From contig NW_003314267.1 in the NCBI RefSeq assembly GCF_000143415.4, positions 3,017,839-3,081,838 of the forward strand: a stretch of 64,000 nucleotides of DNA, given 5' to 3'. This DNA comes from Selaginella moellendorffii. Lineage: Eukaryota > Plantae > Lycopodiophyta. The notes beneath the pieces were generated by a model. That model had not been told where the DNA came from and did not search any database. It worked only from the letters and a program-made list of their open reading frames with translations. Within the stretch, counting starts at the first letter, position 1. Each line of letters begins with the position of its first letter. The position numbers and the translations under genes were made by a program. Positions 1-64,000 of this stretch are shown here, piece after piece.

Positions 1-128
1 CAGTAAACCATAGCCACAAGCTTCCACGAGCGTTTAAAGGCCGTTTGATCCAGTACGTGGACGGTCCAGATGGTGGCGTCCATCCAAAATCCTCTATCCC
101 AGACCTAGGTCTTTGGAGTGGAGGAAGA

Positions 129-818
129 ATGGCGATTGCTGTGGTGGACGCGTCAGGTACGTGCACGTCTTCTATGTTTTGCCCCGCGGCAGCTGCGTCG
201 TCCTCGAGCGTCGCATTCGCAGCGTTGCCTTCTCCATCCTCGTCGTCGACACGAATCAGCGCGTCGTGGAGGAAATCCGCGAGCTTGAAATCGCAGCGGA
301 GAGGCGGCACAGGCACGGGAGCTCTCAGGCGCCGATTCTCGGCCGCTTGCATCGTTTCCGAGACCAAGGAAGCCTCTCCAGGTGGATTTCTCTAGATTCA
401 ATTGGATTCCAATGCCTGATCTGTAGCACTTTCATTTTGAGAACTTTTAGTTTGTCTTTTCTATGATGTTTCCCAATGCTGATCTTCGATTTTGTGATCT
501 CCAGCCGGAGCTGTGGATGACACGACCTTTAAATCTCTAGTGCTCGAGTCTGAGATTCCCGTTTTGGTGGACTTCTGGGCTCCCTGGTGCGGGCCGTGCC
601 GGATGCTGGACCCGGTGATCGACAGCATTGCCGAGAAATACAAGGGCAGGATCAAGTGTTACAAAGTTAACACCGATGACAGCTCCAAGACCGCAACGGA
701 GCTGGGAATTCGCAGCATCCCGACGTGCATGATCTTCAAGCAAGGCGAGAGATTGGACACCGTCATAGGCTGCGTTCCAGAGACCACTTTGATTACCACC
801 ATCGAGAAGTACATATGA
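129..818 (+). CDS. TRXM: Plastid thioredoxin, m-type (2 exons: 129-381, 505-818)
   Basis: Ser/Ala-rich transit peptide from ATG 129; GT(382)..AG(504) intron restores frame; [16 protein letters not shown] active site, GIRSIPT motif. Confidence 0.93.
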
Positions 819-3800
819 AGCAAACAGGGGGGTATAGCCTTTGACGTTTGCAGCTTGTTGCTCATCCGACCAGCCAAGAAGCCGAGAGAAAATAATTACT
901 TTGGTTAATTGAGCATCTTCTGTATTATACTTTGTCTACCTTCATTGCCAAGACAAATTTTATATTTAATCTTGTTGATATACTTAAGGGTTATATAAAA
1001 GGTTCAATGATGCTGTAGCTCTTTCAAACACTGTCATGGAATATAAAAATGGAATAGAAAAATGTACATCCCAATTAACCCAAAAACCTTTATTTATATA
1101 TAAAAACTAGAGGTTTGGATTAAAACCAATCTGATATCTATTAAAATTCCATTATGTTAATTTTAGTATACGGGCAATATATGAAAAGAAAGTGTACTTT
1201 ACTATCTTAAAAGAAAGTGTACTTTCTTTTCCTTTACAAACAGCTTTGATCCAATTGTTAGGTTTTTTTTGCTTCTCAAAAAATAGTGGTAACCATATTT
1301 TCAGCCTATTATAAATTATAAAATTAATAATAAAAATAATATATTTGTACCTTCCATTCTTCACAATGAGCTCTTCTTTTTATAGATTTTTCTTTTTGCA
1401 GATTATTTGAGTTAAGTGGAAGACAAAGAATGCCATATTTGGTTGTAACATTGCCACTTATCAATCATTCTACATTTACACCAGCAAAGCATGAAGTCCA
1501 ATTCAAAATCTTCTTTAGGGAGTGTGAACAACTTGATGGTTTTTTAGCAACTATGTTTGCATATATTTCAAAAATATTTATTATTTACTCTTCTTTTACA
1601 TTGACTAATTAACAAAGAGGAAATACCTAAGAAAAACTTCATATTAATTCTTCAAAACCTTTCTCTTCCCATTTAAATTGTTTATTAATAAATTTATCAA
1701 ATTTACTAATAAATCTATTTTTTTAAAATAGGGTTGTAGGATGATATCCCTATGGAAATGAGCCTCATGCTTTTCATTCAGAAAAATTGTTTGTAAATAA
1801 AACTTTATACACCTTATGTTATTACATTATCCCCTGATTCATAATTTACTATCATATGTTTAAAAATAATTAAATATGGAATTAATGTATTTCTAAAATA
1901 AAAAATCCTAATTTTTAATTATGTGTTACAATTGATTGAACTTACAAAAGAAAACTTTAAAGTGATTTATTTAAATAAACTATTATTATATTACTTTAAA
2001 ATGCATTTATATAAATTTTACTATCTTAATTAAAAGTAAGTATTTTACAATAATATTTAAATTGTCATATAATTTTACTTATTTTTATTTACTAATTAGA
2101 TTTTGTGATTGGCTATTCCACTCTAAAGCATTTTTGGAAGGTTGTTAAATGGATGACAAACCAAAAATGACAGTGTATATTGAAATTTTTAATGTTTATT
2201 GCAATTTGGAAAAATTGAGGTAGAGGTTTAGTTAAAAAGCTTAATATACTAAACATTAGAAATCTTCTAAGTATATTCTATTTCAAAAAATATATTGATA
2301 ACTAATAATCTATATCAGCAATTTAATTTTGTAAGTGTAATATTTCCTAAAATATTTAAAGACAGATCAATTCTTACTTGCCAAATTCTTAAATTAAGTG
2401 ACCAATTCTTCATATATACACTTCCATCTCTATGAAATAGTATTATACATTTATACCATATTATGTTTAATTGATCTTCATTTAAATCACTTGATGTTAC
2501 ACTAGTATGTTGCCCAATATATGCAATTACTTCTACATTACCACGAATAGAAATTATTTTTCCAGTTCGATTATGATTAAGAGTGTAATAAATTACAATT
2601 ACAAATATCTATATCAGAAACTCTAGAAAAATAATAAGGCAAACATTTCCATAAATATCCGTCACTCATTGAGTATGTTTTGTTTAAAAGATAAGATAAA
2701 TAGAAAACCAGTTAAAAATATTTCTTCATTTCTTCAATGTCTAAGTAAATATGTAACCAACAAAACCACATGTTTATAAAGCATTTTTTTATGTATTTGT
2801 AAAAATAAGACAAGAAAATATAAGTGTTGTCCAAACAAGAAGGTATCTTGGATCTTAGTGGAAGAGTTATAACAGTAACTGATATCTATTCTCTTAGGTA
2901 ATGATACTTAAGGAGGTTGAGATTTGGGAATCTCCAATTGCATTGTATAGATCATAGGAAATAATATAAACACCTTATCATAGCACATAGAGCTTTATAG
3001 ATGCTATGAGGTAGCCAACTAGCTATGATGCCCAAGAGTATTTAGGGAAATAGAAATCTAAGAGTCATTATTTGGGTAAGATTATCGATGCAAAGTGTTT
3101 GAAGTGTTTAATAGTGATCATTTAGAAAATTAAGAGCTACTTGTGTGTCTTAAGTTGGATCTTTAAGTGGAATGGAGTAATGGTTGTAATCAATTTGTGC
3201 AAGTAGAATATTGCTGTTGAGAAATATCCCATTTGTGGCATTTAGCACCTTAATGCCATTGTAAGTTGGGTATCAATTAGCAAATGATATAGTTATTAAT
3301 TTAGATAGATCCAAATGAAGGAGATATTATTTATCCAAATTCAAGCTTTCCTTGTGCATTGCATACGCTTGGTTTCTTAAAAAATTGATATACCATGAGA
3401 AAAATGGCTTTGAGAAATAAATGCAAATTGAAACAAATTAACTTGTTCCAAAGTTGTTCCTAACATATCTTCAATATCCTTTCCTGAATGAGCTTGAAAT
3501 ATTTTTGAAGAAAAGAAAATAATTTAAGCAATGCCAGAATACTTAACAAAACAAAGTTTTAATCTTACCAGAATTATCACATCATCGGTTGGAATAAATT
3601 AGCAAGGATATGGGATGATCCAAAGTATTCACCGCGTCTAAATGGACAAACTTTATATAGATTCTATGTTACAACTTAATCAGCAATATTCTTTGCAAGA
3701 TAAAGTGAAAATTCACTTTATAAGTTTTGCCTATGTTATGTATTATTTACATTGAAAATACCAATATCCTCAATAGACTCAAAGAGATATTTATAAAACC

Positions 3801-3879
3801 ACACCACTTCCTCATACAATTCTCATCATAAATGCTTGACATACTTAAAAAAAAACTCTTAGAAAGGTAAACTTCAAGC

Positions 3880-4560
3880 ACCTACTTAGTTCCTTTTGAT
3901 ATTCCACATATAAAACTTCTTGCTTTTACACCCCAACACTAGATTATATTAACCTCCACACTATTGTGTTCTAGAGCATTATCACTCGTTATTTGTTTTG
4001 ACTTCCCAAGGTAGCATACAGTCTGTGTATATGTGTTGAAAATAGCATAGACTTCTTTGATTGTGGATAGCTTGCAAGCCATAATAAAATGTGTTGCCCC
4101 ACAAATCATGGCATGAACGTAATATCTGTAAGTTATAACTTTGCAATATGTTACAAAAATACAAAAATAATAGTTAAAAAAGATAAGGAAGAAAATTAAT
4201 TAAAATTGTTTCATTAGTGTAGATCCATTGATGAATTCATGACAAATGCTTACTTTGCAGCCTTCTTAGATTATGTAAAGCTAATGCTTTACAAATTTAA
4301 TGCCTACTAAAATGGTAATCAATTGCTCAACAACAAGAGTGGGAGTTAATAATTCCCTAATTTGTCCCTATATAATTCATGGAAATATTAGTTTTGATGT
4401 GGTTAAGAACTTTCTTTATCAGTATCCTATAGTACACCCCCTCCAATTTGTACCCACCACCCACGTATATTTGTATAGTGTTGGCCACATAATTCCCAAA
4501 TAATTTGCAAGATAAACCATGGTTTTTGTCTCAAGAATCTTCAAGTGCATCCATAAGCAA
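3880..4560 (-). mobile_element. Heavily decayed gypsy-type DDE integrase remnant, apparently intron-containing (Ginger-like?)
   Basis: Minus-strand pieces H..TKT..LGIMWPTLYK (zinc-binding region like), VGIKFVK..GCK, YYVHAMICGATHFIMACKL, LGKSKQITSDNALEHNS (SDNG-like); stops and frameshifts; candidate intron 4126-4253. Confidence 0.4.
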
Positions 4561-5195
4561 AATACCACTGCACTAACAAATCCCCTCAAGCTCAAGAAAT
4601 TATTGAAGCCCTACAAGAAATACCATAATAAAGACCTTTTAATTTAGGAATTCATTTACTCAGCACTGGAACGTTAGAATCTCCATCTTCATTTTAACTC
4701 TTGCTAGATGAAAAAGTGTTGGAATTGAAGCCGAATAGTAGCCCCACATTTTATTCATCTTTCATTAATACACTTGTTTTTAACATTTGCATTTAAATCC
4801 AATTTCACAAATCTAAGCTATGGGCACATTATGGATGTCTTTAATCACCACCAAAAAAACCAAATTACTTTCACTACCACAATAGCCACACTAACCCTTT
4901 CCTCCTCTAGAACCCTAAACCACACTTAAAAGACAATGACAATGAGGATGTTGTATGGGTCATCCATACCACATATATAACCCACATGTATGACCCTATC
5001 ATTCATAGTTATATGCATGGGTTTTTTTCACAAGTACAATATAGAAGATTTACAAATAACACACCATAGAAAGATATGCCCTCCCTCTCTGTGTGTCTTC
5101 TTTCTTTGGCGTCGTGTGCTCGCGTGCGCTGACGTGGCCGCTAATGTTGACGATACATGGCAGAAAATGACCATTTGTTCATTTAATGCCCGCTG

Positions 5196-5885
5196 CATTT
5201 CTTTTTCCCTCCATCCATCCATCCGTCCATGCATCCACAGCTTCTTGTAAGCGCGATCTTCCATCTGGATCGATCCATTTAGACATCCATCAATTTATTG
5301 AAACATCGAAACAGAAACCAAAACAAAGAAACTTTATTGTCTGTTTCTATCACACCTGTCATCTCCGCGAAGAACCAATCCTCCTAAAAAGACGCCATCA
5401 CGCCATCCGCCTATACACAAGGAACTCTTCCTGTTCTTCCGCCTCCTATACTGCCGATCGATCCATCGCTGGAATGAAGCAATTGTGGAGAGGATTGGGT
5501 CCCGTGGGAACCGTTATCTTGGAGGTTCCAAACATTGAAGGGTTGCAGAGGTGATCGGGGTCGCACAGGGAAGAAGATGATGCCGCTTCCTCCTGCAAAG
5601 TCGCGGTCGCGATGGATGGCGCCCCAGGAGGAGGAGGAGCTCCCGCCTTTGGATGGCGCTCTGGAATCAAGCCTCGGATCGCTGCTGCGGGGAATTGCGC
5701 GGTCGGGAGCCGGACCATGTCGCGCCCCTCCAGAGATTGGGGACGAAGAGGAGGAGGAGGAGCTCCCGCCTTTGTGCCTGAGCTTGTGCTGCGCAACGAA
5801 CACTGTGAAAACGGATAGAACAACCACGAATGCTAGAATGCCGGCCAAAAGCCACCATTTCCATCCCCGTTTCTCTGAGTGGTGT
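5196..5885 (-). repeat. Left arm of long inverted duplication (partner 8505-9166); carries 5'-truncated copy of a small transmembrane/Ser-rich ORF
   Basis: Reverse complement aligns by eye to 8505-9166 (RGW..AGILAFV..LSV.TVFVAQHKL, AIPRSSDPRLDSRAPS); internal duplication of KGGSSSSS. Confidence 0.85.
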
Positions 5886-5899
5886 CTTTAAAAACTCTT

Positions 5900-6215
5900 G
5901 CTCTTGCAACTCCGGGCCAGCTTCAATACTCGGTTAAAGCAAAAAACATATCCCTCAAAGTTGCTGAAGGGTAAGGCTTCCCATCGTCTCTCAAAACATG
6001 CGTGTAGAACAATGCAAGCTGGTGGGAAAGCTCCTACAATCAGAGAAAGATTTAGTCACAAAAATCAAAAGATAAAAAAAAAACCTTTGCAGGAAGTTCC
6101 TCAATCAGTCTCAGATCCTGTAATGAAAATTCTGGGCCCTGTACCTCACGCCATGCATAGAATTTTGATGTTGCCCACTCCTCCTTTCGGGTCTGCTGGT
6201 ATAACCAGTTCTAAT
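5900..6215 (-). mobile_element. Crypton/DUF3504-associated tyrosine-recombinase N-terminal fragment (pseudogenised)
   Basis: Spliced translation (phase-0 intron 6034-6084): VIPA/TRKEEWATSKFYAWRE..IEELPAK|ELSHQLALFYTHVLRDDGKPYPSATLRDMFFA/NRVLK, matching the NT..WA..F..W / EL..L..F..V...DG.PYP..TL pattern of Crypton-derived proteins. Confidence 0.6.
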
Positions 6216-7294
6216 TGGTTCTCGTCCTCCTCATTCGGAACAACAGGTCGAAAAGGTTGGCGACCGACTTGCATCAACAAAAGATTTCAACCTGGGGCAT
6301 CAAAGCAAAACATCATTTACTTGTCTCCAACTACAGCCACCATGCCCACCACGCTGACTGCGATTTCCCAGGACAAACCTGTCAAACGATTGCAAGTGAG
6401 TAAACAAGAATACAGAAAAACTAGAGAACCGAATTCAAAAAAGGAGCCGCATTCTCAACAAGATCAGCGGCATTCTGGGACAATCCCAGATCAAATGAAG
6501 AAGGATCCATCTACAGATAGACAAAATTGAGAGGATTAAGAAGGAAAAACTAAGAAATCCAGAGAAAACCAGGAAAATTCTGCCTTGAGCGCCATGCAAA
6601 ATTCCAGACAAGGATCAATCTAGCTGCTATGCCTCAGATCTGACCTTGGGCCGCTACCGCTTCCACCTGCTACCGCTTACCGCTACCGGCAGCCTCCGAG
6701 AACGCCGAGGAGCTTGTCGCGGATACGGATTTTCCAGACGGCATCGAGCTCCAGCCAGAGGCAAGAATTGAGATTTTGCTGGCTCTGGCATTGCTAACGT
6801 GCATTCTCTGTCATGCACAGCTCAAGAGATTAAAGCTTCGCAAGAACAACTGCGATTCCGAGGCATACCAATTCGATGAGGTCTCAATATGAAGTTGTCG
6901 AATGATCTCCAGCTCGCCTTCTGTGAAGAAATCCTCCTAGCTTTGATCTCGATCCAGCGCAAAGCAGAGCTTACCGCTAACGCACACAAGCGAGCGGTGA
7001 GCTCAGGCTGAAGAGCGATTCGTTGATCCTGGAATGCCCCATGGAGTAGCGAGCGCGCGCCGTCTCCATCCACCCCTGGAAGAAAATGCGATGTAGAAAG
7101 AGCTGCTAGACTATATAGCACTCACTTGCCTGCGCGAGTTGCCGCGAAGCCTGAGGATCGCATCACGGAATCCAAGCACGCAATCACTGTCGCGTCCTCG
7201 TCCATCATAGCTGTCGTCGTAGCTGCGCAGGCTAGGGGGGCAACAGCCACGATCGTCTCCTCCACTAGTCTCCTCAAGATGATGCGAAGAACCC

Positions 7295-7650
7295 TAGATT
7301 CTGGACTACTACGATGACTACGAGGAGGAAGATTACGCCCACAGCAGCTCAGCCTCAGCTCCGGGTAAGCGATTCATCGATGAGCGCGGGATTTATCTCC
7401 AGATCTCTTCCAGGAACAGCGCCGCAGCAACCAATCTGGGCTTGCCCCATCTGTACATACGATAATCTGGAGGAACATCAGTCGTGTGAGATGTGTGGAG
7501 TGGTGCGAGACTCTTCACGCTTCCGGCTCTAAATCACTCTAAAACTTGCTGAGCAAAACGATTTGAATCCATCAATGCAGTTGGAAGTGCGCGTCCAAGG
7601 CCTGAGCCTTCGCAGCTTGCAACGTCCTTGTTTGCTCCTCTCCCTCCTCT
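7295..7650 (+). pseudogene. Captured N-terminal fragment of plant HBS1-like GTPase (acidic tract plus RanBP2-type zinc finger)
   Basis: DYYDDYEEEDY, short GT..AG intron, WACPICTYDNLEEHQSCEMCGVVR; no GTPase domain follows. Confidence 0.6.
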
Positions 7651-7723
7651 GGCACTCCAGATTAAGCATTAAGATACGCGGGGCTCTTGGAGATGCGGTT
7701 CCTTCCTTCTGCCGGTAGAGCAG

Positions 7724-7970
7724 CTACACCGCAGCTCTGAGCAATCCAGGGTGGCCATAGCCATCCAGAAACACCTGCCTGCCAAGCTTGTTGTCCCAAA
7801 GAACCAAGTAGTCGTGCTCCCGCCGGAGGTTGAGCCCCCTAATCGTCAGAACGATGTCCCTGTGCTCGTGATCCACATAGATGAGATACGGTGGCACAAT
7901 CCTCTCCAGGTCGCTCGTCTTCTTCACCACATTCTCGAGCGAGATTTTGTAGCGCCACCGTCCAGGAGCT
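7724..7970 (-). pseudogene. Fragment of mono-/diacylglycerol lipase (class 3 lipase)
   Basis: PPYLIYVDHEHRDIVLTIRGLNLRREHDYLVLWDNKLG..DGYGHPGLLRAA; truncated before GHSLG. Confidence 0.8.
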
Positions 7971-8428
7971 CCTATCGGTCGCCCCGATGTAGATGCATCG
8001 CTTGTACGCCCAGCGCGTAGCAGCGGCACTCCAATCGCCACGGACATCGCCGGGAAGAAATTTACCTCGTCCTCCTCTCTAGCGCTTGTTCTGCCTCAAC
8101 CATCTCAAGCACGGCGGCTAGATGGCGACAAAAAAGGCATTCCTGTGTTTGTCCAGTTTGGTCGAATCCTAGGCTAACTGAGTGGTGACGTTCGCAGAAG
8201 GAGGATGGGAGGAGAAAAGCTATGGGCGGTGAACATGATCTGTTTTGGTATTTGTAGTTTCTTTGCTTGCGTCCATGAATGGAGAGTGGGTCCTTGTTTG
8301 ACCGCTACAAGATACCCCAGACGCAAAATTGTACTCGAGGGGGGTCTTTGTGTGCATCAGGATTTCTCGGGTGATCGATCAATCGGTGTCGAGTTTTTGA
8401 TCAGCAGCAGAGCAGAGCAGTCGCAGCG

Positions 8429-8923
8429 ATGACTATGGCGAAGATTTTGCTAGTGGCAACGGTGGCAATGCTTGTTGTCGCCCCGCTTTTGGTCCAGGCG
8501 CTTCACCACATAGAGAAACGGGGATGGAAATGCTGGGTTTTAGCCGGCATTCTAGCATTCGTGGCTGTTCTATCCGTTCTCACAGTGTTTGTTGCGCAGC
8601 ACAAGCTCAACAACTCCTCCTCCTCTTCTTCCTCATCCCCAATCTCTAGAGCTCCCGATGGCGCAATTCCCCGCAGCAGCGATCCGAGGCTTGATTCCAG
8701 AGCGCCATCCATGGCGATGGAGGTCACCGCGACTTTGCAGGAGCAAGCAGCATCATCTTCTTCCCCGTGCGACGCCGATCATCTCTGCAGCCCTCCAATG
8801 TGCCCTCCAGAGAACGGTTCCCACGGGACCCAACCCTCTCCACATTTGAGTAGCTCCAGCGATGGATCGATCGGCAGTGTGGAAGAACAGGAAGAATTCC
8901 TTGTGTATAGGCGGATTGCGTGA
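8429..8923 (+). CDS. Hypothetical 164-aa protein: signal-like N-terminus, second hydrophobic segment, Ser-rich tail; possibly chimeric
   Basis: Open ATG-to-stop ORF with two hydrophobic stretches; related copies at 5411-5885 and 19630-19955 are truncated. Confidence 0.35.
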   Translation: MTMAKILLVATVAMLVVAPLLVQALHHIEKRGWKCWVLAGILAFVAVLSVLTVFVAQHKLNNSSSSSSSSPISRAPDGAIPRSSDPRLDSRAPSMAMEVTATLQEQAASSSSPCDADHLCSPPMCPPENGSHGTQPSPHLSSSSDGSIGSVEEQEEFLVYRRIA

Positions 8924-9166
8924 TCGCAGGTCTTTTAGGAGGATTGGTTCTTCGTGGAGATGACGGTGTGATAGAAATGTGATCATCGCTAGCCAGAATA
9001 TAAAGTTTCTTCGATCGATGTTTCAATAGATTGATGGATGTCTAAGTGGATCGATCGAGATGGAAGATCGCGCTTAAAAGAAGCAGTGGATGGATGGAGC
9101 TCGTAGAGCTGGCTCGAGGAGCTTGAATGGAAACGAGCGTTGGGGAGAGAAAGGGAAAAAGAAATG
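8505..9166 (+). repeat. Right arm of inverted duplication (partner 5196-5885)
   Basis: Sequence similarity to the reverse complement of 5196-5885, including the CATTTCTTTTTCCCT end block. Confidence 0.85.
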
Positions 9167-9389
9167 TTGACGACGCGCAGGACCTTGAGATCGAGCTCCC
9201 GGCACCGCGCGGTGAAGCAGGGCACCGCGCGGCGAAGCAGCGATTGCCCACCCGCGGTGCGGAGAAAGAGACGACGGTGGCGGGGCCATCTGGGTCTTGT
9301 CCCCGACAATGCCAAGCTCCGCGAGATCGTAGGCGCTGAGCTCACCAGTGACCATGACGCTCACCGCCTCGCCGTCGGCCTGGAACTGG

Positions 9390-10962
9390 GGAGAGGTACC
9401 AAGGACGTTACTTCCCAGCCTGACCTCTTGCCTCTCCTACATCTCCCAGGTGTGAGCTACACACACCAAGCTGTGGAGGTGTATCCAAACACATCGCTTC
9501 TACTCATTGGGTGCTGGACTCACAGTTCTCGTCTAGGCATCACCTGGCGGACCTGCTGCTGTTGTTGCTTTCAGCAGCCCGGGAGCTAGAGGCTCATTGG
9601 AGTCGCGGTCCTTTCAGCTCTATTAGGAGATGAAGCGTAACATGTACAGCATCATGGGAGCAACAAGTTGGCATGGTTTGCTTGGTGTAGCACCAGGGAG
9701 CATCGAACAATGCGGCTTGTTCAGTGAGTGATGGGAGCTCCTTCCAGACACACAGCCCAAATGGGATTCTCGTCAAACTACAGAGAGGAGACAAGTCTAC
9801 GTGCTTAGTGCATTAGAGAGTGAGTAAAAACTTACTGTGCATCTGTGAGGTGTGTGTGACTTGCAATAAACAGCCATCCTAGATTTGCTAGAATGCAAAC
9901 ACATGAACCATCACAATGTTAGGCTCACTGGATTTTGTTGTATTGATCACGATGCCATTGAGTTTCACTGGACTGGAGAAACGTCGCAAGGCACCTTGGA
10001 TTCACTCTAGAGAAGCAGCACATTGGTTTTTTTCTTCTGAGAAATACCTGTATCATTCAGAAATTCTGAACACTCTCTTGCATTTTCTCCAGGTACTTCA
10101 GCACTTTTTTCTTTACAGAAGATTGCTCAACAAAAAACCAGCAGTATCGAAACTATAAACTAAATTATAAGGATTCAAGTGATTATGAAAGGAATACAAT
10201 CATCCACGGGGAGAGCATATGAAGGGCCAGACAGCCTGGAAACATGTTGATCTACTCATCTGAGTGTGGCGCTTTTCATGGGCCAGTTGCAGCTCTAGTT
10301 CTTTTATCTGAAAAGAAAACTATAAAAATCCCTTCTCAACAACTAAGAAACACTGAGGGGCTTTACCTCTGTTACCTGAACAAATTGAAAACATAAGTTA
10401 AAATAGCATAAATATTGTACAACTTTTCTAAATAGCTACGCAAATCGAGTTTGTAGAGCACTGTCTGTTTCTGTGAGCTACATCTTCAAAACGTATAGAT
10501 GAGCTCGTAGGGCAACCATGCAGCATCATACCTTCAAATGAAAAGCTTTTGATAGCCTTGTAATCCATTGCTAGATCTCAGTGTTCACCCTGTTTAAATT
10601 CTGGTAAAGATGTCCACACGTGATGTTTTGAGGACAAATCAAAAGCCTCAAAATTCGAGTTACTTCTTTGCAGAACTTCTGCTTTATCATGTCTGTAATT
10701 TGAGGGATAAATATTTCACAGCCACTGCCTTAAAATAACCCACTAGTTTTTTTTTCCTCTGGTTAAACATCCAGTATAGAAGGATGCCAAAAGCAAAGAT
10801 CATCTTCACAATCTGAAACAAAAGGCTGAGCTTTTTCTATACTAACAGATTCAATAACATGCTGGTTTTGATAAAATAAGAGTCTTCAGATTCTGATTTG
10901 AGGGAATGACCACATTGCTCTTCAGCAACAGGGATATATCAATTCAAAGTTATTGAGGTGAA
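9390..10962 (+). repeat. 1.57-kb direct duplication, copy 1 (partner 16913-18527); starts with 3' part of a lipase-like pseudogene
   Basis: Near-identical sequence from GGAGAGGTACCAAGGAC to GTTATTGAGGTGAA; paired near-identical ORFs 9916-10158 / 17459-17701. Confidence 0.95.
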
Positions 10963-11242
10963 AGAATGCCTGACAAACAGTCAGCTTCAAACCTACAATG
11001 GGAAAATGAGAACCTGCATGCTAAGGTACTTTTGAGTGTTGGTGTACCTAATGGCTCTGGAGAGCACAACATGCGGAATGGACTTTTTGGCTACAAATGC
11101 CAGAAGAAATGAGAAGATCAGTCCATCCAGCTCAAGGATTTCTTACCTGTTTGTCATCCACCATTGGAGCAACAAGAAATGACAGACTAGGAATGAAACG
11201 AACAAGAGAGAAAACCCTAGGCCAACATCCCAACCTTTAATG

Positions 11243-14200
11243 TGTTATGGCCTTAAATCCCACTGGCCATAGAATATTCTTAAAATATTTCTGTAGTTTG
11301 TGTCATTCTTCCCTCTTTCATGACCCAGCCACATATGGCTGCCTCGAGAAGCTAAATGAGCCTCACATGAAGGGAGTCCAAGGCAATATGGCCATGAAGA
11401 AAAAATGTGTAAACAATAACACTAACATCACGATAAACAGCCACGAAAGAAAGAAAGTAATATGGCTTTCTCATATGACAATATGGTCATGGAAACAAAA
11501 GAATGAAAATAGAACAAACAACTCAAATCATATAGCAATATGGCTATAGAACTCAATTCTCCCCTTCCTTAGGAATGTTATCCAAGTCATAACCAAAACT
11601 CGGAAACACTCTTTTTATGTCATCCTCAATTTCCCATGTAGCTTTGTCTATGAAATAACCATTCTATTGAACTAATAACTCTTTAGTTGTCTTCTAGCAT
11701 ATTTTCACCAATCTTTGAGCAAGAATATTGGCTGAACCAACCTTCTCTACATCAATCTCTAGGACTTGGATGATGGATTAATCTATGACATCACTAAAGT
11801 GCAAACACACTTTAAACTTGCTCATATGGAATGTTGGATGAATCTTTGAATTAGCTGACAAGTCCAAAGTGTATGCAAGATCCCCCACACACTATAAAAT
11901 TGTCCAAGGCCCACAATACCATGGAGACAACTTAGCACTATCACCTCTTTTCAAAGATTGTTGTGCATCTGACAGCTTAAGGAAAACTTTGTCACCAACT
12001 TTGTACTCTTGATGACGATGATGCTCATTGGCCAATCTTTTGTTTTGCTCTTGAACTTGCCATGTTCAACTTTACCAATTCAAGCTTGTCCTGTATATCC
12101 TCTAGGAAATCACAAGCATGAGATACCCGAACCAAAGCCAAATTCAAATTCACATGAGACTTAGGCTCATAGCCATACATTGCCATAAAGGGAGACATGC
12201 TAATAACTGATTGGTAAGCATTATTGTGAGCAAACTGAAGCAAAGGCAAGTACTCCTCCCATACTCCATGTCGAGTCAAGTTTCTCACAAAAGGCCTTAG
12301 TATATATTTTAATAGCTAATTCATGTGCTTTATCTGCCCATCAGATTGTGGATGCTCACCACTACTCATGCTCAACTTAGTCTTTACTTTTTCATAGACT
12401 GTTTGCCAAAACTTGGACGTGAACTTGGGATTCCGATCACTCACAATGTCACCTGGCAAACCATAGAGATTGAATAACTAGTTTACAAACAATTAAGCAA
12501 ATTCAAAAGCTTTTATTGTCGTGTTCACAAGGAAGAAGTGAACCATCTTTGTCAAACGATCCACAACAACCTAAATAGCATCATTTCCTTGAAAGGTTTT
12601 GGGCAAACCAGTGATAAAGTCCATTGAGATGCTATCCCACTTATTCTTGGGTATACATAAAGGATGATAAAGGCTAGCAAGTTTCTGATGATCAATTTTG
12701 ACCGCTTGGTAGGTCAAACAACCACATATGTACTTCTGAACATCTGATTTCATCCCAGGCCAAAAGAAATGCCCCTTCACCAACATATATGTTCTCAATA
12801 CCCCCAGATGCTTGGCACTGAACACATCATGACACTCAACCAAAATCTATTTGATGAGTTTATCAATACGAAAAACCACTACACATCCTTTTTTCACTAG
12901 GATTCTATCTTGTATTTCGAATGACACAAACTTGTCACCTTTTAAATCTGTAGAGGCATCTCTCAACAAAATCTTCACAAGAATGTAAAAGAGTCAAAGT
13001 TAACAAACTCTTTAAACTCATCTAAGAGATCATTAGATAGCTTCATGAACGAGATAGAATTTACCATCTTAGATAATGCATTAGCCATATTATTATCACC
13101 TCCATGCTTGTACTAGATTTTAACAAACATTTCTTGTAGAAACTTTTGCTAATGAGCAAGATGGCCTCAAAGATCCACATCTGGAGAGATTGATAATCTG
13201 AATATACATGGAAGTCTGATCTATACAGATAATGTTGCCATTCCTTTAGAATGGCAATCATTACATACAACTCCTTATTGCGAGTAAGTTAATTCCATTG
13301 TGTGGCATTAAACTTGTGGCTCATGAATGTGATAGAATGCCTAACTTGAAGCAATATAGCCCCAAAAACACTATCACTCACATCATTATTTATAATTTCC
13401 ACCATAGTCACCTTATCATTCATTAGCCCCTTTAAAACAATCCTTGCTCTAATGTCTAGTCATGTGGCAATGAAAACAATTGCTCTTCACCTTGTCTTTC
13501 TCTCACTGGTCCAAACGAAGCTTCATAGCCTCACTACCATGTTTATTCTTCGAGCCACAACGGAACAATAGTTATTTCTTCCCTGAATATGAAGTATTGG
13601 CAAGCTGGTTATCACGTTGACTACACCGTAGACCATCCCGTTGACCATAATTGACCAAGTTGATCGACAGTTTGAGCAAAAAGATCTAAGCCTTAGTGAT
13701 AGCATCAATCAATATTGCTAGAAAATCCTTCTTAACCTTTTGCTACACATCCACTGAGCTCAATCCTTTAATGAAACATTGCACCTTTAGCAACTCATTA
13801 TGGTGCCTGTGAGATTAAGGCAAAGATCACGGAACTTGCGGGCATACATATCCAAAGACAAAGTCCCCTGCCGGATCTTTAACAGCTGGTTCACGAAATC
13901 AACCTCTTCAAACTTCTTGACAAATAAAGTGTGGAAAACTTTTGTCAAATTAATTCAAGAAGTCGACTTCGGATTAGCTTTGATGTAGTTCTTCCACTAC
14001 GAAGAAGTATGGCCCGTAAGCTTTGTCACAAAGAAATTTATCTTCACTTTATCCTCATAAGGATTGTGAAACTAACAACTTTCCCACAATTCCAACAAAA
14101 AATTGACTATTATAATTATTCAGTAATGATTTCCATTCCACAATACCATAATCTTTAGCATGTTTAATATACCAATAGTAATCACAGACATAAGATCAAT

Positions 14201-14280
14201 TCAACTCTTGAGGATTCATGCGAGGTAAGAAATCCTTAATGAAATTGACATTAACTGCTTTTATGTCGCTTTGAACTTCA
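11243..14280 (-). mobile_element. Degenerate, internally deleted Ty3/gypsy retrotransposon (gag, RNase H, integrase, chromodomain-like end)
   Basis: FFWPGMKSDVQKYI..WDSISMDFITGLPKT, LPLLQFAHNNAYQSVISMSPF, LKEWQHYL; same family as 54500-55011 and 60609-63107. Confidence 0.9.
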
Positions 14281-14316
14281 GAAATCTAGAACGTTAGAAC
14301 AAAACCTAGAAACCTA

Positions 14317-14438
14317 AACCTAGAAAAAAATGTAAGCCCAAAATGAAACAAGCGCAGCAAACCCGTGCACTGCGCTCCTCCCATGTGTGGTAGATCCCAG
14401 GCTGCCGTCCACACAGCACGGCAGACACTTTCTTGGGC
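14317..14438 (+). repeat. Displaced copy of the BCD1 upstream region (partner 24074-24183)
   Basis: AATGAAACAAGCGCAGCAAACC..CTCCTCCCATGTGTGGTAGATCCCAGGCTGCCGTCCACACA present at both sites. Confidence 0.9.
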
Positions 14439-14439
14439 A

Positions 14440-15812
14440 TCTTCTCAATGCTGTGGTTCGCCCAGAATTCAAATCATTGAAGACTATGCTCAAGAACTCA
14501 ACAAAAACCTTCATTAAAATGCAAGTAGCTCTTATCAATGAAGAAGAACCAGCCGAAGACCAGACACCTGCAGATACAACCACAACCACAGCTTTGTTTG
14601 TCAACTCAAAGCAAACAAAGAATTCTCCAGGTAGAGGAGGCAGCGAGCAACACTGTGAACAGCTTCAAGGCTAGCAATGTTGGAGACAGCAACTCACTTG
14701 AGCGTAAAGGTGAGTGCAATTATTGTAAGCGGGTCGGACACTATGCCAGAGAATGCCGAGACAGGTTAGCAGGGCGTCCTTGAGGATTGGGGAGAAAGAA
14801 CGCCAAGACTGGCTATACAAACCAGTCAAGAGCTCTCATGGTAAGAGCTATTCCAGAACCTGTGTTTGTTCAGCAGCAGGATCAAGACGTAATCTGGCTG
14901 GAGATAGCAGCAAAGATGCACATGACTGGCAGGCGAGAAGCTTTCCTGAACCTCAGGAAATTTTTACAGGCAGGCAGGTTGGTTTAGAAGACAAGAGTCT
15001 TCTGTCAGTTGTCACAGTTCAAGTAAAGCTCGACATATCAGGAACATGTATTTTGTTCCAGGCTTGGCATATCATCGGTGCAGCTTCTAACAACGGTTTC
15101 TATTTTATTTTTAACGCCAAGCAGGCTATTATGCAAGACAAGAAGACAGATCAAGCAGTGGCTTATGGACAACACTATTCTGGACTTCATAAACTCAACG
15201 CCACCATGGTTGTTCCAGACAAGCAGCCGGATAGAGCACTTTCAACTCGAGCGAGTAATTTCCAGTTGTGGCATGAGTGTCTAGGCCATGTGCATGAAGA
15301 CGCCCTCAAAGCAGTGTCCAGAGATCAAGCACATGCACAAAAATTCGAGTTTACAGGCAAGTTTGAATTTTGTGAGGCTTGTGCGCTAGGAAAACAAGCA
15401 TGCACATCATTTCCAAAGTTTTCAGAATCCAAGAGCAGTCAGCCTCTTGAGCTCGTTCACACAGATGTGTGTGGGCCTTTCCATGTCCAAAGCCATCGTG
15501 GAATGAGGTATTTCTTGACATCCATCGATGACTACTCACACTACACAGTCGTGAGACTTTTGGCCAAGAAATCTGAAGTTCTTGATCACTTTAAAGTTTA
15601 CAAGACTTCAGCTGAAAATCTTCTTGGTAAGCTTTACGCAGTGACAAAGGTGGCGAGTACACATCAGCAGTTTACAGCTCCAGATAGTCCTGCTCAAAAC
15701 GGAGTTGCTGAAAGAATGAACCAGACTCTTATGGAGAGTGCACGTAATATGCTTAGTCACGTAGGAATGCCACTAACGTTCTGGGCCAAGGCGATTAATA
15801 CATGTAATTAAT
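14440..15812 (+). mobile_element. Ty1/copia retrotransposon, 5' part (gag zinc knuckle, GAG-pre-integrase, integrase)
   Basis: CNYCKRVGHYAREC; LWHECLGH; CEACALGKQ; LELVHTDVCGPF; PAQNGVAERMNQTL..FWAKAINTCN. Confidence 0.95.
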
Positions 15813-16501
15813 CACAGCTGCCTTCTTTTATAGTGCAAGTCTTGTACTTGAGATGAAACATAAAAAATCCATAATTAAAAGTTACAACATAGCTTGATAT
15901 GGGAGGTTCTAGGTGTTCTAGCACAACCCACTTGGTTTTAGATCAAAGGACCAGGATAAAAAACAGAACTGTTCAAAGGCTGGCTTTTTCTTCTAGATTT
16001 CCTATATGAGTTTTAACCAGTGAAGTTCTACAGAATTTTAGTTTTTTTCAATGACTTACTATAAAGTGGCAAGAAGAAATTGAAGAGAGGTGGTGGAAGT
16101 TTACTGAGGACCCAAGTTGCTTTATTCTGCTCAACATGGATATTGAGTTCAGAGTCATTGCTTTTGGAACACATCAAAAGCATCTTGGGGGTTCTTCTCG
16201 CAGAGGAACTTCTTGCATGCTCTCTTTTGATCACAAAGCATTTGGTGTGAAGAAACTGCTAAAAGAGAGAAAGAAATGGAAAATCTAACACATAATAGTA
16301 AAGTGTGGCATAAAGTATAATTTTTTGGCCAAAGCAATGCCAATAAGTGAGATCTATGAATTTAGTTTCCTGTTGTGCATACTCAAAAATTTGAGAGTTA
16401 AGAAATCCAGACTATTATAAAGCAACATAGATAGGTGAGAGCTGGTGAATCTTTAATTTTCAAGCCCGTAAGGGGAACAAAGGTAAGATTCCTTCCAAAC
16501 C

Positions 16502-17330
16502 ATGAAGAAAAATCACAAATGCATGGCTTGCACTCTCCTGCTCTTGCTCTTGGTTGTCCCTGCCATTGTTACTGCTAGTGTTTTTCTAGCCCGCTGTCAC
16601 CACCACTGCTCAGCCAAACCAGTCCCACCAAGTGAAGAAGCTCCGGAAGCATGGGACGAAGTCTCTAAGCTCTCACAGCATGATCCCAAGTGTCTGGCAC
16701 TTTTCAACTCACCACAATCTCCACCAAAACCTATGGATGCCTGCCTCCATCCCCAGCTGGAAGCCATCGCCCAAACTTCCAACACTCAGCCCTCGGACAC
16801 CAAAGCTTGGGGCCTAGTGTACAAGGAAGACACCTCCACTAACAAACACCTTATGGTTGTGTTTTGGGGCACCTCCACCCAGGCAAACATGTGCATCAAT
16901 TGGATCCTGTTTGGAGAGGTACCAAGGACATTACTTCCCAGCCTGACCTCTTGCCTCTCCTACATCTCCCAGGTGTGAGCTACACACACCAAGCTGTGGA
17001 GGTGTATCCAAACACATCGCTTCTACTCATTGGGTGCTGGACTCACAGTTCTCGTCTAGGCATCACTGGCGGACCTGCTGCTGCTGTTGCTTTCAGCAGC
17101 CCGGGAGCTAGAGGCTCATTGGAGTCGCGGTCCTTTCAGCTCTATTAGGAGATGAAGCGTAACATGTAACAGGTGGGATTCCATGGTCACAGCATCATGG
17201 GAGCAACAAGTTGGCATGGTTTGCTTGGTGTAGCACCAGGGAGCATCGGACAGTGCAGCTTGTTCAATGAGTGATGGGAGCTCCTTCCAGACACACAGCC
17301 CAAATGGGATTCTCAATAAACTACAGAGAG
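16502..17330 (+). pseudogene. Membrane-anchored class-3 lipase-like pseudogene
   Basis: N-terminal hydrophobic anchor; HLMVVFWGT (VVAFRGT-like); downstream ITGG..AVAFSSPG in a shifted frame. Confidence 0.5.
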
Positions 17331-18527
17331 GAGACAAGTCTACGTGCTTAGTGCATTAGAGAGTGAGTAAAAACTTACTGTGCATCTGTGAGGTGTGTGT
17401 GACTCGCAATAAACAGCCATCCTAGATTTGCTAGAATGCAAACACATGAACCATCACAATGTTAGGCTCACTGGATTTTGTTGTATTGATCACGATGCCA
17501 TTGAGTTTCACTGGACTGGAGAAACGTCGCAAGGCACCTTGGATTCACTCTAGAGAAGCAGCACATTGGTTTTTTTCTTCTGAGCAATACCTGTATCATT
17601 CAGAAATTCTGAACACTCTCTTGCATTTTCTCCAGGTACTTCAGCACTTTTTTCTTTACAGAAGATTGCTCAACAAAAAACCAGCAGTATCGAAACTATA
17701 AACTAAATTATAAGGATTCAAGTGATTACGAAAGGAATACAATCATCCACGGGGAGAGCATATGAAGGGCCAGACAGCCTGGAAACATGTTGATCTTGTA
17801 CCATGATATGAAAATCACTCATCTGAGTGTGGCGCTTTTCATGGGCCAATTGCAGCTCTAGTTCTTTTATCTGAAAAGAAAATTATAAAAATCCCTTCTC
17901 AACAACTACCTTTTCTATATAGAAACACTGAGGGGCTTTACCTTGCTTAGATTTGCTATTACCTGAACAAATTGAAAACATAAGTTAAAATAGCATAAAT
18001 ATTGTACGACTTTTCTAATCGACTTTGTAGAGCATTGTCCTCTGTGAGCTACATCTTCAAAACATACAGATGAGCACGTAGGGCAACTACACAGCATCAT
18101 ATTTTCAAATGGAAAGCTTTTGATAGCCTTGTAATCCATTACTAGATCTTGGTGTCCACCCTGTTTAAATTCTGGTAAAGGACGTCCACATGTGATGTTT
18201 TGAGGACAAATCAAAAGACTCAAAATTTGAGTTCCTTCCTTTTCTTTATCATGTCTGTAATTTGAGGGATAAATATTTCACAGCCACTGCCTTAAAATAA
18301 CCTGCTATTTTTTTTTCCTCTGGTTAAACATCCAGTATAGAAGGATGCCAAACACAAAGATAGTCTTCACAATCTGAAACAAAAGGCTGAGCTTTTTCTA
18401 AACAGATTCAGTAACATACTAGTTTTGATAAAATAAGAGTCTTCAGATTCTGATTTGAGGGAACGACCGCATTTCTCTTCAGCTACAATGGATGTGGGAT
18501 ATATCAATTCAAAGTTATTGAGGTGAA
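16913..18527 (+). repeat. 1.6-kb direct duplication, copy 2 (partner 9390-10962)
   Basis: Direct sequence match with small indels. Confidence 0.95.
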
Positions 18528-18870
18528 CCCCGCAGTGGGTGCTACAAAATTTCGCTCGAGAACGTGGTGAAGAAGACGAGCGACCTGGAGAGGATTGTGC
18601 CGCCGTATCACATCTATGATGAGCACACGGGGGACATCGTTCTGACGATTAGGGGGCTCAACCTTCGGCGGGAGAACGACTACTTGGTTCTTTGGGACAA
18701 CAAGCTTGGCAGGCAGGAGTTTCTGGATGGCTATGTCCACCATGGATTGCTCAGAGCTGCGGTGTGGCTGCTCTACCAGGAGAAGGAAACGCTGAACCTC
18801 CGGCGGGAGAACGACTACTTGGTTCTTTGGGACAGCAAGTTTGGGTTTCTGGATGGCTATGTCCAGAAGA
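18528..18870 (+). pseudogene. Second mono-/diacylglycerol lipase fragment with internal tandem duplication
   Basis: VPPYHIYDEHTGDIVLTIRGLNLRRENDYLVLWDNKLG..YVHHGLLRAAVW, then LNLRRENDYLVLWD..FLDGYV repeated. Confidence 0.8.
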
Positions 18871-19125
18871 CGAGCTGGGTACTGAATGTGAGCGCGCGGG
18901 GTGTTTGGCAGACTTTCCGACTGGAACATCGTGATCGTGTGGCGAGGAACCGTGACTGGAGTGGAGTGGCTGGAGAATCTCCAGGACTATCTCATGCCAG
19001 TGGGTTTGGATCCGCGGGACAGATCCACGGCGGGCGTCAAGGTGGAGAGTAGCTTCCTCGACATCTACATGACCAGCAAGTCCCGGAGCCGATACAACAA
19101 GTTGAGCGCGCGGCAGCAGCTCATC
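18870..19125 (+). pseudogene. DAD1-like phospholipase A1 fragment
   Basis: IVIVWRGTVTGVEWLENL..VKVESSFLDIY..RYNKLSARQQL. Confidence 0.8.
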
Positions 19126-19139
19126 TGCGCCCTGATCGC

Positions 19140-19297
19140 AAACAGGATCCAATTGATGCACATGTTTGCCTGGGTGGAGGTGCCCCAAAACACAACCATA
19201 AGGTGTTTGTTAGTGGAGGTGTCTTCCTTGTACACTCGGCCCGAGCTCCGGTGTCCGAGGGCTGAGAGTTGGAAGTTTGGGCGATGGCTTCCAGCTG
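19140..19297 (-). repeat. Inverted copy of 16754-16912 (lipase-like pseudogene segment)
   Basis: Shared MGHLHPGKHVHQLDPV ORF start on opposite strands (16864+, 19188-). Confidence 0.9.
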
Positions 19298-19629
19298 TGC
19301 TTTCTAGAGTTTACAGCTATAACTTTCAACTGATTATGTTAAAATTAATATTAAAATGCTTAATCTTGATGTTAAAATGCTTGAAAATTCAATGTGCCCA
19401 AAAATGTTCTATACTTTTCCCAACAGAGCTGGGATCCCAGATAGTAATTATTTTGTAAGTTATTAGAAAATAACCATTCTTGAACTAATTTATATTGTAA
19501 AAAGTATCCTGGATGTTTACTTTCGACATAATCAGGACAACTAACTTGTAACTAATTAATATTAGCATCAAAAAGTCTTTGAAATCTAACTATCAAAATA
19601 CTACCTTTAAGAGCTTCTTTCGCTATTAT

Positions 19630-19955
19630 CTATTGAAACATCCGAAACAAAGAAACTTTTCTATCACACCCGTCATCTCCATGAAGAACCAATCCTCGTA
19701 AAAGACTTGCGATCACGCAATCCGCCTATACACAAGGAACTCTTCCTGTTCTTCCGCCTCCTACACTGCCGACCGATCCATCGCTCGAGTGACTCAATTG
19801 TGGCGAGGGTTGGGATCGTTTTCTTGCAGAGGTGATCGGCGTCGTACGGGGAAGAAGATGATGCTGCTTGCTCCTGCAAAGTCGCGGTGACCTCCATCAC
19901 CATGGATGGCGCTCTGGAATCAAGCCTCGGATCGCTGCTGCGGGGAATTGCGCCA
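19630..19955 (-). repeat. Third, truncated copy of the 8429-8923 ORF family
   Basis: GAIPRSSDPRLDSRAPSMVMEVTATLQEQAASSSSPYDADHLC. Confidence 0.9.
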
Positions 19956-20151
19956 GAGATTTTGTAGCACCCACTGTGGGGGCATAAAAATTTGTGGGTA
20001 GCACACAATCACATTCTGGATTTCTCTTGACCTAAGAATGGGGGAAGCGTAGCCAGTTCAGCAATAGATTCTGATGCTCTGCCCACATTGACAACTTTAT
20101 GTAGATTATTAAAGTGCTTTGGTTGAATGGCAAACTACGGCTCTAGAGTTG

Positions 20152-21690
20152 AATTCGCAATCTAGTGCCTACCCAGCCTCTTGCAGATATTCCTTATTGT
20201 CTTTGGACCGGGAAGCAAGTCAGCTTGAGACATCTACGAGTTTTTTATGCAAAAGTTTCTAACAGTCATCGCAGAAAATTGGAGCCGAAGAGCATTCCTT
20301 GCATCATGGTTGGCTATTGTCTCGAGACTAAAGCTTATCGTCTTTACAACATGGCCACCAGATCAATTCTTATCAGCAGAGATGTCCAGTTTGATGAGAA
20401 TTCTCTTTACAAGCATTGTTATAAAAATCCTGAGACTCCATCTTATGTTTTACTTTATGATGAAGAGGACGTTTCTAGGGCATCTGGGCCGCAGCCGCAC
20501 TCCTCAGCAGCAGGTCGAAGCAGAGTCGCAGCCCCCACTCGAGCCTAGTCCTGTCACACCCGAGCAAGAAGATGAAGCAGTTACGCCATTTGATGACGCC
20601 TTCATTTTTCCAGGTTTGTTTGATGAACCAGAGGAGGAGGAGTCTCCACCAGGGCAGCCGCAAGCAGAGCCTAGTACTCCTGTGGCTGCAAGATCTCAGC
20701 AAGAAGCCGATCCAATTATTCCCAGCAAACCTTATCGGACTGTCACACGCAGCTATTTATCGCAAGCAGCTCAAGATGCTCAAGACTCCGGCCTCAAATT
20801 GCTGTCAGTCATGGAGCAGCTTCCTTCTGAACCAGGCACAGTTTGTGTAGCTCTCCAATCACCAGAAGCAGGACAGTGGAAGGCTGCTATGCAGGAGGAG
20901 TACAACTCTTTGGTACGTAACAAGGTTTGTGAGTTTGTTTCTCTTCCACCAGGCGGGAAAATTGTCAGTACCAAGTGCAAATTGGATGCCATTCGAGCAG
21001 TGACTCGACATCGAGCTCGCTTTGTAGCAAGAGGATTTAGTCAAGTACTTGGTGTGGATTTTTCTGAGACTTTTTCGCAGGTGGCTAAAATGTCTTCTAT
21101 AAGAATTATTGCAGCATATTGGGATCTGGAGTCCATCAGCTTGATATCAAGATGGCCTTTTTATATGCTAAGTTTAAGGAGGAAGTCTATATTTCTCAGC
21201 CAAATGGATTTATTATCCTAGGACAGGAACCTAAGGTGTGTCGACTTAAGCGTGTGGCTTGAAGTAGGCTCTTAGAGTGGTATGAGCACATGGACAAGTT
21301 TCTTTCCTCCATTAACTTTAAGAAGGATAGCAATGTGTATATTTCTAGCTTTGGAGCTGCGACAGTACTTATCCCAGTTTAAGATTTCAGCGACTGGACA
21401 TCTTTCTTATTGCCTTGGGATCCAGGTGCTTTGGGACAGAGAAGCATCGGTCATCGAGCTCTCTCAAGCACATTATGTTGAAGAAATCTTGCACAAGTTC
21501 AACATGCAAGATTGCAAGCCCATGACAACGCCCATGGATCCAGGTCTTGTGCTGTCTATTGAGCAAAGTCCCAACTGTGAGGAGGAGAAAGCAATGATGG
21601 TGAAAGTTCCATATCGACAAGCAGTTGGATGCCTTATTTATCTAGCCATCAGTACTAGACCAGATGTAGTTGGAGCAATCTACAACATTT
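20152..21690 (+). mobile_element. Ty1/copia retrotransposon, 3' part (integrase C-terminus/SH3, reverse transcriptase), frameshifted and truncated
   Basis: HLRVF..KLEPKS..VGY..KAYRLY..ISRDVQFDE; WKAAMQEEYNSL; RARFVARGFSQVLGVDFSETFS; PYRQAVGCLIYLAISTRPDV. Confidence 0.95.
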
Positions 21691-23700
21691 CCTTCATTTG
21701 GCATATTAATCATTTCTTACTTTCATAATTTTCATTCTTAAGTATATATTATCCTCCTCATAGTATGTGTAGTTTAGAATCTTACATTTTTTTTTGGTGT
21801 CTCTAATAATTTCTTCAAAATCTAGTCTTGAATATTCCCCTATTCTAAAGAGTTTATATTGAATGTATTTCCCTAATAATGAATGTTGTTAAGAGGCTTT
21901 GTCTTACAGCTAAAGAGTCTATCTATTCCCTTGAAATTGCAAAAGCATTTTCACTTTCCCATATTAAGTATTGACTTTAATGTTAAGGAAGTTGAGCAAT
22001 ATAGGATAAAGTATTTTATAATAGGATGTTCTATAATATTAAGCCCTTTAGGATATAATTTTATTCTTTTTTCTATGCTTTTGCATTGAATATTATTGAG
22101 AATTCCTCTTCTAATAATTCTTTATCCACTAATTCTATTTCCACTTATTTTTATTCTTGATTCTTTCCACTTTCTCCTATTTGCCCTAATATTTTAAACA
22201 TTTTTGTCTTTGGATGAGGGGGTAAAGTAGATAAAAACTTGACCCTAATGATAAAAAGATGACAAGTGACAATAATATTGGAGTGAGGATGAATGGCATA
22301 GATTGTAGAGTGAGAATAAGTTTAGAAAGTCTTAAAAGATTATACAATTCGATGAGTGAGGTCAAATATATTAAAATTTTAGAGAGTGGAAGTTTTTTTC
22401 TTGCATAGAACTCTGCCCTAAGAAGAGTCCTTTATCTACTCTTTCTTCACTCTTAAAAGGAAAAAGAGTTTTTAAACTTTAGCTTTATTCAAACTTGCTG
22501 CATTTTATCCTCACTCTACCATCTATATTTAACCGCACTTCATTATTATAGGTTACATGTAATTAAAAATGCTATATTATTAATATAGTTTTTGCTAATT
22601 TTTTTAATTTTTATAAGTAATGATTACTCCATTTTATTTGTTTACTAAGTTCCAGGCACTAGGAGAAAAAAATTTTGGGTGGGGGGGGGGACACACACTA
22701 GATTCCCCCCCTTCCCCCAATTCCAATCCTAGATCACTAATGGGGTGTATGGAACAAAATTCCCCCCCTTTAAAAACATCCCCCATAGGGACATATAAAG
22801 CTTTGGCCTTATATACTATACTAGATAAAGATAAAGATCATAAATCCAAGTTAATATAGGCCTTGGAAGCTGACTAAAGAGAAGAGGTAAAAATAGGTTT
22901 TATTGATAAGTCTAAGCTAGATTTAGAGGCTCCCTAAAGGGCAAATATAAAAACAAGATTTTCCATTTATTACAGTGATGTTTGGTGAACAGTTATTCTT
23001 GAAGTTCTCTACTTTCGTTATAGTTTCAAAGTATTTGGTAGATATGCAGAAGGTTATAATTGGTTAAATGGGATTTCATAGTTAGTTGATATCTATGCCA
23101 TGGATTTGTGGGGTAGATCCATCGGGGCCTCGCATTGAGATTAATCTTGTATTTATAATTTATAAACATGTTTATAATGTAAACTTTCATTTGATCCATT
23201 GGATTAATAAATCTACTATTAAGAAACATAAGTGTTGTTGTGATACACTACTATTAAATGTTGCTGCATGCACCATATCCAACATACAATAAATTATTCA
23301 ATATAGTAATAGTTTTAAATTTTTATTTACATAAATATGACTATGTATAAATAATTTTTAAACATAAATCACATAGATGTTTCATATAAATAGCTAGCTA
23401 GAACATGAAAAAAATTCAGGCCAAAGTAGATAAACAGATCCTCTGATGCAAACATCAGAAGTCTACCATCGGTTTCTGCAAAACACCAAACTCAAAATCA
23501 ACACATGCTCACAAAGAATCCTAGCTACTGGAGGTGGAAAATTAGAATCCATGTGAGGAGGCTGAACATTAGAATCCAACTGCTGGGGTGTCACCACACG
23601 ATCTACGGCATCCAGCACTTCCGCCCAATCAGAGGGGGGCATCGCTCAATGCGAGGTAAGTTTCTGCTTCCGCGCGCGTCGCAAAACCCTTAAACTGAGC

Positions 23701-24050
23701 CATAGCTTCAAAACACGAACACGGCATTCAATTTTTTGAACACGAACACAGAACACGGAAATGAACACGGATAAACACGGGTGAAAACACGAATATTCTC
23801 TAGAATATTCTACTTATCACTCCATCTCATCTAAAAGCTCCTCATTAGCAGGATCATCATCTTCGTCTTCGTCCTCTTCTTCCATGGCTTCAATATCAAC
23901 ATCAGTAATTTGAGGAATACTTCCTGTCTGGCTCAAGTCACTTGGAGCATTGACCGAGTCAATGAACACGGCCTGTGTTAACACGGCTGGGGGCCGTGTT
24001 CATGTCACCACGCCAACATGCCGTGGTGCACGGCATGTTTTGAAGCACTG
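23701..24050. mobile_element. 350-bp non-autonomous hAT-type DNA transposon
   Basis: Imperfect 17-bp TIRs CATAGCTTCAAAACACG / rc CAGTGCTTCAAAACATG; 8-bp TSD AACTGAGC (23693-23700) / AACCGAGC (24051-24058); many subterminal AACACG motifs. Confidence 0.85.
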
Positions 24051-24224
24051 AACCGAGCACCAGGGTAGCGATGAACCTAGGATAAAATGTAAATCCAGAA
24101 TGAAACAAGCGCAGCAAACCTGTGCACTGCACTCCTCCCATGTGTGGTAGATCCCAGGCTGCCGTCCACACACATTCTTGGGCGAGTGAAGACTTAGGGT
24201 TCTTGGGTTTAGGGTTTTGTTGCG

Positions 24225-25435
24225 ATGAGCGGCAAATGCGAGGAGTGTGGGCAGAGCGCCGCCAAGTACAAGTGCCCCGGCTGCGGCTTGCGCTCGTGCG
24301 GCTTATCCTGTGTGAAAGCGCACAAGGCTCGAATCGGCTGCACTGGGAAGCGCGATCCGACAGCGTTTGTGAAAATCTCGGATTTCGATGACAATCGGAT
24401 CATGTCGGGTAAGTGGATTCGATTTGCACCTAGTGAGGATTCTTATGTGGAGTTGTAGATTATAATTTTCTCGAGGAGGCTCTGAGAGTGGCTGATGTTG
24501 CGAAGCGATCGAAATATAAGTCTTTTGTGGGAGGCCGCAAGCCGGGCGTGTTGAAGGAGCTGATCTACCAGGCTCGCTTTCGCAAAACCAAGTTTGTTCA
24601 CATGGCAAATGGAATGTCGAGAAGGATAGCTAATACCACGTACTTCAACAGGAAGTAAGCTCTCCCACTTTCCTCCTCACGGATTGTTCTTTGCTAAAGC
24701 TTTAAATGCACTCTAGGCGGAAGTGCATGTACTGGAGAGTTGAATGGATCTTTCATTCCACCGACATTCGCCTTGTTGACGAGAAGTATGTTCATCCCTG
24801 CTCGACTCTTCAAGTGTATTGACTGACACGATTCCTCTATTTTTTCCAGTTTGGACGAGCATGTCAACCTTGGTACCGTGCTTGAGAAACATTTATCGCC
24901 CCAGTCGCACAGTCCGACCGCTCGACACCAATTGCGGGACTTTTTGCAGCAACCAGTAGATCAGCTGAAGCTTCTCTTCAAGAAAGAGCTCGATGATGTA
25001 AGAACTTGTGTGTGTGTTTTGTATCCGGTTGCTAATTCTGGTAACCATCAGGCCAAAGAATCGTACTACGAGCTAAACATCAACGAATCTCTTCGCCAGC
25101 AGCTTTCTTTCAAGACAGTATTGGAGTTTCCAGAGATCAGGGTCGTGCTGCCGTCCGATATAGACAGGTTTTCCATTGTAGAAGAAGAGCCGAAGCCCGT
25201 CAAGCCTGCTGCTTCCCCTGTTAAATCAGTGGCGGAAGAGTTGGTCGAGCAAACTGGTAAGACGTTTCGAGAAGAGGAAATCAAGGACGAAGAGCAGGAC
25301 AAAGAGCAGGACGATATGAAAATGTATGATTTCCTCGGAGATCTACCAGGACAGGCAGACTTACTATGGAAAAGTATGGAGGTCCAGCCGCCAAGTTTGA
25401 TGAATGACGTGGAAGACGGAGAACTCTCGGGCTAG
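24225..25435 (+). CDS. BCD1: Box C/D snoRNA protein 1 (zf-HIT, ZNHIT6-like); exons 24225-24408, 24459-24654, 24717-24785, 24850-24997, 25052-25435
   Basis: CEEC..KYKCPGC..SCGLSCVKAHK..CTGKRD; spliced SDYNFLEE and MYWRVEWIF motifs; all junctions GT-AG and frame-preserving. Confidence 0.92.
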
Positions 25436-25484
25436 TTTCTGGGACACACAGGCTTTCTTTTCCAAAAGTTTTGTAGAATTCGCA

Positions 25485-26045
25485 TTAGAGTTCGATGAAA
25501 GCAAAGAGAACAGATGAGATGAAGATGAGGAGACCAGAGGCCGACAAAACTATGAGGGGAATTCCAGCGCGTTCCGTCCAACTGCTATCACAACTAAAAG
25601 GTCCCAACCTCAGCTCGATGAGACTAATCATAGACAGCATGAGGAAGATCGTCCCAGCGACAGAGCCTATGGCCGATGCCAGCATTCCGAGCCTCAAGAG
25701 GCGGTTGTTAATCTCCGCGGCCTGGGATTCTTCGATGTGTGTGCTGTTGGCGAATATGATGTAGAGCTTGAGTCCGTGAGCTACAAGGCTAGAGAATAGG
25801 AAGGAAGCAAACGCGAGAACTTCGTAAAGAAAAAGGTACTTCACTGCATCGGGTCCGACGGGGCAGTCTGTTTCCAAAGCGGCTGCTTTGGTGCTGGAGA
25901 ATGAGAGGCCCAAGAACACAGCTATGGTGAAGAAGGAATTCACAGCTACGACTTCGTCCAGCGTGGTGACATGAACCTGGGTGGCTCCTTTGAAGGAAAC
26001 CATTCTGCGGGAGGAGCTAGATGGGAGCAGCGTCTTGCCGTCCAT
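25485..26045 (-). CDS. MEE60-like four-TM membrane protein (paralog a)
   Basis: HVTTLDEVVAVNSFFTIAVFLGLS..C..YEVLAFASFLFSSLVAHGLKL..LLRLGMLASAIGSVAG; intronless. Confidence 0.85.
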   Translation of the reverse strand: MDGKTLLPSSSSRRMVSFKGATQVHVTTLDEVVAVNSFFTIAVFLGLSFSSTKAAALETDCPVGPDAVKYLFLYEVLAFASFLFSSLVAHGLKLYIIFANSTHIEESQAAEINNRLLRLGMLASAIGSVAGTIFLMLSMISLIELRLGPFSCDSSWTERAGIPLIVLSASGLLIFISSVLFAFIEL

Positions 26046-26173
26046 TGGGAGAGAACGCAATAGCAAAGGTGTCGAATTACGACAAAGTTCTCGACAGTGA
26101 CAATTCCGTGGGGACCGTGTTTACGTTCTGACCGGGTCACGTTGGAAGAACACGCTGTCTCCCGGGTGCCTTG

Positions 26174-26831
26174 TCAGTGAAGGAAAGCATAAAAGACAGC
26201 CGAGATGAAGATGACAACGCCAGTAGAGACGAGGACGATGAGCGGGACGGCAGCCTGAAGCACCCAGGAATCGCCGCAGACGAGGCTTCCAAATCTCAAC
26301 TGGACGTAGTTGATGAGGGAGAGCATGAGGAAGACGGTTCCAGCGCCAGATCCGACTGCTGACGCGAGTATCCCCAGGCGTAGCAGCTTGTGGTTCATCG
26401 TTGCCGAGTCCACCGAAGCCTCTTTGCTGTTCTTGAAAACCATGAGGAGCTTGAGGCCGTGCGCCACGAGGCTCGAGAACTGGAAGAAGCTGAAAGCGAC
26501 GACTTCGTAGACAATGAGACGCTTGAAAGTGGAGGGGCCGGGGATGCATTCGTGCTTGGCGTCGTTGGGAGAGCCAACGTGGAGGTTGGAGGTGGTGAGC
26601 GTGATGCCGACGAAGACCGCGACAGTGAAGAAGGAATTGACACTTACGACTTCGTCCAGGGCCGTGACGTGAACCTGGCTTGTGCTTGCGCTGAAATGCC
26701 GGCGAATGCTCTCCAGCTCCGATGGAGTTCTACAGCGAGAAAGAACTGCTTGAGGAGGATCAAGTCGGAAGAAGCTGTTACCTGGCTACTCGGTAGGGGA
26801 TTTTGTCCATCGCCTCGCCATCATCTTCCAT
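26174..26831 (-). CDS. MEE60-like four-TM membrane protein (paralog b); intron 26730-26781
   Basis: MEDDGEAMDKIPYRVAR|TPSELESIRRHFSASTSQVHVTALDEVVSVNSFFTVAVFVG..FSSLVAHGLKL..; the ORF track shows only the C-terminal half. Confidence 0.85.
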
Positions 26832-27146
26832 TTTTTGCGGATCGAGCTCTTCGTCAACAGGGCACATAGGAGATTCGCAGATGGTCCAGAGGAATCCAAT
26901 GCTCTTTTACGCCGAGATTAACGGGTGACTTACGGGCAGCGTAAAACTAAAGGACGCTACCGTTTTCGCATGAAAGCTTAAAGAGGAAAGTCCAGATTTA
27001 CGATGACTCTTCAAGCAACGCATGCAAGCTACACGACTAAGATTTAGTAACTTCAGTTTACGGCAGTTGGAAGATCTGAGTTTCTTGGATCCGTATAAAT
27101 TTCGAGCTCAGGAGATGGCACCGCCGCGTCGCGAAACCAACCAACC

Positions 27147-28707
27147 ATGGGTGGAAGAACAACGCAGATTGTTGCGGCCGTTGCGTTTCTATGGCTGGCT
27201 TGTCTAGCTCGCGACCGCACTGCTGGTAAGTCATTCCTTCCTTGTATTATATGTTTCCTCTCGTTCTTATTGAGTCTTGTTTTGCTTGCGTCCATCAGAT
27301 GCACAAGGAATGGGAATCAACTATGGAACTCTTTCAAACGAGATTTTGCGTCCGCCAGAGGCTGTTGGACTGATCAAGGACCTCGGGTTTGACAGAGCCA
27401 AGATCTTTAGTGCCGACTCCTCGATCATCCGGGCGTTTGCAAACAGCGGCGTGAAGTTGTCGGTGATGGTGGCCAACCAGCAAATCCCGGAGATAGCATC
27501 AAGCCAGAGCAGTGCAGACGCATGGGTGAAAAAGAATGTAGCTGCGTACTATCCAAAGACAGCCATAGACTCTGTTCTAGTCGGCAACGAGATTTTATCA
27601 GACAGTAGCATTCGAGAGTCGACTTGGCCGAAGTTGGTTCCGGCGATGGAGAAGATTCAATCAGCGCTTGAGAAGTTTGAGCTAGCAGGTTCCATCAAGG
27701 TGTCAACGCCCCTGGCTTCCGATGCTCTGGGAAACTCTTATCCTCCATCGGCTGGCTCGTTCAAGAGTGACATTGCAGAGTCCATCATCCAGCCGCTTCT
27801 CGAGTTTTTGTCCCGAACGAACTCCTTCTACTGCGGGAACGTCTATCCATACTTTGCTTGGGCTGGCAATCCTGGCGAGATCCCACTCGACTACGCGCTC
27901 TTTGGCTCGCAGCAGGAGGTGGTGAGAGATGGGTCACTCAGCTACACAAACTTGTTTGATGCGATGGTCGATGCCACCATCTCTGCAATCGAGAAGCTCG
28001 GCTTTGGTTCTCTCGATTTTGCTGTGTGCGAGACCGGCTGGCCGAGTAAAGGTGACGGTTCTCAGCCAGGCGCTACAGTCTCCAATGCTGCTCGCTACAA
28101 CAACAGGCTGATCGCGAAGACCCTCAGAGCTCAGGGAACTCCCAAGAAGAGAGGCTACTTTCCGACGTATATCTTCGCTCTCTTCAACGAAAACCTCAAG
28201 AACGGTGCGGTCACTGAGCGGAACTTTGGCGTCACGTATCCGAATGGAGAGCTGGTTTACGCTTTGGATATCGCGGGAGGTGAGCGTGACACCCATGATG
28301 ACACTGGTTCTTCTGGTGGTGGAAATGGTACTGAAAGTCCTCCCGGCGGTGAGAATGGTGGTGATGGAAATGGTAGCACAGGACGGAAGGAATGGTGTGT
28401 TGCCAACTCTGATGCTTCTCAAGCGCCGCTTCAGGCTGCTCTAGATTATGCTTGCTCCAGTGGAGGGGACTGCACTGCGATTCAACCCAACCAGCCGTGC
28501 TTCTTTCCGGAGACGATGGTTTCTCGCGCCTCGTATGCGTTTAGCAGCTACTACAGCAAGATGAAGAGCTCCGGCGGCACTTGCGACTTTAACCAAGCAG
28601 CTCACGTAACCCAAACAGATCCAAGTAAGTTTTTTGTTTTGTTTCTCTTTTCTTACGAGCTTCTTTACGCAGGCTATGGATCTTGTGTCTATCCCAGTCC
28701 AGCATGA
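27147..28707 (+). CDS. Glucan endo-1,3-beta-glucosidase (GH17) with X8/CBM43 domain; introns 27226-27298 and 28625-28672
   Basis: Signal peptide exon; GINYG, VGNE, NVYPYF, ETGWPS, FALFNENLK, ERNFG; WCVA..LQAALDYAC X8 domain. Confidence 0.96.
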
Positions 28708-28839
28708 TCGACTCTTGGACTCTTAACTACTTCAATGGCTGTTGTACATACGAGCGGTTCGTTTATCTTTTATAGACTTACATTGTGTCACGTAACGGTT
28801 TTTAAAGTTCCAAGCCAAGCGCTTTGACAAGCTTTTGTG

Positions 28840-29307
28840 ATGGATTTCAGAGGATCGCCATTGGCTTTGTTCTCTCAGTTGTGGTGGTGTTTGCAGAGAA
28901 TGAGAACGATCCTCCTCGAGTTTCTGTGGTCGAAGGGATCGTCTACTGTCAGGATTGTCAAGGGCATTGGACAAAGAAGATCTCAGGTACTTTGAAAGCT
29001 CCATTCTCACCAGGATTTCCTTCTTCTTTTTCTCTCTTCACAGATGCTCTTGTGAGCGCTGTCTTCAAGAACAAGGCAGGTTGATCACAGCGTACGCCAT
29101 GGACAACAGTGACGACTCTGGTCAAATTTCCAAGCCTCCACCAAGAAAACACGACTTGCCTTGCACAGCTCGTCACAACATCTGACGAGACTTGCAACAA
29201 AACGACCAACGAGGGGGACGGTGCTCAAGGTGCCAAGCTGCGTCCATTCGCTTCTTATTACAACGAGATGTTCTTCAGAGTCGGGCCATTCGCCTTCACT
29301 CCACACT
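28840..29307 (+). pseudogene. Pollen Ole e 1-like gene, damaged copy
   Basis: Same sequence as 31814-32323 with several small deletions and frameshifts; 3' end cut by the duplication junction. Confidence 0.88.
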
Positions 29308-30020
29308 ACGTACTTCAACAGGAAGTAAGCTCTCCTACTTTGCTCCTCACGGATTGTTCTTTGCTAAAGCTTTAAACGCATTCTAGGCGGAAGTGCACGT
29401 CGTTCATTCCACCGACATTTCGCCTTGTTGACGAGAAGTATGTTCATCCCTGCTCGACTCTTCTCGACTCTCCAAGTGTATTGACTAACACAATTCCTCT
29501 ATCTTTTCAAGTTTGGACGAGCATGTCAATCTTGGCACTGTGCTTGAGAAACATTTATCGCCCCAGTCGCACAGTCCGGATCAGCTGAAGCTTCTCGTCG
29601 AGAAAGAGATCGATGACGTAAGAACTTGAGTGTGTTCTTTCTTTATATCCGGCTGCTAATTGTGGTAAACATCAAGCCAGAGAATCTTCCTACGAGCTAA
29701 ACATCAACGAATCTCTTCGCCAACAGCTTTCTTTCAAGACAGTATCGGAGTTTCGTTGTGCTGCCGTCCGATATAGACATTGTAGAAGAAGAGCCGAAGT
29801 CCCGTCAAGCCTGCTGCTTCGCCTGTTAAATCAGTGGCGGAAGAGTTGGTCGAGCAAACCTGTAAGACGTTTCAAGAAGATGAAATCAAGGACGAAGAGC
29901 AGGACGATATGAAGATGTATGATTTCCTGGGAGATCTACCAGGATAGGCAGACTTACTATGGAAAAGTATGGAGGTCCAGCCGCCAAGTTTGATGAATGG
30001 CGTGGAAGACGGAGAACTCT
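29308..30020 (+). pseudogene. 5'-truncated, deletion-riddled BCD1 copy
   Basis: Matches 24638-25428, lacks the zf-HIT exon, has multiple deletions. Confidence 0.92.
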
Positions 30021-30070
30021 GGGACACAGGGAAACGGGCTTTCTTTTCCAAAAGTTTTGTAGAATTCGTA

Positions 30071-30628
30071 TTAGAGTTCGATGAAAGCGAAGAGAACAGA
30101 TGAGATGAAGATGAGGAGACCAGAGGACGACAAAACTATGAAGGGAATTCCAGTGCGTTCCGTCCAGCTGCTATCACAACTAAAAGGTCCCAACCTCAGC
30201 TCGATGAGACTTATCATAGACAGCATGAGGAAGATCGTCCCAGCGACAGAGCCTATGGCCGACGCGAGCATTCCGATCCTCAAGAGGCGGTTGTTAATCT
30301 CCGCGGCCTGGGATTCTTCGATAAGGTTGCTGTTGGCGAATATGATGTAGAGCTTGAGTCCGTGAGCTACAAGGCTAGAGAATAGGAAGGAAGCAAACGC
30401 GAGAACTTCGTAAAGAAGAAGGTACTTCACTGCATCGGGTCCAACGGGGCAGTCTGTTTCCAGATCGGCTGCTTTGGTGCTGGAGAATGAGAGGCCCAAG
30501 AACACAGCTATGGTGAAGAAGGAATTCACAGATACGACTTCGTCCAGCGTGGTGACATGAACCTGGGTGGCTCCTTTGAAGGAAACCATTCTGCGGGAGG
30601 AGCTAGATGGGAGCAGCCTATCGTCCAT
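30071..30628 (-). CDS. MEE60-like protein, intact duplicate of paralog a
   Basis: Open ORF nearly identical to 25485-26045. Confidence 0.82.
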   Translation of the reverse strand: MDDRLLPSSSSRRMVSFKGATQVHVTTLDEVVSVNSFFTIAVFLGLSFSSTKAADLETDCPVGPDAVKYLLLYEVLAFASFLFSSLVAHGLKLYIIFANSNLIEESQAAEINNRLLRIGMLASAIGSVAGTIFLMLSMISLIELRLGPFSCDSSWTERTGIPFIVLSSSGLLIFISSVLFAFIEL

Positions 30629-30745
30629 TGGGAGAGAACGAAGTGGCAAAGGTGTCGAATCGCGTAACAATCGAACTTAAAGTTCTCGACAGTGACAATT
30701 CCGTGGGGACCGTGTTTACGTTCTGACTGGGTTGCGTTTCGTCCG

Positions 30746-31236
30746 GGAGAGCATTCGCCGGCATTCCAGCGCGAGCACAGGCCAGGTTCACGTCATGGCA
30801 CTGGACGAAGTCGTAAGTGTCAATTCCTTCTTCACGGCATCAGCATCACACTCACCACCTCCAGCCTACATGTTGGCTCTTGCAACGACGCCAAGCACGA
30901 CTGCATCCCCGGCCCCTCCACTTTCAAGCGTCTCATTGTCTGGGAAGTCATTGCTTTCAACTTCTTCCAGTTGTCGAGCCTCGTGGCGCACGGTCTCAAG
31001 CTCCTCATGGTTTCAAGCACAGCAAAGAGGCTTCGGTGGACTCGGCAACCATGAAACCACAAGCTGCTATACTCGCGTCAGCAGTCGGATCTGGCGTTGG
31101 AACCGCTCTCCCTCATCAACTACGCCCAGTTGAGATTTGGAAGCCTCGTCTGCGGCGATTCCTGGGTGCTTCAGGCTGCCGTCCCGCTCATCGTTCTCGT
31201 CTCTACTGGCGTTGTCATCTTCATCTCGGCTGTCTT
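30746..31236 (+). pseudogene. Inverted, frameshifted copy of MEE60-like paralog b
   Basis: ESIRRHSSASTGQVHVMALDEVVSVNSFFT then frameshifts; orientation opposite to 26174-26831. Confidence 0.9.
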
Positions 31237-31480
31237 CTGGATGACTTGTCAGTGAAGGAAAGCATACGAGAGAGCGTGTTCTTCTCGAGGAGGATCAAGT
31301 CGGAAGAAGTACCTGGATACTCGGTAGGGGATTTTGTCCACGTCTTCCATTTTTGGCGGAACTGCTTTTTACGTCGAGATTAGTGGGTTAAAGCACTCTA
31401 CCAGCTTAAAGACCATGTATATTTGCAAATAATGTTCTAAAAATGGAATGACACCAGATGATTTACGATGACACTTCAAG

Positions 31481-31720
31481 GAATGGTGTATTGCCAATTC
31501 TGATGCTTCTCAAGCGGCCATTCAATCTGCTCTAGATTATGCTTGCTCCAGTGGAGGGGGGGACTGATGCTTCTTTCCGGAAACGATGGTTTCTCACGCC
31601 TCGTATGTGTTTAGCAGCTACTACAGCAAGATGAAGAGATTGCAACTTACCCAAACAGATCCAAGTAAGTATTTTCTTTTTCTACGCAGGCTATGGATCT
31701 TGTGTCCACCCCAGTGCATC
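31481..31720 (+). pseudogene. X8-domain remnant of the duplicated GH17 gene (catalytic domain deleted)
   Basis: Matches pieces of 28390-28707. Confidence 0.88.
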
Positions 31721-31813
31721 ATGATCGACTCTTGGACTCTTAACCATCGTGTCACGTCTTTGCAAACTTGGGCTTTTAAAGTTTCGAGCCAAGCGCATTG
31801 ACAAGCTTTTGTG

Positions 31814-32323
31814 ATGGATTTCAGAGGATTGCCATTGGCTTTGTTGGCGCTCTCAATTGTGGTGGTGTTTGCAGAGAATGAGAACGATCCCCCTCCAGTT
31901 TCTGTGGTCGAAGGAATCGTCTACTGTCAGGATTGTCAAGGGCACTGGACAAAGAAGATCTCAGGTACTACTTTGAAAGTTCCATTCTCACCAGGATTTC
32001 CTTCTTCTTTTTCTGTCTTCACAGATGCTCTTGTGAGCGTTGTCTGCAAGGACAAGGCAGGCTTGATCACAGCGTACGCCATGGACAACAGCGACGACTC
32101 CGGTTACTTCCAGATCAAAGTTCCAAACTACGACTGCCTCCACCAAGAAAACACGACTTGCGTTGCACAGCTCGTCACAACATCCGACGAGACTTGCAAC
32201 AAAATGACCAACGAGGGAGACGGTGCTCAAGGTGCCAAGCTGCGTCCATTCACTTCTTATTACAACGAGATGTTCTTCAGAGTCGGGCCATTCGCCTTCA
32301 CTCCTTACACTTGCAACGAGTAA
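31814..32323 (+). CDS. Pollen Ole e 1 allergen/extensin-family secreted protein; intron 31965-32024
   Basis: Signal peptide; VEGIVYCQDC, VSVVC, SDDSGYF, CVAQLVTTSDETC, VGPFAFTP. Confidence 0.9.
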   Translation: MDFRGLPLALLALSIVVVFAENENDPPPVSVVEGIVYCQDCQGHWTKKISGTTLKVPFSPGFPSSFSVFTDALVSVVCKDKAGLITAYAMDNSDDSGYFQIKVPNYDCLHQENTTCVAQLVTTSDETCNKMTNEGDGAQGAKLRPFTSYYNEMFFRVGPFAFTPYTCNE

Positions 32324-32384
32324 AAGCTAAAGAATGTGTCAAGGATGTCAGCTTTTTTACATACACACTTTGGAGAAATCATTT

Positions 32385-33777
32385 CTAGATGCTCGACTCG
32401 CTCGATTTTGCTCCAAAGATCCGGTTGAGTATTGACGCCAGCCTGACCCCACCTTGAGCTAGACGTTGCTCCACGATTGGAAGACGTGATGAGAAGTAGT
32501 CATCTATGTAAACAATCAGTGAGAAATTGTCCTCGGAAGAAAACTAGAACGATTTGAAAGTGATGACTGACCTTCGAGATAGGTTCCTTCGAGGGCGTCT
32601 TTGTAAGCCCATCTGCAAGAAGTATGTATACTTTCTGTGGCATAGCTGCACGAGGAAGAACAAGCAAAGAAGTGTGGTTAATAGCTCAAACTCGAGGAGA
32701 TTATTTTACCTGTCAATACAAGCCTCTGGATCGGTCTCACACCTGCTCCACGCATCAAAGTTTTCCTTCTGGAAGAAAAAAGATAACACGTTGTTTTCAA
32801 GCAAGCCAGAAGAAACTAGGTCGAGTTCTTACGGTTATGCTCATGCTTATGTTACGAAGCATCCTGAAAATGTCGTGGTAGTATAGACGCTTGGCTCTAT
32901 CAATAAATTCGGTATCCCAGATCTGGCACACAAAAAGTCAGCACAAACAGAAAATTATGTTCGCTTGAGGATCATAAACTTACATGGTGTAAGTTTGCCT
33001 TTCGTCCAAACCAGTGGACATGGACGCCATTCCCTCCAGCATCAGCCGTAAAGGCTACGTGCAGAGGCTATACACAAAAACGCATGTTTTAGATCCTTTC
33101 GAGAAAGAGAAAAGGAAAAAAAGAAAAAAAGAAAAAACAAAGACCAACCTGGTGGATGTCTCCAACATAGTGAGCCAGGAAGAGCAGTGCCTCGGTCAAG
33201 TTATCTGGATTTGAGAAAGAACATGAGATACTCAACACGGATCCAGCGAAGAACTTACATGATTTGTGCAAAGAGAGCTTTGCTTCCTGAAATGTTTCTA
33301 GCTGCCGTGAGTAATTGTTGATAGCACCGGCGACACACATATCCTTTTCTCCACGAGAATCGTGGCAGTCCCCTACGGAAAACCACGCAAGGCCATGAAA
33401 CTACCAAAGAAGGAAGTTTCCAAAGAGCTTACGATCGTAGTCATAGCCACAGAGATTGTCGGGCGTGTCAATGTAGTGTAGCGGGCCAGTCCATCGAAAT
33501 CTATATGATCTGCGAATATCATCCGCCCAGGAGCACAATTCTGGCAAATCTCGTCCAGGGAGAAGCTCCTCCAGAGCGGCCTTCGATTCGGAGCTAAGGA
33601 AAGGCTGCAAAAGGAAAGAAGAAAACTATGAATCTCCAAACGAATTGGAAATAAGCGCTGTACCTCCGCGATCATACAAGTGAGACGATGGCCTTCTCGC
33701 CCCCACGCCGCAGCTCCCACTGCTATGGAAGCAATCAAGATCACACACAGCGCCATTCCATACGCCTTCTCCGCCAT
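32385..33777 (-). CDS. S1/P1 nuclease (plant ENDO/BFN family), multi-exon
   Basis: Signal peptide then WGREGH; CSWADDIR; LHYIDTPD; NLTEALLFLAHYVGDIHQ; C-terminal DYFSSRLPIVEQRLAQGGVRLASILNRIF. Confidence 0.95.
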
Positions 33778-33997
33778 GGCTCCTTACGCGAAGCCCTTGA
33801 AAATCCCCCTTTTTTTTGCGCTTAGAAAACGCTTAGATATGCTTGCTGCTACGGCAAGAAGGATCGACCGGTAGCGAAAAGGATGGAGAGCTTCCATTCG
33901 ATCACGCATTGGCATTCGATAGCGCATTGGCAAGAAAGCTTCCAAAAGCTTTAGCTCGATGGACAAAGCCATGAGTAAACCCTAAATATCGGGGACG
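33778..33997. promoter_or_regulatory. Putative bidirectional promoter ENDO/SIEL
   Basis: 220 bp between divergent ATGs; two tandem 18-bp units each ending ATTGG (33895-33930); telo-box AAACCCTAA 33977-33985. Confidence 0.55.
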
Positions 33998-36888
33998 ATG
34001 AAGAAGAGGCGATGGCTGGAGCGCGATGGCGATGGCGATGGCGATGGCGCCACCGGGCAGTCGTCTGAGGATTGCATGGTGCTGGTCGCGGATCCAGAGG
34101 TGAGAATGCGCTCCATCGCGATCTCTGGAATGATTGCCGGGGCGCGCGGTGCTCAGCTGGGGCCTGTGAGGGAGGCAATGCAACGGAGGCTGTGGGAGGA
34201 GCAGGAAATATCGGTGGTCCAGCAGATTGTCACCGCTCTCTCGTCGATCTTCGCGGATGAAACGACCACGTCGTGCTTACAGAGGTACTATCTCTTAGAT
34301 GGCTGCCCCGAGCCGATCAAGATTCGCATCCTCGCGTCCCTCGTTCGGATTTGCAAGACGAGCAACGAGCATTCGGAGGTGGTGGCGGCACTCCAGCCGG
34401 CCTTGTTGCAAGATCTTTACGGGAAGAATCCGGTGCTTAGAATGTGGGGCTTGAAGTTCGCGACGAAGTTCTTTGAGCAGCAACGAAACAAGAGCTGGAT
34501 CATCGCTGCGCTGCACAAGAGATTTTTTGATACTCATGCTTTCGTGAGGAAAGCTGCCTTGGATGCTGTCATCTCCCTCGACGCGGTGGGATTTAGCTTC
34601 CTCGATGGTTTGAATGCTATTGCGCTCCGGCTCTTGGAGGATCACGTCTCGGAGTCCGTTCGACTGTCCGCCATGGAGCTTGTAAGTTTGTTTGCAATTT
34701 CCTTGTCCTCTGATATATCTCGTTTACTTTGGGCAGCTCCGGCTATGGGTGATGGAAGTTCAAGCTGGAGAAATCACGGCATCGCAACAACGCGAGATAA
34801 ACTATACTTATCTAGAGGTAAGTCTTTTGCGCTCTCGATTAGAACTTTCAAGACGTCACTACCCAGATTTGCACCATGCTCACAGACCCGTGCACGCGAG
34901 TAAGGAAAGAAGCTTGCCGTGTGCTTGGCACTATGACATCAGTAAGCCAGAAAATTAAGTTGCATTCGGTGAACAAGAAGTCAGTGCTAGTCACCAGTGG
35001 TGATCCTTTGATCTCGTGCAACATTAATGGTAAATCGCCACGGACGGCAATTGTGGCGGGTGCTTTTGTTTCTGCTGTCGAGGATGAGTTCCCAGAGGTA
35101 GTGGACTTTCTTTTATCTTTCTTATTACCATCTCGTGTTCGCGTGTCCGCAGGTGAGATCTGCTGCTGTGCAAGCTCTTTCCAGCTTGAGTCTGGGTTCT
35201 AAAGAAGTCGCAAATGCCGGTGTACTTGGGCTTTTCCTGGACATGTTGAACGACCAAGATCCCGCCGTTCGCAGGGCTTCGATTCAAGCGCTATATGACC
35301 TTGCTGGCTGTGGCGTTTTCTGCGTGGAAGACAAACATCTGCGTGTGGTATGTGAAATTGGTCTTTTTTGCTACATGGTTATCACATCACTGATGTTCCA
35401 GATTACTGCTACGCTGGAAGACCAAAACAACGAGCTCCGACATGCGGGTCTAAAACTTTTGTCTTCCTTGAAGCTCCCGACGCTTGTCATGTTCGAGTCT
35501 GCAGTTCAAACTTTGATGAAGTGCTTAGATCGTCATCCGCAGGTGCCTTTGGTATCTTAATTTCTTTACATGACACTCGATGCTTCAGGATAGGAAGAAC
35601 GTCTATGAGGCGCTATTATGCCTGGGGAAAGGACACGGCTCTCATGTAGAGGCTCTAAAGTCTGAGCTTTTGACTCAGGTAGCAAGCTTCTTCTTGGAAC
35701 AATGCTACTAACATGTCTTTTCGCAGGTTAAGTTCGTTGTGAATGGAGAGAAGGGGTTAGATGATCCCAGGTTAAAAGCTATCCTGAACCTTTGCTTGCC
35801 AGCATTGCGATCGACAGGCTGGATTTCTTCGTTGCTTCCCAGTGAAATGCTCTCCTGCAAACGAATTACGGATTTTACAAAAGAGCATGCCCCTGCTGAA
35901 TCTGGTGACAGTTCCAGTACGGTGTTGATTATGGTGCAGCAAGCTATCAAATGTGCTCTACGCGCAGGGAGCGTTTCAAACGACAACCAAAGAGAAACCA
36001 TCCGGTAAAGAACATCTCGTCTGGATTGTTCACGCTAACCTGTCAAATTGTATCTCCAGCGGCTGCAAGAAGTCCTTACTAGTACTGGAGCGCACTTCGC
36101 TCGTCAATTTGGGACTGCTGTACATGGACTGCCTCCAATTGGTCGCACAAAAAAACTCGGCAAAAGAACCTGACCATCAGAAGCTTGGCTCGGTACTAGG
36201 ACGCATGCAAACCTGTTTCTCTGGATTCTCAGCCTCAGGTGCTCTACAGTTGCTGGAGCTCAACGCGTTTTATATTGTCATCCAGGTGGAAGACGACTCC
36301 GAGCTCGTCCAGCGCTTCTCTCAGCTGGCTTCAATAGTCGAGGAAAGTAAGAGCTTGTCGAGCACTTCGGTAGCGTCGTTTTCGCTCTTGCAAGCAGTGG
36401 AGGAAAGTTTACGCAGTCAATCAGATCCGGAGAACGTGAGCACTCTCAAGGCAGCTGCTGCTTCTTTCTGGCCGAAGCATGATATTGTCAGTGCCAGTGT
36501 CGAGGAAATGCGAGCCGATCTCGCAGTAAATTCCAGCAGCTTTGAGCACCGGCTGAAAGTTTTGATGGCGAAGTATCCTTTTCACTTCACTGCGAGCGGT
36601 GCTGTGCATCACATTACAGCCGGAAGTAGAATCTGGGTACAGATGGAGCTGGAAGGATTCCCGTCGCAGTACAGGTGCTTGGAGCTCGAAAGGAAATCCA
36701 AGGAAGACAAGTTAGTCGAGTTTAGCGAAGAGCTCGGCTTTTACAACGTGCCATCGGTTAGCAAAGCGGCCTTACGAGTTTCCATCGTTGTGGAACTTGC
36801 AAAGGGGAAGCTTTCGGCTCTGCGCGGCCCTCAAGCTTGTCTAGCTCCAATCTCTCCGGAACGAGTCATCTATCTCGAGGGAAGTTAA
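33998..36888 (+). CDS. SIEL: SIEL / Integrator subunit 4-like HEAT-repeat protein, multi-exon
   Basis: HEAT repeats (D.HAFVRKAALD, D.SESVRLSA); AGAFVSAVEDEFPE|VRSAA; LDMLNDQDPAVR. Confidence 0.82.
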
Positions 36889-36919
36889 GCAAAAGGTTCT
36901 CTCGTCCATATTATTCTTC

Positions 36920-39581
36920 TCAAGTTTTTCCAGTCGCTATACACGTCCTCGTCAAGGAACGAACTCTATACGAGAGGCGGATCAACACTACAGACAGCGT
37001 CCGGTAGAAAATTGCCATCCCGGCGAGAATGAGAAGACTCCACCACTTTCCGGGGCTTGCGGGAAAGTTGTACTCGCCGTAGACAATGTAAGCTCCGGTG
37101 TGACCACCGTAGCGAGACCCCAGGAACTCGTTTTGAAACATTCCCTGTGAAAGTAACCCACACATCAACAATCCTTGGAATCCTGGAAGAAATCTTTTTA
37201 CCCGCAGCGAGTGTGCATGGAACGAAATGTAAGACGATGGATACTTCCAAAACGCCTTCGGCAGATTGTTGTCGTGACGAACGTATCCTCCGACCAGCAT
37301 GAACAGCACCTGTGATCGTTGCAAAGAGTTTTAAGAAAACAACTTGGAAATGTGGAAGACTGCTCTGCAAACCTGGACGCACGATCCTAGTATCATTCCA
37401 GTGTAGGCGTTTGGAACAATGCAAGAGATGGCCATCATGAGGCTCTCGCTGACGATCAAGCTGAGGTACAAGTTGACGACGAAGTAGATGAACTTGAGTG
37501 CTCCAGAGTGGAGACCCGCCAGGAAGTACATGCTGCAAAGCGGGACGAGGGAGATGAGTAACAGGAATGGAAGCGACGCGATTGAGTTGGCAACGACGAA
37601 GTTGGCGACGCCGTAGTGACAATTAACCATTTCTCTCACGTGCATCTGATGTAAATAAAATAAAATACTTCAGCCACCTCTTAGTTTATGTTTCCAGTTC
37701 GTCTACCTTGACCTCGTTGTACATGTAAGGCACGCCTCCAACAGACAGGTATATCATTCCTTCGAGAGCGAGAAAGATGCACGCTGCTCTGGCCTGTGGG
37801 GGAGGGGGGGACAACAGCGAGGATTGGAATATCAAAATTTTCGGATCAAACCTCTATAGAGCTCTTCGAGTGATCCAGTCTCAGGAAAATTGTGCCGATT
37901 GAAAGCATGTACAGGAACGAGAGAAGTATCCGGATCCAGTAAAATCCAAGAGCTCTCGTTGTGTTCAGCAACGATCTGTAGCTTAGAGTGAAAAATTCAG
38001 AGCGTGAGGCAGGACGCTTTATCCTGTTCACCAGTACTCCTCCTTTCTGCATCACGTAACAGTGTGTTCTCAGCGTTAGTATATAAACATAGAAAGCCCT
38101 CGAAGTTTTAAATAAGTCTTGCCTTCTTGACAAGCGTATTAACTTTACAGACCAATGCTGCATTGAAATCGGAGCTTTGATAGGACGCTGATAGGAAATT
38201 AACTATCTGGTGATGGTCCTCCTTTGCAAAAGCTTCAGCTTTTTCCGCGTCCTGCACGGATTGATTAATACATGCCTTACGAGAATGAGAAACAGGGTCC
38301 TAATACCTGAACGTAAAGAAATGGAGCACGAAGCTTCTCGAATTCGGCACCGATCGTATAAAGGAAGTGATCACTAGGATTATGATTAGGCGGGCAAGGA
38401 AATCCCGCCGTGGAGAAGTGCTGAAGAAAAACCACGTAAGTAACATACAGATATGTTTGAGATGTTTACCTCCACTGCTGCGATGTTGTCACCAAAAAAC
38501 ACCATTTTCCCATTGCTTAGCAAGCACAAATCATCCAGAAGTTCATAAACCTGGCTGGAGACATGCTCAGTGCACATAATGACAGTAGCTCCACCTCTGG
38601 CCAATCCCTTCAGCTTGATAAGCAAGGAGAGCACAGAAGCTCTAAGAACGTAATATGAGTAACTTAAAACCAACAAATATTTGAGAAGTAAAACATACCC
38701 CTCCAGGCCTTTGAATGCATCATCAAAGTAAATCAAGCTGGGACCAATAAGCAGTTCCACTGCAAGGTTGACAAGTCTTCTTTCACCCCCACTGATTCCC
38801 TTGTGAGGGCACTTTCTAACATATCTGTAGGCCAACTCAGTGAGACCCATTTCTGACATTACGTGCTCTGCCACCGCCAACTTCTCTTTACGGGGAAGGT
38901 TAGACGGAAGTCGCAAAAACGCAGACAGAATAAGGTGTTCTTTGACGGTAAGACTGTCTGGAAGAACTTCATCGTCCGGAGTGAGAAACGTCTGAAACAA
39001 ACAGCAATTCGTGAGGGAAAAAGCAGAAAACAGTCAGCATACAAGAAATTTGTGTGGCTTTGCCAGTATATGCAATGCTAGAGGAGAACCTGAGGATTAG
39101 AAAGCATACAGAAGTGCCATATGTGAGCTGCTGCCTTCTTCCATTGATTCGAATGTCGCCTTGGTACTTTGCTTTGCGACATAGCCTCCCTGCAAACACA
39201 CAAGGAAGCGAGGTGTGAGAAAACCGATGAAACTCTAGTAACACCAAAAGCTCTACCGGAAAGCGCTCGAAGTAGAGTAGATTTCCCGGATTGAGAAGGA
39301 CCCATGATAGTAAGCATTCTGTATGGCTCTGCATACCCTGCGACTCCATCCAAGACGACCTGAGGGGACGAACTGCGCTGCTCAAAACTCACAGTGACAT
39401 CTTTCCAGGACAAGCTCGCAGCCGACTCTGTATCGACTTGGGAGAGTGGTATGGAGGACGCACTCTCTGGAGGTGGACTAGTGATGGGGCTGGCCTGGCT
39501 TGTCAGCGGAGATGGAGAAGGCTGATACTGAATGCTGTACTGCCGCAAAGGTAAATTATCACCAGTAGGACTCTGCGCCAT
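36920..39581 (-). CDS. Half-size ABCG (WBC-type) transporter with degenerate nucleotide-binding site, multi-exon
   Basis: LSWKDVTV, Walker A GPSQSGKST, signature ISGGERR, NBD-TMD order, REMVNCHYGV, FWKYPSSYISFH. Confidence 0.93.
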
Positions 39582-40339
39582 GTTGAAGCCAGTTGCTTGA
39601 GCTGAAAGTCTGTTACTCCAGTTTTCTGCTGCTTCCCTGTTTGCTGGAGAATGCTGGGCAATTCCTAAAGTGGCTCGCCTCTAACAGACACTTCCTTCGC
39701 CTGTTATCTGGGAGCTTCACTCCATCCTTCCAATCACTCCGTGTTTGAAGATCCTTCATATCTTCCATTCTTATGAGCAACCAGCCGCATTTATCTGAAA
39801 GTGCCAAATGCCAGCTTGAGTCCACAAGTGAGCGACTTCCCTCCGGTTATCCAAATAATATCCTCCATCGTAACTGTTAGCATGCCCCTGATAAGACACC
39901 AGCCTTCTTTCCAAAAGGCTGGCAGATGTCGAGACAGAGACAATGGTCTTAATCCCTGCTTTTGAATGACGCGTTGTTTTCTTCTTTTCAATCGAGAAAC
40001 TTTGCCTGTCCGTGTGAATGGAAAAAATAAACCTTCCATCCCTGTCTATCTGACACAAGGATTGACATACGCACCTGTTGGCCTTTACTCACCACCACCG
40101 CAGTTTTACAGAACAATTCGGCAGCGGCACCCGGAGAATTATCCGCTGTCTCAAAATTCACGAGCAGCGTTTTCTTGACTTCACTTCATTACGTACATCT
40201 GGTGAATTAGTACCTGATAATCTGGCCTGCAGAACTTAGAGAAACATCTAAATTCTTACAGCTCACAGTTTCTTACCAGGTCTACCAGCCGCACAAAATA
40301 CAAGAAAGGTATATTGTACACGGTCGAACTTGAAAATGC

Positions 40340-42317
40340 TCACGAATCCATGTCATGGTCATTATCGTTGTCGCCATCGTAAAACTCTTCGTCACGCTGC
40401 ACACTTTTATCTTGCGTATGTTCTGCAGACAAAGCTCGAAAATAAGACTACTGACAAATGCTATACACCAAACTTACGGTCTAGTCGCTCATCGGGATTA
40501 AAATCCTCCTCGTCGAAGTCTGGGAAGTAGGTGTCTGGCGGAACCTGACCCAGATTTTAGAAAGGAGAAACACTAACACACTCGCACAAAAAAACAAATA
40601 AAATAAAATAGAAACATGTAGTACCTCATGCATCTGAACCCCTGGAGCATGCTGTATATGACGAAGATTTTCCAGCACTTGCATTTTTATGGCGCTGAGA
40701 TAAGCCTTTGTATTCAAGTTATCCTATATACAAACATGCATTAGGCCGATAAAATTTTCCATATCATTCTTGAATTACCAGGTTGAGTCCGTGATTGGTT
40801 TTCAAGGTGTAGTCGGGCTTGAAATACTTGATATAATCGTTGGACGGTATTTCTGTAAGCCACGTTCATGTAAAGGAAAAAAAAAGATTAATCTGGCATA
40901 CTTACCATTCGGAAGCTCCGTATCCAAAAGCACACCCGTTTCCACGGTCCAGCAACGCGCAACATTTTCCTTGGTGTATCCTCCTCCACCGGTTACCTTA
41001 AAAACCAAGTGAGCTTTGCAAGAGCAAAAAGAAACGGTCCAAAGCATACCAGGAGAGGAATGCCAAGTTTCTTCACAAAATTCACGCACTCCGCATGCCC
41101 TGTTAGAATACGTAAGCAAATGTAAGACTGAAGTTGGGAAATAAAACCTTGAATGGAAAGATTAAAGCATCCTAGGCGATCTCCAGCAAGCGAATCAGCT
41201 CCACATTGCAGCACCACCGCCCCAGGTTGATAGAACTCAACGACTTTTGATATTACTACTCGAAACAGCCGTATGAAGCTTGAGTCGTCTATTCCATCTT
41301 TAAGAGGAACATTAACAGCGTAATATTTCCCTTCTCTCTCTCCAACATCCTGAAACGGTAACAATCAAAACACGTACAAAGTAAGGAGACACACCGACCT
41401 TCACGTCCCCAGTTCCAGGAAAGAAATAATCACCGAACTTGTGAAAGCTCACAGTCATTACTCTGAAACGATGGAGACGGCGTGAGCATATAGCAAAGCT
41501 AGAAAGCGCAACAAACCTGTCAGTGAGGTAGAAGGCTTCTTCAACGCCGTCTCCATGGTGAATATCGATATCTATGTATAGCACTCGCGGGAAGTACTTC
41601 AGAAGCTCCAAAATCCCAAGAACCAAGTCATTGACATAGCAGAATCCCGATGCCTCGCACTTCTTGGCGTGGTGCAAGCCTCCGGCCCAGTTGATTGCAA
41701 TGTCGCAGAGTCCGTGATTAAGCCTATGTGCAGCATCTGCTTAGCATTTTTCCACCATGGAGCATTTATCAGAGAGCAAGAGAGAAGAAGAGACGTACCA
41801 ATGGTACCACCCGCGTAAATCTGGCAGAACTCGAAGAGGTTGTCAAAGACTGGACAATCTTCTCCCATGTTATCTACATCGCACACACATCTAGAAAATC
41901 AAGCGACAGAAAAATCAAAGGAAGATCTTACACATAAGAAGCTCTTTCGCGTATTGGTCTTGCATTTCTGGAGTTATTCTGTGAAGAAAATCAATGTAGT
42001 CTGTAGAATGGAACTGCGCAAGCTCCGCGGGATAAGCTTTCCGAGGTCTCTGTCGAAAGAAAGAAAAAAAATGCATCATCACCAGACGAAAAAAAGCAAA
42101 GAAAACGTACATAGATTTCCATCTTGTTGTGGAGGCCATAAGCTAGAACAAGGCTATGCGTCATACACAAGCGATGGGGCTTCATCGGATGATTCGGTCC
42201 ATAGTAGACGCTTCCAACATCACCTGGAAGGAATCTCGCGAAATCCGTGAGCCGCGAGAGCTGCGTAACGCGCTTACCGTCGTAGAAGTAGGACACTCGA
42301 TCCTTCGCCGGTGGCAT
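40340..42317 (-). CDS. HDA9: Class I histone deacetylase, HDA9/HDAC3-like, multi-exon
   Basis: [10 protein letters not shown]|[22 protein letters not shown]; [16 protein letters not shown]; [14 protein letters not shown]; [16 protein letters not shown]; C-terminal [12 protein letters not shown]. Confidence 0.95.
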
Positions 42318-42409
42318 CGATCGGCCGAAGCGCTTTGGCGCGCCCTAGCGCCTAGACAGAAACAAAAACCCTACACTAGTAATAGGTCAAGCAAAGCTCT
42401 CACATTTTT
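42318..42409. promoter_or_regulatory. 92-bp divergent intergenic region HDA9/NTR
   Basis: Head-to-head ATGs at 42317 and 42410; AAACCCTA telo-box-like motif. Confidence 0.55.
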
Positions 42410-43559
42410 ATGCGAAGCAGTCTCTCCGCGTTCTTCCGGAGCTTGTGCTGGCGCCAGGGCCGCCGCGCCGCCCCATTCTCATCCTCGCCACCACGAATGG
42501 ATGCGCCGCCGCCGCTGCCACAGCTCCAAACACCGGTATGTATCATTGGATCCGGCCCCGCTGCCCACACAGCCGCGATCTACACCTCCCGCGCGGAGCT
42601 CCAGCCGATCCTCTTCGAGGGATGGATGGCGAACGGCGTAGCGGCGGGCGGGCAGCTCACGACAACGACGGATGTGGAGAATTTCCCCGGGTTTCCACAG
42701 GGCATCATGGGAGGGGAGCTCACGGAGAAGTTTAGAGAGCAGAGTCGCCGGTTTGGGACGAGGATCTTCACCGAGACTGTGGACAAGATCGATCTCTCTA
42801 AGCGGCCGTTCGAGATCTCCAGCGAGGAGAGGAAAGTCCTGGCGGAGACTGTGATCATCGCTACCGGAGCTATTGCCAAGAGGCTCGACTTCACAGGCTC
42901 GGGGGAAGGAAGTGGTGGATTCTGGAACCGCGGCATCTCGGCGTGCGCTGTTTGCGATGGAGCGGCTCCACTCTTTCGAAACAAGCCCCTGGCAGTGATC
43001 GGAGGTGGCGACTCCGCCATGGAAGAGGCTTCGTTTCTCACGAAGTATGGCTCCAAGGTCTACATCATCCATCGCAGGGACGAGTTTCGAGCCAGCAAGA
43101 TCATGCAAAAGAGAGCTTTCGACAATCCAAAGATCGAAGTTCTTTGGAACACCACCGTGGTGGAGGCCGTTGGTAACGAGAGTGGCAGCCTCGCGGGGCT
43201 CAAACTCAAGAACACCGTGACGAACGCTTTGACGGACCTCCAAGTTTCGGGATTGTTTTTCGCGATTGGGCACGAGCCGGCCTCAAAGTTTTTGGGTGGT
43301 CAGCTCGACACAGACAAAGAAGGATATATACTTACTACTCCAGGAACCACAAAGACCAACATTCCTGGTGTGTTCGCTGCTGGGGACGTCCAAGACAAGA
43401 AGTATAGGCAAGCGGTGACTGCTGCCGGTACCGGTAAGTTTTATAATCTCTTTCTTTTGTGATCACTGCTAAACTTTTCGATTCACAGGATGCATGGCTG
43501 CACTGGACGCGGAACACTTCTTACAGGAGTATGGAGTCCAGCAGGGAAAGTCGGATTGA
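42410..43559 (+). CDS. NTR: NADPH-dependent thioredoxin reductase (NTRA/B type); intron 43434-43488
   Basis: [16 protein letters not shown] redox centre, [26 protein letters not shown], exon 2 [12 protein letters not shown]. Confidence 0.97.
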
Positions 43560-43842
43560 CAATCACAGGGCTCTAGCCGCCTATAAGCTCGCAAAAACGG
43601 TCTAGTTTTTCTAAGGAGGCACTCTTTCATTGTTTGCTCCTCTTCCTTCTCTTTTTGTTACGAGGAGAGAGGTTTCTGGCTTTTGAACGAATTCTTCTTA
43701 GTTTTCTAACTCCTTTTCCCAAAGCTACTGGTAAGTAACGTGTGATTCGATCTTTCTGACAGTTCGGTGTTTACATTCCAGGCAAAAAGACTGGCTTGTT
43801 ACATACAGTTATATGGCTTATATATTTTATAAGTCGATGGAA

Positions 43843-45360
43843 TCAAGTGCATTGCCTGGGAGCAAAACCAACCCGAGACGAATCCAGATCAATGGCGACA
43901 CGCATAGTCTGCTGCTGGATGTTCCCGATAATGGACAGATCCAACGAAGTCTTCGAGAAGGCAAAGCAAAACGTCCCGGACGTGTCAACCGGCACCAAGT
44001 AGTTACTCGGCGGCAACTGGACGCTCGCCCCGCCTTCGAAGTGGAAAGACACAGTCGGGATGGTGACGGAGGTCAGGGCCGAGAAGTCATAGCACGTATC
44101 AAATAGCGAGAAGTCGGCTGCCCGAGGCAACTTCTGCGTCGCCGACCGGAACGCGTCCCTCATGACCGTATACGCGTACGTCGGCAGCCGGGTGACGGAG
44201 GTGCCCGAGTCGATGATCACGCCCCCGCGTCCGGTGCTGCTCGAGAGCTTGAAAGCCGTGGAAGGGATGGACAGAAGCGTACCTCCGATGCTGATCCCGG
44301 ACAGGCCAGCGTAGTAGAAGGTGTCGAGCTTGGGATTCTTGAGCAGCTGCGTGTAAGCAAACGAGGCCGAGGTGGGAAGAGCCGAGTCCCCGAAGAGCAG
44401 CGCGCTCGAGGCCCGGACGCCATTGTCGCGGCTGACGAGACAGTAGGAGAACTTCCGGCTGGAGAGCTGGGATGGAAACGAGAGCTTCCCAGCGCCGAGG
44501 CCGAGAAGCCCCGCGGCGCCAACGAAGAGTCCCTCGTTATCGTGGCCACAGCCGAAGACCACCGGGCTCGTTCGGCCTCGGCTAACCAAGAAGGAGTCCG
44601 AGGCGAGGTCCCCGACCGTGAAGGAGCCATCGCCGTACGAGACCTGGTAGAGGCAGCGATTGTCCGTACTCGCGCAAGCTTTGACGTCGAGGAGCTTGCA
44701 CTGCGGCGTGGAGCACGAGAGGCGGCGGAAGGAGGAGGACGCGCGTGGATCGAAGACGGCGTCGTTTTGCTTGTAGCAGCTCTTGCAAGGCGAGCACTGG
44801 ATCCAGGGGACGTCGCTGCCGGTGTCCATCACCAGGTACTGGAGCTTGGTGGGCGATCCAATGCCGACGCGCACGAAGTACTCGCCGGATCCAAACGCGA
44901 GGCCGGACGTGACCTGGCTGCCCGAGGAGGAATCGGCCTCGGATTGCGAGAAGACGGTGGCGGGCGACGAGGATGCGTTGTGGACGAGCGTGAGATCGCG
45001 GTGCTTGACGCCGTTGAGCGCCATTTCGAGGCGCTGAGCGATGGCTTCCACGCGCGCGGCGTCCATCTTGAGCCGCGCCTCGAGCGCCTCGCGGTGGGAT
45101 CTGGTGGAGTGCGCGGAGAAGTGGCTCGAGTGGACGATGGACATCACCTCTTCTTCCTTCTCCGCTACTGCATTCTTCTCCTCCTCGTCGATCGCTCCTT
45201 TGGCCGGACGATGGAGGAGAGATTGGCGCACCGCGTCCACGTCCAGCACTGTGGATTCGTGGCTGCTCTTGAGCAATCGACCGCTGCTACCGGCAATCGC
45301 AATTGGCGTCGATCCGGCGAGGAAGAGAAGAAGAGCAAGCGCCAGCATGCACGACGCCAT
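43843..45360 (-). CDS. Secreted A1 aspartic protease (nepenthesin/ASPG1-like), intronless
   Basis: Signal peptide; SGLAFGSGEYFVRVGIG; DTGS and DSGT catalytic motifs; SIIGNIQQQ. Confidence 0.97.
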   Translation of the reverse strand: MASCMLALALLLFLAGSTPIAIAGSSGRLLKSSHESTVLDVDAVRQSLLHRPAKGAIDEEEKNAVAEKEEEVMSIVHSSHFSAHSTRSHREALEARLKMDAARVEAIAQRLEMALNGVKHRDLTLVHNASSSPATVFSQSEADSSSGSQVTSGLAFGSGEYFVRVGIGSPTKLQYLVMDTGSDVPWIQCSPCKSCYKQNDAVFDPRASSSFRRLSCSTPQCKLLDVKACASTDNRCLYQVSYGDGSFTVGDLASDSFLVSRGRTSPVVFGCGHDNEGLFVGAAGLLGLGAGKLSFPSQLSSRKFSYCLVSRDNGVRASSALLFGDSALPTSASFAYTQLLKNPKLDTFYYAGLSGISIGGTLLSIPSTAFKLSSSTGRGGVIIDSGTSVTRLPTYAYTVMRDAFRSATQKLPRAADFSLFDTCYDFSALTSVTIPTVSFHFEGGASVQLPPSNYLVPVDTSGTFCFAFSKTSLDLSIIGNIQQQTMRVAIDLDSSRVGFAPRQCT

Positions 45361-46093
45361 TGAATTCTCTTCCTAGCGCCTTCTATCCGCGACTGATTGA
45401 TCCGAGCGAGCTCGGCCTAGCACTAATGATTGGAATGGAAGCAATGCATCGATTCAATGATCTCAAATTCTCTCCGCCAGGGCGGGCATGCATTCACTCT
45501 CTCGCCAGGATCAGCTTGGGAGGAGCTGCCGCTGCCCTGCACCCAGGCTTTACAAAGGAGAAAGAAGGGGTATTTTCTTACTGTACACCAGTACGGAGGT
45601 ATACGGGCTTGACCCGATTCGATCCCGTGACCCCTGCTTTTGTTTAAAACCTCTTTGGAGTCTTCAAACAAATGGAGCGACCACAAATCTGGTCTTCGCC
45701 TTTGGATTTGTTAACGAATTTCTTGGATTTTTTCCTGGCACCGCTATTGAGAATCGTAACCAAACCACCACTTTGGCCAAGCTTTTTGTTAAAAATACAA
45801 TGATCCATCATAGCTTTTGTATAAGCGGTTGCTCCTTTGCTTTGCTTCCACCTTTGTGGATGAGAGGCTTCCAAAAGGGAAGTCTTGATAAAAGGCGAAG
45901 GTGGTGGGCTTTGTAAAGCTGGAAATGGGGAGGGCCCGTGAGGAGCAGCAGAGATAATGCAGAGCTCCAGCTGGTTTCACAGTCAGGCCTCGCGCGCAGG
46001 CTAATGAATGAATGCAAAGGAGGAAAAAAATGGCTCACGCACCATCGTCAAATCCACCAACAGCACCTCTCCTATGTGCCAAGAAATGAAAAA

Positions 46094-46133
46094 GCTGCTG
46101 CTGCTGCTGCTGTTCCTGTTGCTGCTGCTGCTG
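46094..46133. repeat. Interrupted (CTG)n microsatellite
   Basis: GCTGCTGCTGCTGCTGCTGTTCCTGTTGCTGCTGCTGCTG. Confidence 0.9.
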
Positions 46134-47192
46134 TGCAGCCCCACCAAAGAAAAAAAAAGAAAGAAGAAAAAAAAGGAGGTGAAGCAACCAGATCAGAGCT
46201 CCAAAATGTGAAAGACGGTACGGTACCTTCATCTTTGTTCCCAAATCTCTGGTGGATTCCTCTTTAGCATCTGGAGCACGAAAGCCAAAAGAAAAAGGAG
46301 GGGATCGAACGCGTCCGCCGAGACGGGATGAAACGTCAAGTTTGCTCTTCTGTTATGGCTTTGTCCTCTGTGTTTGCTTGCTGCTACTGCAACTACGAGA
46401 TGGTAAAGGCTGGCAATAAGAAACAAATGCGAAAGGAAGACCATATACATACCGCCACATTTCATGGGAAACTTCAGCTTGCTCTGCTCCTTAATGCAAA
46501 CCGATTGATTTCGACTGCTCACTGGTCATATTCTTCTTTGATCTCATCCTCCTCGCCTTCAAGGAGAGAGGAGGTACTTCTCCATTCATTGCCAACTACA
46601 CCAATCAAACAATCCCAATCGGTCAGTGAAGTTTCACGTTTTATCTCAGACTTACTTGTTGCGGTCCGAGACGCAAAGGCGCTTGTCTCGAATGATGGAA
46701 CTCGCTGCAACACATTTTCCAGCACTTAAACAAAATGCTGAAGCAATAGAATGATTTCTATCAGTATCGCCAAGAGTGGTGATCCACTCGACGAGCAAAG
46801 AGGCGTCTCTAGAGAATCACCTTTAAGCACTCAACTCGAGAGTTGAGATTTCTTGAAAGCAACAAGCTGACCATGGAGGCTTTCTCCTGATAAAAGAAAT
46901 GATCTAAGGACAGCTTGGTCTTTGTCTCCTGGTAAGGTATCCAACTAAGACTGAATAAAATACTTGAGCTACCTTGCTGTGTTGCGCTACTAGAAGTGTA
47001 CGTAGCTAAAATATCTATCTCGCTGAATGGTGGAATACTCTAGGATGGCTATGTATTTGCTTCTTTCTGCGAACACGATTGATTTCATTAGTTGCAATAG
47101 ATTTTAAAAATCGAGACACTGGATAGTGCTTTCCACTCGACAACAAAAAAACATAAAAAGTTTGAGAACAAAAAGCGAGGCTTACTGGCTAC

Positions 47193-48064
47193 CTAGAGAG
47201 CCGAGACGATCTCAAAGCTGTGTGAAACCAGATCGTGTGTGTTTTCGAAAACAAAACTGCCTCGAAACATTGATCCTGCTTCACAGACAAGAGCTCAGAT
47301 AAAACAAATACCGTGCACTGCTTACCTTGAAGAAAGTGGGGGTACCAGATGGGATCGTCCTTCCACATTTTGTCTGGGAAAGAAAAATAAAAAACTAAGA
47401 AACCGAACAGTTCCAAAGGTCAATCTTACCGAAGGGGATCTCTTGAGTTAAGAACCAACGAGGGCACATTTCTTCTGTTTCGCAAGGATCGCCAACAAAA
47501 TGCTCGACATGGTAAACATGGACCTAAACATGAACAAAAAGGCGAAGTATTTACACAAGAAAACTCCTGAAAGCCGCCAATCTTACCTCCCATGGCACTG
47601 GCTTGTCGTCGAAATGGAAAGTGAGAATGCCACGCTTGTCCATTTTCGTGGGAGTAATTCCAGCTTCTTCCTCCAGCTACAAAACCAAACCACATTAATA
47701 AGATTCTCACTTTCTCGTGCCTAAAAAACAGCCCAAACAAACCTCTCTTGCCGCCGCCTGTTCAATCGTCTCCCCGTCCTCTACCTTCCCACCAAACCCA
47801 TTGAAATACCCTTCTCCGAACCTACACACGAAAACTTAGATGAGTGCCAGAACCAACAAGCACAAAGCCATACCCGCGCTTCTTCATACCAAGAAGAACT
47901 CGTCCGTCCTTGTGAACAATGGCCAAAGTCAGAAGCTTCACTTTCGCCTTGGCGGTCATCGCCATAGCAAACAAGAGCTTTCGCCTGAATGGACTGCGCC
48001 CTACCAAGGGCGAACTCCTCGACTTTGGTGCCGGACAAGCAGAGGGTATCCAAGGAGCCATCAT
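47193..48064 (-). CDS. MTH1/NUDT1-type oxidized purine nucleoside triphosphatase (Nudix), 6 exons; alternative start 47965
   Basis: Spliced: KLLTLAIVHKDGRVLLGMKKRG|FGEGYFNGFGGKVEDGETIEQAAARE|LEEEAG..|VHVY..ETEEMCPRWF..IPF|DKMWKDDPIWYPHFLQ|GSMFRG. Confidence 0.9.
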
Positions 48065-48647
48065 ATCTACAAAGATTTAGCCGGCTGCTGCCCTGGTATC
48101 TTACTGGTCCCGTATCGAAAGTTCGTGTTTGCCTCTCTGTCACACATACTATCACGGTCGCAGTCGTCGTAACAGCCAAAGGTCTATCACTTTCGAACGT
48201 TTCCCAGCATCCACCAACCAAGTAGCCAAATAAGCTAGCTACCTATAGCTTTCTCCATCTCCGGTGTCTCACATTCTCGCAATGCTGTCGGTCGATCTGA
48301 TGCTTCGGGGTAGCTTTGAGCTGGGCGGCCATTTCCTCCTATCGAACTATATAGTGATTCGGCTGTTGTTGTCATCAATGTCTTTTATCTCGGCTCAAAG
48401 ATGCGGCTCCAACCAACACCACGGGGCCGAAACCAATCCCTCCGTGACAGCCGCCAAGAAGCTTTCAACTGACTCACTGACTGCCCGAGTAACTCCCGCT
48501 ACGAAGTTGTGTATCTGTGTAAATGCGTCTTTGTCGTGTGCCTAGACTATCGTTGCGATTTAAAGTGCCACCCAACCCAAAACTGACTGACTGCTGTAGT
48601 GTTGGAGTGTTTTTTTGTTCTCTGCCACCCCTGTTTTGTTAGTTTCC

Positions 48648-49406
48648 TCAGATCCGCAACAGAAAGATACTTAGCTCGGGTCCCCCAGTTCCATCCGGAT
48701 TCATCATGTAAAACGCTTCCGAGTCCTTTGATCCCACCACCCTCTCGAAGCGGGCTCTCATATACATGAGCTCGCCATCAGCCCCTTCCTCGTCCATTGG
48801 CAAAACCCCGGCACCCATCGAAACCGCCTGGACCATCCTCAGTATCTGTAGATCTGAATCGGAGCAAATCCTCCGCAGAGCGTAGCCACTCTTCCTGCCG
48901 TTGCAGTACATCGTCCACACTTGCTCCAGGAAGAGCTTCCCCCGATTCATCGTCCTCTCGCATTCTAGAGCAATCCTGACAAGCCCGGACGCCATCTCTT
49001 TCACCAGCGTACTCGTTGGAGTGGTAAGTTCCAGCAGCAGCACCGGAGGTGACTTTGGATCCTCTTGCACCGCGAAGTGGACATGGCCTTTCCTGTTGCC
49101 AAAGAGAGTGCCAGTGACGCGGCTCCCTAGAGCGGAGGACTCGGACGGCCCTCCGGGAAGTGACATCCGGCGGCACGCGATCTGGACGGGCAGGAAGTGG
49201 AAGAAGGAGCGGAAGGCCGAGAAGAGCTTCTTGTGGCGATTGGATGTGGTCCTGGAGAAGGGAAACATGGCCGAGAAGGCCGCGTACTTGGAAGGATCCC
49301 TGGAACTCGGCGAGCTCTCCAGCTTCTTCTGGTCCGATGCTGCGCCATCGCTGCCGCTCTTGGATTTCGACTTGTCCATGGCGATATTCTCCTCTCCCTT
49401 CATCAT
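48648..49406 (-). CDS. MIZU-KUSSEI 1-like (DUF617) protein, intronless
   Basis: VTGTLFGNRKGHV, LLLEL, EMASGLVRIALECE, WTMYCNGRKSGYA, VSMGAGVLP, YMRARFERVVGSKDSEAFYMMNPDG..GPELSIFLLR. Confidence 0.95.
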   Translation of the reverse strand: MMKGEENIAMDKSKSKSGSDGAASDQKKLESSPSSRDPSKYAAFSAMFPFSRTTSNRHKKLFSAFRSFFHFLPVQIACRRMSLPGGPSESSALGSRVTGTLFGNRKGHVHFAVQEDPKSPPVLLLELTTPTSTLVKEMASGLVRIALECERTMNRGKLFLEQVWTMYCNGRKSGYALRRICSDSDLQILRMVQAVSMGAGVLPMDEEGADGELMYMRARFERVVGSKDSEAFYMMNPDGTGGPELSIFLLRI

Positions 49407-50785
49407 CTCGGGAGAGAAATGCGGCGACTGGCAGCCGATCACGACGATTGCCCTTCGATCCCGGAAGAAAACCGACCGAATTCCCTCGAACGGACGAAAT
49501 TCCAGGCACTAAGCGGTGGCAGCTCCCACGCCGACGCGAAATCTAATCTGGGATCCAAGAAACGAGCAAGAATCATCCAGCTCTCTCGCGAATGCTGCCG
49601 ATTGCCGATAATCTAGCTAGAACAGTACCAGCGCATCGAGATCGATCGAGGCCGAGGCTCCTCCACTCTTCGTCGTCGTCGCCTCCGCAAACGCCAATTT
49701 AGAGAGGAAATAAAGTACCCTAGCCTTCCATTGACCCCCATGGTTTAGTTAAGCCTTCTTTAGTTAACAGTGCCGTTAAATGACAGCATGATGATACATT
49801 AGATGGCGTGCATGGATCCGCATGCATGGATAATGATGTTTTGGGCCATGGCCCATTAGGACATCCCATACCATGATCTAACAACAATGTATAGATTTAT
49901 CAATAGTATGATCATAGAATTATGTTTTCAAGCACATGCAAGCGTAAGAAGATTCCAATTGTTTAATCAGGCGGGTTGGCTAAGCAACCAACAATGCTAT
50001 TAAATCAGACTATTATACACTAGAAGAGCTTTTCTCTCGGCTTTTGGCCTTAGTTTAGAGCCGACGCTTTGTTTTGAGGTGTTTGGAGGAACACGAGGAC
50101 GAAAGAGCGGCGAAAAGAAATCCAATGTATGTGCTTCCAATGTTCGTATTTTCTCGCACACTATTCTCTCCCGATGGCTCCCAGCCTTGTTTTTCTTCGC
50201 TTTATACTTTTTATCTAGTGCTGGATTGCACCAAACTCTTTCATGTGCAAGGTCGATCATGTCCAGCATTTAAGCTCCCTTTTTCTTTAGCAAAAATCCC
50301 CATCAGAATTTCCAAACCTATGAGGGTTGATGCCGCAGGGAATCGAACACTGACGGATCCATTCACCCTCACGACATTCCTGCTGCTTGGATCGAGCATT
50401 CAAGAGCTCTTCAGGCATTTGTTAAAACCCATGGTACTGTACCCCTGGAAAAAGTGGTACGGCAACTAGAAAAAATGGAAGCTACGAAGAAAAAAAGCCC
50501 CACGAGGAAAAAACCTGTTTGGTACCACTCGCCTGACTCACTTGTTTTTTAAATGTGTTTTTCTTCTGAATTCTATATTAGTGAAGAAAAAATATTAAGA
50601 TCTGGTCAGGAGATGATCTGATCTATATACATTCTAGACGAGCTATAGTTCTGTCCCAGTTTCGTCTTGTCTGCCTAGGCGTGAAGTGAAGGTTCCTTTT
50701 TCCCCATGCTGCGCCTGCGTCCTTTTGTTCCCACACATTTTATGGATTAGTTTATAGGCTCTAAACTATGATAAAAGATTATTAT

Positions 50786-51830
50786 TTAAATGTAAAGGCC
50801 TTTAACTTTTAAGAAGTGACCTTGCTGAAGTCTGGAAGCCAAGGTGGGCGCAATGTCTCCAAGTAGCATGGCCACCACCCGCGACATGCAGATCAACGAA
50901 ATTGTTAGTACCCTCTGCAGCTCTTTCTTTGGGCATGTCTCTGGAACAAGTTTCTCGTCGACAGATCCACCCATCGACGCTCCTCATATAGCTCACAAGC
51001 CCATGAAAATTCACTTAATAGAGACTTTTACATTCCAGCAGAAATGACTTTGCTACCCGGCCCTCGGCCTTAAGAGACTATTGTTTTCAAGGAACTCGTA
51101 GACAAGAAACTGGTCTTCTCCTCGTTGGAAATGGAGTGAGCTTTTATTTGCAAGCACTTGATGGCAACTGGTCCAATTCTTTGTACATTTCCCTGATTGA
51201 TCTCACAACCACAAACCAGATCAAAATAAAGTTAAGTTGTGTTTACCTTGTCAGCTCCCCCTTCCCGTTCTCCAGCCGCATGAAAATTTGGATGGCAGCA
51301 ATGCAAAGAGCTGAAATATATCGAGCTTGCAAAAGCTTTTGGTTCATCTAAGCAAATCAAAGAAATGCATGGTAGTAAGAAAGTTTAAAACTTATCTCCC
51401 TTTTCAATCCGAAAAGACTTGTCAATCCGAATGCCAAGGCAGTCAGAACAGCGATTGATAAAACCTTGAGTTTGTTTGTGGGTTTTGCATTTGGAACTGG
51501 TGCCTGTTTCACACAAAGCTTGTCAACATCTAAGAAGAAAAACTCACTTGAAGCACTGCATGGGTATCCTCCAAATGCTTTGAGCGCCGCCAGGTCCACT
51601 TCCAAGATAACTCCGCTTGGTCCAACTCCCAGTGATTTCCATCCCGAGATTTGTGAAAATGTCGGACGACCATGCGCAAATTCTGAAGTTCCAACTGTTG
51701 AGTTGTAGAGCACCAAGTTCCAATCCTGCTGGAGCAGGAGATAGCAATTAGGCTGCTCCACCACTTGGCCTCGCACTTGGCCTCCAGGCTGAAGCCAAAT
51801 CGTGTTGTTTTTAGCAGTGTTCATGATCCG
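50786..51830 (-). pseudogene. Bulb-type lectin receptor-like kinase pseudogene with large deletions
   Basis: LLLQQDWNLVLY (QxDxNxVxY), TM segment VLSIAVLTALAFGL, then GPVAIKCL, FLVYEFLENNSL, ELQRVLTISLICM in broken frames. Confidence 0.65.
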
Positions 51831-52999
51831 GCCGCAAAGGGAGCGAGGATGGAACAAGAGGGTGATGGAGATGCCATCTCTTGGCGATCGGCGGAAGGCG
51901 GAGCCGCCACAGTACGAGAGCTCGGGGTGGATAGTGGCCAGCAAATCGCCCAGTGCGTCCTTGATCACCCCCTTGTCGAATTTTTCCAGTTGGGCATTCT
52001 CTGCAAACAAGTGTAGCGGAGACGCAGCTCTGCGTTTTTCGCTGCACTTGTTTCGAGAGAATGCCCAAGCACACACGATGCCGTTGCGGTCATCGCGAAT
52101 GCCATCCTCCAAGCGAGAGTGCTCTAGCTGCAATGCTTTAATTTCATTGCGTATGCAGTTCGGCATCTAGTTGACGGCGAGCTTGACCAGACCAGTTCCA
52201 TGCATTTACCCATACGAGGCATCTTTCGTACAGGAAATTACTACTTGTCTTGGTTCACATTGCCGTGCGAATTTCGTTTCGTTTCGTTTCCTCAACACCA
52301 CCCAAACTTTATCTAGGACGCAAAATGACAAGGGCAAAAGCAAACTTTAATGTGTGATGGCATGATTGAAACTCTGTTAATTGCCGCAGTATATTTTGAC
52401 ACATGGTCCGTGATCTTGACTTGGAATTGGTTCAAGAACATTCTCGAGTTGCAAGGATGATTTGTCATGGACGAGCACTTCAAGAGCTTTTGACTAAATT
52501 ACCTCGCTTTGTTCTCCTTTGTACTCATACACTTCTGAAAGGAGGCATTTTCCTTGATGATGGCGCTTCCGCGGCCATGGCCATCCATGTTTCCAGTTGG
52601 GCGTGGCATGGGAAATCGAGAAGCCTTGCGATGCATCATAGAGAGGAATTCCGAACATTTCTTCAAACGAAGCACAATGCAGGGACAATTTGGTTTTATC
52701 TGATTGACGACGTGCTTACAAAGCTACAAAGTCATGCGACTCAAAGATTCTATATCCTTTACAAATGTGCAGCATATGCCTGGGCATTTTCAAGGCAGGC
52801 AGTTACTGCTTGTACTGGTTCACTTGGCCGTGTAATCTTTCACTCTACCTAGTCTAGACCACAACAACCGTTCTCTCCTTTTTGGAGGATCAAAGCAGAC
52901 GGTCCTCTGTGGTATGATAAAAACTCCATTTGTGTTGCATATACCCAAGTGTGGGATGTTGGATACATCACGTTTCACTGCTCAGCGACCTGATTCGCT

Positions 53000-54480
53000 T
53001 GGACATAACTCTCGACTCACGCCTCCGGAACCACCATCCTCGAAAATTCTTGATAAAGATGGTCTCGAGCATCTGGACGACATTGCTCATGCTGGGCCTG
53101 TCCGGCTGGATGCACCAGAATGCGACCCGAAGAGCCATCTCAAACTGCTCCCAGTCGATGCTCTTGGCCGTCCTCGGATCTGCTGTGGATTTCATGTTTC
53201 CCGTTGTGTACTACTCAAATGCCCAGACTGGGAAGTACCAGCGCCCGCTATTCATGGCTGGGGAAGAACATAAACTTGTCCCTTCCGCTCCCGAGCAGAA
53301 CCATTCCAAAGCTGTACACGTCTACCTTTGGAGCGATTGCAACCATGCTGATCCACTCCGGCGCCATGTATCCTCGAGTGTCTCTCGCGGTGGTAACGTT
53401 TGCACTGCTCTCTCGCTTCATCAGCTTCGCGAGCCCAAAGTCGGAGACTTTTGGATGGAAGTTGTCGTCGAAGAGGATGTTTTGAGGTTTGACGTCGCAG
53501 TGGATGATGCATTCCTGGCACTGCTGGTGGAGATAAGTGATCCCTCTTGAGATGCTCAAGGCAATTGCCAACCTTGTTTTCCATTTGCACAAAGTTTGAG
53601 GTATCTGGGAGCTCGCTTCATCCACTTGTAGGCCTGGAGTTTCATTATTCTTCCCATCCTGGTCAGCTTGCCAGGGAACTATTTGCCATGTACTCGTAGA
53701 CAAGCAGCCTGTGGCTTCCTTCGGCACAGTATCCGAGCATTCGAACCAGGCTGATGTGGTGGATTTTTCCCAGTGTTGCATCCTCCATCATTAAGTCACT
53801 TCACGGCCACCAGAGATGTACCGTCTGCAAGCACTCCTTTGTAAACCGTGCCAAATGCTCCAGCTCCAAGCTTATCTTTGAAATTGTCAGTCGCTACTTC
53901 AAGCTGGTGATACGTGAACTTGGTGACTACTCCATCAACTTGGTCCAGAGCTTGTGACAAGCGCTTAATCCTTTTCTCGGTGTAGAGCCACCAGATCACT
54001 CCCGCTGCTAGAAACAACAAGAGCTCGGCAGTAGCAATGGCTGCAGGAATGACAAGCTTGAAAGCTTCTCAGACTTGTTTCAGCTTGGCATAGCTCTTGA
54101 CGTTAGTTTCATTTACATAGTCGAGAAGAGCTGATTAAGAGGAGCCTCGGGTCAAACTCTTGAAGCTGTCGAGACCTTGAGGAACACCAGAGATGTTGGA
54201 GGGAATCTGAAAACCATTACATGGAACTGGACCTTTAGTATAACAGGCAGGTGCCATGGCGATCAACTCTGTATACAAAGCTGAGGCATCCACAGTCTGT
54301 CACAGGGGCATCTGCATCCCTCCAGAGAAGTGGGAGACAGGTCTTTCATGTAATCATTACCATTGTAGCTGGCTCTGTCCACATGCACCCGGTCATGGTG
54401 ATTACTTGACCCATTGCAGCAAAGTTGCAACCTTAGTAATGCTCTTGTGGATTGATGAAGTGAAAAGGTGGATCTAGGGG
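53000..54480 (-). pseudogene. G-type lectin S-domain (SD2-like) receptor kinase pseudogene, 3' part
   Basis: [31 protein letters not shown] then stop; IIHCDVKPQNIL, SDFGLAKL, TRGYMAPEW, ALRVAFWCIQ; frameshifts. Confidence 0.92.
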
Positions 54481-54499
54481 CATATTGATATTCTTCACA

Positions 54500-55011
54500 G
54501 TAGCCTCAAGAAGCTAAATGAGTTTCATATGAAAGGAGTCCAAAACAATATGGCTATGGAGAAAATATGTGCAAAAAGCAACACTAATGTTGTAACAAAC
54601 GGCCATAAAAGAAAAAAAGCAATATAGCTTTCTTTCTTTACAATATGGTCATGGAAATAAAAAAATGAGAATAAAACAAATAGTTCAAATTATATAACAA
54701 TATAGTTATAAAACTCAATTCTCCCCTTCCTTAGGAATGTCATCTAAGTCATAATAAAACATTTTCTTCATATCATCTTTAGTTTCTCATGTAGCTTTGT
54801 CCATGGAATAACTATTCCATTGAACTAATAACTTTTTAGTTGTCTTTTGGTGTGTTTTCACCAATTTCTGAGCAAGAATATTAGCCAGACTAGCCTTCTC
54901 AGCATTAATCTCTTGGACTTAGATAATAGACTAATCCATGATATCACTAGAGTGTAAACACACTTCAAACTTGCTTATATGGAACATTGGATGAGTCTTT
55001 GAACTAGTTGG
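54500..55011 (-). mobile_element. Outer gypsy element, 3' end (integrase tail/chromodomain-like region, 3' untranslated part)
   Basis: Homologous to 11340-11858, including TTCTCCCCTTCCTTAGGAATG. Confidence 0.85.
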
Positions 55012-55419
55012 TGTCAGGAATCCCTCAATTCTTGCCACATTCTTGACTCTTGCCGGATTCCTGACCCACAGACCACATTCCTGACTTTCGAGACACTTCC
55101 CTATTCCTGACTCTCGAGACACTTCTCTATTCCTGACTCTCGAGACACTTCCCTATTCCTGACTCTTTGATTTCCCGTACAATTCCCGAGTCTTGAACCA
55201 CATTCCTGATGATGACATAGCACCTCCTCGACCTCAGCTATATTTAGGCCGTCCTCGATCCAAGAGTGGTGGAGCTTCATCAACCTATATATAAGTTAGC
55301 CTTGTTCCATTTCTCCACAATCTGAATCAATGTTAATCTAAGGCCATTTCTTTGTTTCTACTAGTTTTTCTCTTTGTCTTCTATATTTTCCAGTCTTGAT
55401 TTTGTTGGGGGTCTTGATA
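55012..55419 (+). repeat. 5' LTR
   Basis: Starts TGTCAGGA, ends TCTTGATA; three 26-bp tandem units; TATA at 55286. Confidence 0.93.
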
Positions 55420-58400
55420 ATTTGATTCAGATTGTGTTTTTTTGCTTTTGGTTTAGCTTGTTTTGATTGTTTGACTGCTTTTGCCTTTTTCCCCCTTTTC
55501 TTTCTTCTTTGCTAATGGAGTCTCCAAGACATTCTGATTTCTTTGCCAAAGTCCTTGCAAAAATCCAGTCTAAGAATACCAAGCTAAAAGTGACCCTTCT
55601 TCACATGCAATAGGAGCTTGCTTCACTTTTGGCTCAAAGATCAAGCAAAGTTCTTGAACCGAAGGTGAGTTTCCTGCTGAAATTTTCAAGCAAGCATTTG
55701 GAGCTTTGCAGATTCCTGAACCAGATGGAGCTAATCTTCGCACTTCAACATCAGCGGTACCCCACTCCCGAGTCTGAAATCAGTGAGATCGGGACATTGT
55801 TCAAAGGTGCAGCTTTGTCATTGTTTTCTCCTCTCCTGGAGAAGAGCATGAAAGGGGTTGTGGTTTCGGAGCTGATGGATCTTCAGTTGTTCAAAGAGAA
55901 GCTTGAAGCATGTTTTGGTGAGACGGATCGGGTTTAGGCTGCCACCACAAATATGAGATGTCTCTCTTAGGGGTCTCATCTTGCCTCAATATATGCTACA
56001 GAGTTTCAACTCCTTGCCTTGGACACTTAGTGGGATGAGCAGGCCTTGATTGATTAATTTTGTTTCGGCCTCAACAACGGTGTCAAAAATTTGTTGCTCA
56101 CCATGGAGGATCCTACGGACCTGTCGGACGCCATCAACAAAACTATTTGATGCGACAATCGTCTCTTTGAACATCATCAAGAAAGTCGCCGCACTGCCAT
56201 TTTCCCATCCCAAACTCAGGAATCCCAACTTGAGTCTTTGGGACATACTCTTGAACCTATTGCTCTGGTCCCAATGGATATTTTTGGTACTTCCCAACTC
56301 ATCAAAGGGAAGTTGAGTCTTGTTGAGAAGCAACGTCGAGTATCTCATAATCTTTGCCTCTACTGTGCTGATCCTAATCATAAAGCAACTATATATCCTA
56401 AGAAGCCTCCCCAACTGCTCGAGTTCACTCTGCCTCAAGGTCCACCTCTATTGCAATTGGGAAACGACCCTGTCTAAACAAAGTAGGAGGTGTCTGTTTG
56501 GACTCCCCAAATAAAAATCACTTTTCTTCTTTATCATGCTCTTCACCACCTTTCATCAAAGCCACCACTAATTCCCACAACTTCCGCATCCCATATCTCC
56601 TTTCTTTCACTGGACAATCAGGACTCAAGGCTCTGGTGCTACTAGATTCGGGTGCAACTTCCTATTTCATGGACATGGACTTTGCTGCCCGACATCACAT
56701 TCCTTTTTTTCCTACCATACAGGATTTGAGGGTTGAAGGCATCAGTTGACATTTTGTGTCTCCATCTTCTGGACTTAAGGAAACATTACGTTCGAGTACA
56801 CATTGGGTCCACCATTATTGATATTGCCTTCAACATTATCAACAACAAGTCCTCCTCTATGGTGCTCGGCCTTCCTTGGTTCCAACTGCACCAACTACAG
56901 ATCTGTTGGAAGGAATTATAGCTCATCTCTCCCACGTCACCATCTCCCACATCTTCCCTTGCTGTTCATCGAGTCTGAATTAGGAAAAATTCCCTAAACT
57001 CAAATTGGGGTTCTATTCTTGACTCTACGAAGTTTTCACCCTCTTCTTTTCCCTCTCTTCCATCTTACACTGATAGTATCCTTGCTTCATCATTCCATTC
57101 AATCGTACGCCTCCTCCTATCTCCACAATAACTATGAAAGAACTCTTTCATGAAGAACCTATTTTCCTTTTTGCTTTGCATGTTTCTCCTGTTAGTCTTC
57201 CTGAGAAGTATCATGATTTTGGGGATGTGTTTGACAAGAAAAAAGCTAGTGTACTGCCTGTTCATCAGCCTTACAATTGTTCCATTAATTTACAGGAAGG
57301 AGCGTCACCTCCGTGGGGGCCTATCTACGGGTTATCCCCATTTGAGCTTAAGGCCCTCAAAGAGTACATGGACAAGAACCTTGCCTCAGGGTACATTTAG
57401 CATTCACAATCCCCGGCTGAAATGCTTGTCTTCTTTGTCGAGAAGAAAGATGGGAGTTTATGGCTAGTCATTGACTATCGAGGTTTGAACAAGGTGACTG
57501 TTCGGAACTGTTATCTGCTGCCCCTGATCTCAGACCTGTTGGAACGCCTCAACGGTGCCCGCTTCTTCATCAAGATCAACTTCCGTGGAGCATACAACCT
57601 GATCTGGATCTGGCTTGGCGATGAATGGAAGACTGCATTCCAAACCTACTATGGCCACTTCAAGTACACTGTTATGCCGTTTGGCTTGACAAATGCTTCA
57701 GCAGTTTTCCAACATATGGCAAATGATGTCTTTTGGGAGTTTCTTAATCAAATGGTGATCGTCTACCTTGACGACATCCTTATCTACTAAAAAACTCAGG
57801 AGGAGCACAACAAGTATGTGCGCAAGGTGTTGGCAAAGCTGCGGGAACACAGCCTATACGCGAAGCTTGAGAAATGTTCCTTTGATCAGGAGTCTGTGGA
57901 GTTCCTTGGGTACATTGTCACTCTTGAGGGTATCATGATGGATCCTATCAAAGTCAAGACTATTTTGAATGGGAGCCTCCACAATTAATGTCGAATGTTC
58001 AGGTTTTCCTTGGCTTCGCCAACTTCTACCACAAATTCATTGATCACTACTTTGACATTGTCTTTCCTCTCACACATCTCACTTGCAAGGATGTTCCCTT
58101 CTCTTGGTCTACTGTTGCCCAGTAGGCCTTTGACACACTCAAGGCGGCCTTCAATTCTGCTCCCATCTTGATCCATGCTAATCCCTCACAACCTTTCTTC
58201 ATCGAGGTGGATGCCTCTCACTTTGCCATCGGTGCTGTGTTGTCTCAACTCGAAGCAGATCAGGAATTTCATCCGGTCGCTTTCCATTCTTGGAAATTCC
58301 AACTTACAGAGATCAATTACAAAATCCATGACAAGAAGCTCCTTGCCATTGTGGATTCCTTTGGAGAGTGGCGCCATTTCTTGGAGGGGGCGAGGCATCA

Positions 58401-60242
58401 AACAACGGTCTGGATGGATCACAAAAATCTTGAGTACTTTGCCACTTCCCAAGTTTTGAGCCGTCATCAGGCAAGGTGGGCACAATTCCTAAGTCGATTT
58501 GACTTTGTTATCAAGTACAGACCTAGAAAGCTTCAAAGCCTTCCTGATGCTCTTTCAAGGCGCTCTTATTTTAGTCTCAAACTTGGTAATCCTGCCTTCG
58601 ATCAACAGGATCAAGTTATCCTTGGTCCTGATCAGCTTCAAGTTATGGCAATTTCCGGTGCCCGTCAGGACTCCTCCTTGATGGATGCAATCAGAAATTA
58701 TCTTTAATCCGATGACCTCGCTAGCAACATTTTTCCCCATCTTTAGGCTGGATATCCAGTGACTCCCAACTGCCGGCGATTTGATGAGTTCGAGTTCTTA
58801 GATGGCTTGTTGTACCATGGGGAGCAACTTTACGTTCCTAAAGGTGATGCTCATAGGTTGGTCCTAATGGCGTGCCACGATAGCTCGACTACTGGTCACT
58901 CCAGCATTGTGAAAACCTATGAGCTGGTTGTATGGGACTTTTGGTGGTCTTATATGGACAACTACATCAAAGCTTTTGTTACCTCTTATGACATTTGCGC
59001 CCAAAATAAAGTACCTCACCACCTTCCTTCAGGTTTGCTTCGTTCCCTCCTAGTCTTTTCAGGTCCTTGGGAATCCATCTCTATAGATTTCTTGAGTGAT
59101 CTTCCGAGTTCTAGAGGCTTCAACAGCATTTTAGTTGTGGTGGATTGCTTCACAAAGATGGTGCACTTCTTGCCATGTACCAAGAAGTTTTTGGGCAAGG
59201 ACATGGCAAAATTGGTATTTAGGGAAATTTTCCGACTTCATGGGATTCTTGCATATGTGGTTTCGGATCAAGGACCTCAGTTCATCTCTTATTTCTAGCA
59301 ATGGTTCTTGCAGCTTCTTGGAGTGAAGGCCAACCTCTCTTTGGCATATCATCCTCAAACTGATGGACAGTCCAAGTGAACGATTCAGACGTTGGAACAA
59401 TTCCTGAGATGCTTCATCAACTATCATCAAGATGACTGGTTTAATATCCTTCCCCTTGCTGAGTTCTCCTATAACAACTCTGTTCACTCCTCCTTTCAAG
59501 TTTCCCCCTTCTTTGCAAACTCTTGCCGAAATCCCCAATTCAATCTCTCACTTCCTTCTTCATTTGAATCCTCTCATTCAAATTCCCGCTCTAAGGCATT
59601 TGTCTCCAACCTCCAGGAAATCCACAACTCCATCTCCTTCCACCTCCATCGTGCTCAGGAATCTCACAAAACATTTGCCAATGTCCATCGTCAGGATTGT
59701 CCCCCTTACAATATCAGGGATAAAGTCTAGCTCCTCAAGTGAAATATGTCCACCACTAGGCTATGTCCTAAACTCGATTTCAAACACCTTGGTCCTTTCC
59801 CTATCATTGCCATCATTAATCCTATCACTTATCACCTTGCACTTCCCTCCTCATATGAAATTCACCCCATTTTTCACTCCTCTCTCCTTGAGCTTTATAT
59901 TCCCAGTCCTATTCCAAATCAGGTCATTCCTCTACCTCCACCAGTGCAGCTCAAGGATGGGTCGGAGTACGAGGTTCAGGACATCCTTGATTCCAAGATC
60001 TCACGGTCTAAACTCTACTATCTGGTAGACTGAAAGGGTTACAGACCTGAGGAACGCACTTGGGAACCTATGGACAGCCTGATTCATTCTCTTGACTTTA
60101 TTCAGGACTTCCATTGTCTCTATCCTTGTCATCCCAGTCCTTATTCTTTTCATTCTCCATCTCCTGTCCCTCGCTGCCCATCTCATCGTCCTCTTCGTTT
60201 TCATTCATGTCCTCGTTCCATTCGTTCTTGAAAAGGGGGTGC

Positions 60243-60603
60243 TCTCAGGAATCCCTCAATTCTTGCCACATTCCTGACTCTTGCCGGATTCCTGACCCGC
60301 AAACCACATTCCTTACTCTCGAGACACTTCCCTATTCCTGACTCTCTGATTTCCTGTACGATTCCTGAGTCTCGAACCACATTCCTGATGATGACATGGC
60401 ACCTCCTCGACCTCAGCTATATTTAGGCCGTCCTCGATCTAAGAGTGGTGGAGCTTCACCAACCTATAGTATATATAGGTTAGCCTTGTTCCATTTCTCC
60501 ACAATCTGAATCAATGTTAGTCTAAGGCCACTTATTCATTTCCACTAGCTTTTCTTTTTGTCTTCTGCATTTTCCAGTCTTGATTTTGTAGGAGGTCTTG
60601 ATA
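60243..60603 (+). repeat. 3' LTR
   Basis: Follows PPT; matches 5' LTR with only one 26-bp unit. Confidence 0.93.
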
Positions 60604-60608
60604 GTTGG

Positions 60609-63107
60609 CAAGTCCAAAGTGTATACAAGATCCCTCTCGCACTGTAAAATTGTCTAAGGCTCTAGAGACAACTTAACACTGCCACCTCCTTTCAAAGACC
60701 ATTGTGTATCCAATTTGTAAACAACTAAATTTTCCATTCTAGTTTAGTCACTTAACCACACCTTTGACCACTTGAAGGAATCTCACTCACAATTTTCATA
60801 AATTTTATTCTTAACTTAGGGACATATTAACCCTATGAATGACATCTATACCATTCAGCCTTTGCACTGGGTCCAAGTGCTCCATATGTCTGATCCCATA
60901 ATAAACACCTAAAGGTACCACTATTATATCAGCCAGTTATGCTAAAACTATGTCCATTCACCTTTGTCTTGGGGTAATCTAAGACCACCCATACCATATG
61001 CATGAGATATCTAATCTCCTCTAAGAAAAACTTACACTTAGATAACTTTGAGTAGAGTTTGTTGTCCCTCAAAAGTTACAAAACACTTCACACATACATC
61101 TCATGTTCCTCCATTGAAGAACTAAACATTAGGATATCATCAAAATAATCAATTGCAAACTTTCCTAGATAAAGCTATAAAATCTAATTCATCAATCTTT
61201 GAAAAGTTGTAGGAGCATTTGTTAAATTAAATGGCATCACCAAAAACTTGTAATGATCTATCCTTATCAAAAATGCAATTTTTGGAACATCCTCCAGCTT
61301 GATACAAATCTAATGATACTCTTGCCTTAAATTAATCTTTAAAAAATATTGAGCACTATGGAGCAAATCATTAATACAAGGGATTGGGAATATATTCTTC
61401 ATAGTCCTATCATTCAATCCTTTGTAGTTTATGCAAAGATGGTATATGCCATTTTTCTTCTTGACCATCACTACTAAAGCAACCTAAGGAGACTTGTTGA
61501 TCTATAACCACTTTTTCCGAAGGTACTTAGCAAGTTGTTTATTAATCTCCTCATCTTTAGTGGGACTAGTACAAGTCAGTTGTCACTGATAAAGAGTAGC
61601 TCTAGGAACCAAGTTAATCTTATGTTGAATTTCACGTTCAAGAAGCAAACTATTAGACAACTCATCTAGAAATACATCATAGAACTCCTCCTGAATGGAA
61701 TCCATCCAAGCCCCATGCCCATGAATGTACTCCAAATCAGATATAATCATATTAGAAAGAAACAAGTACACCACAAAAGAGCTAGTTATCTCATATATGC
61801 AAATCACCAACTCTAAAGTGTTAATCAATGGAGTATCACTATTGTCCATCCTAACAATCTCTTTCACAGTGCCACCAACTTCAATATGCAGAACATTATG
61901 CTCCTAATTGATCCCTAGCTTTCTGTCATAAAATCATTCTTTCCTAAGAATAATATTTGTGTGACCAATATCCATAACTTGGAACAAAGGATGGTTAAGA
62001 ATCCTTTGAATTGTCAAAAGAACACTCAGAGCCCATTCACGAGTGTTACATCCATCTACTATAACCCTAAACCTTGTGACAACAAAAACAATTACCCTCC
62101 ATCTTGTCCTTCTCATGTTGATCTAAATGAGTTTCTTTAGCCTCATGATCATTTCCACTCTTTGAGCCATGATGGAACAATGGCTGTTTCTTCCCCAATA
62201 TAAAGCATTGGCAAGTTGGTCATCATGTTGATAGAGTTGATCAAGTTGATTGATAATTTGGGCGAAAAGATCTGAGCCTTAATGATAGCATTAATCAATG
62301 TTGCAAGAAAATCCTTCTTGACCTTTTACTACACACCCATTAAATTTAGACTTTTGATAAAACATTGCACCTTTAGTAGTTTATGATAAATGTCTGTGAG
62401 ACTAAGGCAAAGGTCATGGGTATATGCATTTAAAGACAAAGTCCTTTACTAAATCTCTAGCAACTAATTCATAAAATTAACTTTTTCAAACTTCTTGATA
62501 AATGAAGCATGGAAAACCTTTATTAAATCACTCCAAGAAGTTGACTTTTAACTATTTATGGAAAGTGTCCAAATTTACTAATTGGGCATATCTATGGAAT
62601 GTAAAGATTATCCTGAATATAATGGTATTGGATTAGCTTTGATAGAGTTCTTCCACCATGAAGAAGTATGGCTTGTAAGCTTCGTCACAAAAAAAAACTT
62701 TATCCTCACAAAGATTATGAGACCAATAACTTTCCCACAATTCCAACCAAGAATCAACTTCTTAACTATCACAAACATTTAGTAATGATTTTCATTCCAT
62801 GATACCATAATCCTTGGTATAATTGATATACCAATGGTAATCATGGATATTAGATTAATTCAACCCTTAAAGGTCCATGCAAAGTAAAAAATCCTTAATG
62901 AAATTGTTAGAATCTTTAACCTTTTTAATAACCTCAGAAATTTGGCATCCTTGCCACACAACAACATCATCAAGAGTCTCTTCTTCATCGTCATGGCATC
63001 AAGATCAATATTCTGCTCATCTACCATCCCCAAAAGAACATGCTAATGAAATAAACAAGGAGTCCTTAAATCCCACAGGCCAGAGAATATTCCTGTAGTT
63101 TGTGTCA
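60609..63107 (-). mobile_element. Outer gypsy element, remainder (RT, gag; RNase H/integrase largely deleted)
   Basis: Continues CAAGTCCAAAGTGTAT as in 11859; RT DYFDDIL near 61140; 62200-62900 homologous to 13600-14245. Confidence 0.85.
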
Positions 63108-63724
63108 GTGCACAAACTAAAAGGTCCACACACTCCATGGATTCGGCACTTGAGAAGCATTGCCTTCCAAGAGGAGTTATCTGTCATCCAGTAGCTTGCT
63201 GAATCTTTCAACTCAAGAGCAGCCAAGAATATGAGCTGTGTTGAAACATCAGTCATTTCAAACTCTGTCTCCCAGATATCAAAGCTTGCCTGCTTTTGAA
63301 AACTTGATCTTGGAGCTATGTATCAGTCAGGAGGTCAAAACTTTGCCATGAAACTGAATTGTTGCTGTGTTTGAGCACAAGATTTTCATCATCTTGCATG
63401 TCCAGTCTCACACCAGCTACTGCAACTCACGATGACTTGAGCCACCCCATTATGCAACACAAACAATCCTTGGGCTTCATTAAGCACAAGTTGGGCGAGC
63501 AGTGGCAGTCCAGATAATTGTCTCAACGAAGTGTCTCAACTGATTCCTACATTCAACTTACCAGGAGCTCCAGTGTCATTGAGGGAACCAAACCCAAAGG
63601 TCGTCCCTGGCGAGATCAGGATTTGAGAGTGCTGCCTGTTTGAATGCTTCTGCCCATTTCAATTTCGCTCGTTAGAACTGCCGCTCGCAGTATCAACATG
63701 AAAGGCGACATTACAGAATGCCAT
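63108..63724 (-). pseudogene. S-domain receptor kinase pseudogene, 5' part (B-lectin, SLG, EGF start)
   Basis: ILISPGTTFGFG-like lectin start, SSWKAMLLKCRIHGVCGPFSLC; colinear with the 3' part at 53000-54480. Confidence 0.75.
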
Positions 63725-64000
63725 GCGGTCACGCAAATTGTACAATAGAAGATGTTTTGAAAAGGTCCTCTCCCCTGTCCAGTCAAAAAGCTTGCTTCTT
63801 GTCTTTTTACAAGACGTCTATATCTTGACTTGAGATTCTTAGATCACAACTGGTTTGGGAGATACTTGCTTGTAGATAACAATTCTATATGAGACTAGTT
63901 GTCAAGGTTGAAGCCTCTTTCTAGGACTCCCATCAAGAGCCAATATATAACGGAAAAGGAAAATGTACAGCAAGAATAGCCATAGCCATAAAGAAGTAAA

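What the first reader, a model, noticed from the sequence alone, without database searches (positions are those of the whole stretch)
5900..6215. Crypton-like (tyrosine recombinase transposon) fragment with a spliceosomal intron in a land plant
Seen, and absent from the ORF track: removing a 51-nt phase-0 intron (6034-6084) gives TRKEEWATSKFYAWRE..IEELPAK|ELSHQLALFYTHVLRDDGKPYPSATLRDMFFA..RVLK. Known: this pattern typifies the region N-terminal to DUF3504 in Crypton recombinases and their domesticated derivatives (ZMYM, KCTD1, QRICH1, KIAA1958). Cryptons are best known from fungi, animals and stramenopiles, and I am not aware of them being well described in land plants. Inference: a plant Crypton family or a domesticated derivative exists elsewhere in this genome, and the host-sized intron suggests long residence.
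Basis: partly seen in the sequence, partly recalled or inferred. Interest (0 to 1): 0.75.

Follow-up and report, generated by a model that had tools for sequence, protein, structure and literature searches.

The report
Dead fragment of a spikemoss Crypton-like transposon
This stretch is a broken 0.8-kb internal piece of a 3.27-kb jumping gene of the spikemoss Selaginella moellendorffii that encodes a tyrosine recombinase; the piece is inert, but the papers I could search list no element of this type in land plants.

Summary
On the minus strand, window 6192-6085 and 6033-5926 encode the two peptides, separated by a 51-nt GT..AG phase-0 gap at 6084-6034.

The peptide is part of a larger homology. 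Window 6680-5885 (-) matches positions about 317-1224 of a 3267-bp unit at 82-89% DNA identity. That unit forms a tandem tetramer on scaffold GL377575.1 and a front-truncated copy on GL377669.1 of the same genome (S. moellendorffii; the window lies on GL377571.1).

The unit carries one multi-intron gene and no reverse transcriptase. Profile matches run in the expected order: QRICH1-type N-terminal domain, then DUF3504, then phage-integrase C-terminus. Most of these matches are weak.

The window copy holds the start codon, three short introns and the front of the N-terminal domain. It is cut at both ends inside the unit and has at least four frameshifting deletions and a lost splice acceptor. 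Exons and introns have diverged equally (91.1% vs 90.8%), so it is dead.

'Long residence' is not shown. This scan had already found the same family on other DNA (s1-385019, s1-380490, s1-410721). The joined spliced peptide was never searched; exons were searched apart.

The parts
6612..6680 (-). 5' leader piece of the element (unit positions about 317-386); 5' break of the fragment at about 6680
   Evidence: blastn 82% over 71 bp; 38-bp core 6649-6612 at 97-100%; no significant homology further upstream
6511..6611 (-). Rest of the leader, with deletions of 21, 11 and 54 nt relative to sister copies
   Evidence: alignment A1 and indel list
6430..6510 (-). Exon A: start ATG (6510-6508) and 27 intact codons (MDPSSFDLGL...)
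   Evidence: tblastn of gene model P0002 res 628-654; 95% identity to sister copies
6379..6429 (-). Intron 1, 51 nt, GT..AG (57 nt in sister copies)
   Evidence: same junction used in annotated model P0002
6321..6378 (-). Exon B, 58 nt instead of 60: a 2-nt deletion after 6366 shifts the frame
6269..6320 (-). Intron 2, 52 nt; acceptor AG mutated to AA (6270-6269)
6085..6268 (-). Exon C, 184 nt instead of 189: 2-nt deletion after 6194 (frameshift) and 3-nt deletion after 6181.
6034..6084 (-).
   Evidence: same acceptor used by model P0002
5885..6033 (-). Exon D, front part only (ELSHQ...): 1-nt deletion in T-run 5946-5941, 8-nt deletion after 5916; 3' break of the fragment at 5885 (unit position about 1224)
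   Evidence: atlas match of 6033-5926 to PF25561 clusters
5226..5884 (.). Not part of the element: left arm of an 82% inverted duplication (partner 8504-9098), a truncated copy of a small membrane-protein ORF; it abuts the fragment with no overlap or filler

Best explanation
Window 6680-5885 (minus strand) is a dead internal fragment, about 0.8 kb, of a 3267-bp DNA element of Selaginella moellendorffii. It covers unit positions about 317-1224.

The element carries one gene with many 50-60-nt introns. The protein begins with a QRICH1-type (SAM-like, DNA-binding) domain and continues into a DUF3504/phage-integrase-type tyrosine recombinase. This is the make-up of a Crypton.

By analogy with Cryptons, an active copy would be excised as a circle by its recombinase and re-inserted by site-specific recombination. 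The head-to-tail tetramer at another locus fits that. This mechanism is inferred, not shown.

The window copy keeps only the leader, the start codon, exons A-C, three introns and the first part of exon D, that is the front of the DNA-binding domain. It has no catalytic domain, is cut at both ends inside the unit, and has drifted neutrally. It does nothing now.

It did not arrive as a primary insertion. It was left by deletion or rearrangement in a duplicated, retrotransposon-rich patch.
For: Shown:
- DNA identity is 88-89% over 680 bp to four sister copies and covers leader, exons and introns alike. Against one unit, two pieces match: 6680-6612 at 82% and 6576-5885 at 86.5%.
- The unit has a 3267-bp period and forms a tetramer, L001 2614-21244. 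Its first copy is split by a 5.56-kb insertion with TG..CA ends and a 5-bp target duplication.
- A second locus, L002, holds unit positions 932-3267 and stops at the same right end, next to an unrelated flank.
- The window is S. moellendorffii GL377571.1. The sister loci are GL377575.1 and GL377669.1.
- Protein evidence: exon 2 lands on PF25561 QRICH1 clusters at 0.94 and 0.93 with 174 and 172 shared features. Exon D of a sister copy hits PF25561 at E = 0.12 on profile positions 50-87 of 115. The ORF L001:19339-19944 hits PF12012 DUF3504 at E = 0.016 over profile 19-160 of 162. Gene model P0002 hits PF00589 at 7.4e-11, 42.6 bits, above the cut-off, and XerA at 9e-6. UniRef names it a Tyr recombinase domain protein.
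- No reverse transcriptase or second gene is present in the unit.
- Decay: at least four frameshifting deletions, a lost intron-2 acceptor, and exons 91.1% vs introns 90.8% identical to the sister consensus.
- There is no homology beyond either break.
Against: - The DUF3504 and QRICH1 matches are all below Pfam's curated scores.
- The PF00589 score of P0002 sums two copies inside a chimeric gene model. A single-copy model (P0008) gives only E = 0.038.
- There were no PDB sequence hits, and the AlphaFold model was unusable at pLDDT 40.
- I found no relative outside Selaginella. The word searches were limited by the length rule, the big search used a 36-aa query, and the metagenome scan was blank.
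- The first His of the H-x-x-R motif reads as Lys in every copy seen.
- Terminal direct repeats are only 1-2 bp, against 4-6 bp in described Cryptons.
- No transcript data were available to me.
Confidence: 0.85

Rival explanations
1. The 3267-bp unit is a tyrosine-recombinase element or tandemly amplified gene of another kind, not a Crypton in the strict sense. It could be a remnant of a DIRS/Ngaro-type retroelement, or an unclassified recombinase element. The window piece would then be a fragment of that.
For: The DUF3504 and QRICH1 hits are sub-threshold. Terminal direct repeats are only 1-2 bp. The H-x-x-R histidine is replaced by Lys. No outside relatives were retrieved for a tree.
Against: The unit has no reverse transcriptase or other gene, and at 3.27 kb no room for one. 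The gene keeps many introns, which an RNA-copied element would lose. The same right end sits at two unrelated loci, and the array has head-to-tail junctions. The domain order QRICH1 then DUF3504 is that of Crypton-derived proteins.
Confidence: 0.1
2. The fragment was carried here as cargo or filler, either captured by another mobile element (Pack-MULE or Helitron style) or pasted in during double-strand-break repair. It did not decay in place from a full insertion.
For: Both breaks are internal to the unit. The 3' break joins cleanly, with no overlap, to a truncated copy of an unrelated ORF that is one arm of a 0.6-kb inverted duplication (5226-5884 / 8504-9098). The interval also holds other gene-like scraps: a RanBP2 finger ORF, and a piece duplicated at 18538-18788.
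Against: There is no target-site duplication at the outer ends of the inverted repeat, and its ends fade into a simple repeat. No transposase or Helitron hallmark was seen. The neighbourhood is a patchwork of segmental duplications and copia-type pieces that could produce such joints by plain rearrangement.
Confidence: 0.2
3. The piece is a pseudogene or exon set of a domesticated Crypton-derived host gene, such as the PAXX-head fusion that earlier scan notes report in this genome, and not of the transposon.
For: Earlier notes say that domesticated DUF3504 genes exist in this genome (unchecked by me). The fragment has host-type introns.
Against: DNA identity of 82-89%, including leader and introns, to a multi-copy 3267-bp unit with defined ends. 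There are frameshifts and a lost acceptor. Exon and intron divergence are equal.
Confidence: 0.03

Closest known systems
CryptonA / DUF3504-type Cryptons of animals (Kojima & Jurka 2011, PMC3212892) and Glomhoppers of Glomeromycota (PMC13465315)
   Same: A small DNA element whose only gene is a tyrosine recombinase. It has DUF3504-like similarity and no TIRs or LTRs. It is low in copy number and most copies are truncated. Glomhopper copies also contain predicted introns.
   Different: The host is a lycophyte. Pfam DUF3504 similarity is only sub-threshold. Lys stands where the H of H-x-x-R is expected. The terminal direct repeat is 1-2 bp rather than 4-6 bp. One locus is a head-to-tail tetramer.
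Domesticated Crypton genes QRICH1, ZMYM2-4/WOC, KCTD1, KIAA1958
   Same: The N-terminal helical domain (Pfam PF25561 'QRICH1 domain') is followed by DUF3504. The window peptide corresponds to roughly the first 85 of 115 profile positions.
   Different: Those are conserved single-copy host genes that lost the catalytic residues. This is a multi-copy element whose fuller copies keep R, K, R, H and Y, and the window copy is a decaying fragment.
DIRS/Ngaro tyrosine-recombinase retrotransposons and the plant ALOG domain derived from them (Iyer & Aravind 2012, PMC3537659)
   Same: The same superfamily of recombinase, with an N-terminal SAM-like DNA-binding domain. It is a precedent for recombinase N-domains persisting in land plants.
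   Different: The unit has no reverse transcriptase or RNase H and retains its introns. The peptide does not carry the ALOG zinc-ribbon insert (my reading of the sequence, not a formal test).
Sister copies in the same genome: tetramer on GL377575.1 (gene model SELMODRAFT_409570) and truncated copy on GL377669.1 (SELMODRAFT_428622)
   Same: The same family, with 82-89% DNA identity and the same exon-intron layout.
   Different: The window copy is older or more diverged: about 9-14% from the sister copies, against 3-5% among them. It is cut at both ends. It alone keeps the Trp codon that the tetramer copies have as TAG.

Membership tests
The 3267-bp Selaginella element family (this fragment as a member) | Nucleotide homology to the unit across coding and non-coding parts | tested here: met
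   88-89% over 680 bp to four copies. Pieces at 82% and 86.5% cover unit positions 317-1224. Alignment A1.
The 3267-bp Selaginella element family (this fragment as a member) | Complete unit with both termini | tested here: not met
   Both ends lie inside the unit and no homology extends beyond them. It is a fragment, not an insertion.
Crypton (tyrosine-recombinase DNA transposon), tested on the family's fuller copies | Encodes a tyrosine recombinase with the catalytic R..(K)..H-x-x-R..H/W..Y set | tested here: inconclusive
   PF00589 at 7.4e-11 on P0002, summing two copies. A single copy gives 0.038. XerA gives 9e-6. By motif reading, R, K, R, H and Y are present but the H-x-x-R histidine is Lys. 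None of this lies in the window.
Crypton (tyrosine-recombinase DNA transposon), tested on the family's fuller copies | The recombinase is the only gene: no reverse transcriptase, no TIR or LTR | tested here: met
   Three-frame reading and ORF scans of a whole unit found no reverse transcriptase. One minus-strand ORF gave only a weak, repeat-like Rcd1 hit. The ends are not inverted or long direct repeats.
Crypton (tyrosine-recombinase DNA transposon), tested on the family's fuller copies | Short (4-6 bp) direct repeats at both termini, similar across copies | tested here: inconclusive
   Only GA (2 bp) is shared at the two ends of the array, and 1 bp at the right end of L002.
Crypton (tyrosine-recombinase DNA transposon), tested on the family's fuller copies | Mobility: the same termini at unrelated loci | tested here: met
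   The right end is identical at L001 21244 and L002 10117, with unrelated flanks. Three scaffolds carry copies. I did not test empty sites.
Pfam PF12012 DUF3504 | Score at or above the gathering threshold (29.7 bits) | tested here: not met
   15.7 bits, E = 0.016, though over profile 19-160 of 162; 13.1 bits. The queries were read-through ORFs with intron text inside, which lowers the scores.
Pfam PF25561 QRICH1 domain (the window peptide) | Profile match of the peptide | tested here: inconclusive
   Window exons alone gave no hit. Sister exon D gave E = 0.12 at profile 50-87. The atlas gave 0.94 with 174 shared features to PF25561 clusters for exon 2, and nothing for exon 1. The joined peptide was not searched.
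Domesticated Crypton-derived host gene | Intact reading frame under purifying selection | tested here: not met
   There are frameshifts, stops and a lost acceptor. Exons are 91.1% and introns 90.8% identical to the sister consensus.

The most novel reading that the evidence does not exclude
The fragment is a trace of a land-plant lineage of DUF3504/QRICH1-type Cryptons that reached lycophytes by horizontal transfer from arbuscular-mycorrhizal fungi. Those fungi carry the related Glomhopper elements. The roughly 50-nt introns would then be fungal in origin rather than acquired in the plant. My data neither support nor exclude this, because I could not retrieve outside relatives for a tree.
Probability: 0.08. 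Interest if true: 0.65.

Novelty: new member of a known kind. Interest (0 to 1): 0.3.

Why it matters
The window piece itself is inert junk. Its value is as one more independent locus of a tyrosine-recombinase DNA transposon family in a vascular plant; I found copies on three scaffolds. The searchable literature lists Cryptons from fungi, animals, oomycetes and a diatom only (PMC3212892, PMC13465315; searches).

The piece is also the only copy I saw that keeps the Trp codon in the front of the N-terminal domain. That helps anyone who wants to read the family's original DNA-binding domain.

It also shows that the QRICH1-type domain plus DUF3504 pairing, known from animal host genes, occurs in a plant mobile element. 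The scan had already flagged this family elsewhere, so this finding adds a copy, not a discovery.

Tried and rejected
- Pfam on each window exon alone gave no hits.
- The atlas on exon 1 gave no usable hit.
- The big HMMER search with exon 2 (36 aa) gave one real hit, P0002. The other six were repeat proteins matching a 'DDG.PYP'-like word: FG-GAP, a 3655-aa repeat protein, and others.
- All three word searches returned only Selaginella gene models, because of the length rule. A 301-aa open frame in L002, found later, would have been a better query.
- The metagenome scan with P0008 found nothing.
- PDB sequence searches found nothing useful.
- AlphaFold on L002:7917-8819 without an alignment gave pLDDT 40, so I ran no fold search.
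- I tested whether the 5226-5884 / 8504-9098 inverted repeat is a Pack-MULE carrying the fragment. There is no target duplication, so this is not supported.
- The look-ups of two window ORFs as annotated genes, tried to see gene models near the fragment, found none on record.
- The plus-strand 210-aa ORF is not conserved in sister copies.
- The Rcd1 hit of a junction-spanning ORF in the array looks like a repeat artefact.

Full report
**Observation**

- Window 6210-6085 is an open stretch of 42 codons after a TAG.
- 6084-6034 is a 51-nt, T-rich GT..AG gap in phase 0.
- 6033-5926 reads ELSHQ...FFALTEY and then hits TGA.

Pfam finds nothing in either exon alone.

**What the exons resemble**

The protein-atlas look-up of exon 2 puts it next to clusters carrying PF25561 'QRICH1 domain' (0.94 and 0.93, with 174 and 172 shared features). 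Exon 1 gave nothing usable.

The one big HMMER search, run with exon 2, returned one true relative: P0002, 84% identical, a 1401-aa gene model. The other hits are repeat proteins sharing a short word.

P0002 is SELMODRAFT_409570 of Selaginella moellendorffii, which UniRef names 'Tyr recombinase domain-containing protein'. It lies on scaffold GL377575.1 (locus L001).

**The parent element**

L001 holds a head-to-tail array with a 3267-bp period.

Reading the junctions, the unit runs L001:11444-14710 and repeats at 14711 and 17977. A first copy, 2614-4286 plus 9847-11443, is split by a 5.56-kb insertion with TG..CA ends and a 5-bp duplication, AGATT. So the locus is a tetramer.

A second gene model, P0008 (SELMODRAFT_428622, scaffold GL377669.1, locus L002), sits on a copy that covers unit positions 932-3267. 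It ends at the same right terminus, next to an unrelated flank.

The window itself is GL377571.1 of the same assembly, with window x equal to record x + 3017835. The family is therefore on at least three scaffolds.

**The window copy**

Window 6576-5916 is 88-89% identical to all four L001 copies over 680 bp. With a shorter word size, the match to one unit is 6680-6612 (82%) plus 6576-5885 (86.5%), that is unit positions about 317-1224. Nothing significant aligns beyond either end.

The five-way alignment (A1) and its indel list give the anatomy on the minus strand.

| Part | Window coordinates | Notes |
|---|---|---|
| Leader | 6680-6511 | three deletions |
| Exon A | 6510-6430 | start ATG, 27 intact codons |
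| Intron 1 | 6429-6379 | 51 nt |
| Exon B | 6378-6321 | 2-nt deletion |
| Intron 2 | 6320-6269 | acceptor AG now AA |
| Exon C | 6268-6085 | 2-nt and 3-nt deletions |
| Exon D (front) | 6033-5885 | one T lost from a T7 run; 8-nt deletion |

- In the sister copies, exon C reads through from VGRQPF... to ...ELPAK in one frame, broken only by a shared TAG. The window has TGG there.
- The annotated model P0002 uses the same exon A|B and B|C junctions and the same acceptor before ELSHQ. It skips the TAG by using an upstream donor.
- Identity to the sister consensus is 91.1% in exons and 90.8% in introns. The copy has therefore drifted without selection.

**What the element encodes**

A three-frame reading of a whole unit shows one gene of at least eight short exons and no other gene.

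Pfam on reference ORFs and models:

| Query | Family | Result |
|---|---|---|
| Exon D of a sister copy | PF25561 | E = 0.12, profile 50-87 of 115 |
| L001:19339-19944 | PF12012 DUF3504 | E = 0.016, profile 19-160 of 162 |
| P0002 | PF00589 | 7.4e-11, two stretches |
| P0008 | PF00589 | 0.038 |
| P0002 | NCBIfam XerA | 9e-6 |

- The hits are individually weak, but they lie in the order expected for Crypton-type proteins.
- By motif reading I see R (..RGRKEL..), K (..VSKNY..), K-x-x-R where H-x-x-R is expected (..KDIRHS..), and H and Y (..GHKR..EQY). This is inference, not an aligned test.
- ORFs on the other strand show no reverse transcriptase.
- The retained introns argue for DNA-level copying.
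- The ends share only GA, shorter than the 4-6-bp repeats described for Cryptons (PMC3212892, PMC8969392).

**How the fragment sits in its surroundings**

The 3' break at 5885 joins, with no overlap or filler, to 5884-5226. That stretch is a truncated inverted duplicate (82%) of 8504-9098, which carries a 164-aa membrane-protein-like ORF. A third copy lies at 19655-19955.

The patch from about 4 kb to 22 kb is a mosaic of duplications and copia-type retrotransposon pieces. Ordinary plant genes follow further on: GH17 with an X8 domain, a TAXi-type aspartyl protease, Pyr_redox_2 and DUF617.

I tested whether the inverted repeat could be a Pack-MULE carrying the piece. There is no target duplication. 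How the piece was cut remains open.

**Literature**

- Kojima & Jurka (PMC3212892) list Cryptons from fungi, animals, oomycetes and a diatom.
- The 2026 Glomhopper paper (PMC13465315) adds DUF3504 Cryptons in mycorrhizal fungi.
- A plant-genome review mentions Cryptons only as a class (PMC11630846).
- My searches found no description of a land-plant Crypton. Repbase and subscription journals were not searchable.
- PMC6157073 notes that the intron length distribution of S. moellendorffii clusters with that of fungi. The roughly 50-nt introns therefore fit the host, but cannot prove long residence.

**Earlier notes of this scan**

The scan had already reported this family on other DNA of the same genome. 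I reached two of those loci independently and my measurements agree: the 18,631-bp tetramer and the 2,337-bp truncated copy. Their claims of relatives in ferns, mosses and liverworts, of a spliced transcript, and of a PAXX-fusion gene were not tested here.

**Verdict**

The object is a dead, doubly truncated relic of a Crypton-like element. The piece itself is of low interest, the family of moderate interest, and the scan has already recorded the family.

Noticed in passing
L001:17680-18123 and 14411-14857 (minus strand), unit positions about 2967-3267 + 1-147: A 148-aa ATG ORF crosses every unit-to-unit junction of the tetramer, so it is whole only in tandem or circular form. Its weak Rcd1 hit (1.3e-5, below cut-off) and 'VLENL'-like repeats suggest it reflects short inverted or tandem repeats near the element's 3' end. 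Those repeats are possible recombinase-binding sites.
   Followed up: partly
window 5226-5884, 8504-9098, 19655-19955: Three copies (82-98%) of a sequence. In the 8429-8923 copy it forms a 164-aa ATG ORF with a predicted membrane helix and Ser-rich tail, and it has no Pfam family. Two copies form an inverted pair around the fragment, with no target duplication at the outer ends.
   Followed up: partly
window 9390-10962 vs 16913-18527; 14753-15811; 20247-21221: A 1.6-kb direct repeat at 90.7% brackets a gag-pre-integrase/integrase ORF, with an RVT_2 ORF beyond it. These are copia-type LTR retrotransposon pieces. The flanks 7703-8980 and 18538-19955 are inverted copies of each other.
   Followed up: no
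window 7314-7532 (+): A 72-aa ORF with a RanBP2-type zinc finger (PF00641, 4.6e-4, below cut-off) lies between the fragment and the right arm of the inverted repeat.
   Followed up: no
window 24635-26809 vs 29305-31340: A duplicated block at 85-91% identity, partly inverted, flanks a GH17 beta-1,3-glucanase gene with an X8 domain (27277-28707).
   Followed up: no
L001:4287-9846: A 5.56-kb insertion with TG..CA ends, about 0.37-kb terminal repeats and a 5-bp duplication (AGATT) splits the first unit of the tetramer. It is an LTR retrotransposon that landed after the array formed.
   Followed up: partly
L001 10001-20957 (gene model P0002): The public 1401-aa model SELMODRAFT_409570 is a chimera stitched across three to four decayed tandem copies. 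It uses wrong frames in several exons, and its strong PF00589 score comes from two copies of the same exons.
   Followed up: yes
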